A stretch of DNA of 46,378 nt from a virus. The stretch is from positions 1-46,378 of the IMG/VR virus record IMGVR_UViG_3300018476_000004; one strand, given 5' to 3'. Below are positions 1-46,378 of the stretch, in pieces. The notes under the pieces were generated by a model, which saw only the letters and a list, made by a program, of their open reading frames with translations, was not told the DNA's origin and did no database searches. Numbering within the stretch: position 1 is the first letter of the stretch; every line of letters begins with the position of its first letter. A program made the position numbers and the translations under genes.

Positions 1-123
1 CCGAGGCGGTGACGGCGTTGGTTCCATTCGAGCCGATCATGCGCTGGTTTGCTTTTGGGCATCTACCGCCCAAGCTCGCCGATGTGTCGTGTTGGTTTGC
101 CGTGCTCGCAGTGGAAGTGACCG
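1..123. repeat. Terminal direct repeat, copy 1 (identical to 46256..46378)
   Basis: Base-by-base identity read from the sequence; consistent with circular assembly overlap or a short terminal redundancy. Confidence 0.95.
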
Positions 124-230
124 CGCTACCACGATGCGCCGAGCGCACCGTCGCGTTGCGAAAATTGCTCGAGGCAAAAGACGCGGCGGTACGGGCCGCG
201 ATGATCGAGGCCGATCAACCCACACCATAA
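1..230 (+). CDS. Hypothetical protein, C-terminal part of the junction-spanning ORF (starts at 46228)
   Basis: ORF 9..230 is in the same frame as ATG 46228 once the 123-bp overlap is collapsed; total 85 aa. Confidence 0.6.
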   Translation, partial: EAVTALVPFEPIMRWFAFGHLPPKLADVSCWFAVLAVEVTALPRCAERTVALRKLLEAKDAAVRAAMIEADQPTP

Positions 231-340
231 ATGTCTGACCTCGCCGACCGAGTGCCCGCGGCCCGACGCGGATCCTCCTAGCCAGCTGATCACCAAGCCA
301 CGCGAGCGGGTATTGCCCCGCGGATCTCGGCGGCGAGGTC

Positions 341-357
341 GGGCCCCATAGGGGCCC
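341..357 (+). terminator. GC-rich hairpin GGGCCCC-ATA-GGGGCCC followed by a T-containing tract; weak intrinsic-terminator or protein-binding candidate
   Basis: 7-bp perfect stem, 3-nt loop, in the 181-bp non-coding gap between 230 and 412. Confidence 0.3.
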
Positions 358-411
358 CTGTTGTGTCGTGGTGGGTGGATCGGATCGTCCGCGCGTCGTG
401 CGAGGTGACAC

Positions 412-1383
412 ATGCCTGCAGTCAAACAAGAGGTCGTCACGGTCAAAGGCGAGATCACGCGTTGGCGCGCGATCAACGACGGTTGGGGCTTTGGTGTGCT
501 GCGCGGGCCCGAGGGCCCCGTTGCATTCACAGGCAAGCTACTGGCCCGCGTCGGTGACACCGTCGAACTCGAGGGCGTATGGAACGAGCACGAGCGTTTC
601 GGGCTGCAGCTCAAGGTTCGAGCGTGCACCGTCGCGCGGGCCGATACGACCGATGGGATCATCGCGTGGCTTTCGTCGACGTTGCCCAACATCGGGCCCG
701 GTCGCGCGCAAGCCCTCGTTGACCGCTTTGGCGTCGGGTTGTGGGACGTGATCGAGCAACGGCCACACGAACTCGCCGAGGTCAAGGGAATCACCGCAGA
801 CCGCCTCGACGCGATAGTTGCCGCCTACCGCGAGCACCGGGCCGAACGTGACTACATGATCCGTTTGCGCGGTTGGGGCTTGACCGACAGTCAGATCGCC
901 CGTTGTCGGGAGGTCGACGCGTGGCGCGTGGCGCGTTTCCAACCCGTGCCATTGAGTGAGATCGTCGATCGCGTACACGCCAATCCCTATGAACTATCGC
1001 AACACGTGTACGGGTTTGGTTTCGTGCGCGCTGATCAAGTCGCCAAGCGCGCCGGGATCCCGCACGAGTCGCCGGCACGCATCGCCGCCGGCGTCGAGCA
1101 CGTGCTCGAAGAAGCCGCCGGCGCGGGCGATTGTTTCCTTTGGGGCGCCGAGGTGCAACGGCGCGCAGCAAAGTTGCTCGACGTCGCACCCAAGCTCGTC
1201 GCCGACGGGATCCGCTCGACCGTGGCGAGCGGCCGGATCGCGGCGCGCTCGGCCCGGTATTACCCGCGGCGGCTCGACGAGGCCGAGGACACTTGCGCGG
1301 TGCGCTTGTCGGACATGATCGCGCGCACGCGCGACGCAAACGTAATCGATCTCGCGGCACGACGCCGCCAAGCAAAAGGGTGA
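412..1383 (+). CDS. RecD2-like helicase N-terminal module (OB/SH3-like plus helix-hairpin-helix region) encoded as a separate protein
   Basis: ATG start. Sequence pattern NPYEL..VYGFGFVRADQVA..GI and GITADRLDAIV resemble the HhH N-region of RecD2. No Walker A motif in this ORF. Confidence 0.7.
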   Translation: MPAVKQEVVTVKGEITRWRAINDGWGFGVLRGPEGPVAFTGKLLARVGDTVELEGVWNEHERFGLQLKVRACTVARADTTDGIIAWLSSTLPNIGPGRAQALVDRFGVGLWDVIEQRPHELAEVKGITADRLDAIVAAYREHRAERDYMIRLRGWGLTDSQIARCREVDAWRVARFQPVPLSEIVDRVHANPYELSQHVYGFGFVRADQVAKRAGIPHESPARIAAGVEHVLEEAAGAGDCFLWGAEVQRRAAKLLDVAPKLVADGIRSTVASGRIAARSARYYPRRLDEAEDTCAVRLSDMIARTRDANVIDLAARRRQAKG

Positions 1384-1385
1384 GC

Positions 1386-1670
1386 ATGACAGACGAGGGT
1401 GATCGACCAATCCAATTGCCACCGCCGGGTTTCGTCGGCGTCGCGGGCCCGGCGAACACGCATTACGGCGCGCCCGTCGGCGGTCGCGCGCGTAGCGTCG
1501 CGCACGAGGCGCTCGATCAATGGCTCGACCGGTGCGGTGCCGTGCCGGTGAAATGGGACGATGGCATATGGCACACGCTCAAGTTCGAGGCCGCGATCGC
1601 CGGATATGACGACGACGGCGAGAGGCTTTGGTCGATCAACGTCGAGCGACGCGAGCGCGAGGAACTATGA
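1386..1670 (+). CDS. Hypothetical small protein, paralogue of 1667..1930
   Basis: ATG 3 nt after the upstream stop. Shares AHEALDQWLD / AHRALDRWLD and a C-terminal DD.G...ER motif with the next ORF. Confidence 0.6.
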   Translation: MTDEGDRPIQLPPPGFVGVAGPANTHYGAPVGGRARSVAHEALDQWLDRCGAVPVKWDDGIWHTLKFEAAIAGYDDDGERLWSINVERREREEL

Positions 1671-1930
1671 CTTTTACCGGTTGCCCTGTCTGTCACAGTC
1701 AACGCGGCGACGACGGCGATTGCCCCCTGTGTGACAAACCATGGGGCCCGATAGTTCGCGGGGACGCGCATCGCGCGCTTGATCGTTGGCTTGACGAGGC
1801 GGAACGCGAAGCGCCCGCCGCACACGCCGCCGGTCGCTCGGGCTACCTCGGGCGGATCAAGCTTTGCGCATTTGTCGACGACGCGGGGATCACTCTGCGC
1901 ATTGAACGGTCGTTCTCGGAGGGTCTGTGA
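1667..1930 (+). CDS. Hypothetical small Cys-rich protein (CPVC...CPLC), paralogue of 1386..1670
   Basis: ATGA overlap with the upstream stop and GTGA overlap with the downstream helicase start. Confidence 0.6.
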   Translation: MTFTGCPVCHSQRGDDGDCPLCDKPWGPIVRGDAHRALDRWLDEAEREAPAAHAAGRSGYLGRIKLCAFVDDAGITLRIERSFSEGL

Positions 1931-3150
1931 ACGCCCCCGCCGCAGCGATCACGCTCGACCCGTCGCAACACCGCGCGGTCGAGCTCACGTGCACCGCACC
2001 GATCGGGATCGTCACCGGCGGGCCGGGCACCGGCAAGTCGACGTGTCTACGGTACGCGCTCGATATCCTCGACGACCGCGGCGAGCGGTACGAGCTCGCC
2101 GCGCCGACGGGCAAAGCCGCCAAGCGCGTCAACGAAACGACCGGGCGGCCGGCGCGCACGATGCACCGTTTGCTCGAGTTCTCACCGCGGCTTGGCTGGC
2201 AACGCAACACCGACAACCCGCTCGACACCGACGTCGTCGTGATTGACGAATCTTCCATGATCGACGTCGAGCTCGCGGCGCGCTTGCTCGAGGCGATCAA
2301 TCCCGAGCGCACGCGGTTGATCTTGATCGGCGACGCCGATCAGTTGCCGCCCGTCGGGCCCGGGCGGGTATTCGGTGACCTCGTCGACGCGGGTATCGTG
2401 CCGACGGCGCGGCTTACGACGTTACACCGCGCCGCGCTGGAATCGTGGGTGTGTGCCAACGCGCCGCGCGTGCTCGCCGGCGACATGCCCGACCTCACGC
2501 CGCGCAAAGATTTTTTGTGGATCGAGTGCGAGCGCGCCGACGACGTGCTTACGCAAGTGCGGCACATGGTGTGCGAGCACATCCCCGAATTCATCGGCGA
2601 CGAGGTGCAAACCCTGATCCCACAACGACCGGGCGTCGCCGGGATCCTTGCGGCGAACCGGGTGCTACAGGCACAGCTCAACCCGCGCGCGGCCGACGCG
2701 CCATTTATCCAACGCGGCCGCGACGGCGACGACGACCGTGCCGAGTTGCGCGCCGGCGACCGCGTGATTCAGACCAAAAACAATTACGACCTCGGCGTGT
2801 TCAACGGCGAGGTCGGCGAGGTCGGCGACATTCTCGGCGGCAAAGTGCTCGTGAACTTTTTTGGCCGCGAATCGATCTTGTACACGCTCGAGCAAGCCAA
2901 CGCGCTGCACCTCGCGTACGCGTTGACCATTCACCGCGCTCAAGGTTCAGAATTTCCGTGGGTCGTCGTCGTGTGTCACTCGACGCACTCATACATTTTG
3001 TCGCGGCAACTGATCTACACGGCGATCACGCGCGCGAAAAAAGGCGTCGTGCTGATCGGTGACGACAAAGGATTGCGGCGCGCGTTGTCGGACGCAAAGC
3101 CGCTCAAACGTTACACGGGGTTGATAGAACGGATCCGAGGTGAGTTATGA
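1927..3150 (+). CDS. RecD-like SF1 DNA helicase motor (lacks the N-terminal region)
   Basis: Walker A GGPGTGKST, motif II VVIDESSM, GDADQLPPVG, QTKNNYDLGVFNGEVG (SH3-like insert), TIHRAQGSEF, YTAITRAKK. Confidence 0.9.
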   Translation: MNAPAAAITLDPSQHRAVELTCTAPIGIVTGGPGTGKSTCLRYALDILDDRGERYELAAPTGKAAKRVNETTGRPARTMHRLLEFSPRLGWQRNTDNPLDTDVVVIDESSMIDVELAARLLEAINPERTRLILIGDADQLPPVGPGRVFGDLVDAGIVPTARLTTLHRAALESWVCANAPRVLAGDMPDLTPRKDFLWIECERADDVLTQVRHMVCEHIPEFIGDEVQTLIPQRPGVAGILAANRVLQAQLNPRAADAPFIQRGRDGDDDRAELRAGDRVIQTKNNYDLGVFNGEVGEVGDILGGKVLVNFFGRESILYTLEQANALHLAYALTIHRAQGSEFPWVVVVCHSTHSYILSRQLIYTAITRAKKGVVLIGDDKGLRRALSDAKPLKRYTGLIERIRGEL

Positions 3151-3344
3151 CGACGACGCGACCAAGGCACGAGTGTTGCCCGAATGCGACGCAATGGTTG
3201 AAAGCGTTCAAGGCTCGAGCGTTTCCGAATGCGTATCGATGGCACATGTGCGGCTTAACAATTCTTTTTTGCCCTTGGTGTGCGGCTGCGCTCGAGGTTG
3301 AGCGCAAACGTAAAAACCTGCACGTTGCCGGGTCGGAACCATGA
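3147..3344 (+). CDS. Hypothetical small Cys-rich protein
   Basis: ATGA overlaps at both ends. Confidence 0.5.
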   Translation: MTTTRPRHECCPNATQWLKAFKARAFPNAYRWHMCGLTILFCPWCAAALEVERKRKNLHVAGSEP

Positions 3345-3592
3345 CCCGCGGGTATCGCGACGAGGGGTTTCGACACACCGACGGCGACGTCGACGACGAG
3401 CCCGTGCGGATCCGCGACGTGAGCTCGGTCGGCGAAACCGAGCACGCGGTGTTGTGTCGGATCCCGGGCCGGCGTAGCGAGCTGTGGATCCCTAAATCCC
3501 AAATACACGACGACTCGGATGTGTACGCCGACGACCAAACCGGCACGCTCGTGATCACGGCATGGCTCGCCGAAAAAGAGGATCTGCCATGA
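3341..3592 (+). CDS. Hypothetical small protein (WIPKSQI motif)
   Basis: ATGA overlaps at both ends; non-repetitive composition. Confidence 0.6.
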   Translation: MTRGYRDEGFRHTDGDVDDEPVRIRDVSSVGETEHAVLCRIPGRRSELWIPKSQIHDDSDVYADDQTGTLVITAWLAEKEDLP

Positions 3593-4011
3593 CCGCGCCC
3601 GTGCCCGATCACCGGTGCCCGTGGCCCGGGTGCATTGATATGGTGCCCGCGCACCTATGGGGCTGCCGCGATCATTGGTACCGACTGCCGCGCGGGATCC
3701 GCCGTAAAATATTCAGCGCGTACCGCCTCGGGCAAACCGTCGCGACCGCGAGCTCGGCGTACCTCGACGCGCTCGCCGACGCCGATCGGTGGATGGTGCA
3801 CGAGGTCGCACAAACCCGGGCCAGCACGACGCCGAGGCTCGACCGCGTGCTCGCCGAGGCCGAGGCCGCGTTGCGGTCGAGGGGCGCGGCCGATCCGGGT
3901 GACGGTGACCCGCGTGGATGGTGCGCGTGCGGTGACCGTGCCCTCGACGGTAAAGCGACGTGCGGACGCGTGCAGTGTGGCCCCTCGACCGGGCGGCGGG
4001 TGCGGGCGTGA
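3589..4011 (+). CDS. Hypothetical protein with Cys/His cluster (CPWPGC...WGCRDHW)
   Basis: ATGA overlap upstream, GTGA overlap downstream. Confidence 0.6.
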   Translation: MTAPVPDHRCPWPGCIDMVPAHLWGCRDHWYRLPRGIRRKIFSAYRLGQTVATASSAYLDALADADRWMVHEVAQTRASTTPRLDRVLAEAEAALRSRGAADPGDGDPRGWCACGDRALDGKATCGRVQCGPSTGRRVRA

Positions 4012-4319
4012 CCGACCCGCCGCGCCCGCTCGCCAAGGGGGAACAAATCTGCCCGGTATGCGGCGATCGCTTGCCGGTCGAGCTCACGCGGTTTTCGTGC
4101 GTCGGCCGCGGGCACCATGTCGCTGTGATGCCAACGCTTTACCCCGTGTACCCGAGGCCGATCGAGGTCGAGCGTGGTTTCGCGCACGCCCGCCAAAATC
4201 TCATTTGGTCGGCAACCTCGCTCGTCGTGCTCGTGTGCGCGCTATGGCTGTTTAGCGTGTGCCAAGCCCCGCGGCCGCCCGAGCCTCGAGCATCAACGCC
4301 CGAGTCGGGTGCGTCGTGA
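4008..4319 (+). CDS. Hypothetical protein with CPVC motif and a C-terminal TM helix
   Basis: GTG start in GTGA overlap; hydrophobic stretch LIWSATSLVVLVCALWLFSV. Confidence 0.5.
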   Translation: MTDPPRPLAKGEQICPVCGDRLPVELTRFSCVGRGHHVAVMPTLYPVYPRPIEVERGFAHARQNLIWSATSLVVLVCALWLFSVCQAPRPPEPRASTPESGAS

Positions 4320-4519
4320 CGCGCCTCGGGCCCGGTGTGCCGCCGGATCCCAACGATCCGATCGAGCAGCTCGAGGTGATCCGCCGGGCCATACACGCAC
4401 TATCGGCCGCGCTGCACGCCCGCGGGTTGAAACTCGAAACGGTCGATACAGCGGCGACGACACACTCGTGTGTGGTTCGATCATTTTCCAAACGACCGCC
4501 GGCGACACCGTGTTGCTAG
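4316..4519 (+). CDS. Hypothetical small protein
   Basis: GTG start in GTGA overlap with the upstream stop. Confidence 0.4.
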   Translation: MTRLGPGVPPDPNDPIEQLEVIRRAIHALSAALHARGLKLETVDTAATTHSCVVRSFSKRPPATPCC

Positions 4520-4547
4520 TCGGCGCCGAGTCGGTCGAGGTGCAGTC

Positions 4548-4778
4548 GTGACCTCGACACCGAGTCACACGCCGATCACCGTCGAGCACATCGGCTACCG
4601 CGTGCGGTGCGTCAAGTGCGGCCGCCCGGGCGAGATCGACGACGTCAGCTCGGCGGGCGCGGTGATCGTGCGGCACGACGCGGTGACATGGTGCCTCGTC
4701 GCGCCGACCGAGGTGCAGCCGCTTGAGTTTTGGTGGGCACGCGACCCGCGCGACGGGCCGACGAGGCCCGGGCCATGA
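4548..4778 (+). CDS. Hypothetical small protein (CVKCG motif)
   Basis: GTG preceded by GAGGTG about 8 nt upstream; ATGA overlap with the next gene. The longer 4470 start adds only Arg-rich sequence. Confidence 0.5.
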   Translation: MTSTPSHTPITVEHIGYRVRCVKCGRPGEIDDVSSAGAVIVRHDAVTWCLVAPTEVQPLEFWWARDPRDGPTRPGP

Positions 4779-5002
4779 CCCGCGGTCGCCGACGAGGCCC
4801 GGGCATGCCCGAGCCCCCCGAGCCCGAGCTCGACCGCCTCGTGTCACTGGCCGAGGCCGCCGACCGCCTCGCCGTGTGCGTGCGTACGCTGGAACGGATG
4901 ATCGCCCGCCGCGAGCTACGCGTCGTGCGGGTCGGGCACGGGCGCGGCGTGCGGCGGGTGCGCGCGAGTGACCTCGCGCGAATCATGGGTACGGGCACAT
5001 GA
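4775..5002 (+). CDS. xis: Excisionase-like / MerR-type helix-turn-helix DNA-binding protein
   Basis: LVSLAEAADRLAVCVRTLERMIARRELRVVRVG..RRVRASDL matches the excisionase-family HTH pattern; lies about 0.5 kb from the integrase. Confidence 0.65.
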   Translation: MTRGRRRGPGMPEPPEPELDRLVSLAEAADRLAVCVRTLERMIARRELRVVRVGHGRGVRRVRASDLARIMGTGT

Positions 5003-5154
5003 GCTCGGTGCGCTGGATCGAACGTTATTTGGCCAAGCGCAAACGCGCTCGGGAACGCTCGTACTACCAACGTATGACGCCCACGCAGCGCGCCGCACGG
5101 TTTGCGAATAACGCGCGTTATAAACGCGAGACACGTGCTCGCCGGCTAGCGTAG
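4999..5154 (+). CDS. Hypothetical 51-aa highly basic protein (below the ORF-track length cutoff)
   Basis: ATGA overlap with the xis-like stop; read by hand as MSSVRWIERYLAKRKRARERSYYQRMTPTQRAARFANNARYKRETRARRLA. Confidence 0.4.
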   Translation: MSSVRWIERYLAKRKRARERSYYQRMTPTQRAARFANNARYKRETRARRLA

Positions 5155-5175
5155 TGCGGTGTAGCCTCGCGGCCC

Positions 5176-5511
5176 ATGACCCGCCCGACCCGCCCGCCCA
5201 AACCGATCCGCGTGTTGGTATACGAGCCCGGCAAACCCGGCGTCGAGCGTGACGTGCCCAACGAGCTCGGCGCGATGCATGCGATCGTCGGCGGGCACCT
5301 CGAAACCGTGCACTTACAGATCGACTTTCCCGACTTGCTCGTCGTGTGCAACGACAACGGGCAACGCCTCGGCCTTGCATTCAACCGCGGGATCCTCGGC
5401 ACGTTTTTTGTCGTGCGTCGAGCGGGCGCGGAATTCGCGTCACTCACCGACGCCGACGTGCGCCTCGTGCACACGTTGGCGGGTGTGATCTGGCATGACG
5501 ACGTTTGGTGA
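5176..5511 (+). CDS. DUF3846-like protein
   Basis: IRVLVYEPGKPGVERDVPNELGAMHAIVGGHLE...NDNGQRLGLAFNRGILGTFFVV...SLTDAD resembles the DUF3846 pattern (from memory). Confidence 0.6.
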   Translation: MTRPTRPPKPIRVLVYEPGKPGVERDVPNELGAMHAIVGGHLETVHLQIDFPDLLVVCNDNGQRLGLAFNRGILGTFFVVRRAGAEFASLTDADVRLVHTLAGVIWHDDVW

Positions 5512-5515
5512 CCGG

Positions 5516-6946
5516 TCAAAACCGCGGGCACGTCGCGAGGTCGATCGCGGGCCATGTGCCGTCGGCCGACTGCCCGAGAGATAGCTGCATCGCGGCCTCG
5601 GTCGTGCGCGCCTCGTGCGATATCCGTTGCACGACGCCGACGTAGTGTTTTTGTGCGATCGTGACCGAGTGCCCGAGTTGCCGCGCGGACATGTACGGCG
5701 CGGCGTCGCCCCAGATCGCCGGCGCACACGTGAGATACGTGCCGCACGTGCACCGAAGTTTTTTGTAATCGAATTCGGGCGCACCGAATTCGGCGATCAC
5801 GCGGTGCCGGGCGACGAGCAACGACTTAATGCTCGCTTGCAAAATCGTGCCCGTGCGGCCCGCGTATGCTGACACGAGGTGCGCTAGCAGCGGCGAGTGA
5901 CCGGTGTCGATCACACGCTCGACGCCGGTTTTACTGACCTCGGCGCGCACCGTGATCAACACGTTGCCGTCGTCGTCGAGCCCGATATCGCGCCACTCGA
6001 TCCAAATCGCCTCGTCGGGGCGTAGCCCGGTGAGCAAGAAAAAAAGCACGATCGCCAGCATGCGCCCGTCGCACTGGCTGATCCGCCCGCCTCGGGTGCG
6101 CTGGCGCGGCGGTGCGGCGTCGTACCGCACGCACGCGGCGAGGATGGCGCGTAGCTCGGCGACCCGCGAGAAACCGCGCTTGACGTGATCCTCGTCGAGT
6201 TGCGCGAGCCCGTCGGCGATATCGTCGCGGGTCAAGTGGATCTTTTCCTGGGTGCGTAGCTCGCCGAGCACCGCCGACAAACCGCGCAGCTCGCGGTTGA
6301 CCGTCGCATGTGCCCTCGGGCCGGTGCGGCCGCACGCCGGGTCGAGCTCGGCGGCAACACGCGAGCCCGCCCATGCCCGCAATACACCCTTGGTGAGTTG
6401 CCGCACCCGCTCGATCGCGAGCCCGGGCGTCGCACACCATGCGAGAAACAGATCACACGCGGTGCGGTATTCCGTTTGGGTGCGCGGGCGGTTTTGCTTA
6501 CCCCACCCGGCGAAATACAGCGCGAACACGTCGGCGATCAAGTCGTCGCCCGAGTAGCGCGGCGTCGCGCCCGCGGCGAGCTCGGCGCGACGGGCCTCGA
6601 GTGACTTGTGTTTATCGATCGCCCAATCGCGGCGGGTTTCAATCGTGCCGGGTTGCACCTTGGCGGGTAGTCGCTCGTAGGTGACCGCGGGCACCCAATT
6701 GCCGGCGGCGTCGCGCACGGGCGGCCGATCCGGATCCTCGTACCGAGCTCGCCAATAGGGTTGTTTCGGGCCCGACGGCGGGATCAGCTTCACGCCGCGG
6801 TGCCTCGGGTCACCGTGCCGGCGTCGTCGCTTGCCGGGCTTGCTAGGCGCCTTAGCGGGCTCACCCGCGGGCGGCGGTGCGCCGAGCGGGTCGAGCGGTG
6901 CGTTTTGCGGTACGAGGCGGAGTCGCGATCCGTCACGGTTTGTCAT
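5516..6946 (-). CDS. int: Tyrosine recombinase / phage integrase
   Basis: LTGLRPDEA (Arg I), LRCTCGTYL and LGHSVTIAQKHY (His/Arg/Tyr region), N-terminal SAM-like region. Confidence 0.9.
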   Translation of the reverse strand: MTNRDGSRLRLVPQNAPLDPLGAPPPAGEPAKAPSKPGKRRRRHGDPRHRGVKLIPPSGPKQPYWRARYEDPDRPPVRDAAGNWVPAVTYERLPAKVQPGTIETRRDWAIDKHKSLEARRAELAAGATPRYSGDDLIADVFALYFAGWGKQNRPRTQTEYRTACDLFLAWCATPGLAIERVRQLTKGVLRAWAGSRVAAELDPACGRTGPRAHATVNRELRGLSAVLGELRTQEKIHLTRDDIADGLAQLDEDHVKRGFSRVAELRAILAACVRYDAAPPRQRTRGGRISQCDGRMLAIVLFFLLTGLRPDEAIWIEWRDIGLDDDGNVLITVRAEVSKTGVERVIDTGHSPLLAHLVSAYAGRTGTILQASIKSLLVARHRVIAEFGAPEFDYKKLRCTCGTYLTCAPAIWGDAAPYMSARQLGHSVTIAQKHYVGVVQRISHEARTTEAAMQLSLGQSADGTWPAIDLATCPRF

Positions 6947-7302
6947 GGGTGCGTGTTATTCCTACTGCGCGGGGTAGCAGTAAAAACCTAGTGGTTACTA
7001 GCTAGGTTTATCGCGCCAACGAGATATAACACGGGCTCGCGATTACCGCGACCCGCGACCTCAAAATACTGGGATGGTTGCCGCCGTGGATAAACAAACC
7101 GTAATACTTACGGGGGTGAGCACGGTGCGCGCGGTCAGCGCGGTTCGTTGAGCGGTTCGATTTGCCGGGATTGCACGGGCGATCGCTTTTGGTAACACTC
7201 GGGCCCGGCGGCGTCGAGGGCACGCGGGCTCGGATACCGGGCTCGCAGCATGTCAGGGCGTGCGCGCCGCCGGTGCGACCTCGCCGCCGCCGCCAACGCC
7301 CG
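6947..7302. other. Integrase-proximal non-coding region, probable attP plus int regulatory sites
   Basis: 356 bp without a convincing ORF. Palindromes AAACCTAG/CTAGGTTT (6984..7009) and CCGTAATACTTACGG (7099..7113), GCGGT(T/C) repeats at 7131, 7140 and 7152, and the GTTTATC-N10-GATATAAC operator-like site 7006..7030. Confidence 0.5.
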
Positions 7303-7536
7303 TCACCGCGGCCGCGGGTGTACAGGGCACGGCAACGGATACGGAAACCCGACGAGGCACGTGCACTCTGCGGCGGGTATGGGCGCGGGCGGCGCGGGCG
7401 CGGGCGCAACAGGCATGGCGGGCGTCGCCGAAACCCACACGACGCTGTAAGCGATACCGTCACGCTCGACGATCATACCGACGTCGTCGATCTCGATTCG
7501 GATCCCTCGGCATTGCATATGCGCGCGCGCGGTCAT
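7303..7536 (-). CDS. Hypothetical small protein at the end of the tail module (possible fibre chaperone)
   Basis: ATG 3 nt after the upstream stop. The N-terminal half looks protein-like; the C-terminal half is Pro/Ala-rich. Confidence 0.35.
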   Translation of the reverse strand: MTARAHMQCRGIRIEIDDVGMIVERDGIAYSVVWVSATPAMPVAPAPAPPAPIPAAECTCLVGFPYPLPCPVHPRPR

Positions 7537-7539
7537 GGG

Positions 7540-8373
7540 TCACTGAATCCGCATGCGTTCGAGCACCTGCTCGAGCCCGTCGAGGTCCTGGCCGGCAAGC
7601 AACGCATTCCAGTGACCCATCGCCGCGAGCGTGCACGAGCCTACGGAAAATCCCGTCTGATGCGCGTTGATCATGTGCGCGCCACCGGCCAGCTGTTGGG
7701 GGCCGTCGCCGCTCGAGTGAATCACTAGCTCTTGTTTGTTCTGTCGCCCGCGGGTTTGCAGCATGGTCGCGCCGGCTGCCTTGAGAAACACCGCAGCACT
7801 CGGCACGGTTGCTTGCGCGACCACGCTTGTTAGCCGAAGGAACGGGCCACCAAAACTAATATACAATCGCGGCGGCCCAGCGTTGTATGACGAGCTTGTC
7901 CACTGCTGATTTGAAGTGTTGCCAGCGCCGAACGCAAAGCCGTGACCGGCTTCATCGATCGCGCCAGTCAGCTGAAAACTCGTGAGCGCTGGCGAGCCAG
8001 TCGGGAATCCCAGTCCGCTATTCACATACAGCTTGTTTGTCGTTGTGAAGTTTAGCAGCGGAGTGCGACCAAACTTCAGCAGCTGCTGCGTCGCGCCGTC
8101 GTACACCTTCGGATAGTCAGCGGCGCCACTGTAAAACGAGGCGTGGTACCCGTTGCCGGACTGGTCGTAAAGCACGGCGCAGTGTCCGTTCTGCGTCGTG
8201 CAGAATGCTTTGATGTCGGCTTGCGAATAGCAGTCCTGTTCCACAGCGTCAGCGCGCCGCACTTTGACGGCCGGCCCACGATAGCCAAGGCTAAGGCGCT
8301 CGACACTCCACAGTGCACGCGGCAGCGTCGCGACTAGCTGCATGAGTTGCGGCGATCGGGGCGGTTGAATCAT
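7540..8373 (-). CDS. Distal tail protein with concanavalin-like (LamG / GH54-AbfB-like) signature; candidate receptor-binding or glycan-binding protein
   Basis: ATGA overlap with the upstream fibre gene; motif VLYDQSGNGYHA; visibly lower GC than its neighbours. Confidence 0.55.
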   Translation of the reverse strand: MIQPPRSPQLMQLVATLPRALWSVERLSLGYRGPAVKVRRADAVEQDCYSQADIKAFCTTQNGHCAVLYDQSGNGYHASFYSGAADYPKVYDGATQQLLKFGRTPLLNFTTTNKLYVNSGLGFPTGSPALTSFQLTGAIDEAGHGFAFGAGNTSNQQWTSSSYNAGPPRLYISFGGPFLRLTSVVAQATVPSAAVFLKAAGATMLQTRGRQNKQELVIHSSGDGPQQLAGGAHMINAHQTGFSVGSCTLAAMGHWNALLAGQDLDGLEQVLERMRIQ

Positions 8374-9398
8374 TGCAAGTACGCTTTGAAAATCCGGCAG
8401 TACGCAACGCCGGCCAGCGTGTAAAACAAGTAGTGATATTCAGTCTCGGCGTTCGCGAGCGCGAGTGGGTTGGTATCGGGCACGTTGAGATCACGTCGGA
8501 TCGTACGCCCCGCGACGGTGAATCCGAGCGTGTATACGGTCGTCGTGCCGTCGTGCTTGACCGCGATCACGCCATTGCTGCCATCCACGCCGCCCGTCAA
8601 CGTGAGCACCGAGTTGGCTGCTAGCGCATTGGTCGCCGCGAACACTCGTGCGGTCGCGACATTGATCGACGCCGCGCCCGCCGCCCAAGTAAACCCCGCG
8701 ACCGCATCACCCGTCGCCGGCGGTGCACTCGCCGCGATCGTCACGTCGACCTCGTCACCCGCCGCGTCGTCGGCCGCGGTGATCGTCACGTTGGCACCCT
8801 CGAGCAAATTCAACCGCGACCGCGCACCGACGGCAACGCCCGCCTTGGCGATCGCAACCTTGGCGTTGACCGCGACCGTGATCGATCCCGACTCGGCATC
8901 GTCGGTGATAACGGTCGTCGTGTTCTGCGCATCCTGAAAATTGAGCGCGGGCCGCGAGCCAACCGGCACACCGTCATCCTTGATCACGAGGGCCGGCACG
9001 GGCTCGGGCTCACTACCGCCGCCGGTGCTCGCCGCACCCGCGACGAGCCACCATGTGCCCGCCGCGTCACACAACCACTCGCGATAGGTGCCGGGATCTT
9101 GTAAGCACTCGGCGAGTGTCCCGAGTTCGCCGTCGTCTGACTCGATCAGCATGCCCGCCGGCACGATCACCGCGACGTAAACGGTCGACTCGGGCACGGC
9201 GTCGATCACCTTGATCGCGATCCGCTTGCTCGCGACCTCGGCGATCGGGTGCGCTGCTAGCGTCAAGTCGATATCGGTCGCCGTGTTGCCGAGCACGCGA
9301 TACAACCCGCCGGGCTCGATCGTCGCGTCAGCGTCGAGCTCGACCGCCGCGACCGTGAGCTCGGTGGATGACTCAAACAACCCGTCGAGGAAACTCAT
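8370..9398 (-). CDS. Tail fibre protein with internal repeats
   Basis: Two related segments (VPVGSRPALNFQDAQNTTTVITDDAESGSITVAVNA / VAVGARSRLNLLEGANVTITAADDAAGDEVDVTIAA); position after the first fibre gene. Confidence 0.7.
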   Translation of the reverse strand: MSFLDGLFESSTELTVAAVELDADATIEPGGLYRVLGNTATDIDLTLAAHPIAEVASKRIAIKVIDAVPESTVYVAVIVPAGMLIESDDGELGTLAECLQDPGTYREWLCDAAGTWWLVAGAASTGGGSEPEPVPALVIKDDGVPVGSRPALNFQDAQNTTTVITDDAESGSITVAVNAKVAIAKAGVAVGARSRLNLLEGANVTITAADDAAGDEVDVTIAASAPPATGDAVAGFTWAAGAASINVATARVFAATNALAANSVLTLTGGVDGSNGVIAVKHDGTTTVYTLGFTVAGRTIRRDLNVPDTNPLALANAETEYHYLFYTLAGVAYCRIFKAYLQ

Positions 9399-9408
9399 AG
9401 TGTCACCG

Positions 9409-10452
9409 TCACCCTAGGTTGCGCGGGCCCGGGTCGGCCCAACTGAACACACAGATACGACCGATCTTGTCGTCGGCGTGCCCGCGTTTCCACATGACCG
9501 AGTATTCTTGATTACCGTCGATCACGTGCCCGTCGGTAGCCAGCTGAATGCCTTGCAAACCGACCGTTGCGGCACCGTTGGCCGATGCGACGGGATCGGC
9601 CGTCGGGAACACGCCGAACACAATGTCGCCTTTGTTGCGGCGCACGAGTGACAAGAAACTTTGCGCCGTGCTCGCTTGATCCACCACCGCTCGCACGAAA
9701 CCAATAGTCACGCCGCCCGGGATTTTCAACGGCCAGGCCGCACCGTCGGGCCCGACCTTATACGAGCCGTCGGCTTGCAAAAACGTTTCGCCCGACGCGC
9801 TCGCGAGTGGCACCGTCCAATCGGCCCGAGGTTTCGAGGGCACATACAAAAAATCGAGCGCGGCGCCGACGTTGCCGCCCGCGATGAAATCGCCGCCGCC
9901 GGCGAGGGGCCAATCGGCCCATGCAGTCGTTGTGCCCGCCGGAACATAGCTCACTGCATACTGGCCCGACCGACCGACCATCGCGGTGCTCGGGTAAGCG
10001 TTGTCGAGTTGTCGCCATTTTTGCGTGCCGACATGCCAACGCGCGTTATTCGCCAGCACGGCACCATACGGGCTTTGACCGACGAAAATGCCCGCCCATG
10101 CGGCGCCTTGTGTCGGGCATGCCAGCACGAGTTTCCATCGGTTGGATCCCGCCGGCGCGGGCGAAATATCGGTCGGGTCGTCGCCGGGCTTGGCCGTCGT
10201 TGTGACGAGCGGATCGTCAGACCACGCCAACTCAGTGTTGATAATTTGCGATTTCGTGAACGTGTTTTGCTGCGACTTACGCGCTGCGTCGGTGTCGAGC
10301 GGGTCGACCTTGTTTTTGAGATGCCGCGTGCGGTTGGCGAGGCGTTGCGCGACGAGCTCGACGTCACCGGCGGCGTCGTCACGCGAGTCGGTGCCCTCGG
10401 GCACGTGGATCGGCGAGGTGAAATCGTCGACGTCGACTAGATCTTTGCTCAT
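9409..10452 (-). CDS. Tail fibre protein
   Basis: ATGA overlap at start 10452. The N-terminal LANRTRHLKNKVD motif is typical of phage fibre N-termini (from memory). Confidence 0.7.
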   Translation of the reverse strand: MSKDLVDVDDFTSPIHVPEGTDSRDDAAGDVELVAQRLANRTRHLKNKVDPLDTDAARKSQQNTFTKSQIINTELAWSDDPLVTTTAKPGDDPTDISPAPAGSNRWKLVLACPTQGAAWAGIFVGQSPYGAVLANNARWHVGTQKWRQLDNAYPSTAMVGRSGQYAVSYVPAGTTTAWADWPLAGGGDFIAGGNVGAALDFLYVPSKPRADWTVPLASASGETFLQADGSYKVGPDGAAWPLKIPGGVTIGFVRAVVDQASTAQSFLSLVRRNKGDIVFGVFPTADPVASANGAATVGLQGIQLATDGHVIDGNQEYSVMWKRGHADDKIGRICVFSWADPGPRNLG

Positions 10453-11123
10453 GACGGATCGACCTCGATATACAACGGCGGTACGGTCGTGTTCCAAGTG
10501 CCGGATTCATTCCACGTGTGGCCTAACGGCCAATTCCAAAGCTCGACGCCGGCGTGCATAAGCACCACCCAGCCGAGCGGGTGCGCCGCGTTCCACTGGC
10601 GCGGCACGAGGCGGATATCCTCGATCTCGGCGTCACTCGGCGTCGTCGACCATTGGTCGGTGTGATAGAACAACCACCATCGGGCCCACTTGGCGGCGTT
10701 GGCGTCGGGCGACCATATGACGTCGTCACGCGTAACCGTGCCGTCGGGTGCCATACTGAAACGCCGGCCCGAGTAATACACGAGCTCGATCGGAAAGTTC
10801 GCGGGCGCGAAGTGCGCGTGCAGTTGCGCGAGGAGCGCGTAAGGCCCGCCGCGCAACCGATGGTCGGTAAACCATCGGCATAGTCGCACCGCGTAACTCG
10901 CGTCGGGCTCGGTGCGACCTCGACTGATCCGCCGCTCGCGCCCGAGCAACCCGAGCGACTCGAAACTGTACAAACCCGGAAACCGGTGCTTGATCCCGGC
11001 GACGAGCGCGTCGCCGAAAATGTCGACGTGCAAGCCGAGCACGTATAGAAACGCCTCGGCGGTGCCGCGCTGCAACCACGGCGGGCTACGCCGGCGGATC
11101 TCATCGCGATAGGTCTCGAGCAT
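10449..11123 (-). CDS. Baseplate protein, P2 gpI / Mu gp48-like by position
   Basis: Start ATG 11123 overlaps the upstream TAA by 1 nt (TAATG); follows the baseplate J-like gene. Confidence 0.6.
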   Translation of the reverse strand: MLETYRDEIRRRSPPWLQRGTAEAFLYVLGLHVDIFGDALVAGIKHRFPGLYSFESLGLLGRERRISRGRTEPDASYAVRLCRWFTDHRLRGGPYALLAQLHAHFAPANFPIELVYYSGRRFSMAPDGTVTRDDVIWSPDANAAKWARWWLFYHTDQWSTTPSDAEIEDIRLVPRQWNAAHPLGWVVLMHAGVELWNWPLGHTWNESGTWNTTVPPLYIEVDPS

Positions 11124-11323
11124 TACAGCCGCCCCAATAGCAGCGCGCCAAGCACGACGAGCACCGCGGCGATTAGCAGCGCCGCGCACCATATAAACAT
11201 GGTGCGCTCATGCGCGCGCACGGCGGCCTCGAGCGGGTCGTCACGCCGCGGTGTGACCGGCGCGGTCGGCGTCGGGCGGTCGTTAGCGTCGGGCGGCGGC
11301 GGGTCGACGGGCGGGTCGGTCAT
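11123..11323 (-). CDS. 66-aa Pro-rich protein with a single C-terminal TM helix, embedded in the baseplate operon
   Basis: ATGA overlap with the J-like stop and TAATG overlap with the next start; hydrophobic MFIWCAALLIAAVLVVLGALLLG. Confidence 0.55.
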   Translation of the reverse strand: MTDPPVDPPPPDANDRPTPTAPVTPRRDDPLEAAVRAHERTMFIWCAALLIAAVLVVLGALLLGRL

Positions 11324-12528
11324 GGCGCAAATCCCTCGGGCGGCGGCACTTGGTGTATTGCGATGGCCAGCGGTGCGCCCGATAGCGTCGGCACTTGCGT
11401 CGGCCCGACGTCGACGTCGCCCGGCGGCGCCGACACCGTCACGCGGAATATATGGGCCGGAAACGCCGACACGATCGTTGATCGGATCGTTTCTAGATAC
11501 ACCTTGCCGCCGCTCGGCGCCTCGGGATCGGTCTTGTTACCGGCGATCGGTTGTGACGACATGAAAGGCGTCAACCGCGCATTGATAGCAGCGATGATCT
11601 CAGCCTCGGTGCGGCCGATCGTGTTGTAAATCCAAACCTCGTATGTGATCGGCACGGGCAACGCGTCGGCCGACTCGAGCCATGCGGTCACGGCGAGCGG
11701 CGCCGCGTAGCGTTGGATCGCCTCGTTGGCGATCCCGAGGTCGGTCGCCGGGTCGTCGACGTCACCGGGCACCTCGCCCGACGGCGTCGCGACGTATGTA
11801 ACAACGTTGCCGTAACCATCCTTGACCATGCGAAACCGGTTGATCCCGAGTGACGTGCCGTCGGGCCGCGTCGCGTTGCGCACCGCCGAGGCGTATGCGT
11901 CCCAAGGACCAAACGGGCTCAACGCGCCGAGTTTTTCGGAACACCTCGCACGCAACGCGGGATCGGTTTCCGCGTCGCGCCCGACGACCGCCGCGGGGTT
12001 GGTACATGTCACGCCTAACAACGTCGTCGTAAGCTCGGTGATCTCGCCCGCGCTCGACGTGCTCGCCGAGCCCGCCTCGGTGGCGATGATCGCAACGGTG
12101 ACGACGGTCGCCGGGCCCGGCGGGATCGTGACCGCCTCGAGATTGCGATACGTGCGCCCGGTCGTCGGGTTTAGGAACACGAGATCCTCGGGATCAAGTG
12201 TGTACTCGCCGCCGGCGGTGTTGGTGACGTCGACAAACCCAGTAGCAAACGTCGCATCGATCCGATCCACGCCGTACACATAGTGCGCGACGATCGTAAG
12301 CCACTCTTTTTCGGCGAGCTCGAGGAAACCCGACGCGGTCGTCAACGCCATTAGCTGCGAAAACCCCGCGAGCACGACCGACACGCCAACGACGATCGCA
12401 CGCTCGGGTGCGCCCGGTTTCCATGACGTCGTGTTCACGCCGACGATCGCGAGCGCACTATAAATCGATGCTTGCACCTCTTGCCGGGTGACGGGTTTGA
12501 CGAGCTCGGCGAGCGTGAAAATCGGCAT
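11320..12528 (-). CDS. Baseplate J-like protein (P2 gpJ / Mu gp47 family)
   Basis: Size, position and overall pattern (from memory); ATG 12528 lies 4 nt after the upstream stop. Confidence 0.75.
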   Translation of the reverse strand: MPIFTLAELVKPVTRQEVQASIYSALAIVGVNTTSWKPGAPERAIVVGVSVVLAGFSQLMALTTASGFLELAEKEWLTIVAHYVYGVDRIDATFATGFVDVTNTAGGEYTLDPEDLVFLNPTTGRTYRNLEAVTIPPGPATVVTVAIIATEAGSASTSSAGEITELTTTLLGVTCTNPAAVVGRDAETDPALRARCSEKLGALSPFGPWDAYASAVRNATRPDGTSLGINRFRMVKDGYGNVVTYVATPSGEVPGDVDDPATDLGIANEAIQRYAAPLAVTAWLESADALPVPITYEVWIYNTIGRTEAEIIAAINARLTPFMSSQPIAGNKTDPEAPSGGKVYLETIRSTIVSAFPAHIFRVTVSAPPGDVDVGPTQVPTLSGAPLAIAIHQVPPPEGFAP

Positions 12529-12532
12529 GTGT

Positions 12533-13075
12533 TTAGCCCGCCTCGGTGGCGTCGCCGCCGCCCGCGCCGCCGCCAACGATCGCGATCGTCTCGAGCAACA
12601 CGCCCGCGTTGGTGACGGAAAACGTAAACGTGAATGGTACGAGCGTAGCGTCGGCGGGCGTGATCATCGCTGCGAGCGCGAGCGTATCGAGCATGCGCGC
12701 CGTGCGCGTCGTCGTGAGTGTCACGTCGATCGCATCCACACGATCGTCCTTGCTCGCCTCGGCCTCGAGCGCGAGTGCGAGCGTGCGTAGTTCCGCCGAC
12801 GACACGCCTCGGTTGCAATACGCCCGTAAGTCATAGCCGTAATTCGGATCGTCGATCAGCGCACCGCGCGGCGTAGTCCAGCGTCGGATCGTCGCCTCGA
12901 CGATCCCCTCGGGCGAGTTGGGATCCGTTTCGGCCCAATCCGGCGTGACGTCGGTCACGCACGATAGTTCAGTGCCAAACCCGAGCGGCGCGAGTGTCGG
13001 CTCGACCTCGCGGGCTAGCGTCGCGAGATCAGCCATGACCGCGGCGTCGACGATCGTATTGCTTAGCAACGTCAT
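12533..13075 (-). CDS. Baseplate wedge protein (gpW / Mu gp46-like by position)
   Basis: ATGA overlap at the start; located directly upstream of the J-like gene. Confidence 0.5.
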   Translation of the reverse strand: MTLLSNTIVDAAVMADLATLAREVEPTLAPLGFGTELSCVTDVTPDWAETDPNSPEGIVEATIRRWTTPRGALIDDPNYGYDLRAYCNRGVSSAELRTLALALEAEASKDDRVDAIDVTLTTTRTARMLDTLALAAMITPADATLVPFTFTFSVTNAGVLLETIAIVGGGAGGGDATEAG

Positions 13076-13572
13076 AAAAACACCTCGTCGGCGGCCGCCC
13101 AATCGGCGGGTGACGTCGTCACGAGGATCAACGCGTTGGCGTGCCCAGGCGCACCGGGCAGTGACGCGTTGACCGCGGCCTGTAGCTCGGCGCCGAGCGA
13201 GCCCGAGGGCCCGTCGTATACGTACACCGCCAAAGAGCCCGCCGGGATCGTGAGATCCGCGGCCGCGGTGAGCGTGCCTAATTGGGCGGATAGCTCGGCG
13301 AGTTGCGCGGTGATCGCGCCGATTTCGAGCGTGACCGTCGGGCCGCCGATCGCGGCTTGCAGTTGCGTGACGGTTTGGATCGCCGCGTCGAACGTGCCCG
13401 CGAGGTCGGGCGGCGCGACGGTGAGCGCACCAAGGATCCCGTTGAGCCCGGCGATCTTGGCCGAGATCTCGGGTATGGCAATACCGGTCGAGGCGTCGAT
13501 CCCTGCCTTGAACGTGAGCAACAGCGGCACGATATCCGCAAACGACAACACGCCGACGGTCGCGATCGTCAT
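13072..13572 (-). CDS. Hypothetical baseplate-module protein
   Basis: ATGA overlaps at both ends; the longer ORF-track N-terminus is Arg-rich and rejected. Confidence 0.5.
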   Translation of the reverse strand: MTIATVGVLSFADIVPLLLTFKAGIDASTGIAIPEISAKIAGLNGILGALTVAPPDLAGTFDAAIQTVTQLQAAIGGPTVTLEIGAITAQLAELSAQLGTLTAAADLTIPAGSLAVYVYDGPSGSLGAELQAAVNASLPGAPGHANALILVTTSPADWAAADEVFL

Positions 13573-14798
13573 AGTTTTACCCAAGGCGACCCGCTCGAGA
13601 TCGCGCCAAACAACGGCTTGGCGAGCGGCCCGACGTCGGCCGGGCTCGAGGAAAACGAGATCAAGTAGGGTGTGCCCGGGGTGAGTGGCCCGGGCACGGG
13701 CGCGAGCGGCGTAAGCACGCACGTGCACCCGGCACCGCCGGATTGCACGAGGTCACCTTGACGGGCGGCACGTTGCTCCGACCCACAAAACGCCAGCGAC
13801 ACCGGCACGAATCCCGGGCCGGCGACGCCAGCAAAGTGCGTGACGATCGGCATGGTCGGGTCACCCTCGATAAACTCGACGAGCACCTCGGCACCCGGCG
13901 CGAGCTCGGCGGCCGCACCCGCGACGCCGGGCCACACTTGAACCGGTCGGAGGTCGGGCAAGCCCGCGCCCGCGCGCACCGCTTGCAAGTCGACCCGCCC
14001 GTCGTCGCGCATGGCGACGACGCGGTAGCGATACTTGCCCCACAGATCACCGTCGGTCGCGCGACGAGCGATCGCGCTCAAAAGCCCGGCGAGCCGACCG
14101 CGGTCGGGGCCGCCGCCGCCGCACCATGCGACGACGCGTGACGCCTTGGCGTCGATATGCAGCTCGTACTCGCGGATCGTTTGCGGCGACGCGAGCGGCG
14201 GTTGTGCGATCACCGTGCCGATACGCACGCGACCGGGCTCGTCGACCGCAATCGTCAACGAGCGCTGGCGCGGGTCGTACGCAAGCACGTCATACCCGTC
14301 GATCGGGCCCGCCGCCGGTCGCGGCCCGACGCACGTGCGGCCCGCGTAGTCGATCCACCATGGCACACCGTCGCCGATCACGTGTTCGAGCACGCGCGAT
14401 GCCGGGCCCGCTTGACGCACGTAGTCGACGCCGATCCGGTCGGCGGCGGGCATGAATTCGCCGAGCGTTTCGCCCACCTCACGCGCGAGATCCTCGGCGA
14501 CGAGCCGTGCCTTGACGCCGGCGTCGTTGTGATACGACTTGCGCGTTACGCCGCGTGCCCAACCGCCCGCACCCGCGATCACCCGGCACTTGCGCTGCTC
14601 GAGGTGCACGCCAGTCATGACTGATGTGACCGTGCCGACCAGCGTAAGTGATCGACCGACGCGGATCTCGACGTGGCCCGATACCGTCGGGTCGGATTCG
14701 AAGTCCAGATCCGCGATCCATGGCCCGACGTTCGCCACATCCACACGTAGCGCGATGAGTCGGTGCCCGTTGCATGTAGCGGCCGCGTCGTCGGTCAT
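13569..14798 (-). CDS. Baseplate hub / central spike protein (gpV / Mu gp45-like OB domain in the C-terminal half)
   Basis: YRYRVVAMRDDGRVDLQAV...EVLVEFIEGDPTMPIV resembles the gpV spike domain (from memory); position after the TMP. Confidence 0.6.
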   Translation of the reverse strand: MTDDAAATCNGHRLIALRVDVANVGPWIADLDFESDPTVSGHVEIRVGRSLTLVGTVTSVMTGVHLEQRKCRVIAGAGGWARGVTRKSYHNDAGVKARLVAEDLAREVGETLGEFMPAADRIGVDYVRQAGPASRVLEHVIGDGVPWWIDYAGRTCVGPRPAAGPIDGYDVLAYDPRQRSLTIAVDEPGRVRIGTVIAQPPLASPQTIREYELHIDAKASRVVAWCGGGGPDRGRLAGLLSAIARRATDGDLWGKYRYRVVAMRDDGRVDLQAVRAGAGLPDLRPVQVWPGVAGAAAELAPGAEVLVEFIEGDPTMPIVTHFAGVAGPGFVPVSLAFCGSEQRAARQGDLVQSGGAGCTCVLTPLAPVPGPLTPGTPYLISFSSSPADVGPLAKPLFGAISSGSPWVKL

Positions 14799-15328
14799 GG
14801 TGCCGCGAGCTCGTCGTTTTTCTGTTTAGCTTCTTGCCGCCGCGCCTCTATCTCGAGCTCGACGGGATCCTCGGGTTGGGCTTGGCTGCCCTCGGCCTTA
14901 GACACGCCGCTATGTTTAAGCCGGCGGTACTCGATCACCTTGAGCTCGACGATCCACTCACCGGTGTCACCCGACGGTTGGGGCGCGAGCACGTTTTCGA
15001 CGACGATCGCCGTGATCCCGATTTGCTTAAGTAGCGGGTGCACGATATCGAGCGCACGCGGCCGCTTGGCAAACGGCGGTTTCGCAACGATCGGCGCAAA
15101 CGCATTCCAGTCGGCCCAATCCTGCTCGGTGAGCAACGTGAATTTGATCCCGAAGTGCGACGGTTTCACGCCGCGAAACACGACGACCGCACCGCTAAAC
15201 CCGGGGCCGACGCGTTCCTCCCAATTGCGCGGCGAGTCGGGCGCGACGAGCTCGCCGAGCCCGGGCGTGAGCCGACCGCCGATCAGAAACCGGTCGACGG
15301 ACTCGGCAAGCGGATTCCATTGCGTCAT
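14795..15328 (-). CDS. Hypothetical tail protein
   Basis: ATGA-type overlaps with the TMP and the hub gene. Confidence 0.55.
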   Translation of the reverse strand: MTQWNPLAESVDRFLIGGRLTPGLGELVAPDSPRNWEERVGPGFSGAVVVFRGVKPSHFGIKFTLLTEQDWADWNAFAPIVAKPPFAKRPRALDIVHPLLKQIGITAIVVENVLAPQPSGDTGEWIVELKVIEYRRLKHSGVSKAEGSQAQPEDPVELEIEARRQEAKQKNDELAAP

Positions 15329-17172
15329 GTCGCGCCCTCGGGCTCGGGTGCGCCGAGTTGCGCGGCGACCGACTGCAGGATCGACTCGAGCTCGCGCTTG
15401 AAATCGAGGGCCATCGCGCGGGGCTCGTTGGTCGAGGCGTGCACGTGCACCTCACCGATCGACACCGTCACCGCGCGGGTGCCCGCGGCCGCGCCCGTCG
15501 GGCTCGGTGCGGGTGCGCGCGTGCCCGCGGCGGGTGCGAGCTTGGGCGTCGGCGCCATCGCCTTGGTGGCGGCCTCGGCCTCGGGCGCGGCCGACTCGAC
15601 GCCGGCGGCGACGCCCCGCGGGATCTCAACGCCGGCCCGCGCAAACGCTTTGCTAGGTGACGTGATCCCAAGCACCGACTTGAACGACGCGAGCGCGGCG
15701 TCGGCGAGTTCGCTCACCGCCTCACCAATGACCGCGTAGCCCGCCTTGAGCGGCTTCACGATCCCGTCAATGATCGCGATCCCGAGCTCGGCCCACTCGT
15801 ACGCCAAAAACGCGCGCGCGAAATCAAACACAACGATCCCAAGATCAATGAACGGCTTGGCCATCAGATAGCCCGCCGCGACCATCGCTCCCATGCTCAC
15901 GGCCATCAACCCGAGCACGCCGACGACAGTGTATAGCGTCGCTTTGCCGAGCTTGAGCCCGATATTCATGGTGTCGATCCCGGCGAACAACTTGACGTCG
16001 CCGAACGTGCGTTTGAACCATAGGCGCAAGTCGAGGATCGCGATTTCGACGTTGAGCGCACCGAGGATGATCCCCTGAAAAAACCGCTTCATGATCGGCG
16101 CGGCGGTCGTCGACGTGTCGATCAGCGGTTGCAAAATGTGCTCGACGAGCTGTTTTAGAGCGCGCCCGCTCGCGGTGTTTTGCGACATGAGCTCGTTGAC
16201 CGAGCGCCATGCCGCCAAAAACTTTTCCATGCCGAGATCGGCGAACAGTAACCCGTACGATTCCTTGAGTTTCTCGGCTTGCACCGCCGACGAATTGAGT
16301 TGTTTGTCGGCGATGCCACCGAGGTCGTTGCGCACGCGGTCGGCGAGTTTCTTGACCGACCCGCCGGCGAGTGCGACCGACGCCGCCCAACCCGACCATG
16401 CCGACGCGGCCTCGTCGCCTTGCACCGACGCCTTGATCGCCACACCACCGAGCGCGTCGGTGAGGTTTTGCCCGCGTAGCCCCATGCGATACAGCGACTC
16501 TGAGTATTTCGCGATCTTGTCGCGGCCGAGTGCGCTCGACGCCGATACTTGATCGATCGCCGACTGCATTTGCTTGGCGTTGCCCGGCACTTGCGAAAAC
16601 AGCATGCGCATTTTCGTGAGGCCCTCGAGCCGTAACAGCTCGTCGCGGGCGGCCTCGGCTTGCGCGGTGCCGTATTTGTAGAGCGCAGCCGTCGCGACAC
16701 CAAGCCCGACAACGAGGGCCGCGAGTCCGGCAACGATCGCCGCGATCCCGAGCGTCATGGCACCGCCGCCGATCAGCGCGCTCAGCTTACTAAAACTCGA
16801 CACGGCGCCGCCGATCGGCCCGGGCATGCCCGACATTTGCGACGACAACGCCGCGAGACGCGACTCGAGCCCGCGGCCGCTCGATCCGGTTTTGCCAAAC
16901 GTGCCGCCGAGCGACACAAAGCTACCTTGCGCACTCGCGATCGAGGCTTTTTTGAGATCGATTTGTTCCTTGAGCTTACGAAACTGCGCCACGTTGACGA
17001 CCGTGCCGCCTTGCAGGTTTCGCATCGCTTTTTGCATGTCGGCGAGCGCTCGCGAGTCGGAGTCGATCTGTGTGCGTAGCTTTTCTAGCGCACCGGCAGC
17101 CGACTCGGCCGACTTGGACATATCGTCCTCGAGCTCGAGCTCAAACGTCGCCTTTTGTTTCGCCTCGGCCAT
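15325..17172 (-). CDS. Tail tape measure protein
   Basis: 615 aa, N-terminal coiled-coil-like region, central hydrophobic segments, position after the G/GT chaperones. Confidence 0.8.
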   Translation of the reverse strand: MAEAKQKATFELELEDDMSKSAESAAGALEKLRTQIDSDSRALADMQKAMRNLQGGTVVNVAQFRKLKEQIDLKKASIASAQGSFVSLGGTFGKTGSSGRGLESRLAALSSQMSGMPGPIGGAVSSFSKLSALIGGGAMTLGIAAIVAGLAALVVGLGVATAALYKYGTAQAEAARDELLRLEGLTKMRMLFSQVPGNAKQMQSAIDQVSASSALGRDKIAKYSESLYRMGLRGQNLTDALGGVAIKASVQGDEAASAWSGWAASVALAGGSVKKLADRVRNDLGGIADKQLNSSAVQAEKLKESYGLLFADLGMEKFLAAWRSVNELMSQNTASGRALKQLVEHILQPLIDTSTTAAPIMKRFFQGIILGALNVEIAILDLRLWFKRTFGDVKLFAGIDTMNIGLKLGKATLYTVVGVLGLMAVSMGAMVAAGYLMAKPFIDLGIVVFDFARAFLAYEWAELGIAIIDGIVKPLKAGYAVIGEAVSELADAALASFKSVLGITSPSKAFARAGVEIPRGVAAGVESAAPEAEAATKAMAPTPKLAPAAGTRAPAPSPTGAAAGTRAVTVSIGEVHVHASTNEPRAMALDFKRELESILQSVAAQLGAPEPEGAT

Positions 17173-17181
17173 GGGTTCAGT

Positions 17182-17882
17182 TCAACGCGGTATCAGTGCT
17201 TTGATCAGTGACACTATGTCGTGACGCAACCCCTTGATCTCGGCGAGTGCCTCGGCTTCTATGCACGCGCCCGCATAGGCGCGGGCAAGGTTTCCGTTGT
17301 CGTCGTCGTCGTCACTAAACCGGTAACCCCGCGCTGCAAGCAAACACTCGGCGACGACTCCGATTTTGTGCTTTGCCTCGGCTCGTAGCGCTTCTATTTT
17401 TCCTGCAGCTCGTCGTTGCGATGGCCCGCGAGTTTCGTAAGCGCGCCCGCGAGGCGCACCCATAGCGCGGGGTACTCGTCGAGGATCCGCTCAAATTCGG
17501 CGCGGCTCGGATACACGACGCACGGTTTGACGAGCCGTTCCGCCTCGTCGGTCGTTGCTTTGGACGCATCCATAAACCGCCGGTATGCAGCGTTACCCGA
17601 CCGTTTCAGGATGATCGACCCGAGTGGCGTTTCGACCGCCCGGATCTTGTTCCGCCCGTATTGTGCCTCGGCCGCCGCGAGTGCCTCGGCGTCGGCAAGT
17701 GCCCGCTCCTCGCGCTCGAGGGCGTCGCTCGTCTCACGCTCGACCTCGGCGCGAGCTCGGGCGTCGTCGATCGCGGCGCGCTTGGCCCGCACCTCGGCGA
17801 GCTTACGCGCCGTTGAGTCGTCGGCGGTCGGTATGCCCGTAGCCATCATATCGCCGCCGTTACCGTTGGTCGTCATGCTCAC
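17182..17882 (-). CDS. Tail assembly chaperone frameshift product (gpGT-like), -1 shift near 17397..17401
   Basis: ORF 17182..17463 is in the -1 frame relative to 17394..17882 and overlaps its 3' end. A run of five A (minus strand) lies immediately before the G stop. Confidence 0.55.
17394..17403 (-). other. Candidate -1 programmed frameshift site (minus strand G-GAA-AAA-TAG)
   Basis: Lys-tRNA on AAA can re-pair on AAA one nt back; the shifted frame continues ATA GAA GCG ... for 72 more codons. Confidence 0.45.
17394..17882 (-). CDS. Tail assembly chaperone (gpG-like)
   Basis: Position between tube and TMP; ends cag-gaa-aaa-TAG with an overlapping -1 frame ORF. Confidence 0.7.
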   Translation of the reverse strand: MSMTTNGNGGDMMATGIPTADDSTARKLAEVRAKRAAIDDARARAEVERETSDALEREERALADAEALAAAEAQYGRNKIRAVETPLGSIILKRSGNAAYRRFMDASKATTDEAERLVKPCVVYPSRAEFERILDEYPALWVRLAGALTKLAGHRNDELQEK

Positions 17883-18358
17883 AACCCGCCTTGCCGCGCG
17901 TCAAACAATACCAACCCGTTGCGGCGCACCCACATAGGGCTGATCTCGAGCTCTTCTTTTAGATTGTCCGGCGACTCGTCGTGAGAGGCGGTGATGCCAA
18001 CGACGACACACCGCTCGATCACGACCGTGATCGACGACTCCTCGGGCTCGACGAATTGCGTCACGATCTGAAACTCGACGTCGCCGTAGCTTTTTTGGTC
18101 GGCCGCCTTGGCGGCGAGGACCGCGATGAATAGCTGTACCGAGTTTTTCCAACCCGTGAGCTTGACGGGCTCGGGCGTGTACTTGCCGTGCGACCGCCCG
18201 CGCGGGGCATGGTGTCGGCCCATGCCATAGGAATACGATCGCTCGCGCTTATCGCCGTACGCGATCCCGGTGAAACCCGTCCACACCTCGTCATATGCCT
18301 TGCAAATGATCGAGGCCCAAGAGTGCTGATTACCGTTGATCAAATAGGCGTCAGACAT
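17879..18358 (-). CDS. Tail tube protein
   Basis: 159 aa, immediately downstream of the sheath gene. Confidence 0.6.
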   Translation of the reverse strand: MSDAYLINGNQHSWASIICKAYDEVWTGFTGIAYGDKRERSYSYGMGRHHAPRGRSHGKYTPEPVKLTGWKNSVQLFIAVLAAKAADQKSYGDVEFQIVTQFVEPEESSITVVIERCVVVGITASHDESPDNLKEELEISPMWVRRNGLVLFDARQGGL

Positions 18359-18374
18359 GGTGACCTCCCGACCG

Positions 18375-19829
18375 CTAGACCGCGGTCACTTGCAGCGCGG
18401 GGTTGACGTATCCAACATTCAAATAGATCCACTCCGGATAGGCCAGCGGGATGATCCGCGCCTCGCCGTTGAGTGTTTTGCTCGACAACACGTTGTCGTT
18501 GCGCGCCAGCGAGAATTGACAATCCGACGCCTTAGGTTTGACCAAAAGCTCGCCGCGCATGACCGCGAGCGCGCCCGCCTCGATCTCGAGGGCCTCGGAT
18601 TCCAGTATAAAACCCGTCGTGCGGTCGACGAGGATCGGGTGATTGAGGCGGCGTATGAAGTACACGCGCAACGCCGCGTGTGCGAGGTTGATCACGCGTC
18701 GATACGGCATGAGCTGAAAATCTGATCCGGCGGCGGCGAATAATCGCGGCCGATTGCAGTACACACCCTGATAGCCATCGATCGTTCGCAGAACACAAAA
18801 CCGCGCGTCGTCGAGGCCCGGGTTAACCGACTCGTCATGCTCCTCGGGATTGCCGTTGACGTCGCGGATCGATGCCGATAGCGCACCGGTGTTGACGTCG
18901 GCGATATTGACCTCCTCGGATACCGCGGCATTGCGTGCCGCGAGCACGTACGAGCTCGGGCGGCGGTACTTGCGACCGTTGACGGCCGACGAGAGTTTCG
19001 ACGCGCCCGCGCACAACATGCCGTGCTTGGATGCTTTGTCCGCAAACGCGGTCGACATAGCCCCGAGGTAAAGCGCCTCGGATTCGCCCGCGTTGGGCAT
19101 GCGGCAATGTCCAACCCAACCGTGATACTTGCCCGAGGGGAATAGCCCGGTGATCTTGTCGTCGACGTCTTGAAACGTCGAGGCGGTGAGCGCTCCGACC
19201 ACGTGCACGAGATCCCACGACGCGGCGGTCGCGCCGAGCGCGTCGAGTGCTGACTTGAGCTCGGTGCCGTTCCATTGCGGCGCAGTCGCGACCGCCGAAT
19301 GCTTGTCACCGGCGACGACCGTGCCCGCGGCGAGCTCAAACGACACGCCGCCCGAGCCCGCGATCGCGATCGACGTCGCGGTACCGAGCGCGGTCACCGG
19401 CCCGGGCGTGCGCCCGCCGTCGGTGCTCGTTGTGTAGGTGATCCCGGCGGTGCCGACCGTGCCGCCGGCGACGAATTTCAGCATGAGCTCGTAATCGTCG
19501 GCGGGCGTCGCCGGCGGCGTGGCATCCACGGTCACGACCGATGTGCCCGTCGCGACCGACGAGACCGCGCCGACCGTGCCCGGCGTCGAGCTACCGGTGC
19601 GCACGAGGATCACCGGCTTGCCATAGCGATCGATGTAGTGACACGCGGCCTCGACGAGCGGGCCCGAGCCAAATGCCGCCGACACATCCTTGACGCGCGC
19701 ATACGTCGCGGGCGTGTCGATCGGGCCCGCCGACGACACACCGATCAATGCATACAACTTGCCCGAGCTCGCCGGCAACACGCCGAGCGCACCGTCGAGC
19801 TCGGTGATAATGACCGCGGGTTGTGTCAT
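18375..19829 (-). CDS. Tail sheath protein
   Basis: 484 aa, position upstream of the tube gene; overall resemblance to DUF2586-type sheath proteins (from memory). Confidence 0.7.
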   Translation of the reverse strand: MTQPAVIITELDGALGVLPASSGKLYALIGVSSAGPIDTPATYARVKDVSAAFGSGPLVEAACHYIDRYGKPVILVRTGSSTPGTVGAVSSVATGTSVVTVDATPPATPADDYELMLKFVAGGTVGTAGITYTTSTDGGRTPGPVTALGTATSIAIAGSGGVSFELAAGTVVAGDKHSAVATAPQWNGTELKSALDALGATAASWDLVHVVGALTASTFQDVDDKITGLFPSGKYHGWVGHCRMPNAGESEALYLGAMSTAFADKASKHGMLCAGASKLSSAVNGRKYRRPSSYVLAARNAAVSEEVNIADVNTGALSASIRDVNGNPEEHDESVNPGLDDARFCVLRTIDGYQGVYCNRPRLFAAAGSDFQLMPYRRVINLAHAALRVYFIRRLNHPILVDRTTGFILESEALEIEAGALAVMRGELLVKPKASDCQFSLARNDNVLSSKTLNGEARIIPLAYPEWIYLNVGYVNPALQVTAV

Positions 19830-20377
19830 GGCGTATCCCCTGTAACGGATAGAGGTTCAGTCACATCTAACAAAGACACGTCGACGACGAGTGTCGTGTC
19901 GGCGGGCACGCCCTCGAGCGGCACGTCGGCGATCATCGATTGGATCGTGCACGTAGCTACGATCGTCGCGCCGAATCGCCGCTCGTTTTGACGATCGAGA
20001 TTCCAGGTTTCGTCGTCGATCGTGAACGTGCCGTGTGCGGCGTGGTACACCGCGCGAAACCATGCGTCGTGTAGCGCGCGCACCGCGACGTATTGCGCGA
20101 GCTCGGATTCGGGCGCGGTCAAGTCAAACGCGCTGATCACGACGTGAAACAGCTCGTAAAACGTCGCGAGTGGTCGAGGGTTGCGACCCGGGTTGCGCGC
20201 CGGGCCGTTTTTGCCGACTGTGCCCGCCGGGTTGCCGGGCACCCATACGATCCGCCGCCCGGTGTGCTGGCGCATCGGTTCGCGCCAACCAAACGGTTGC
20301 GCGACGTCGGGTGCCTCGATTGCGAAACGCGCGACGACGGCGTCGTACAAGTGCACGAGCGCGAGCTTCTCAGGCAT
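19826..20377 (-). CDS. Tail completion / neck protein
   Basis: Position between the head-completion genes and the sheath gene; overlapping gene junctions. Confidence 0.5.
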   Translation of the reverse strand: MPEKLALVHLYDAVVARFAIEAPDVAQPFGWREPMRQHTGRRIVWVPGNPAGTVGKNGPARNPGRNPRPLATFYELFHVVISAFDLTAPESELAQYVAVRALHDAWFRAVYHAAHGTFTIDDETWNLDRQNERRFGATIVATCTIQSMIADVPLEGVPADTTLVVDVSLLDVTEPLSVTGDTP

Positions 20378-20777
20378 GGCTCGCACCGCCCGCGTTGACG
20401 AGCTCGACGAAGTGCCGGTTAAGCACGACGCGCACCGCCTCGGCCATGGCCGGAGGTAGCGCGCGGGTCGGGATCACCTGTCGCGTGACGCCGCCGGCGG
20501 CGGTGCCGAGGTGGTGACGCGCCTCGGGCCCGGTGAGCCGCACGTACACCGTCGCGCCGACGGCGGCGACGCCGAGGGCCTTTGCCGCGCCGGTGAGCGG
20601 CGTGCGCCCGTCGCGCGTCGGCCGCCATGGCTCGCCCGCCGGCGTCGTGCCCGCGGCGATGGTGCGCCCCAGGGCGGCTTCGAGCGCGTCGGCGACGTCG
20701 GGTGCGGCGATCTTGCCGAGCCCGGGCAAATCCCGGATCGTGGCGATCATGCGATCGAGATCGGCGAGGCCGCTCAT
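20370..20777 (-). CDS. Virion morphogenesis protein (Mu gpG / HK97 gp10-like)
   Basis: ATGA overlap at the start; GEPWRPTRDGRTPL...VYVRLTGPEARHH pattern (from memory). Confidence 0.55.
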   Translation of the reverse strand: MSGLADLDRMIATIRDLPGLGKIAAPDVADALEAALGRTIAAGTTPAGEPWRPTRDGRTPLTGAAKALGVAAVGATVYVRLTGPEARHHLGTAAGGVTRQVIPTRALPPAMAEAVRVVLNRHFVELVNAGGASHA

Positions 20778-21256
20778 GACGAGCCCCATCGTGCGCGATC
20801 CTCGTTGCGACCGGCCTCGGCTTGTATGTCAGCACCTACGTACGGGGATTGCTCGCTATAGCTCGCAGTCGCGCCGTGCGCGATCCCCGTACCCGTCGCG
20901 TCGTCACGTAGCGGCAAGTCATACAGACCAGTGTCCGAATTCGCCGCTTGTTGGATCGCCTCGGCGGTGAATGCCGCGCGACGTTCCATGTATGCGAATT
21001 GCTCGTCAGTCGGATTGACGCCGCGTTTGACTAACAGATCCGGCGTCACGAGTAGCGCGAGCCATTGTTCTATGATCCCGGGCACGGGCGGCAAAAACGG
21101 CGTCGCATAGCGCTTGCGAAGTTGCGCGTCGATCCAATCCGATCGCGTGTCGAGTTGCGCCGCGGTGAAACCGGGTGCCATGCCCTCGACCTCGTCGACA
21201 TACCCGCCCGGTATGAGCGCGAGTAGCTTATAGCGATCGACGGTGAGATAGGCCAT
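20774..21256 (-). CDS. Head-tail connector protein (DUF1320 / Mu gp36-like)
   Basis: Begins MAYLTVDRYKLLALIPGGYVDEVE; first gene after the capsid gene. Confidence 0.5.
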   Translation of the reverse strand: MAYLTVDRYKLLALIPGGYVDEVEGMAPGFTAAQLDTRSDWIDAQLRKRYATPFLPPVPGIIEQWLALLVTPDLLVKRGVNPTDEQFAYMERRAAFTAEAIQQAANSDTGLYDLPLRDDATGTGIAHGATASYSEQSPYVGADIQAEAGRNEDRARWGSS

Positions 21257-21372
21257 GGCGGGCGTGTACCGGTGACCGTGACGACGTGACGGCGTAGACA
21301 AACCGCAATGCTCGACCCGATTCGTTGGGTCCGATAACGCCGGATCGAGCACTGCGTTAGCTAGTTAGGCCG

Positions 21373-22413
21373 TTAGGCCGCCTTGCACTTGAACAACAAG
21401 TACGGGTGCCCAGGCGAGACGACGTTGCGGCCGATACAATGCCACTCGAGCTCTTGTGCGCGGTCGAGTTGTGCTTGGTCGGTCGTGCCGTAGTAATTGA
21501 TCTTGTAGGGCTCGCGCACCGTGTAGATCACCGCGCCGAGTTGCGACTCGGTCACGTTTTCACACGCGACGTAATACGTCGTGTCTGATTCGAATCCCGC
21601 GAGCTCGTCGACCATGATCGGCGTCGCGTATCCGAGTGCTTTGATGATCCCCTCGACGTCGGCGGACGCCACGCCGCCGCCGCTCACCGGCAAGCCGAAG
21701 AATTTGGCGCCCGTGAGTTGCACCGCACGCGGAAACAAACGCGGCGGACAAAGGATCGCCGCGGGTCGCAAAAACCGCGGATCCTCACCGTTGGGCATTT
21801 TGATCGTGGCGATGTAGCCCATGATCTTGGACAGGTTCGCCAACGCAACGTCGAGTTCGACCGACTCATCAATCGGAACCGCGCCGGGATACGCGCCGAC
21901 CGGCGCGCCCGTGAGCAAGTTGTTGAACGTGCCGAGCCCGTTGTTGTACGGGTTGACCGGGTGTGCCGCGCCGAAATACGCGATGTTGTCATACGCCCGA
22001 TACTTAGTGATATCGTGCCCGTTTTTGAGCACGTCGACGACGCGCTTTTGTGGCCAATAGGCCATGTACGCGCCGATTTGGGCACTCCACTCAGAGCCGA
22101 GATTGAGCCCGTCGCCGTCGGTATCCTCGAGCTGTGCGCGCCGGAGTTTCAAACCATCGCCCGAGTAACCCGCCTCGATCTCGGTCAACGCCGACACGAG
22201 ATCTTCGAATGCGATGTTACCGCCTTTGCCTTGATCCCTAATCGTCGCGGTCGATAGCAACCACGTCAGCACGTCACGCTTTGCGCTCGTCGAGCGAACC
22301 TTGGTGATCTTGGGCCACCATAGGTTTTTGTTGAGGCGCAAATACTCTTGTTCGGTGAGTCGCTGCATACGCGACTCGAAATCCATCAGATAGCTTGGTG
22401 TAAGAGCGGGCAT
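21373..22413 (-). CDS. Major capsid protein (Mu gpT-like)
   Basis: 346 aa, position after the protease/scaffold and decoration-like genes; overall resemblance to the gpT family (from memory). Confidence 0.8.
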   Translation of the reverse strand: MPALTPSYLMDFESRMQRLTEQEYLRLNKNLWWPKITKVRSTSAKRDVLTWLLSTATIRDQGKGGNIAFEDLVSALTEIEAGYSGDGLKLRRAQLEDTDGDGLNLGSEWSAQIGAYMAYWPQKRVVDVLKNGHDITKYRAYDNIAYFGAAHPVNPYNNGLGTFNNLLTGAPVGAYPGAVPIDESVELDVALANLSKIMGYIATIKMPNGEDPRFLRPAAILCPPRLFPRAVQLTGAKFFGLPVSGGGVASADVEGIIKALGYATPIMVDELAGFESDTTYYVACENVTESQLGAVIYTVREPYKINYYGTTDQAQLDRAQELEWHCIGRNVVSPGHPYLLFKCKAA

Positions 22414-22416
22414 GGG

Positions 22417-23067
22417 TTACCTCGATCCTTTGCTCGGCGTGCTCGGGCCGCGGTCGCCAACCGGGCGGTCGCCGGATATCGGGCCCGCGCCGATCGGGCG
22501 GTCGCTCGGCGTGGTGGGTGTGCTCGGCGCGCCCGCGCCAATCGGCCGATCACCGACGCCCGTGCTCGGTGTGCTCGGGCCACGATCACCCGGGCCCGTG
22601 CGTGCCGCGCCGCCGCCGCTATCAGCGTCGAACACGGCGACCGGCGTCGGGACAAAAATCGTCTTTTGGACGGCAACACCTTTGACCGCGTCGACCGCCC
22701 AAACCCGACCGGCAACCGATCGCCCGGCTGGATCGGCCGACACCGTTTGATCGTCGAGGATCGAGCAATTTAACAACAACATGTTCGCCAGCACGGGCGC
22801 AACGGTGTCGTTGTTCCACCATACGACCTCGATCTCGACACCGAGATCGACGTTGACGGGTTTGGGCGCGGCGGTCGCATCCACATCCTCATCGAATTTG
22901 CCGATGTAGACCAAATCGGCCTCGACGTGCCCGGGCTCGCACAACCCGGTCGACACGTCGATACATGCCATGCCGCCGCGCCATGCTTTGTTGCCAATGG
23001 CGAGCGTGAATAGGTGATGCGTCCATCGCTCGATCAGCGACATACGTGCTTGCGCTAGCGCGGTCAT
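22417..23067 (-). CDS. Head decoration-like protein with a disordered repeat-containing C-terminal tail
   Basis: Lies between the scaffold/protease and the capsid gene. The C-terminus reads GDRGPSTPSTGVGDRPIGAGAPSTPTTPSDRPIGAGPISGDRPVGDRGPSTPSKG. Confidence 0.55.
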   Translation of the reverse strand: MTALAQARMSLIERWTHHLFTLAIGNKAWRGGMACIDVSTGLCEPGHVEADLVYIGKFDEDVDATAAPKPVNVDLGVEIEVVWWNNDTVAPVLANMLLLNCSILDDQTVSADPAGRSVAGRVWAVDAVKGVAVQKTIFVPTPVAVFDADSGGGAARTGPGDRGPSTPSTGVGDRPIGAGAPSTPTTPSDRPIGAGPISGDRPVGDRGPSTPSKGSR

Positions 23068-24608
23068 TTCGCTGCATCCTTACCGGCGGCGACCGCCTCG
23101 ACGGGTTTGTTGATCACTCCAAACTGGAGGAAATTGCGTGTGCGCGTCACGCCGAGCGTTTGCTCGACGAGCCCCATACGCACATCCATATCGTTCGCTT
23201 GATCCGCGCGCGGATCGCTACCGAGCGTATCGGTTGTGCCTTGGCCCGCCCCGCGCGTTGGCGCGCCGCCCGCCGCGCCAGCACGCGCCGCGAGGTCGCC
23301 GCCGGGCACGGGCACGCGCGGCAAGGTCTTGACCATATTGCGCACGGTCGCGATCGGCGTCGTTTCCTTCAAAAGTTCGGCGCGCAGCTCCTTGCCGAAA
23401 TCCGTGCGCTTGGCAAGCAACCGCTTGCGCTCGGCGCGTGCGTCGCGCGTGGCAAGTTGCGCCTCGAGCGTGTGCGCCTTGGCGAGTGCCGCGATCGCGA
23501 CCGAGTGCGTATCGTCGGCCGTCGGTCGCCCGCTGCCCGAGCTCGCGGTCGCGGTCGCGGCCGCCGGCGGTTCGGCTTTGGGCTTGGCGGGTTTGTCGTC
23601 GTCGGCGGGTACGTCGTCACCCTCGGCCGCGGGCTTTTTGTCCTTGTCCGCGTCGTCGTCGTCGCCCTCGGCGGCGTCGGGCTCCTCGCCGTCGTCGGCC
23701 GCGTCGGGCTTGTCCTCGTCGTCACCGCCAATGCCCGCGGCCATGGTTGCCAGCGCGCGTTTTGCTACGGCGGCGTTGGCGTCGTCGCCCTTAGCGGCCT
23801 CTTCGAGCGCCGCCCGGGCCTTTTCATAGGCACTCATCGCATATACCTGCTTTCCGCTCGCGACCCGAGCTAACAGCGTTTCGAATGACCCCACGTCGTC
23901 TACTAATCGCGCCGAGCGACTCGCCTCGGCGTGAAACACACCCGCTTGCATCGCGGCAACCTCGGCCGTCGGGATCCCGCGGGTATCCTCGACGAGCGCG
24001 AAAAACACGCCCGCGATCGCGTCGACAATCTCTTGTTTGGCGGTGAGCTCGTCGTCGGTGATCGGCAAGTCGGGGTTGCCGTATGCTTTACGCGCGCCCG
24101 ACGCGACGAAATCGATCCGCACACCATGCAACGCGTTCTGCGCCGTAAAATCGGGCCGCCGCTCGAGCACGCCGATCGAGCCAACCACGCCCGTGTCGGC
24201 CGTCATAATGAACGCGGCCGCCGAGGCGATCGCGTAGCCCGCACTCGTCGCGTGATCGCAATACGCGTACAACGGCTTACGCGCGGCGAGGCACATCGCA
24301 CGAATCTCACGCACGGTATCGAAACACCCGGCGCACGCGCCGCCGGGTGAGTCGACGCGCATGACGATCGCCTTAGCGGGCGAGGCACACGCCTCGGCCA
24401 TGCGCCCGCGGATCGCCTCGTACGAATCCGACCAACCCATGTCGTGCTGATCGAGCGGTCCGCACACGTCGACCACGCACACCTCGCCGATCATCTCGTT
24501 CGCACGTGACGACGGCACGATAAACAACTCGAAAAACGCTTTGGGATCGACCGCGAGTAACCCCGTGCGGTCGTAGCGTTGCGGCGCCATGTCGGGCCGG
24601 CGTTTCAT
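23064..24608 (-). CDS. Prohead protease (S49 / ClpP-fold) fused to an acidic coiled-coil scaffold region
   Basis: VDSPGG and ATSAGYAIASAA serine-protease motifs, then a D/E-rich and coiled-coil C-terminal half; ATGA overlap with the portal stop. Confidence 0.85.
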   Translation of the reverse strand: MKRRPDMAPQRYDRTGLLAVDPKAFFELFIVPSSRANEMIGEVCVVDVCGPLDQHDMGWSDSYEAIRGRMAEACASPAKAIVMRVDSPGGACAGCFDTVREIRAMCLAARKPLYAYCDHATSAGYAIASAAAFIMTADTGVVGSIGVLERRPDFTAQNALHGVRIDFVASGARKAYGNPDLPITDDELTAKQEIVDAIAGVFFALVEDTRGIPTAEVAAMQAGVFHAEASRSARLVDDVGSFETLLARVASGKQVYAMSAYEKARAALEEAAKGDDANAAVAKRALATMAAGIGGDDEDKPDAADDGEEPDAAEGDDDDADKDKKPAAEGDDVPADDDKPAKPKAEPPAAATATASSGSGRPTADDTHSVAIAALAKAHTLEAQLATRDARAERKRLLAKRTDFGKELRAELLKETTPIATVRNMVKTLPRVPVPGGDLAARAGAAGGAPTRGAGQGTTDTLGSDPRADQANDMDVRMGLVEQTLGVTRTRNFLQFGVINKPVEAVAAGKDAAK

Positions 24609-26059
24609 GCCGCGACCTCGTCGTCGTCGTCGAGCACGTCACCGTCGAGCTCGTCGTCGAGGTCGGGCACCGCCCGCAACCCGCGCGGTGCGGGCTCGCC
24701 AGCGACCGCGGGCGCGTCGGGCACCGCGTCGGCGTTGGTGTCGCCCAAAACTGGGATCGCGTAGCGCACACACATCGCACGCACGTCGAGCGCGATCCCG
24801 CTCGTTGCCAACGCGGCCTCGAGCACGGTGATCGCGTTGCCGGTCGTCACCATCGCCGAGGCCTCGGCGTTACGATCCTTGGGCGGCGTGACGTCCCATT
24901 CCACCGAGATCGGTTTCGCGTCAATCGCCTCGACGCCCCAACGCAACGCCACATACACGGGCAAGCCTTGGGTGTTGAGCGTTGCCGCGAGCCCGTCGGC
25001 GGTTTCCTTGATCAGATCCGCGCGAATCGTTTTATGGATGTCCGAATTCTGAAACCCTGCACCGCCGTCGACCGTGACCGTTTGGCCCGCGATCGCGATG
25101 ATCATGTCGGTGTTGCACTCGGTGATCGTCGTGTCGAATGATTCCCAACCGCGACCGTTAGACTCGAGCAGCTTGACCTCGTAACCCGGTGTTAGGGCAA
25201 ACACCGTGTTGACGCCCCATGCCATCACTTGTTTGAACCAAGCGAGTTTTTGCTCCTCGCTACCACCTTGCGGCGACGTGGCTACCCGTGCCGGGTTGGC
25301 GAGCTTGGCGTCGTAATTGTCTTTGTGTAATTGCGCGTGTTCTTTCCGAATGAACGATCGCCCAACGCACTTCCATAGCCCGTGTTGCCAAGGCGACATG
25401 CGCCCGCCGGGCGTGTGCAAGATCCAATGTCCGTCGCCGGGATCGATCCGTAGGAGCCCCGCGATCGATCGAAAATACCAACGGTTCTCGTTCCATCGGT
25501 ACACGAGAAATTCGGGATCGAGCCGCACGAATACCGGGTGCACGCGCCCGTATACGGGCACGAGCTCACCGACGCCGACGCCACACAACACGCCATCGCC
25601 CGCGAGCAACGCGAGCTCGGCGGCGGGAAACATTTCGTCGAACACCGACCGCGCGGTGATCGATCGATCCTCGTGCCCGAGCTCGAGCTCGGCGACAACG
25701 TCGGCGTCGCCGCGAAAGTGTTTGGGTAGCCTCACCAAGCCCGATGTGCGGGTCGACAACACGCCCGCGAGCCGACCATCGCGACGCGCCGCTCGCATGA
25801 GGCGCGCGCACGGCGCGAGGTCGCCGGTGTCGGCGCAATACTCGGCGAGCTCGAGGTCGCTTAGATACCAACGCGTTTGCGATTGCGGCAACGGTTGGAT
25901 TTGCCCGCCCATTTGGCGGCGCATTTCGCGCACGAATTCGTCGTCGGGCGTGCCGGTCTGCGACGGCACGGGCGCTTGGTACGCCGAGCGGCCGCGCAAC
26001 GCCGAGGTTGCGATCGCGAGTGCGGCTTGCGCGGCGTCAACAAAAGTACCCACGCACAC
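24605..26059 (-). CDS. Portal protein (Mu gp29 / DUF935-like)
   Basis: 484 aa, between terminase and protease, acidic C-terminus. The start is uncertain (GTG 26059; the first ATG is 45 codons in). Confidence 0.8.
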   Translation of the reverse strand: MCVGTFVDAAQAALAIATSALRGRSAYQAPVPSQTGTPDDEFVREMRRQMGGQIQPLPQSQTRWYLSDLELAEYCADTGDLAPCARLMRAARRDGRLAGVLSTRTSGLVRLPKHFRGDADVVAELELGHEDRSITARSVFDEMFPAAELALLAGDGVLCGVGVGELVPVYGRVHPVFVRLDPEFLVYRWNENRWYFRSIAGLLRIDPGDGHWILHTPGGRMSPWQHGLWKCVGRSFIRKEHAQLHKDNYDAKLANPARVATSPQGGSEEQKLAWFKQVMAWGVNTVFALTPGYEVKLLESNGRGWESFDTTITECNTDMIIAIAGQTVTVDGGAGFQNSDIHKTIRADLIKETADGLAATLNTQGLPVYVALRWGVEAIDAKPISVEWDVTPPKDRNAEASAMVTTGNAITVLEAALATSGIALDVRAMCVRYAIPVLGDTNADAVPDAPAVAGEPAPRGLRAVPDLDDELDGDVLDDDDEVAA

Positions 26060-26077
26060 GAGCTAGCCACACGGCCG

Positions 26078-26314
26078 TTAGGCGCGCGGCGAACTAACTC
26101 GGTCGGGTGCCATGCTTACCCGATAGACTCGATCCCAACCATCGGCGGCGATCCCGTATAACACCGCGAGTTTAGCGCGGCTCGAAGGGCCCGGCGATTT
26201 GAGGCCGCTCGACCATTCAGATACGCACGACGGCGACACGCGGCACCGCGCGGCGACCTCGCGGCCGGTCGTGATCTGTAGCAGCGCGATCAGCGACCGC
26301 CGCCCGCGAGTCAT
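26078..26314 (-). CDS. Cro/YdaS-type helix-turn-helix protein inserted between TerL and the portal gene
   Basis: GREVAARCRVSPSCVSEWSSG is a typical HTH; the ATG 26314 start was chosen to avoid antisense overlap. Confidence 0.55.
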   Translation of the reverse strand: MTRGRRSLIALLQITTGREVAARCRVSPSCVSEWSSGLKSPGPSSRAKLAVLYGIAADGWDRVYRVSMAPDRVSSPRA

Positions 26315-26341
26315 GGCACCGCCCGAGCACCCGTGTACACT
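26313..26341 (+). promoter_or_regulatory. Candidate promoter (ATGGCA-N17-TACACT) with the palindrome GTGTACAC over the -10 element
   Basis: Read directly; lies in the 34-bp divergent gap between 26314 and 26349. Confidence 0.35.
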
Positions 26342-26348
26342 TGCGCGC

Positions 26349-26501
26349 ATGTTCGCCATGATAATTTTGTGCATTGCGGTGTTGTGTCTCGCTGTGATGC
26401 ATGCACCCATGCCGCCGTGGCAACCACTCCAATGGATCGCGGTCGGGTTGACCGTGCTCGCGCTACTCGCCGTGTGTTTGCGTTGGTCGCCTATTGGATA
26501 G
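26349..26501 (+). CDS. 50-aa two-TM membrane peptide, antisense to the late operon
   Basis: MFAMIILCIAVLCLAVMHAPMPPWQPLQWIAVGLTVLALLAVCLRWSPIG; local GC drop; promoter-like ATGGCA-N17-TACACT ends 7 nt before the ATG. Confidence 0.45.
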   Translation: MFAMIILCIAVLCLAVMHAPMPPWQPLQWIAVGLTVLALLAVCLRWSPIG

Positions 26502-26548
26502 CGGTGACGGCGGTAACGACGACCGCGTGCGCGGCACCGCCGCCGCCG

Positions 26549-28216
26549 TTAGCGGCGCCATGCTTCCGATCCTGCATACGGGTCAAACCCCGTACCGGCG
26601 TACACCGAATTGACCTCGGCGGCGATCGCGTGTTGTGCCGCCGCCGATAGATCCTCCTCGGCGACGAGGCTCGAGGGCTCCCAACACGATAGCGCGAGCG
26701 CGTCGTAACGGTCGGGTGAGCGGCCGAGGATCTTGCGGATCACTTTCTTGTCGGTGACCTTGAGTCGGCCGCCGCGCAGTGTTTGTGTCCACTCGAGCGT
26801 GTGTAGTTCCTTTTCAAGTTTCACATCCTCGACGATCGCGCCCCCATCCCGAAACCACTGCTCGAGGTTGCCCGCGAGCTCGTCACGCAACCGGTCATAG
26901 ATCTTGGGTTTGCGTCGCGCGCCATCGGACGCACGCACCGTCGTAAGCTGAAACGCCGCCGTGTGATCGGCCTCGTACGCACGCAACAAGATCGTGATCT
27001 TCGCGCCGATCGCGCCCTCACGGTCGAGCACGATCACGGGCGTTTCGCGCGGCAGTTTGAATTCAGTGATCAGCACGAGCAATTGCACGAGGGCTTGATC
27101 CTCGGTGAGCCCGCGAAACGGTCGGAACGCGAGCACCTTCAACCCGCGGCGCATGCAAAACATCCACTCGTCACCCATGCCCGACTCGCCCGCCGGGTCG
27201 AGGCCGATGTAGAGCAACCCGGCCTCGGCCGTGTCGTGCCATCGTTGCTCGGCGAGCGCGATCGCGTGCAGGTTGAAAATGCGACCCGACTCGTTGAGCG
27301 CGTGTAACCCCTTGACGCGCACGCGATAGAGTGGCGAATCCTCGCCCCATTCCTCGCGCTTGGCGTCGATCCAATCGCGTGACGCGAGGCCCGGAATCAC
27401 GGCGCGACCTTGCACGACGTTGGGTGTTTCTTCCGAGCTGATCCGGATCGTCTTATAAAAGGCTGATTTGCTGTAAAACGCCTCAAAAAACTCACCCTCG
27501 TTACGGGTCGGGTTGCCGAGCAACAGCGCCTTGGCACCGCCCGCGCGGTTGCCCTCGACGCCCTCAAAGATCGCGTCGGGGATGCCCGAGGCCTCGTCGA
27601 GGATGTACAAAAGATTGCGGCCCGACACGCCTTGCACCGCCTCAGCCTCGCGGGCGGTGAATCCAACGACCTCCCGGAAATCGTCCGACTTGAGCCCGGT
27701 GCGGGCCAGCATGCCGAGGTCGCCGCCGATCATGGCCGAGTGCGGGCACGGGCGTTTGATGATTAGCCCGTCGGGATCGTCGAGCTTGCATTGCACGCAC
27801 CGACCCGACCGAGCCCGTAACATCATGAGCTCACGCCAAAGGATCTGATCCACTTGGCGCGAGGTCGTCGACGACATGATCGCCCGGGCATCCTCGCACG
27901 AGCAAAACCACCATAGCGCGAGGCCCGCCGCGAGGTTCGATTTGCCGACTTTGTGCCCGCTCGCGACCGCCACGCGATCGTAATCGCGCACCGCCTCGAT
28001 CACCTCGATTTGTCGCGACCATGGCTCGACGCCGAGCACCTCGCGGAAAAACTCGATCGGTTTTTGACGATAGTGTGGCGAGGGAAACCGCACGCGGGTC
28101 GACGCGGTCACCTCGGCGCGTATGAGCTCGACGATCGAGCCCGTCATGGTAAGGCGTACCGCCGACGGTCGCGACAGTCGCCGGCGTGCGACCTCCGACG
28201 CGATCGAGCGGGTCAC
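26549..28216 (-). CDS. terL: Terminase large subunit
   Basis: Walker A VASGHKVGKS, nuclease-half pattern, size. GTG 28216 forms a GTGA overlap with the upstream stop; the alternative ATG is at 28147. Confidence 0.85.
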   Translation of the reverse strand: MTRSIASEVARRRLSRPSAVRLTMTGSIVELIRAEVTASTRVRFPSPHYRQKPIEFFREVLGVEPWSRQIEVIEAVRDYDRVAVASGHKVGKSNLAAGLALWWFCSCEDARAIMSSTTSRQVDQILWRELMMLRARSGRCVQCKLDDPDGLIIKRPCPHSAMIGGDLGMLARTGLKSDDFREVVGFTAREAEAVQGVSGRNLLYILDEASGIPDAIFEGVEGNRAGGAKALLLGNPTRNEGEFFEAFYSKSAFYKTIRISSEETPNVVQGRAVIPGLASRDWIDAKREEWGEDSPLYRVRVKGLHALNESGRIFNLHAIALAEQRWHDTAEAGLLYIGLDPAGESGMGDEWMFCMRRGLKVLAFRPFRGLTEDQALVQLLVLITEFKLPRETPVIVLDREGAIGAKITILLRAYEADHTAAFQLTTVRASDGARRKPKIYDRLRDELAGNLEQWFRDGGAIVEDVKLEKELHTLEWTQTLRGGRLKVTDKKVIRKILGRSPDRYDALALSCWEPSSLVAEEDLSAAAQHAIAAEVNSVYAGTGFDPYAGSEAWRR

Positions 28217-28560
28217 GGGCGCGCGATAGGGTGCACGGTCGCGCCGCCGGCGGCCGCGTCGACCGCGGCGACGACCTCGGCACCCATAAGCCGATTGGCC
28301 CGAGTGTAATCGTCGAGGCGTTCGGTCACGAGGCCCGACGAGTCGGCGTGCAGTAGCTTGACGACCTCGCCGGTGAGCTCGAGCAGTCGCGCCCGCTCGC
28401 GGCCCTCGAGTCGGGCGAGCTCGTCGAGCTCGGCGACGATCGCACTTAGCTGGCGCGTGCTCGCCGCCCGCGTGCGCCGCAACTCGAGCAATGTCGCCCG
28501 GCACTCCTCGCGTTTGTGAAACACCTCGACGTGTCTAGACACATCCGGTTGCTTAGTCAT
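28213..28560 (-). CDS. Hypothetical coiled-coil protein upstream of TerL (possible small terminase)
   Basis: First gene of the late operon, GTGA-coupled to terL; no recognisable HTH. Confidence 0.45.
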   Translation of the reverse strand: MTKQPDVSRHVEVFHKREECRATLLELRRTRAASTRQLSAIVAELDELARLEGRERARLLELTGEVVKLLHADSSGLVTERLDDYTRANRLMGAEVVAAVDAAAGGATVHPIARP

Positions 28561-28676
28561 CGGATCGGACCTTCCGTCACGCCGCCCGCGTATATCGCGC
28601 ACGCGTGTTATACGGTGTACCCTACGTGCCCGCGCGTTGGCTAGCCCGCCAACGACATTTGAAAAGGGAAACCTGT

Positions 28677-30563
28677 ATGCACCGACGGATCGCAGTGCTC
28701 GCGCTCGCGTTGTTGGTCGTCGCTCCTATCGCCCGCGCCGCCCGCGCGCAAACACCGCCGCCGGCGAGCTCGTGCACACCCGTGTGGATCTGTCCTATGC
28801 CCGGCGGCACGGGCGGGCGTAGCGGCACCGGCGGCGGCGGTAATGCAGCTAGCGGCGGCGGCGCGGGCGGGCGTAGCGGTACGGGCGGCGGCGGCACGGG
28901 CGGTCAACCCGCCGGCGGGCTCGTCGTCACCGCGGCCCTCGAGCTCGACCGGCGCGTCGTCGTCGCGAGCGCGTCTGGCACGCTCAACGCCTCGATCACC
29001 TACACCAACACCTCGGCGACCGCGATCGCCGTGCGCGAAATCCGAATCGCGGCCCGAGCACCCGGCGCGACGCACGGCGGCGGGCCTTACACCGACCTCG
29101 CGCCCGTCGTGCAAAACGCGACGGTCGAGCCCGGCGCACACGTCACGTTGCAAGCGGCACGCACGTTCAAACCGAGCGACACCGTCGGCCAGTGGGAAGC
29201 CTACGCAACGCACCTCGACGCCGCCGGCGCATGGCACGACGCACCCTCGGAACATTTCGCGGTCGTCGCGAGTTCGGGCCCGCCGCCGACGTCGCCGGGC
29301 ACCATGTCGGTCGGTACGCAATCGTGGTTCATCGCGCCTTGGGCGGGCACCGCCTATTTCAAGTCGGGCGTCGCCTGGGCAACGGCGTACGCCGCCGGCG
29401 ACGACATATGGGCCCCGCAACTGATCGCCGACTTGCAAGGTTTCACAACGTTTCGACACATGGATACCAACGCGACCAACTTTTCTAAGATCAAGACTTG
29501 GTCGCAACGCAAGTTGCCGACGGATCCTAAGAACGCCGAGGTGTATATCGACGGTGCGTCGCCCGCATCGACAACCGGGCTCGCGGTCGAGTGGCAGGTT
29601 GACCTATGCAACCGCGCCGACGTGGATTGTTGGTTCACACACCCGTATCTCGCCGACGATAACTATCTCACGCAACAAGCGACGCTGATCAAGGCGAAGC
29701 TATCACCCGCGTTGCGCGTGTATATCGAGCTATCGAACGAGGTTTGGAACGGCTCATTTTCGCAATACCAACAAGCGATCGACGCGGGTCGTGCGCTCGG
29801 TGTGCCCGGGTCGAATCAGTATTATCAAGGGATCGCACACGAGGCATACCGCGCGCTACAAATGTATCAGATCTATCAGTCGGTGTTCGGCGCGGCCGCT
29901 ATGGGTGAGCGCGTGATCCGCGTCTTTAGCGAGTCGGGCAACCTCGACCTAACAACGCAAGCACTCAAAAACGTGTACGCCTCGGCACAGTGGAATCCGC
30001 ACGGGCAAAAAATCGATATGCTCGCGCTCGCACCCTACATCGGCAACGGCGTCAACGGCGCGTCCGAAACGCTAAGTCGGTGGAATGGCGAGGTTGACGC
30101 CAAGGTCAACGGGCAACCGATCACGTACGCACTCGAGCAACACGCCCGCGCGTATGAGATCCCGCTCCTCGGCTGCTACGAGGCCGGAATGCACCATCTA
30201 CAAAACGCCGACCAATGGGCGCGCAACTCGGCGAGCTATGACGGGTATGTATACATGCTCGATCGGTTCGCCGAGAAAATGAACGCGCCGTGTTGCATGT
30301 ATACGTTGCACGGCACTTGGGAACCTAAAGGCGCATGGGGCTTGTACAACAACGTCGGCCAAGCGACCTCGGCCGCGCCCAAGGCACGCGCCGCCAAGGA
30401 TTGGGCCGCCGGCACGGCGGTACGCGCAACGAGCACTGTACGGGTGATCTTGATCTTGGTTGGCGTGCTCATACTCGTGTTGATCGTGCTCGTCGGGCTA
30501 CGGCTGCACGCGTCGAGGCGCGCGGTGTCCACGCCGCCGACCAAGCCCAACGAGCGTGAGTGA
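28677..30563 (+). CDS. Secreted, C-terminally membrane-anchored glycoside hydrolase (clan GH-A-like TIM barrel) with a Gly-rich linker and an N-terminal beta-sandwich-like domain
   Basis: Signal peptide MHRRIAVLALALLVVAPIARAARA; IELSNEVWN (acid/base Glu) and GCYEAG (nucleophile Glu) about 148 aa apart; C-terminal VRVILILVGVLILVLIVLVGL TM helix; AAGGGA RBS before ATG 28677. Confidence 0.7.
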   Translation: MHRRIAVLALALLVVAPIARAARAQTPPPASSCTPVWICPMPGGTGGRSGTGGGGNAASGGGAGGRSGTGGGGTGGQPAGGLVVTAALELDRRVVVASASGTLNASITYTNTSATAIAVREIRIAARAPGATHGGGPYTDLAPVVQNATVEPGAHVTLQAARTFKPSDTVGQWEAYATHLDAAGAWHDAPSEHFAVVASSGPPPTSPGTMSVGTQSWFIAPWAGTAYFKSGVAWATAYAAGDDIWAPQLIADLQGFTTFRHMDTNATNFSKIKTWSQRKLPTDPKNAEVYIDGASPASTTGLAVEWQVDLCNRADVDCWFTHPYLADDNYLTQQATLIKAKLSPALRVYIELSNEVWNGSFSQYQQAIDAGRALGVPGSNQYYQGIAHEAYRALQMYQIYQSVFGAAAMGERVIRVFSESGNLDLTTQALKNVYASAQWNPHGQKIDMLALAPYIGNGVNGASETLSRWNGEVDAKVNGQPITYALEQHARAYEIPLLGCYEAGMHHLQNADQWARNSASYDGYVYMLDRFAEKMNAPCCMYTLHGTWEPKGAWGLYNNVGQATSAAPKARAAKDWAAGTAVRATSTVRVILILVGVLILVLIVLVGLRLHASRRAVSTPPTKPNERE

Positions 30564-30567
30564 TTCG

Positions 30568-31017
30568 ATGACTAGCAAACCGTTCGGGCAGTATGTCGAC
30601 GTCGTGATGGATTGCGCGGCGCTAGTCGCGAATGAACGTCGTGCTGCCGACCTCGCTAACCTCGAGCGATGGGAGGCCGAAGAAGCCGCCCGCGACCCGC
30701 GCCGGCCCGGCGTCTACAATCCCGGTGATCGGGTGCGTTATAGCGCGCGGTTCGTGCAAGGCCACGGCCTCACCGAGCTCACGGCGGAGTTCGTGATCCA
30801 AGAATGCAGCTGCGACCTATGCGCGCTGGGCGAGCACGTTTGCACGACCGAGTGGCTGGCGAGTTACGATACATGGCGTCACCTGCACCGAGACAATATC
30901 CGGCACAAGGGCATGCTAACGGCCGACGACTTGCCGCCGGGCATGTGGAGGCCGATCGTAATGCCACGCATCGCGCCCGTGGCACCGGTAAAGCCGTTGG
31001 CAAAGTGCAGGCGTTGA
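30568..31017 (+). CDS. Hypothetical Cys-containing protein
   Basis: ATG 4 nt after the GH stop. Confidence 0.5.
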   Translation: MTSKPFGQYVDVVMDCAALVANERRAADLANLERWEAEEAARDPRRPGVYNPGDRVRYSARFVQGHGLTELTAEFVIQECSCDLCALGEHVCTTEWLASYDTWRHLHRDNIRHKGMLTADDLPPGMWRPIVMPRIAPVAPVKPLAKCRR

Positions 31018-31018
31018 A

Positions 31019-31429
31019 ATGCCGTGGGCATGCCTCGAGCACGAGATTGCGAGCGAGTTCGAGGAGCTCACGAGCCGCGGCGATGTGTTGCGCCAAGCGT
31101 TCGAACGGCGCATCCACCGGCGCGTGTGGGGCCGTACGCCCATCGCGTGTCGAACCTGCGGCACGCGGTTTACGCCGATCGATGTGCGGCGTGTGTATTG
31201 CTCGGCACGGTGCAAATCCCGGCATCATGCGTCACGAAGCCACCGCGATTGGCAGGATCGGCGCTGTAGCCAGCGACTCGCCGCTCGATCCAACCGAACG
31301 TGTGCGGACCCGCGTTGCCGGAAGCCATTCACGGGCCGACGATCTGACAGCTTGTATTGTTCGCACGGGTGCCGGGATCGCTGGCGTGCACTGAAATACC
31401 AGCGTCGGCGCGCTAAAGCACACGCCTAG
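31019..31429 (+). CDS. Hypothetical protein with two tandem zinc-ribbon-like modules
   Basis: CRTCGTRFTPIDVRRVYCSARCKSRHH and CADPRCRKPFTGRRSDSLYCSHGCRDRW. Confidence 0.55.
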   Translation: MPWACLEHEIASEFEELTSRGDVLRQAFERRIHRRVWGRTPIACRTCGTRFTPIDVRRVYCSARCKSRHHASRSHRDWQDRRCSQRLAARSNRTCADPRCRKPFTGRRSDSLYCSHGCRDRWRALKYQRRRAKAHA

Positions 31430-31431
31430 CG

Positions 31432-31968
31432 TTACTGACACACGCCGATCTCGGTCTGGCTGTTATCCCAGTGCCACGCCTCGCATCGCGCACCCTTGAC
31501 GCATTGCGGCGCCGCGACCGAGTTGCACGCGTACACGGCCCAACTCAGCCGATACTGATACAGCGACTCGTTGGCGCACTTCAGCACGACGCCCGAGGGT
31601 AGCTTGCACGCGGTCGGTTTGACGACGGGTGCGGGCGGCACGACGACCGGCGGCGTCACGGGTACGGGCGTCACGCCAGCATCGACAACGGGCGCGGGCG
31701 CGGGCTCGACCGGCGCGGGCTCGACCGGCACACTGGCGTCAGGCGCGGGCGTTGGCTCGACGGGCAACGGTGAAAGGGGGTTGCTCGATTCCCCGTCGGC
31801 CGCGCCAGCGTCGGCTACGGGCGCGGGCGGCACGTCGACGGGCGCGACGATCTCGGGCTCGTACATCGGCACGTCGGCGTCGGGCTCGACCAAGTCGGCG
31901 ACCTCGGTGGCACACGACGCGCTCAACAAACACACGACCAAGGCAACCAGGGTTACTCGATACTGCAC
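31432..31968 (-). CDS. Secreted or lipoprotein-like protein: signal peptide, Pro-rich linker, Cys-rich C-terminal domain
   Basis: MQYRVTLVALVVCLLSASC (non-canonical lipobox), PxP-rich middle, and 7 Cys in the last 60 aa; has its own promoter. Confidence 0.65.
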   Translation of the reverse strand: MQYRVTLVALVVCLLSASCATEVADLVEPDADVPMYEPEIVAPVDVPPAPVADAGAADGESSNPLSPLPVEPTPAPDASVPVEPAPVEPAPAPVVDAGVTPVPVTPPVVVPPAPVVKPTACKLPSGVVLKCANESLYQYRLSWAVYACNSVAAPQCVKGARCEAWHWDNSQTEIGVCQ

Positions 31969-31974
31969 GCTCTA

Positions 31975-32005
31975 ATTATAGCGTGCGCGCTATACACCTT
32001 GACAA
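31975..32005 (-). promoter_or_regulatory. Promoter TTGTCA-N19-TATAAT for the secreted-protein gene; -10 overlapped by the palindrome TATAGCG-TGCG-CGCTATA (31977..31994)
   Basis: Perfect -10 hexamer ending 6 nt before the GTG start at 31968, which would make the mRNA leaderless or nearly so. Confidence 0.5.
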
Positions 32006-32017
32006 TGACCCGCGCGG

Positions 32018-32659
32018 CTATACGCCGAGTTTGTCGAGCGCGGTGCACACCTCGTCGGCGATCGCCGGATACCGTGCGAGCACGCGGGCGAGTTCGGCGC
32101 GTATGCGCACCCAAGTCGGGTGCTCGCGGATAATACGATCCTCGGTGAGATCCGCCTCGCGCTGTAGGCGATGCTGTAGTGCGAGCGTGCGCGTGTAGCT
32201 ATCGGTGATCCGCACGCGGTCGCTCGGCAAGATGTCGGTCGCCTCGAGTTGCCGGCGTATCTGGCCGAGTAGCTGTGCGGTTTCGTCGAGCGAGCTCGGC
32301 GCCGCCGCCGCGTGCCCGTTGGTCGGCGCCGCGGCCGCGAGGGGCGCGGCGTCGGGCGGTACCAAGCCCGCCGGCAACCGGCCCCAGCTCGGCGCGGGTA
32401 TCTCGTACGCGTTCCACAGTGCCGCGCGGCCCGCCGGATTGGGCGTCGCGCGACCGAAACGCCAGTCGATCACAGTTTGGCGCGAGGCGCCGCACGCATT
32501 CTGGATTTCAGTCAACGTCGCCTTGACCGCGAGCAATAAGCGTTGCCCCTCGGATCGTACGACGACGTCGACGCGCTCGGGCGAAACCGAATTTTTCGCG
32601 CGATGCAACCGGACCTTGGATTTTCTGGGGCGGCCTCGCAAATTTTTAGGTATGGCCAT
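32018..32659 (-). CDS. DNA-binding protein with an AT-hook-like RGRPRK motif, an HTH and a C-terminal helical region (regulator or small-terminase-like)
   Basis: AIPKNLRGRPRKSK and TEIQNACGASRQTVIDWRFG; alternative ATG at 32683. Confidence 0.55.
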   Translation of the reverse strand: MAIPKNLRGRPRKSKVRLHRAKNSVSPERVDVVVRSEGQRLLLAVKATLTEIQNACGASRQTVIDWRFGRATPNPAGRAALWNAYEIPAPSWGRLPAGLVPPDAAPLAAAAPTNGHAAAAPSSLDETAQLLGQIRRQLEATDILPSDRVRITDSYTRTLALQHRLQREADLTEDRIIREHPTWVRIRAELARVLARYPAIADEVCTALDKLGV

Positions 32660-32776
32660 GACCACGTGTGACGGTTGATGCATGGTCAAGAAATATATCC
32701 CGGCGCCAAATTTTCCACCACACCACCGGTTTTGGCGCTCGCCTCCCCTCGGACCTGCAGTCCCCACCACTGTAGG

Positions 32777-34411
32777 TCAGGGGGGTACGTGGGTCGCACA
32801 TCTCCGATAATAGGCTCGCTGGTAGGCGCTCGACGCCGCTCTACATCGTTCACACCTACAGCCTGCTGTGTACTTAGATCGCGTGCCATGCTCGGCAACA
32901 CGTTTTATCTTTACTACAGGTTGACGTTCTAACGCGCGGCGTAACTTTGCACATACGCGATGCTCGATATGGCGTCGTTTTGACAGTCGCCGATTTGGTG
33001 TCGGGCAATGTTCATACTGACAACACCTCGCAGCCGCAGAACGAGCTCGGATACAAGCCATGTGCATAAGCCCCGGTTTCCCATGCTGTGGCAACACGGG
33101 TTTTCCGGGTGTTAGACAATGTTCATACTGACAATGGTTGTGTAATTTCACAACACGCGTCGCTAGCACAAGCTTGCCCTCGAGCTCAGAAATCTCACTC
33201 GCGCTAAACTCATGCCCGCAGTTGCTACACTCGCGCGCACCAATCGGTAACGCGCACTCGCATATCGGACACAGTTTCTCAGGCAATGATCCCGGTTTGG
33301 CAATGGCGCGCACGCGTGTGCCGTGAAGCGAATACGACACGTCCTCAAGTGGCAAACCATGCACATGTGCATTTCCAGCATGGTCGAGCACAAGCGGTGT
33401 TGGTGTTGCTTCGCCATCCGTAGGACGCGTGATCCGTCCACACATTTGCATCCATAAACACGTAGACAATGTTGGGCGGGCAACGATCGCAAGCTTCGCC
33501 TCGGGACAATCCCAGCCCTCAGTAAGCACCATGCAATTCACGATCACGCGCGTGGTTCCCGTCGCAAAACGAGCAAGGATCTCAACACGCGCTCGCAATG
33601 GCACATCACCGGTAAGCAACTCGGCGTCAATGCCACGCTCATCAAACGACGCGACAATGTGCTCGCCGTGCTCGACGTTGACCGCATAGCAAACGGCCGA
33701 TCGACTGCCGGCGTGTTTGACGTAGTGATCAACAATGTTTCCCACCAACACTTTGCGGTTGACGGCGCGCGCCAAATCAGCCTTTGAAAAGTCGCCGGCG
33801 AATACCCGCACACCACTCAGATCGGGTCGCTGATCATATGGAACCGTATACACACGAGGGCGCATTAACCATCGCGCTGCAATGAGATCACTCGCGGGCG
33901 GTGCCGACACAATTTCTTCAAACAGATCACCAAGCGGTCGACCGTCGAGGCGATACGGGGTTGCCGTAAGCCCATACACATTGGCTTTAGGGTAGTGAGC
34001 TAACAGCGCACGGTAAGTCTTTGCAGTCGCATGGTGCGCCTCGTCAATCAAAACGATCGACGCATTCGGAGCACGAGCTCGGTTTAGCGTTTGAATGCTT
34101 GCGACTTGAATCCTCGCGTGAGGTCGTTCGGCCAACGTGTAAATCTCGTCGCCAACGCGACCGCCGCCAAGAATCACACCAATCGCATGTTGCGCTACGC
34201 CGCTCTCACGTAGCCGCTGCACAGCTTGTTTTACAAGCTCACGGCGGTGAACCACAAACAACACGCGATGCCCGCGATCGAGCGCACCGCGCATGAGCGC
34301 GGCTGCGACCACGGTTTTGCCCGAGCCCGTCGGGCCAACGACCAACACGCGCCGCGCTGACGCTCGTCGGATCCGGCGTAGCCAATCGAGTTCGTAATCA
34401 CGTAGTTTCAT
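32777..34411 (-). CDS. SF2 DEAH-box helicase with a C-terminal multi-zinc-ribbon extension
   Basis: GPTGSGKT, LIDEAHH, TATP, VLTEGWDCP, QMCGRITR, then CPICEC...CSNCG and two CQYEHC modules; lower GC than the flanks. Confidence 0.85.
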   Translation of the reverse strand: MKLRDYELDWLRRIRRASARRVLVVGPTGSGKTVVAAALMRGALDRGHRVLFVVHRRELVKQAVQRLRESGVAQHAIGVILGGGRVGDEIYTLAERPHARIQVASIQTLNRARAPNASIVLIDEAHHATAKTYRALLAHYPKANVYGLTATPYRLDGRPLGDLFEEIVSAPPASDLIAARWLMRPRVYTVPYDQRPDLSGVRVFAGDFSKADLARAVNRKVLVGNIVDHYVKHAGSRSAVCYAVNVEHGEHIVASFDERGIDAELLTGDVPLRARVEILARFATGTTRVIVNCMVLTEGWDCPEAKLAIVARPTLSTCLWMQMCGRITRPTDGEATPTPLVLDHAGNAHVHGLPLEDVSYSLHGTRVRAIAKPGSLPEKLCPICECALPIGARECSNCGHEFSASEISELEGKLVLATRVVKLHNHCQYEHCLTPGKPVLPQHGKPGLMHMACIRARSAAARCCQYEHCPTPNRRLSKRRHIEHRVCAKLRRALERQPVVKIKRVAEHGTRSKYTAGCRCERCRAASSAYQRAYYRRCATHVPP

Positions 34412-34423
34412 AAAACCACACGG

Positions 34424-34627
34424 TCACGGCCACAACACGAACATCGCCCAACCGAGTAAGCCCACGATCACGATCGCGCCCGCGACATGTACCAACACGA
34501 CGAGCAACACAAACACGGCCAATCCCGCGTGACGCACCGCCCGCGCCGTGCGCCTTAGATACCGGGCCCATGCACGACGACGACGTGTGCGTTGACGGTA
34601 TTGGCCGGTGCGGCATTGGGCACTCAC
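34424..34627 (-). CDS. Small membrane protein (basic N-terminus, hydrophobic C-terminus)
   Basis: GTG in a GTGA overlap with the upstream stop; AGLAVFVLLVVLVHVAGAIVIVGLLGWAMFVLW. Confidence 0.45.
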   Translation of the reverse strand: MSAQCRTGQYRQRTRRRRAWARYLRRTARAVRHAGLAVFVLLVVLVHVAGAIVIVGLLGWAMFVLWP

Positions 34628-35088
34628 GACAACTTCACGGGTTGAAACCCCGCACACGCGCATTGCCAAACCGCGCAACTCCCGTCGAGATGCATGTGCT
34701 CACGTTGGCCGTGCTGACACACGGCACACCAATGCACGTTGTCGGGCCCGACTCGCATGATCCGCAACGCAGTGTTGAGCCGTTGCGAGTCGGCGCCGCC
34801 AACCCGCCCCATCTCTTGCAACACGACCATGGCGGCGGCCTCGAGCACGTTGACACGCGCGCGCGCTAAATCGAGTTCGCGCCGCTGATCGGCGATGATG
34901 CGCGGATAATCCTCGGGCGCGGACGGCAACACGCCTCGATAGCAGTCGTCACACACGACGGCGCATGGCACATCGCCAAACAACGCCTTGGATTCCGCGA
35001 GCGCGTCGGCGTCCGACCATGCTTTGCGGTACGTTTGCCCGCACATCGTGCAGGTGAACGTCGGCACTTCGGGATCATCGGGCGTCAT
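34624..35088 (-). CDS. Hypothetical Cys-rich protein
   Basis: ATGA overlap at the start; CTMCG, CDDC, CAVCQHG and CAVWQCAC motifs. Confidence 0.6.
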   Translation of the reverse strand: MTPDDPEVPTFTCTMCGQTYRKAWSDADALAESKALFGDVPCAVVCDDCYRGVLPSAPEDYPRIIADQRRELDLARARVNVLEAAAMVVLQEMGRVGGADSQRLNTALRIMRVGPDNVHWCAVCQHGQREHMHLDGSCAVWQCACAGFQPVKLS

Positions 35089-35315
35089 GATCGCGCGCCG
35101 CCGTTGGGGTCACCGCCCGTCGACCGTAGCGATACCCGCAACGCGCCGAGCGCGACCGTCAACGCATATTTCACGTCGGCGGCCGAGTTGCGTTTGGGAT
35201 CGAGCACGACGATCGGGCTCACGTTACGGTCGTCGACCGCGATCACGATCACCGCTCGACACCTCAACAGATCGTGAGCAGCTAGCGCGCACGCTTTAAG
35301 CTTTTCATTGTCCAT
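35085..35315 (-). CDS. Hypothetical small protein
   Basis: ATG start; ATGA overlap with the next gene. Confidence 0.5.
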   Translation of the reverse strand: MDNEKLKACALAAHDLLRCRAVIVIAVDDRNVSPIVVLDPKRNSAADVKYALTVALGALRVSLRSTGGDPNGGARS

Positions 35316-35562
35316 TGTCGCCGCCGAGCCGATACAGCTGCCGCACGCGATCGCGTGTCTCGTCGTCGCAAAACCGCGCCGAAAACAACACGAGCCATCG
35401 CCGCTCTAACTCGATCGCCTCGTCGCGGGTCAACCACGGGCAATGCAGCATGCAATGCGCAACAAGCGCATCAAAACAGGCATCGGCCTCGGTTTGGTCG
35501 GTCACCCGCATGGCGCGTGACAACGCGTCGGGCTCGACCGTCGATCCGGTTTTCGTGGTCAT
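35305..35562 (-). CDS. Hypothetical small protein
   Basis: ATG 35562; the longer GTG 35676 form adds low-quality sequence. Confidence 0.45.
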   Translation of the reverse strand: MTTKTGSTVEPDALSRAMRVTDQTEADACFDALVAHCMLHCPWLTRDEAIELERRWLVLFSARFCDDETRDRVRQLYRLGGDNGQ

Positions 35563-35692
35563 GAGCAAGTCGCCTTTTCCTCGCGATGCACCAACGCCTC
35601 GGCGATCGCGCGTAAGCACCAAGCACAGATTTGTAACCCGCCAATGCGCCAACGGCGCCTCACCGGCGACTCGCACAGCTCACACGTGACCG

Positions 35693-35968
35693 TCACAACG
35701 AGCCTCGGCGGCGAATACGTCGCACGTGATCATGCTCGTGCCCGGCGGCCCGCTCGGCGTAGTGCAACGACATGCCGAGCCCGTACACGAGTCCGGCGAG
35801 CGTGAGTAACACGCACCCGAAAGGCGTCGCGACCGGGCAAGGTTCAATCAACACCGGGCCGATCCACGGCCAGAAAAACCGCGCGCCCAAATACGCGCCC
35901 GCGGCGCCGAGCACGCCCGCCGCAGGGTGCCTCACGACGGACAGATCACGCACGCCGCCCCCCTTCAC
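35693..35968 (-). CDS. Small membrane protein (two predicted TM segments)
   Basis: Hydrophobic stretches GVLGAAGAYLGARFFWPWIGPVLI and FGCVLLTLAGLVYGLGM. Confidence 0.5.
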   Translation of the reverse strand: MKGGGVRDLSVVRHPAAGVLGAAGAYLGARFFWPWIGPVLIEPCPVATPFGCVLLTLAGLVYGLGMSLHYAERAAGHEHDHVRRIRRRGSL

Positions 35969-35995
35969 ATTGCCGTGCCAAACTGCAAAAACGGT

Positions 35996-36652
35996 TTATA
36001 TCACGCGCGGTATAGCGCTTGGCAACACGCAACTGCACCCGAGCAACACACGTAGCTCACCAGCGCGTAAAATCGTCTGGCCGATACATACCGCCGCCGC
36101 CGCGTCGGGCCCCGCGGCCGGTTTGAGAAATCGCCGCGCGCCGAGGTCGCGGGCTATCACTTGCTCGGCATACGCCGCCTCGAGTCGCCGCGCTTGCTCG
36201 CGGGGCAACGTGCGCCCGCCGAATAGCTGCCGGCGCCATTGGCCGACGGTGCGCTCGACGAGGTGCTCGTCGGGTTGCCCCGTGACAAACCATGACCGAC
36301 GCCAATCACGGGCGGTCGCATGCAGACTCAGGGCCGCCGACTGATACCCGCCCCATGGCACCTCGAGCAACGCCGCGACGGGCAAACCACGCATGTACGC
36401 GGCCCCGATCGCGTCGCTGAACACGCGCGCCCGCTCGGCGTCGAGCCGCGCGTTGACCTCGCCGTAATCCCACAGCCGACCCGCGATATATGTCGCGTAG
36501 CCCGAGCGCTTGGCCGAGTCGATCGCGACGAGCACCGCGTCGAGCGGCGTGCGTGTTGGCGGTTGGGCCGCGGGCCCGCGAGCTCGGTGGATGATCATCG
36601 GCGGGCGGCGGCGGCGCTTGGCACGCGACGGGCGCGGCACGGCGGCGGTCAT
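35996..36652 (-). CDS. RuvC-like Holliday junction resolvase
   Basis: VLVAIDSAKRSGYA (catalytic Asp), LLEVPWGG (Glu), GPDAAAAVCIG (Asp); ATGA overlap at the start. Confidence 0.7.
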   Translation of the reverse strand: MTAAVPRPSRAKRRRRPPMIIHRARGPAAQPPTRTPLDAVLVAIDSAKRSGYATYIAGRLWDYGEVNARLDAERARVFSDAIGAAYMRGLPVAALLEVPWGGYQSAALSLHATARDWRRSWFVTGQPDEHLVERTVGQWRRQLFGGRTLPREQARRLEAAYAEQVIARDLGARRFLKPAAGPDAAAAVCIGQTILRAGELRVLLGCSCVLPSAIPRVI

Positions 36653-37092
36653 GGCGGCGACTCCAGCAACTCCAACTCGATCGCGTGCGGCACATGCCAC
36701 AGCCCGAGCGCGCCGGAGCACGGGATCGGCTCGTCGAGCACACGCACGTCGTCGAGCAACCATCCGTAGGGCCCGAAAAACCAGCGGCTTGCCGCGGCTC
36801 GTTGGGCCTCGTCGAGACTGATGGTGTTGGAGTACGCGAAGTCGTCGGTATAGTGGATCCAGCCTTTCACGACGGCGGTGCCGACGATCCCTTGCAGCCG
36901 CCCGCGCGGGTCGTCTTCGCAGCCAATGAGGCGCGCGGCCTCGGCGTCATAATGCTTGCCGGCGTGCAGAGCGATGCGCTTGCCGATCGCATGCGGCCAA
37001 GGCCGCCAAGGTCGATTTTCAACGCGCTTGGGATCCTCGGCGAGGTACAGGAACGCGAAATGCCAGGGCCGCCAAAGCGTAAGCGCCCGCAT
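36649..37092 (-). CDS. ASCH / PUA-like domain protein
   Basis: MRALTLWRPWHFAFLY...KRVENRPWRPW...KRIALHAG matches the common phage ASCH N-terminal pattern (from memory). Confidence 0.6.
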   Translation of the reverse strand: MRALTLWRPWHFAFLYLAEDPKRVENRPWRPWPHAIGKRIALHAGKHYDAEAARLIGCEDDPRGRLQGIVGTAVVKGWIHYTDDFAYSNTISLDEAQRAAASRWFFGPYGWLLDDVRVLDEPIPCSGALGLWHVPHAIELELLESPP

Positions 37093-37460
37093 TACGCGCC
37101 CCGCTCGCCGGCGCTGGCCAGCGCCTCGGCGACACCGAGCGCGAGCACCGTGGCTTGCCGGGCCCGGTGCGTGCTCGACCGAGCCATGCCCGAGGCTGCC
37201 GTCGCGAGCGCGTCGAGGGCTTGCACCGCGGCCGCGACCCGGCGGGTGCGCTTACGGGCCCGCGGCGCGCCGGCCGTCGCTAGCTCAACGAGTGCGTCGA
37301 TCGCCGCGGCGTTGGCGGCGCGGTGCCGGCGCTGGTAGGCGGCGTGGCAAGCTCGGCAATACCGTTGCTTGCGCCGTGTGTGTTTGACGCCGCACTTTGA
37401 ACACCGTGCCACGTGAAAGCACGTTTCTTGACCAACGCTGGCTAGGTTTATCTCGCTCAC
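37092..37460 (-). CDS. Hypothetical zinc-ribbon protein
   Basis: CSKCGVKHTRRKQRYCRACHAAYQRRHR; GTG start. Confidence 0.5.
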   Translation of the reverse strand: MSEINLASVGQETCFHVARCSKCGVKHTRRKQRYCRACHAAYQRRHRAANAAAIDALVELATAGAPRARKRTRRVAAAVQALDALATAASGMARSSTHRARQATVLALGVAEALASAGERGA

Positions 37461-37463
37461 GTG

Positions 37464-37988
37464 TTAGGCCCCTTTCTCGAACTCGTTGCCGAGCGACAAC
37501 CAACCGACGCGCGTGCGTCGCGCGAATAGTTCAACGTACGGCCCGCCGGGTATGAGGGCCTCGGCGATTTCGTAGATGCGATCGGGCTTGCGACTATGCT
37601 CGAGCACGGGCGCGGCGAAGCGCGATCGGATCGATCGGTTGGCAACTTGCACGCGACCGCGCACGCCGATCAAGCACACCTCGTGCGCCGCTCGAACATA
37701 GCGGCCCATGCCGAAAAACGCTTTACCAGTGCGTGTTTCCTTGTCCCAAACGATCTCGCTTTTGATCGTGAAACCCCATGCCGCGGCAACGCGCAACGCC
37801 TCGTGTTGCATCGCGGCAACCCGCCACAACATGAGCAAACAATCCGCCGCCAACAGCGGCAACGGAAACCGCTCCAACTCGGCGACCGTCATGCATGGGT
37901 AGTGCTTCGCCGCGCCGCGGCCGGGTCCCGGCAACGCGTCGCCGAACTTCCACGGCGGATCGGCCATCAGCACGCGTGCGCCGCTCAT
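37464..37988 (-). CDS. MT-A70 family N6-adenine DNA methyltransferase
   Basis: DPPW catalytic motif (LMADPPWKF), HYPCMTV, EHSRKPD. Confidence 0.9.
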   Translation of the reverse strand: MSGARVLMADPPWKFGDALPGPGRGAAKHYPCMTVAELERFPLPLLAADCLLMLWRVAAMQHEALRVAAAWGFTIKSEIVWDKETRTGKAFFGMGRYVRAAHEVCLIGVRGRVQVANRSIRSRFAAPVLEHSRKPDRIYEIAEALIPGGPYVELFARRTRVGWLSLGNEFEKGA

Positions 37989-38593
37989 ACTTGGCCCGCC
38001 GCCGCGCCCGCCGCCAACAGCGGCACCGGCACCCCGTCACCGACCTCGACCTCGACGAGCACAAGCCCGTACCAGCCGAGCACGCGACCGATCGTGAAAC
38101 CCCGCGGCTCGAACCGACCCGCGACGGGCCCGAGGGCCTCGGCGGCGGTGAGGCGCCATGCGCCGCGGGTCGCCGCTTTGCGATCACACCACTCGCCAAG
38201 CGCCGCCGGCGAGGCGCGGTCGTGCTCGGCGGCGAGGGCCATGGCGGCGAGCTCGGTGCCAGTGAACACGGGCCACGTCGCCGACACCGACACATACACG
38301 GGTTGGCTAGTCGTAAACACTATGGCCCCAACGGGCCCGCCGAGGGGCGGCGCGGCGCGACCCGGCACCGCACACGCGCAAACCAGGGTGCAAGGCGCTG
38401 GGAGGCTCGATAGCAGCCGAGGGCAGAATGACAGCACCTCGGCAACGGCGACCGACTCGGGCCCGGCGGCGAGCGGCGCGGGCGCGGGCGGTTTTAGGTC
38501 AACGGGGACTTCTATGTGCTCGTCGCCGGAAAACCCCCTCGGCTCGGCGGGCCACAACGAATAATTAGTATGACTATGCTTACTACTAGTCAT
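37985..38593 (-). CDS. Hypothetical protein
   Basis: ATG 38593; ATGA overlaps at both ends. Confidence 0.5.
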   Translation of the reverse strand: MTSSKHSHTNYSLWPAEPRGFSGDEHIEVPVDLKPPAPAPLAAGPESVAVAEVLSFCPRLLSSLPAPCTLVCACAVPGRAAPPLGGPVGAIVFTTSQPVYVSVSATWPVFTGTELAAMALAAEHDRASPAALGEWCDRKAATRGAWRLTAAEALGPVAGRFEPRGFTIGRVLGWYGLVLVEVEVGDGVPVPLLAAGAAAGQV

Positions 38594-38940
38594 ACTATCC
38601 CTATCAAACTAATGTAGGTGGCCCCACGTACATCTCGGTGGCCCCACATCGACGTGTAGGTGGCCCCACCTACAGGCCAACGCAATCCCAATGATTTCGC
38701 GGGTGGCCCCAGTGGCCCCAGTTGGCCCCACCAAAAATAGGAGGGCTTAAGAGAAAAACTCTCATTGTGAAGCGATCTGTTTTTGCGACTCGATCTCAAC
38801 AACAACGAATTCTGCTGAGACTCTCCTATATTTGGTGGGGCCAACTGGGGCCACTGGGGCCACCCTGGGAATGTCCAACCAAATCCAGCGTTTAGCTGGC
38901 GTGTCGGTGGCCCCACACCAATGTAGGTGGCCCCAGTCAT
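38590..38940 (-). CDS. Questionable 116-aa ORF that contains the entire iteron/AT-rich origin
   Basis: ATGA overlaps at both ends argue for translation. Against it, the translation is dominated by iteron-encoded repeats (GATY, WPQ, GPP). Confidence 0.3.
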   Translation of the reverse strand: MTGATYIGVGPPTRQLNAGFGWTFPGWPQWPQLAPPNIGESQQNSLLLRSSRKNRSLHNESFSLKPSYFWWGQLGPLGPPAKSLGLRWPVGGATYTSMWGHRDVRGATYISLIGIV

Positions 38941-38949
38941 AGTGGGGCC
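38612..38949. repeat. Iteron field: about 12 copies of (G)GTGGCCCCA(C) in both orientations; putative origin of replication
   Basis: Copies at about 38617, 38637, 38659, 38702, 38712 and 38722 (direct), 38835, 38846 and 38855 (inverted), 38906 and 38926 (direct), 38942 (inverted). Confidence 0.75.
38701..38865. repeat. Perfect 35-bp inverted repeat (38701..38735 / 38831..38865), each arm carrying three iterons, flanking a 95-bp AT-rich spacer
   Basis: The reverse complement of GGGTGGCCCCAGTGGCCCCAGTTGGCCCCACCAAA equals TTTGGTGGGGCCAACTGGGGCCACTGGGGCCACCC, verified base by base. Confidence 0.9.
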
Positions 38950-41483
38950 GGTCCCGTATCCAACTGTAGGATAACTAAACGGGGCCTACCAACACCAGCT
39001 ATACGTACTTTGGCGTCGTAGTGGCTAACTTCCGTACTCAGCCATCCACGGTCACGCCAGCACCGAAGCACCTCGTTAGGCGACAGGCGGTGCGAGTCGA
39101 GAAAGACCCTAAGCGAGGCCGGGATAAACAACAACTGATATTCACTACGCCGGAAACCGTGCCGCGTTTTGCCCGTGTGCCGCTCGAGTTTCTCGCCTCC
39201 GTCGCTCGCCGTTTCGAGCAACGGAAACGCGTCGGGCTCAGCCATGGCCCAATCGCGCACGAGCTCGAGGGCCCGCTCGGCGAGCGGCAACACGATTTCG
39301 CGCGCGTCGCGCTGCAAGTAGAGCGCGTGCATGGTGGCGCCGCCGGGTGCGCCAAGCCCGAGGCGGTGCGCGATGATCTCGGCGGTCATGAGCGTTGCGA
39401 AGTAGCCCGCGACGCGGCCTTGCAACGGGTCCGGTGCTGATTCGCGTAGTTTTTTCGTAATCACTTTGTACGAGGCCCGAAACGGCGCCCAATCGTCGAT
39501 CTCGAGCAGGTTTTCAATCCAACGCCGGCCGAACATGCCCGAGCGCGCGATACACGCCTCGCGTAGCTCGTCGACATCGGCCGCGGTGAGCTCACCAAAG
39601 CCGTTGACCGGCAACTGGATTACCCGCACTTGCGCGCCCGTCATGGTGTTGTGATCGGCGAGCGGCTTTTCGCCGGTCGACAACACGACGGTGCGCCACG
39701 TCGGCGTTTCGCGTAGCGACAGATCCGCTTTGCCGCGCGCGCGCCCGCCGCCGTTGATCAAGCTGTAGAGCATGCGCTCGAGGCCAACCGGGTCGGACGC
39801 GCCGACCTCGTCGTAACACTGCGGGAGGTCGTTGAGCTGTTGGGCCCGCAGCTCGGCTGCGGTCGCCGTCGTGTTCCATGATCCGAGCCACGCCTCGCAC
39901 GTCGGATCACCAAACACGCTCGCCGCGATCTTGAGCTGTGAGGTCTTGCCCCGCGACGAGTCGCCCGGTAGGTGGATCGCGAAATTGGGCACGTCCAGCG
40001 GCTCGAGCAACGTCGCCGCGAGCGCGCCCGCAATCATCGCGGCGCACACCGGTGAGGCCGCCCACGCTCGGCGTAGCAAGTCGATGTGCTCTTGCAGTGA
40101 GTCGCCGCGCGCGGTGAGTGCGGCGAACAATTTTTTGCGGTCGCCGCGCGTGTCGAGCGTGATCGCGCGTTCGCGGTCGTCGGCAAACCGCGGGCGGTCG
40201 AGTACGAACGCGCGCTCACCCTCGAACGTGTGCCAGCCGGTACGCCCGACGCAATACACACGGTCGAGGTTGCCGTTGACGCGCTCGAGTTCTTCCAACC
40301 AGTCGACGATCTTCGGGGCCGAGTTGGAGGTCACCGGCGCGCCGTACATGCCGAGCTCGGCGACCATGGTGCGCGAGTCGATCAGCGCTTTACGGTTGAC
40401 GACGAGCGGGATCCACTTGTCGTCACGCTCATAGCAAATCTCGACCCGCGCCTCGTGCGTGTAGTAGTCGGCGAGGTGCCGCACGAGCAAGATCGGCCGC
40501 GCCGCGACCTTGACGTCGCCGTGTTTGAGGTCGCCGGTTTTCCAAAGCCCGCCGTCACGACGGATCTCGTAACCCTCGGGCAAGCGTAGAGTCTCGGCGA
40601 TCGGCGCGCCGTTGAGCGCACGCACGTTCTTCGCCATGGTGAGCGGCGACTTGGGATCGAGGCCCTCGAGTTTTTGGGCGGTGTCCAAAAGCGCACGCGT
40701 CGGCGCCTCACCAAACGCGCCGAGGTAATCGTCGATCCCTTTGTGCTCGCGCGTCGGCGGCGCGACAAACAGCACCTCGGCCGCGCCGGCCGCGGTGAGC
40801 ACACCGACGAGGCGTTGCGCCGCGTTCATGACTTGATCGTTGTCGCGGGCGTCGGCGTCGAACACGATCACGTGCCGGCGGCCGGCGATCGTGACGTGCT
40901 CGCGGATCAGCGGGTGCAATCGCCACTCGCCGGTTTCGTCGCGGTGCGCGACGTCGAGCCAATTCCACACGCCAGTGAGGCCGATCGTTGGGAGGCCGAG
41001 TTGGTCGAGGGCCAGCCCCTTTTTCTCGCCCTCGGTCCAATGCAGCGGCCGCGTGACGTCGCGGTACCACGCACCGTTGTCACGCCGAGCTCGCGGCGGG
41101 AAGTACACGAGCACGCCGGCGGTGCGCTCGTCGGCTTGCTCGTAGCGGATCGCCTTGCCGCGCTTGTTTGTGCGCGGGTTTTTCGGCTTAACCCGATAGT
41201 CGTACGGCTCGGTCGCGCCGGGTATGTAGAGCGGAAACACGAGGGCCCAACCATGGTGCCGCGGAAACGTGCGGCGACGTAACAGCTCGGCGATCGCCTT
41301 GGCGCGGTGCTCGGTGTACAGGTTGGCAAGCTCGATCGTTTCGTCGGTGAGGCCCGACGCGCGCAACTGATCGAGGTGCTCGGGCACGAGCCCGCGCTTG
41401 TCGGGCAAGCTCGCAACGAGCCTTAGATGACGCGGCGAGGCGTCGCCGGCGTCGTCGCCGCCGTCGTGTGTTTCCTCGGCCAT
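38937..41483 (-). CDS. Bifunctional primase-helicase (Toprim/DUF3854-like N-terminus, DUF927-like SF3 helicase C-terminus)
   Basis: WTEGEKKGLA and VIVFDADARDN (Toprim acidic motifs), Walker A GDSSRGKTS, 848 aa. Confidence 0.8.
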   Translation of the reverse strand: MAEETHDGGDDAGDASPRHLRLVASLPDKRGLVPEHLDQLRASGLTDETIELANLYTEHRAKAIAELLRRRTFPRHHGWALVFPLYIPGATEPYDYRVKPKNPRTNKRGKAIRYEQADERTAGVLVYFPPRARRDNGAWYRDVTRPLHWTEGEKKGLALDQLGLPTIGLTGVWNWLDVAHRDETGEWRLHPLIREHVTIAGRRHVIVFDADARDNDQVMNAAQRLVGVLTAAGAAEVLFVAPPTREHKGIDDYLGAFGEAPTRALLDTAQKLEGLDPKSPLTMAKNVRALNGAPIAETLRLPEGYEIRRDGGLWKTGDLKHGDVKVAARPILLVRHLADYYTHEARVEICYERDDKWIPLVVNRKALIDSRTMVAELGMYGAPVTSNSAPKIVDWLEELERVNGNLDRVYCVGRTGWHTFEGERAFVLDRPRFADDRERAITLDTRGDRKKLFAALTARGDSLQEHIDLLRRAWAASPVCAAMIAGALAATLLEPLDVPNFAIHLPGDSSRGKTSQLKIAASVFGDPTCEAWLGSWNTTATAAELRAQQLNDLPQCYDEVGASDPVGLERMLYSLINGGGRARGKADLSLRETPTWRTVVLSTGEKPLADHNTMTGAQVRVIQLPVNGFGELTAADVDELREACIARSGMFGRRWIENLLEIDDWAPFRASYKVITKKLRESAPDPLQGRVAGYFATLMTAEIIAHRLGLGAPGGATMHALYLQRDAREIVLPLAERALELVRDWAMAEPDAFPLLETASDGGEKLERHTGKTRHGFRRSEYQLLFIPASLRVFLDSHRLSPNEVLRCWRDRGWLSTEVSHYDAKVRIAGVGRPRLVILQLDTGPAPL

Positions 41484-41490
41484 GCGGGCG

Positions 41491-42117
41491 CTACGCGTGC
41501 ACGCGGCGCTTGGTTTTGGAGCTCGGCTGTTTGGTCTTGAGCTTGCCGCCGACCTTGCCGCCGACCTTGGCTTTGCCGGCGGGCTTGCGCTTCGTGGGTT
41601 TCACGCGGTCGAGATAGGCGGCTTGGTTAGGGCCAACCTCGCTACCGTCGTCGTCGAGCTCGTCGCGGTCGGGGTCGACGAGGTCGGGGTCGAGCTCGTC
41701 GGCGTGCACCTCGCCGTGTTCGTCACCCTCGGGCAAGCCGCCCGGGTCCGACGGCAACGGTAACGACCCTTGACGATCGGCGGCGGTCATCGCGCGTTGC
41801 TCGACGGTGTCGCCGGTGTCTTGGCGCACGAGCGTGTACACGTTTTGGACAAAGTCGGCGATCCACTTGCATACGACGACCCTGTTTTCCTCCTCGGAAT
41901 CGATCACGTGTGCGAGCTTGTTGCGCTGATCAGTCGCCGCGAAGATTTTCTTGTTCACGGCGCGGCGCTCGGCCTTGAGCGTGTCGACCAACAACTCAGC
42001 CTCGGCCATCGCGTCGCCGCGCATGCGTAGCTCGTCGTCGGTGAGCTTGCAGGGCAACTCACGCTCAATCGCTATGCCCTCGTCATTCGGTGCGGTGCTG
42101 CCGTTTCCCTTTGCCAT
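41491..42117 (-). CDS. Hypothetical protein with coiled-coil, acidic and Lys-rich C-terminal segments
   Basis: ATG 42117; ends KPTKRKPAGKAKVGGKVGGKLKTKQPSSKTKRR. Confidence 0.6.
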   Translation of the reverse strand: MAKGNGSTAPNDEGIAIERELPCKLTDDELRMRGDAMAEAELLVDTLKAERRAVNKKIFAATDQRNKLAHVIDSEEENRVVVCKWIADFVQNVYTLVRQDTGDTVEQRAMTAADRQGSLPLPSDPGGLPEGDEHGEVHADELDPDLVDPDRDELDDDGSEVGPNQAAYLDRVKPTKRKPAGKAKVGGKVGGKLKTKQPSSKTKRRVHA

Positions 42118-42186
42118 GATCGGACCTATCGGGTTGGGGTTTCGTTGGTCAGTCTGCCGGCTAGAGCTGCACGCACGGCGAGCCAC

Positions 42187-42573
42187 TTACGCGGCGACTC
42201 TCACCGTGCGCGCGCGGCGCCTCGCCTTGGCGAGCTTAGTAACCTTGCCGACGCGTTTACGTTTGCCCGTGAGTGCGGCGCGCTTGCGTTTCGCCTTGGG
42301 TTTACGCTTGCGGGGCGCGGCGGCGCGCTTGCGTTTGACCGCGCGGGTTGGCTTTGCCGGTTGCAGCGCGAGGTACAGCTTGTGTATCGCGTACACCTCG
42401 GCAACGCTCACCGCCTCGCCGGTCGCGAGACTGATCGCGAGCGCGCTCGCGTAGTTCGGCGGGCGCTTGCCAGTGCAAATGGCATGCACGGTGCCGTATG
42501 AAAGGCCGGTCGCGCGCTTGATTCGCGACAGTGCGCCGTGTTCCTGGTCGGCGAACCATTTTGCAAAGTGCAT
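42187..42573 (-). CDS. cro: Cro-like HTH regulator with a long Lys/Arg-rich C-terminal tail
   Basis: SRIKRATGLSYGTVHAICTGKR is an HTH; first gene of the leftward operon, divergent from the CI-like gene. Confidence 0.7.
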   Translation of the reverse strand: MHFAKWFADQEHGALSRIKRATGLSYGTVHAICTGKRPPNYASALAISLATGEAVSVAEVYAIHKLYLALQPAKPTRAVKRKRAAAPRKRKPKAKRKRAALTGKRKRVGKVTKLAKARRRARTVRVAA

Positions 42574-42581
42574 GACCGCGA

Positions 42582-42621
42582 GTTATACCGGTGCCCGTTT
42601 ATCACGTCTATGGGATAAACG
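42582..42621 (-). promoter_or_regulatory. Leftward early promoter/operator: TAGACG-N17-TATAAC overlapped by the dyad GTTTATC-N10-GATAAAC (42597..42620)
   Basis: The 25-nt core (42596..42620) is identical at 24/25 positions to 43921..43945 in the opposite orientation. The -10 ends 8 nt before the cro-like ATG. Confidence 0.65.
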
Positions 42622-42670
42622 CGCCAGCCAAAACCCCGCGTCGCACCTACATTCGACTAGCAAACACGCC

Positions 42671-42706
42671 TAGTCCGCGCGCGGACTATTGCGCGCGCGG
42701 TATAGT
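42671..42706. promoter_or_regulatory. Two overlapping palindromes (TAGTCCGCGCGCGGACTA at 42671..42688; ACTAT-N12-ATAGT at 42685..42706) with a TATAGT -10-like hexamer (42701..42706) upstream of the CI-like gene
   Basis: 18-bp perfect palindrome verified by hand; located 20-55 nt upstream of ATG 42727. Confidence 0.5.
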
Positions 42707-42726
42707 TGCGCTTACGTAGTGGGCCG

Positions 42727-43302
42727 ATGGCGCGACCCAAAACTAGGCCCGATCCGAACGCGGCCGATCCGTTGAGCGAACCGACGGTCAACCGGCGGCT
42801 GCACGCGGCGTATCTGGCAAAGGGTTGGACCCGTGCCGATTTTGCGCGCCACATGGGCGTGAAGTACCAAACGGTCGATCGGTGGGATACCGGCGAGTTT
42901 AACCCCGGTCTCGACACCTTGTTTCGCGCCGCCGAGCTCGTCGGCTACACGCCCACGCAGCTGCTACACGGCCGCGACGGTAGTGCGAGTGCGCGCGAGC
43001 CCGTGCTTAACGACGACGACATGACCACCGAGGAACGCGCGGCGCTCGACCTCGTGTTACGCGAGTTCGCCGAGGCGGTGACACCCGCGTTTGTCGCGTC
43101 GTACCGAGCCGAGATTGCGGGCGGCGCGACACGCGCGGCGGCCGCGGCCAAGGCTCGCGACCTCGCGCTCGAGGCCCGTGCGTTCGCCATGAAGCGCCGT
43201 GCGCTATCCGACGCGGTGTTGCTCGGCGGCAAGCCCGCGACCGATTTTGCCGCGCCCGTCGCGCCCGCCACGCCGGCGGACAAGCGCCGCCGCAAGCGTT
43301 AG
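42727..43302 (+). CDS. cI: CI-like XRE-family repressor
   Basis: HTH WTRADFARHMGVKYQTVDRWDTG; divergent from the cro-like gene and flanked by the two operator copies. Confidence 0.75.
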   Translation: MARPKTRPDPNAADPLSEPTVNRRLHAAYLAKGWTRADFARHMGVKYQTVDRWDTGEFNPGLDTLFRAAELVGYTPTQLLHGRDGSASAREPVLNDDDMTTEERAALDLVLREFAEAVTPAFVASYRAEIAGGATRAAAAAKARDLALEARAFAMKRRALSDAVLLGGKPATDFAAPVAPATPADKRRRKR

Positions 43303-43305
43303 CGC

Positions 43306-43734
43306 TTACGGCAACTGGCACAACGCCGCCGCGAGGTCGTCGACCTCGACGCTGCGTAGGTCGGTCACCACCCTAGTCCTTATAGAGGGGGGGGGGGGGG
43401 GGGGGGCGGCGGGAGGGGCGCCCCCCCCTTGGGGAAGCGACGCCCGCGCCGCGAGGCGGGCGGCGGTGTCACGCCGCGGCCCCGTGGATGGGGGGGGGGG
43501 GGGGGGGGGGGGGGGTACTTGGGCTAGGTGCCGACCGACGTTGGCGAGCACGTGCTCGGCACATGCGCGGGCGATCGAGCGATCAGAGCCCTCGAACACC
43601 GCGTCGTCGAGCAACAGACACGCGGCGAGCGCACCGGGTTTCGTCGGCAACCGTAGGCCCGTATGTGACGCGACTACGTTGGTAATCGCCGTGATCGTGT
43701 GCTGCATGTGCTGAGTATTCCCCGCCCTGTGCAT
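43306..43734 (-). CDS. Hypothetical ORF reading both C-tracts as polyproline (Pro9 and Pro6); candidate phase-variable gene or artefact
   Basis: Open for 142 codons through both homopolymers, with a plausible N-terminal 73 aa. The opposite strand is also open, so the evidence is weak. Confidence 0.3.
   Translation of the reverse strand: MHRAGNTQHMQHTITAITNVVASHTGLRLPTKPGALAACLLLDDAVFEGSDRSIARACAEHVLANVGRHLAQVPPPPPPPPPSTGPRRDTAARLAARASLPQGGGAPPAAPPPPPPSIRTRVVTDLRSVEVDDLAAALCQLP
43387..43406. repeat. G20 homopolymer (followed by a C8 run at 43421..43428)
   Basis: Counted directly. Confidence 0.9.
43490..43515. repeat. G26 homopolymer
   Basis: Counted directly. Confidence 0.9.
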
Positions 43735-43920
43735 GCGCCGGATCCAAGATCAGATCGGGTCGGTCTTTATATAGCCAAGAGGCACTTTTGGCGAGAATGT
43801 CCGCATTTTGGTGTGATGTGGTCGCCGGGTGTGTGTCACGCGCATCACTGATCCGCGATCCCCGCTTGCCTCGCGCGATCGCACGGCTCGTCGCCGCCGC
43901 CCGCAATTGTCACGCGTGCG

Positions 43921-43960
43921 GTTTATCCCATTGACGTGATAAACGTGGCCGGCGTATACC
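43921..43960 (+). promoter_or_regulatory. Rightward early promoter/operator: TTGACG-N18-TATACC overlapped by the dyad GTTTATC-N10-GATAAAC (43921..43944)
   Basis: Near-identical inverted copy of 42596..42620; 40 nt upstream of the GGAGG-preceded ATG 44001. Confidence 0.65.
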
Positions 43961-44000
43961 CCGCGTGCAGTCGATACCACGCAAAGCGGAGGGCTACCGC

Positions 44001-45227
44001 ATGGCATGGAACTACCGGCAATACGGGTCGGCGATCGATCCCGTACACAAGTCGCACTTGAACGATATTACCGGCGACTGGGGTTGCCCGACGCGGTTTC
44101 GTTATGCAATGGACGCGCGCGCGGCGGCCGGCGGCGCGGTGTACAACCTCGACAAGCCGGTGCGCGGCGACGCGGCATGCGGTACCGCGGCGCACGAAAC
44201 GATCGCGCGCGTACTTACGCACCCTGAGACGCGCGACCGAGTGCTCGCGGGGCCCGGTGTCGTGTCGCGTGATCATGTTGCGCGCACCCTAAACGAAGAA
44301 CTCAAACGCGAGGCCGGCGGCCGAAGGATCGAGTGGTACGACGACGACGCCGGCGAGGTGATCACCGACCGCGTGTCGATGGTGTGCGGGTTGCTCGACG
44401 ACTTGCACCGGCACGTCGCCGAGGTCGTACTCGTCGAGCCCGCATTTCTAGTCAAGCTCGGCGCGCACTGGTTGAGCGGGCACATTGACCTCGTATACCG
44501 CCCGCGGCGTAACCCGGCCGGGCTTGCGCTGGCCGATTGGAAAACGGGCGCGTCGCGGCCGCTACCAATCGAGCTCGATCACGGTTGGGAGGCGGGCGTG
44601 TATTCGCTCGCGGTGCACTCGGGCGTGTTCCTCGACCGCGCGCAACTCGAGGTGATTCCCGGCGGCGAGGCGGGCGTGACGACGGTCGCGTGCGGCACGC
44701 ACACGGTCACGCACCCGTCGCGGTACATGGCCGAACGCGAGTGCGCCGAGCGCGTGCTTGCCGCGGCGGCGACCGCGGCCGAGCTCAAAGGCGCGTCGCC
44801 CGGCGTGCCGCTACAAAGCCTCTATCGCTTTCCGGGCGAGATCTATCACGTGCACCTCGGCGACTACGTGCCGTACAAGCGCGGCGGCAAGAAAGCGATC
44901 AAGCGGCCGGAAGACCTCGCGTGGTACCGACTCGCGCAACCCGCAACGGTGAAGTTTGAGGCCGGCGCGTTGCGCGGGCCCGCGTGGCTACCGGTGCGGA
45001 TCACCGAGCACGATATCCCGCGCGTCGAGTACCGCGTGCGCAATGTCGTGGGCATGATCCGCATGGGGCGATTCATCGACCAAATCGGCGACCGCTGTGC
45101 CAAGTGCCCGTACGCGGGTGATTGCTTGACCGGCGGGTACGCACTGCGCGGCGACGCGCGCAAGGACGCCGAACGCGCGTTGCAAGGTACCGACACGAGC
45201 TCGGCCGACGACCTCGTGATCGATTGA
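44001..45227 (+). CDS. PD-(D/E)XK exonuclease, Cas4/RecB-like with a C-terminal Cys cluster
   Basis: GHIDLVY...LADWKTG nuclease core; an N-terminal Cys (WGCPTRF) plus CAKCPYAGDC at the C-terminus resemble the Cas4-type Fe-S ligand arrangement. RBS GGAGG lies 9 nt before the ATG. Confidence 0.7.
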   Translation: MAWNYRQYGSAIDPVHKSHLNDITGDWGCPTRFRYAMDARAAAGGAVYNLDKPVRGDAACGTAAHETIARVLTHPETRDRVLAGPGVVSRDHVARTLNEELKREAGGRRIEWYDDDAGEVITDRVSMVCGLLDDLHRHVAEVVLVEPAFLVKLGAHWLSGHIDLVYRPRRNPAGLALADWKTGASRPLPIELDHGWEAGVYSLAVHSGVFLDRAQLEVIPGGEAGVTTVACGTHTVTHPSRYMAERECAERVLAAAATAAELKGASPGVPLQSLYRFPGEIYHVHLGDYVPYKRGGKKAIKRPEDLAWYRLAQPATVKFEAGALRGPAWLPVRITEHDIPRVEYRVRNVVGMIRMGRFIDQIGDRCAKCPYAGDCLTGGYALRGDARKDAERALQGTDTSSADDLVID

Positions 45228-45287
45228 AACGACACCGACACTGCACGGCAGCACGAAACCCAACCCAACCCAACGAGAGTGACCGAC

Positions 45288-46217
45288 ATGTCCAAGACCA
45301 AAACGGCAGCGCCCGACGTACCCGCCCCCGCCCCCGCGCCCGGCCCGGCGCCCGCGCCCACAGCCAACGGCGGCGGCGGCGGCGACGGCCAGCTTGCGTT
45401 AGCGACGCACGATGAACTCGCGGCGCTCGGCATGACCGACGACGAGCTCGGCGACGACGGGCTCGCGCAAGTCGACCGCGACGACATCAAGATCCCGGCG
45501 TATGCCCTCAACGTGAAAGGCAAAGGGCCCGACGGCCGGCCGCTCGATTTTTCCGCGTACTACAACACCGTCGACGAGACGCGAAAACTCACGGTCAACG
45601 CCGCGTTTTTGCACTTGCACAAGTCGAACCTGTATTCGAAGTGGAATGAGCCGAAGAACCAAACCGACGTAATTTGCCGGTCGTATGATCGCATCACGGG
45701 CACCATGACCGCCGACGGGCGCGAGCGGCCTTGCGAGGGTTGTCCTGACGCGGTGTGGTACCGCGACAACGACGGCAAGCGGCGCAAGAATTGCTCGCCG
45801 GTGTACAACGTCTTCGCCGTCGACCGCGACACGTCCACACCGTTTGTCGTGCGGTTCAAACGCACCGCGTTGCCCGTAATCAAAACGTACTTACAAAAGC
45901 ATCACATCGGTCGGCGGATCGTCAAAGGCGTGCGGCTGAACTATCCGTTGCACGTGTTCAGCGTCGAGCTTACGAGCACGATGTCAGACAACGGCAACTA
46001 TGCGATCCCGATCTTGACGCGCGGTAAGTTGCTCGAGCGCGGCGAGGTCATGTCACTCGCCGCCAACGCCAAGGTGCTGCGCGAGCAAGTGTTGGGGATC
46101 TTGTCGCACGTCGAAACCGTCGCCGAGTCGCGGGAGGGTGCGGCCGATGACGGCGGCGACACGTCATTCGAGCCCGAGAAGTACGCCGCCGACGTCGGTA
46201 AGGATTTCGTCGCGTGA
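45288..46217 (+). CDS. Hypothetical protein with a CxxC-containing core; possible ssDNA-binding/annealing partner of the exonuclease
   Basis: Adjacent to the exonuclease in the early operon; ICRSYD...RPCEGCPDAVW...KNC motif. The function is an inference from position only. Confidence 0.5.
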   Translation: MSKTKTAAPDVPAPAPAPGPAPAPTANGGGGGDGQLALATHDELAALGMTDDELGDDGLAQVDRDDIKIPAYALNVKGKGPDGRPLDFSAYYNTVDETRKLTVNAAFLHLHKSNLYSKWNEPKNQTDVICRSYDRITGTMTADGRERPCEGCPDAVWYRDNDGKRRKNCSPVYNVFAVDRDTSTPFVVRFKRTALPVIKTYLQKHHIGRRIVKGVRLNYPLHVFSVELTSTMSDNGNYAIPILTRGKLLERGEVMSLAANAKVLREQVLGILSHVETVAESREGAADDGGDTSFEPEKYAADVGKDFVA

Positions 46218-46227
46218 GGTTTAGCCA

Positions 46228-46378
46228 ATGGACGATCTAGAACAAAAGCTCACGGCCGAGGCGGTGACGGCGTTGGTTCCATTCGAGCCGATCATGCGCT
46301 GGTTTGCTTTTGGGCATCTACCGCCCAAGCTCGCCGATGTGTCGTGTTGGTTTGCCGTGCTCGCAGTGGAAGTGACCG
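46228..46378 (+). CDS. N-terminal part of the junction-spanning hypothetical ORF (continues at 1..230)
   Basis: ATG 46228 (MDDLEQKLTAEAVTALVPFEP...), in frame with 9..230 after the 123-bp overlap is removed. Confidence 0.6.
   Translation, partial: MDDLEQKLTAEAVTALVPFEPIMRWFAFGHLPPKLADVSCWFAVLAVEVT
46256..46378. repeat. Terminal direct repeat, copy 2 (identical to 1..123)
   Basis: Base-by-base identity read from the sequence. Confidence 0.95.

What the first reader, a model, noticed from the sequence alone, without database searches (positions are those of the whole stretch)
43387..43515. Two giant G homopolymers (G20 and G26) 83 bp apart inside the immunity region
Runs of 20 and 26 consecutive G (43387..43406 and 43490..43515), plus a C8 run (43421..43428), lie between the repressor stop (43302) and the rightward early promoter (43921). 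Tracts this long are not expected in a compact phage genome. There are several readings:
- They would be extreme hotspots for slipped-strand length change.
- They should form G-quadruplex or i-motif structures. The C8 run could also pair with either G tract.
- If they are real, they could act as a stochastic (phase-variable) switch, or as a structural insulator or terminator between the convergent cI transcript and the neighbouring ORF, right at the decision centre of the phage.
- They are also exactly what two-colour Illumina poly-G artefacts or mis-joins look like, so verification comes first.
Basis: seen in the sequence. Interest (0 to 1): 0.75.

Follow-up and report, generated by a model that had tools for sequence, protein, structure and literature searches.

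The report
Unstable G-tract insertion in phage gene
The two giant runs of G are the edges of a roughly 130-145-base block of G/C-rich filler DNA found only in this phage, inserted in frame into a small conserved gene beside the repressor; it is most likely a recent, length-unstable scar that breaks assemblies, not an evolved switch.

Summary
G20 (43387-43406), C8 (43421-43428) and G26 (43490-43515) are present, and no other G run in the 46-kb circular contig exceeds 6.

The tracts are not intergenic. A minus-strand ORF (43306-43734) reads through both as poly-proline. Three homologues of that ORF and 14 related loci have no such tracts. Compared with them, the window carries a ~144-nt (48-codon) in-frame insertion at the tip of an inverted repeat: CCTTATAGA-G20-83 nt-G26-TACTTG.

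Two other assemblies of the same phage (100% identical) break exactly at both tracts and report different lengths (G11+/G19+ versus G20; G5/G28+ versus G26). Only this contig holds the 83-nt bridge, which matches nothing else searched.

Adapter read-through followed by poly-A, and G runs on the same strand on both sides, argue against a two-colour poly-G artefact.

My best reading (about 0.55) is a real, recent, hypermutable filler insertion with no evolved function, whose tract lengths and internal structure are unresolved. A library or assembly artefact remains plausible (about 0.25). Read-level checking of SRR6958482 would decide.

The parts
43387..43406 (+). G20 tract (C20 in the sense of the small ORF; read as Pro codons)
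   Evidence: Other assemblies of the same phage end here with G11 and G19.
43407..43489 (+). 83-nt spacer, 84% G+C, containing the C8 run. It is present only in this assembly.
   Evidence: composition G38 C32 A7 T6. No source found in the window, IMG/VR, GTDB genomes with a 25-mer, Rfam or 5.8 billion proteins in six frames. Fold is not better than shuffles. GC is flat across codon positions.
43421..43428 (+). C8 run. With flanking CG it is a perfect 10-bp complement of the 3' end of the G20 tract.
   Evidence: I8; hairpin in the MFE and centroid structures.
43490..43515 (+). G26 tract (C26 in the sense of the small ORF)
   Evidence: The Logan contig starts with G28 + TACTT. The ENA contig has Read-2 adapter + G5 + TACTT.
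43378..43521 (-). Estimated full insertion: 144 nt = 48 codons, CCTTATAGA-G20-83 nt-G26-TACTTG. It is translated as QVPPPPPPPPPSTGPRRDTAARLAARASLPQGGGAPPAAPPPPPPSIR. Edges are uncertain by a few nt.
   Evidence: Protein alignment A2 and homologues P0002, P0003 and L001. Reconstruction restores the 10-residue linker of the homologues. GC by codon position is .85/.85/.81, against .66/.49/.77 and .67/.42/.88 in the flanking ORF parts.
43306..43734 (-). Small conserved ORF of unknown function (142 aa with the insertion, about 94 aa without). It converges on the repressor gene and is interrupted by the insertion. The start codon is uncertain (ATG at 43734, or the downstream ATG 9 codons later).
   Evidence: Homologues at the syntenic position in L001, L053 and L054. 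No Pfam, PHROG or PDB match.
43360..43372 (.). Left arm of the inverted repeat that brackets the insertion (GTCGGTCACCACC), followed by CCTAG at 43372
   Evidence: I5: 13 nt, 85% complementary; CCTAG occurs only 6 times in the genome.
43527..43539 (.). Right arm of the inverted repeat (GGTGCCGACCGAC), preceded by CTAGG at 43524
   Evidence: I5; CTAGG occurs only 7 times. Joint chance of both pentamers within 15 nt of the two junctions is about 4e-6.
42727..43302 (+). HTH (Cro/C1-type) repressor-like gene, 191 aa from the ATG, convergent with the small ORF
   Evidence: Pfam HTH_3 E = 1e-6. PHROG transcriptional repressor/regulator families, best E = 4.6e-10. Called as 191 aa in public assemblies.
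42597..42620 (-). 24-bp operator/promoter-like palindrome (leftward copy)
   Evidence: exactly two copies in the window, none in 100 shuffles.
43921..43944 (+). 24-bp operator/promoter-like palindrome (rightward copy, overlaps TTGACG), upstream of the PD-(D/E)XK nuclease gene 44001-45227

Best explanation
The two G tracts are not separate regulatory elements. They are the two ends of one block of G/C-homopolymer-rich filler DNA, 129 nt between the outer tract edges and about 144 nt in all. The block is specific to this phage lineage.

Where it sits. The block lies at the tip of an inverted repeat, inside the variable linker of a small conserved minus-strand gene (43306-43734). That gene lies next to, and converges on, the repressor-like gene of a temperate myovirus-type phage. 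As assembled, the block is in frame and would be translated as a proline-rich linker, so the conserved C-terminus of the small protein is kept.

Shown. The insertion is absent from every relative. It has non-coding composition. Its position is the apex of an inverted repeat. The tracts are present in the reads behind three different assemblies.

Inferred. (a) The DNA existed in the sample and was not made by the sequencer. (b) It arose recently, as an error-prone repair or replication scar at a break in the palindrome, with G-rich filler that was largely untemplated or captured from elsewhere. (c) It persists because the linker tolerates it.

Consequences.
- Tracts of 20 to 28 or more G must slip at very high rates. 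In silico, only 2 of 9 tract-length classes keep the conserved C-terminal 21 residues in frame, so the gene is effectively hypermutable.
- The block blocks or fragments short-read assembly. The true tract lengths, and possibly the internal structure, are therefore not established.
- I see no evidence that it is an evolved switch, insulator or terminator.
For: Tract presence and uniqueness within the window.

The ORF reads through both tracts.

Insertion relative to homologues:
- L001 has the same synteny with a contiguous 91-aa ORF and no tract.
- P0002 and P0003 (64% and 55% identity) have 10 residues where the window has 58.
- Deleting 43378-43521 restores AEHVLANVGRHLATRVVTDLRSVEVDDLAAALCQLP, the same length as the homologues.

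No G or C run of 7 or more in the 11 loci L012-L020, L053 and L054, and none of 8 or more in L001-L005.

Composition: the insert is flat across codon positions (.85/.85/.81), while both flanking ORF parts show normal coding periodicity.

Inverted repeat and CCTAG/CTAGG bracketing.

The tracts are real in the reads. The ENA MEGAHIT contig and two Logan contigs are 100% identical to the window over 2.4-10.5 kb. They carry ...CCTTATAGA+G11 or G19 and G5 or G28+TACTTGGG....

Not a dark-cycle artefact. Adapter read-through is followed by 19 A/T, which is typical of four-colour run-off (my knowledge). The G26 tract precedes good sequence on the + strand.

The phage is otherwise ordinary and complete: 123-nt terminal overlap; integrase, terminase, portal, sheath and baseplate genes.
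Against: Only this one assembly contains the 83-nt bridge, and the other two stop in the tracts. So continuity across the block rests on a single assembler run, on reads I could not see.

All three assemblies probably derive from one sample (100% identity). There is therefore no independent biological replicate.

The MEGAHIT contig passes from TACTT through only 5 G into the Read-2 adapter. That could mean a real DNA end there rather than a continuous tract.

Clusters of G/C homopolymers of similar size (130-240 bp) occur in many unrelated public assemblies, often at contig ends or beside N gaps. Assemblies clearly can acquire such blocks as junk.

No known bacterial or phage process is documented to make 20-28-nt G runs on the same strand on both sides of a spacer.

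The in-frame state has about a 2/9 chance anyway, and it depends on tract lengths that are unreliable.
Confidence: 0.55

Rival explanations
1. Library or assembly artefact. The phage contig is really open at this point: either a hard-to-sequence palindrome or a physical break. The JGI assembly closed the circle with low-complexity G/C-rich molecules or reads that do not belong to the phage. On this reading the 129-nt block, or at least the 83-nt bridge and the stated tract lengths, is not part of the genome.
For: Two of three assemblies of the same phage are linear and end exactly in the tracts, one with Illumina adapter attached. Tract lengths disagree between assemblies. The 83-nt piece is found nowhere else, not even in proteins called on the other assemblies of this sample. 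G/C-homopolymer clusters of 130-240 bp are recurrent in unrelated public assemblies, often at contig ends or scaffold gaps. Many abut short inverted repeats, as this one does (mean closing-stem score 5.5 versus 4.35 in controls).
Against: All three assemblies agree on the odd AT-rich flanks plus G runs on both sides, so the G runs are in the reads. The platform looks four-colour (poly-A after the adapter). G on the + strand on both sides cannot come from 3'-end signal loss or from symmetric 3' tailing; both predict G...C. The contig is a clean cycle with a 123-nt overlap, and the tracts (20 and 26 nt) are much shorter than that overlap. If 123 was the assembler's largest word size (my inference), reads must physically link the flanks, the tracts and the spacer. 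A ligation-type TruSeq library has no step that makes G runs (my knowledge).
Confidence: 0.25
2. Evolved contingency locus. The tracts are kept by selection as a stochastic ON/OFF or variant switch for the small immunity-region protein, so that a phage population hedges between states that affect the lysis-lysogeny decision.
For: The tracts lie inside an ORF. Slippage would toggle the frame, and two tracts allow restoration. The assembled state is in frame. Phage contingency loci exist (7-11 G in Fletchervirus receptor-binding genes), and repeats of 6 nt or more are reported enriched in phage regulatory genes (PMC12633550).
Against: No relative has any tract. The insert has non-coding composition. 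Tracts of 20-28 nt are far longer than any characterised switch and would mostly sit in OFF frames (7 of 9 classes). The function of the gene is unknown. It is seen in one population only.
Confidence: 0.08
3. Structural DNA/RNA element: a G-quadruplex, i-motif or hairpin acting as terminator or insulator between the convergent repressor and small-ORF transcripts.
For: G20 and G26 can in principle fold into G4 (general knowledge). A perfect 10-bp G:C hairpin with C8 is predicted. The site is 85 nt downstream of the repressor stop.
Against: It lies inside a coding region. No terminator-like site is predicted there. The whole-block fold z-score is only -2.1 and the spacer alone -0.5 and +0.3. It is absent from all relatives, which manage the same convergent arrangement without it.
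Confidence: 0.04
4. Physical genome ends. The virion or replicative DNA is linear with termini at ...CCTTATAGA and TACTTGGG..., carrying G:C extensions (a cos-like, telomere-like or nuclease-cut site), and the contig is a false circle.
For: The adapter is directly joined to G5-TACTT in the MEGAHIT contig. All non-JGI contigs end at these two points. The site is a palindrome.
Against: The site is about 15 kb from the terminase gene and about 8 kb from the integrase. Relatives are contiguous across the homologous codons, and their contigs end elsewhere. Both halves of the interrupted ORF are conserved and in frame. The Logan contig shows at least 28 G before TACTT, so G5 is not the only end.
Confidence: 0.05

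Closest known systems
Hypermutable polyG tracts in Campylobacter Fletchervirus phages, and contingency loci in coliphages T2/T4 (Sorensen et al. 2021, cited in PMC12633550)
   Same: A homopolymer inside a phage ORF whose slippage shifts the reading frame. A regulatory or unknown-function gene context is reported as enriched for such repeats.
   Different: Known tracts are 6-11 nt, conserved within a phage group, and tied to a phenotype. Here there are two tracts of 20 to 28 or more nt bounding foreign filler, in a single lineage, with no relative carrying them and no known gene function.
Bacterial phase-variable homopolymeric tracts (Neisseria, Haemophilus and Campylobacter contingency genes; Bordetella fim promoter poly-C). 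From my knowledge.
   Same: The slipped-strand mechanism and frame or promoter switching logic would apply.
   Different: Those tracts are typically 7-17 nt, are maintained by selection and are conserved at orthologous loci. The present tracts fail the conservation test.
Filler-DNA or fill-in insertions left by non-homologous end joining (Ku/LigD) at double-strand breaks in mycobacteria and Streptomyces. From my knowledge.
   Same: A one-off insertion of sequence with no local template, at a break-prone palindromic site, tolerated where the product stays in frame. Soil, high-GC setting.
   Different: Documented bacterial NHEJ additions are 1 to a few nt, or captured genomic fragments. Long G homopolymers have not been described. 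The host and its repair genes are unknown here.
Poly-G artefact of two-colour Illumina chemistry and low-complexity junk in assemblies
   Same: Long G runs that stop contigs. Similar G/C clusters are common in public assemblies.
   Different: Run-off after the adapter is poly-A rather than poly-G. G lies on the same strand on both sides. The tracts are internal to a closed contig and shorter than the 123-nt terminal overlap.

Membership tests
Phase-variable contingency locus (homopolymeric repeat) | Homopolymer located in an ORF or promoter so that a length change alters expression | tested here: met
   Both tracts lie in ORF 43306-43734. In-silico length changes shift the frame, and only 2 of 9 length classes keep the conserved C-terminus.
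Phase-variable contingency locus (homopolymeric repeat) | Tract length polymorphic within the population | tested here: inconclusive
   Three assemblies give G11+/G19+/G20 and G5/G26/G28+. Biological variation cannot be separated from PCR, sequencing or assembly effects without reads.
Phase-variable contingency locus (homopolymeric repeat) | Tract maintained at the orthologous position in related genomes | tested here: not met
   No G or C run of 7 or more in 11 related loci, and none of 8 or more in five others. Homologues of the ORF have a 7-10-residue linker instead.
Phase-variable contingency locus (homopolymeric repeat) | Switching linked to a phenotype | not testable with these tools
   Gene function is unknown. 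An experiment is needed.
Two-colour Illumina poly-G artefact | Data from a two-colour instrument (no signal is called as G) | tested here: not met
   The public MEGAHIT contig of the same phage starts with T19 + P7/index/Read-2 adapter, i.e. run-off called as A. The interpretation rests on my knowledge of the platforms; the run metadata were not seen.
Two-colour Illumina poly-G artefact | G runs only at the 3' ends of reads, giving X-G(n) and C(n)-Y in one orientation | tested here: not met
   Both tracts are G on the + strand. G26 or G28 precedes TACTTGGG, and C5 followed by adapter is read on the opposite strand.
Intrinsic terminator / insulator | G+C-rich stem-loop followed by a T run, located between genes | tested here: not met
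   No terminator-like site at 43300-43560. The site is inside an ORF. Only TT follows the G:C8 hairpin.
G-quadruplex / i-motif regulatory element | Four or more G runs able to stack; folding shown; position conserved | tested here: inconclusive
   The sequence requirement is trivially met. Conservation is not met. Folding is not testable here.
MITE / small transposable element | Terminal inverted repeats, target-site duplication, multiple copies | tested here: not met
   The insert ends (CCTTATAGAG... / ...TACTTG) are not inverted repeats. CTAG on both sides is equally explained by the pre-existing palindrome. No second copy in the window, IMG/VR or GTDB (25-mer).
Phage genome terminus (cos/pac/telomere) | Fixed ends next to packaging or resolution genes, at the same site in relatives | tested here: not met
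   Terminase lies at 26549-28504 and integrase at 5516-6946. No protelomerase was identified among the 19 larger ORFs scanned against PHROGs; the other ORFs were not scanned. Relatives are contiguous across the site. The adapter junction at G5 leaves a residual doubt.
NHEJ-type filler insertion | Insertion without local template at a break site; host encodes Ku/LigD | tested here: inconclusive
   No template for the 83 nt in the phage or the databases. The site is a palindrome apex. The host is unknown, so Ku/LigD is not testable.

The most novel reading that the evidence does not exclude
The block is one example of an unrecognised natural class: 130-240-bp clusters of long G/C homopolymers inserted at the tips of G+C-rich hairpins or palindromes in high-GC bacteria and their phages. 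These would be scars of break repair in which a polymerase synthesises long, largely untemplated G runs. They would be under-reported because short-read assemblies break at them and curators dismiss them as junk. In this phage the scar has turned an immunity-region gene into an extreme hypermutable locus.
Probability: 0.1. Interest if true: 0.75.

Novelty: new variant of a known kind. Interest (0 to 1): 0.38.

Why it matters
If the block is real, G tracts of 20 to 28 or more nt inside a phage gene would be by far the longest homopolymeric hypermutable site reported in a phage; known ones are 6-11 nt. It sits beside the repressor, so it could be used to ask how such tracts arise, and how fast they decay, in an organism with a short generation time.

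It also matters practically. The contig is presented as a closed circular genome, but the closure runs through the one place where other assemblers fail. The annotated 142-aa protein with poly-proline stretches may therefore be partly an assembly product.

The survey shows that similar G/C clusters sit in many public genomes, including 'complete' ones. This deserves a systematic look, whichever way it resolves.

Tried and rejected
1. Near-identical phages. Megablast of 41000-46378 against 50,697 GenBank phages gave no match. The JGI metagenome scan found only relatives of 68% identity or less. There is therefore no independent sample of this lineage.

2. Source of the 83-nt spacer. All of these found nothing:
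- blastn-short against the window and all loci, chance matches of 16 nt or less
- a 33-mer in IMG/VR
- a 25-mer in GTDB genomes
- Rfam
- six-frame peptides against 5.8 billion proteins, which hit only the window's own ORF
It is not a copy of phage DNA and not a known RNA.

3. Element ends. CACCCTAGTCCTTATAGA gave one chance hit in an AT-rich phage. TCCTTATAGAGGGGGGGG gave none. A multi-copy mobile element was rejected.

4. Restriction-cut model (CCTAGG cut, fill-in, CTAG duplication). CCTAGG is the most depleted palindromic hexamer against base composition (1 observed, 15.8 expected), but this is explained by general CTAG depletion (Markov expectation 1.0). Removing the insert plus one CTAG leaves the ORF out of frame. 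Removing 43378-43521 restores it. So I prefer a pre-existing palindrome to a target duplication.

5. Symmetric 3'-tailing (TdT or Adaptase-type library) and dark-cycle models. Both predict G...C geometry, not G...G. The Adaptase paper gave no tail composition.

6. Function of the small ORF. Pfam, PHROGs and a PDB profile search gave nothing.

7. MAFFT DNA alignment across the insertion misaligned the 3' part. It was replaced by codon-level manual alignment and reconstruction.

8. GC-skew profile: uninformative for this site.

9. Run accession SRR6958482: not found in the paper library. Cluster look-up gave no sample accession.

Full report
**Observation.** Everywhere else the longest G run is 6 and the longest C run is 6. 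The tracts are extreme outliers and cannot be chance.

**Setting.** The contig is a temperate, contractile-tailed phage.
- It encodes an integrase (5516-6946), large terminase (26549-28504), portal, protease, capsid, sheath, tape measure and baseplate.
- It also encodes a DUF927/DUF3854 primase-helicase, a RecD2-like helicase and a PD-(D/E)XK nuclease.
- A 24-bp palindrome, GTTTATCCCAT(A/T)GACGTGATAAAC, occurs exactly twice, in opposite orientation, at 42597-42620 and 43921-43944. Between the two copies lie an HTH repressor-like gene (42727-43302, +) and, converging on it, a small minus-strand ORF (43306-43734).
- Outside the two copies, a Cro-like gene runs left and the nuclease operon runs right.

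So 'immunity region' is a fair description. However, the tracts are not in a gap between genes. The small ORF reads through both of them as proline codons.

**The tracts bound an insertion.** The closest relative in IMG/VR (L001; nuclease 68% identical) has the same gene order. Its small ORF is contiguous at 91 aa and ends ...AERVLEHIAEHVPGHDVQAVDVDELVAALCVLE.
- A protein search with the tract-free sequence found two more homologues, P0002 and P0003 (64% and 55% identity), from unrelated ENA and Logan samples. Both have 10 residues between ...GRHL and VEVDEL.... The window has 58 (alignment A2).
- Deleting 43378-43521 (144 nt, 48 codons: CCTTATAGA-G20-83 nt-G26-TACTTG) gives AEHVLANVGRHLATRVVTDLRSVEVDDLAAALCQLP, the same length as the homologues.
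- The ORF parts on either side have normal coding periodicity (GC by codon position .66/.49/.77 and .67/.42/.88, like the nuclease at .70/.49/.82). The insert is flat at .85/.85/.81.
- No G or C run of 7 or more occurs in 11 related loci, and none of 8 or more in five others.
- The insert sits at the tip of an inverted repeat (43360-43372 / 43527-43539). This includes CCTAG and CTAGG, pentamers that occur only 6 and 7 times in the genome. Their joint chance of lying within 15 nt of the two junctions is about 4e-6.

**Other assemblies of the same phage.** Exact-protein look-ups found the phage in ENA assembly ERZ27251438 (MEGAHIT contig k141_3783, 46,225 bp) and in Logan assemblies of SRR6958482 (contigs of 41,498 and 4,570 bp). 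All are 100% identical to the window over 2.4-10.5 kb.
- All of these contigs end at the tracts. The ENA contig starts with T19 + P7 + index + Read-2 adapter + GGGGG + TACTTGGGC and ends ...CCTTATAGA + G11.
- The Logan contigs end ...CCTTATAGA + G19 and start G28 + TACTTGGGC.
- Three things follow. The odd AT-rich flanks and the adjoining G runs are in the reads, not invented by one assembler. The tract lengths are not reproducible. The 83-nt bridge exists only in the JGI contig (the window).

**Is it a sequencing artefact?** The classic two-colour artefact is unlikely.
- Run-off past the adapter is called as A, not G (interpretation from my knowledge of the chemistry).
- The right-hand tract lies 5' of good sequence on the + strand. 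On the opposite strand it is read as C followed by adapter, and these are real base calls.
- Signal loss and symmetric 3'-tailing both predict G(n)...C(n) across a junction, not G(n)...G(n).
- The tracts (20 and 26 nt) are far shorter than the 123-nt terminal overlap. If that was the assembler's largest word size (my inference), reads must physically link the flanks, tracts and spacer.

I therefore think the G runs were in the DNA that was sequenced.

Caution is still needed.
- Most are G-rich junk at contig ends or beside N gaps.
- Some are internal 130-240-bp G/C clusters in high-GC genomes from several technologies, including a 'complete' Microbacterium chromosome.
- Many abut short inverted repeats.

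Assemblies evidently can contain such blocks. I cannot tell from sequence alone whether they are junk or real.

**What the block is not.**
- The 83-nt spacer has no match in the phage, IMG/VR, GTDB (25-mer), Rfam or 5.8 billion proteins in six frames. It folds no better than shuffles.
- No terminator-like site is predicted at the block.
- The insert ends are not inverted repeats, and no second copy exists, so it is not a MITE.
- The site is far from the terminase and integrase genes, and relatives are contiguous across it, so it is not a conserved cos, att or telomere site.

**Most likely explanation (confidence about 0.55).** This is a real, recent, lineage-specific insertion of G/C-rich filler at the apex of a palindrome. 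It is tolerated because it falls in the length-variable linker of the small protein.
- How it was made is inference only. I favour error-prone repair or replication restart at a break in the palindrome, with largely untemplated G-rich synthesis or captured DNA.
- No documented bacterial process makes such long same-strand G runs. That remains unexplained.
- Tracts this long must slip constantly. In silico, only 2 of 9 length classes keep the conserved C-terminus. The gene is therefore hypermutable in effect, but nothing indicates that this is selected.

**Rivals.**
- Library or assembly artefact: about 0.25.
- Evolved contingency switch: about 0.08.
- Physical termini: about 0.05.
- G4 element or terminator: about 0.04.

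**Comparison with known systems.** The nearest known biology is the polyG contingency tracts of Campylobacter Fletchervirus phages (7-11 G) and the contingency loci recently described in T2/T4, where repeats are reported enriched in regulatory genes (PMC12633550). This case shares the in-ORF homopolymer and the frame-shifting logic. It fails the conservation criterion, is two to three times longer, is paired around foreign filler, and has no known phenotype. I file it as a new variant of a known kind, conditional on read-level confirmation.

**Verdict.** The proposed regulatory roles are not supported. The warning to verify was apt, though for reasons other than two-colour chemistry. Interest is moderate (0.38): striking if real, but it is a single lineage with unknown gene function, no conservation and unresolved assembly. 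The decisive test is simple and public: inspect the reads of SRR6958482 across 43,300-43,600.

Noticed in passing
L006/L021 1-85 (ENA ERZ27251438 contig k141_3783): A public MEGAHIT contig of this phage begins with 19 T plus a full Illumina P7/index (GTAGCCGT)/Read-2 adapter. The deposited assembly was therefore made from untrimmed reads and carries adapter contamination.
   Followed up: partly
GTDB and IMG/VR loci L023-L134 (e.g. L088 1411-1579, L035 1155-1367, L049 3524-3708, L031 rc 234-340): Clusters of long G/C homopolymers (130-240 bp; pairs of G18 or longer 55-100 nt apart) occur in at least 120 representative genomes and 30 viral contigs. They are mostly in high-GC taxa and come from all sequencing technologies. 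Many are at contig ends or N gaps, but some are internal, and several abut short inverted repeats. Whether they are junk or biology is unresolved.
   Followed up: partly
window 412-3150: The RecD2-like helicase appears split. The N-terminal OB/HHH domains are in one ORF (412-1383) and the helicase core in another (1927-3150). Two small ORFs without Pfam matches (1386-1670, 1667-1930) lie between them.
   Followed up: partly
window 38694-38743 and 38823-38872: A 50-nt inverted repeat (92% complementary, 79 nt apart) full of GGCCCCA(G/C)T-type iterations. It lies in the gap just downstream of the primase-helicase gene and is a candidate replication origin.
   Followed up: no
window 42597-42620 and 43921-43944: An exact 24-bp palindromic motif (TTTATC-N10-GATAAA core overlapping TTGACG) is present only twice, in inverted orientation, bracketing the repressor cassette. 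These are likely paired operator/promoter sites for divergent early transcription.
   Followed up: partly
whole window: CTAG is strongly depleted (42 observed, 150 expected from base composition). CCTAGG is the most depleted palindromic hexamer (1 observed, 15.8 expected), though this is explained by the CTAG depletion.
   Followed up: yes
L054 2501-2872 (P0002): One homologue of the small ORF lacks the stop codon at the usual position and carries a 35-residue C-terminal extension, so the 3' end of this gene is variable among relatives.
   Followed up: no
window 37464-37988: An MT-A70-family DNA methyltransferase gene lies in the early-left operon, according to the gene table of the ENA contig.
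   Followed up: no
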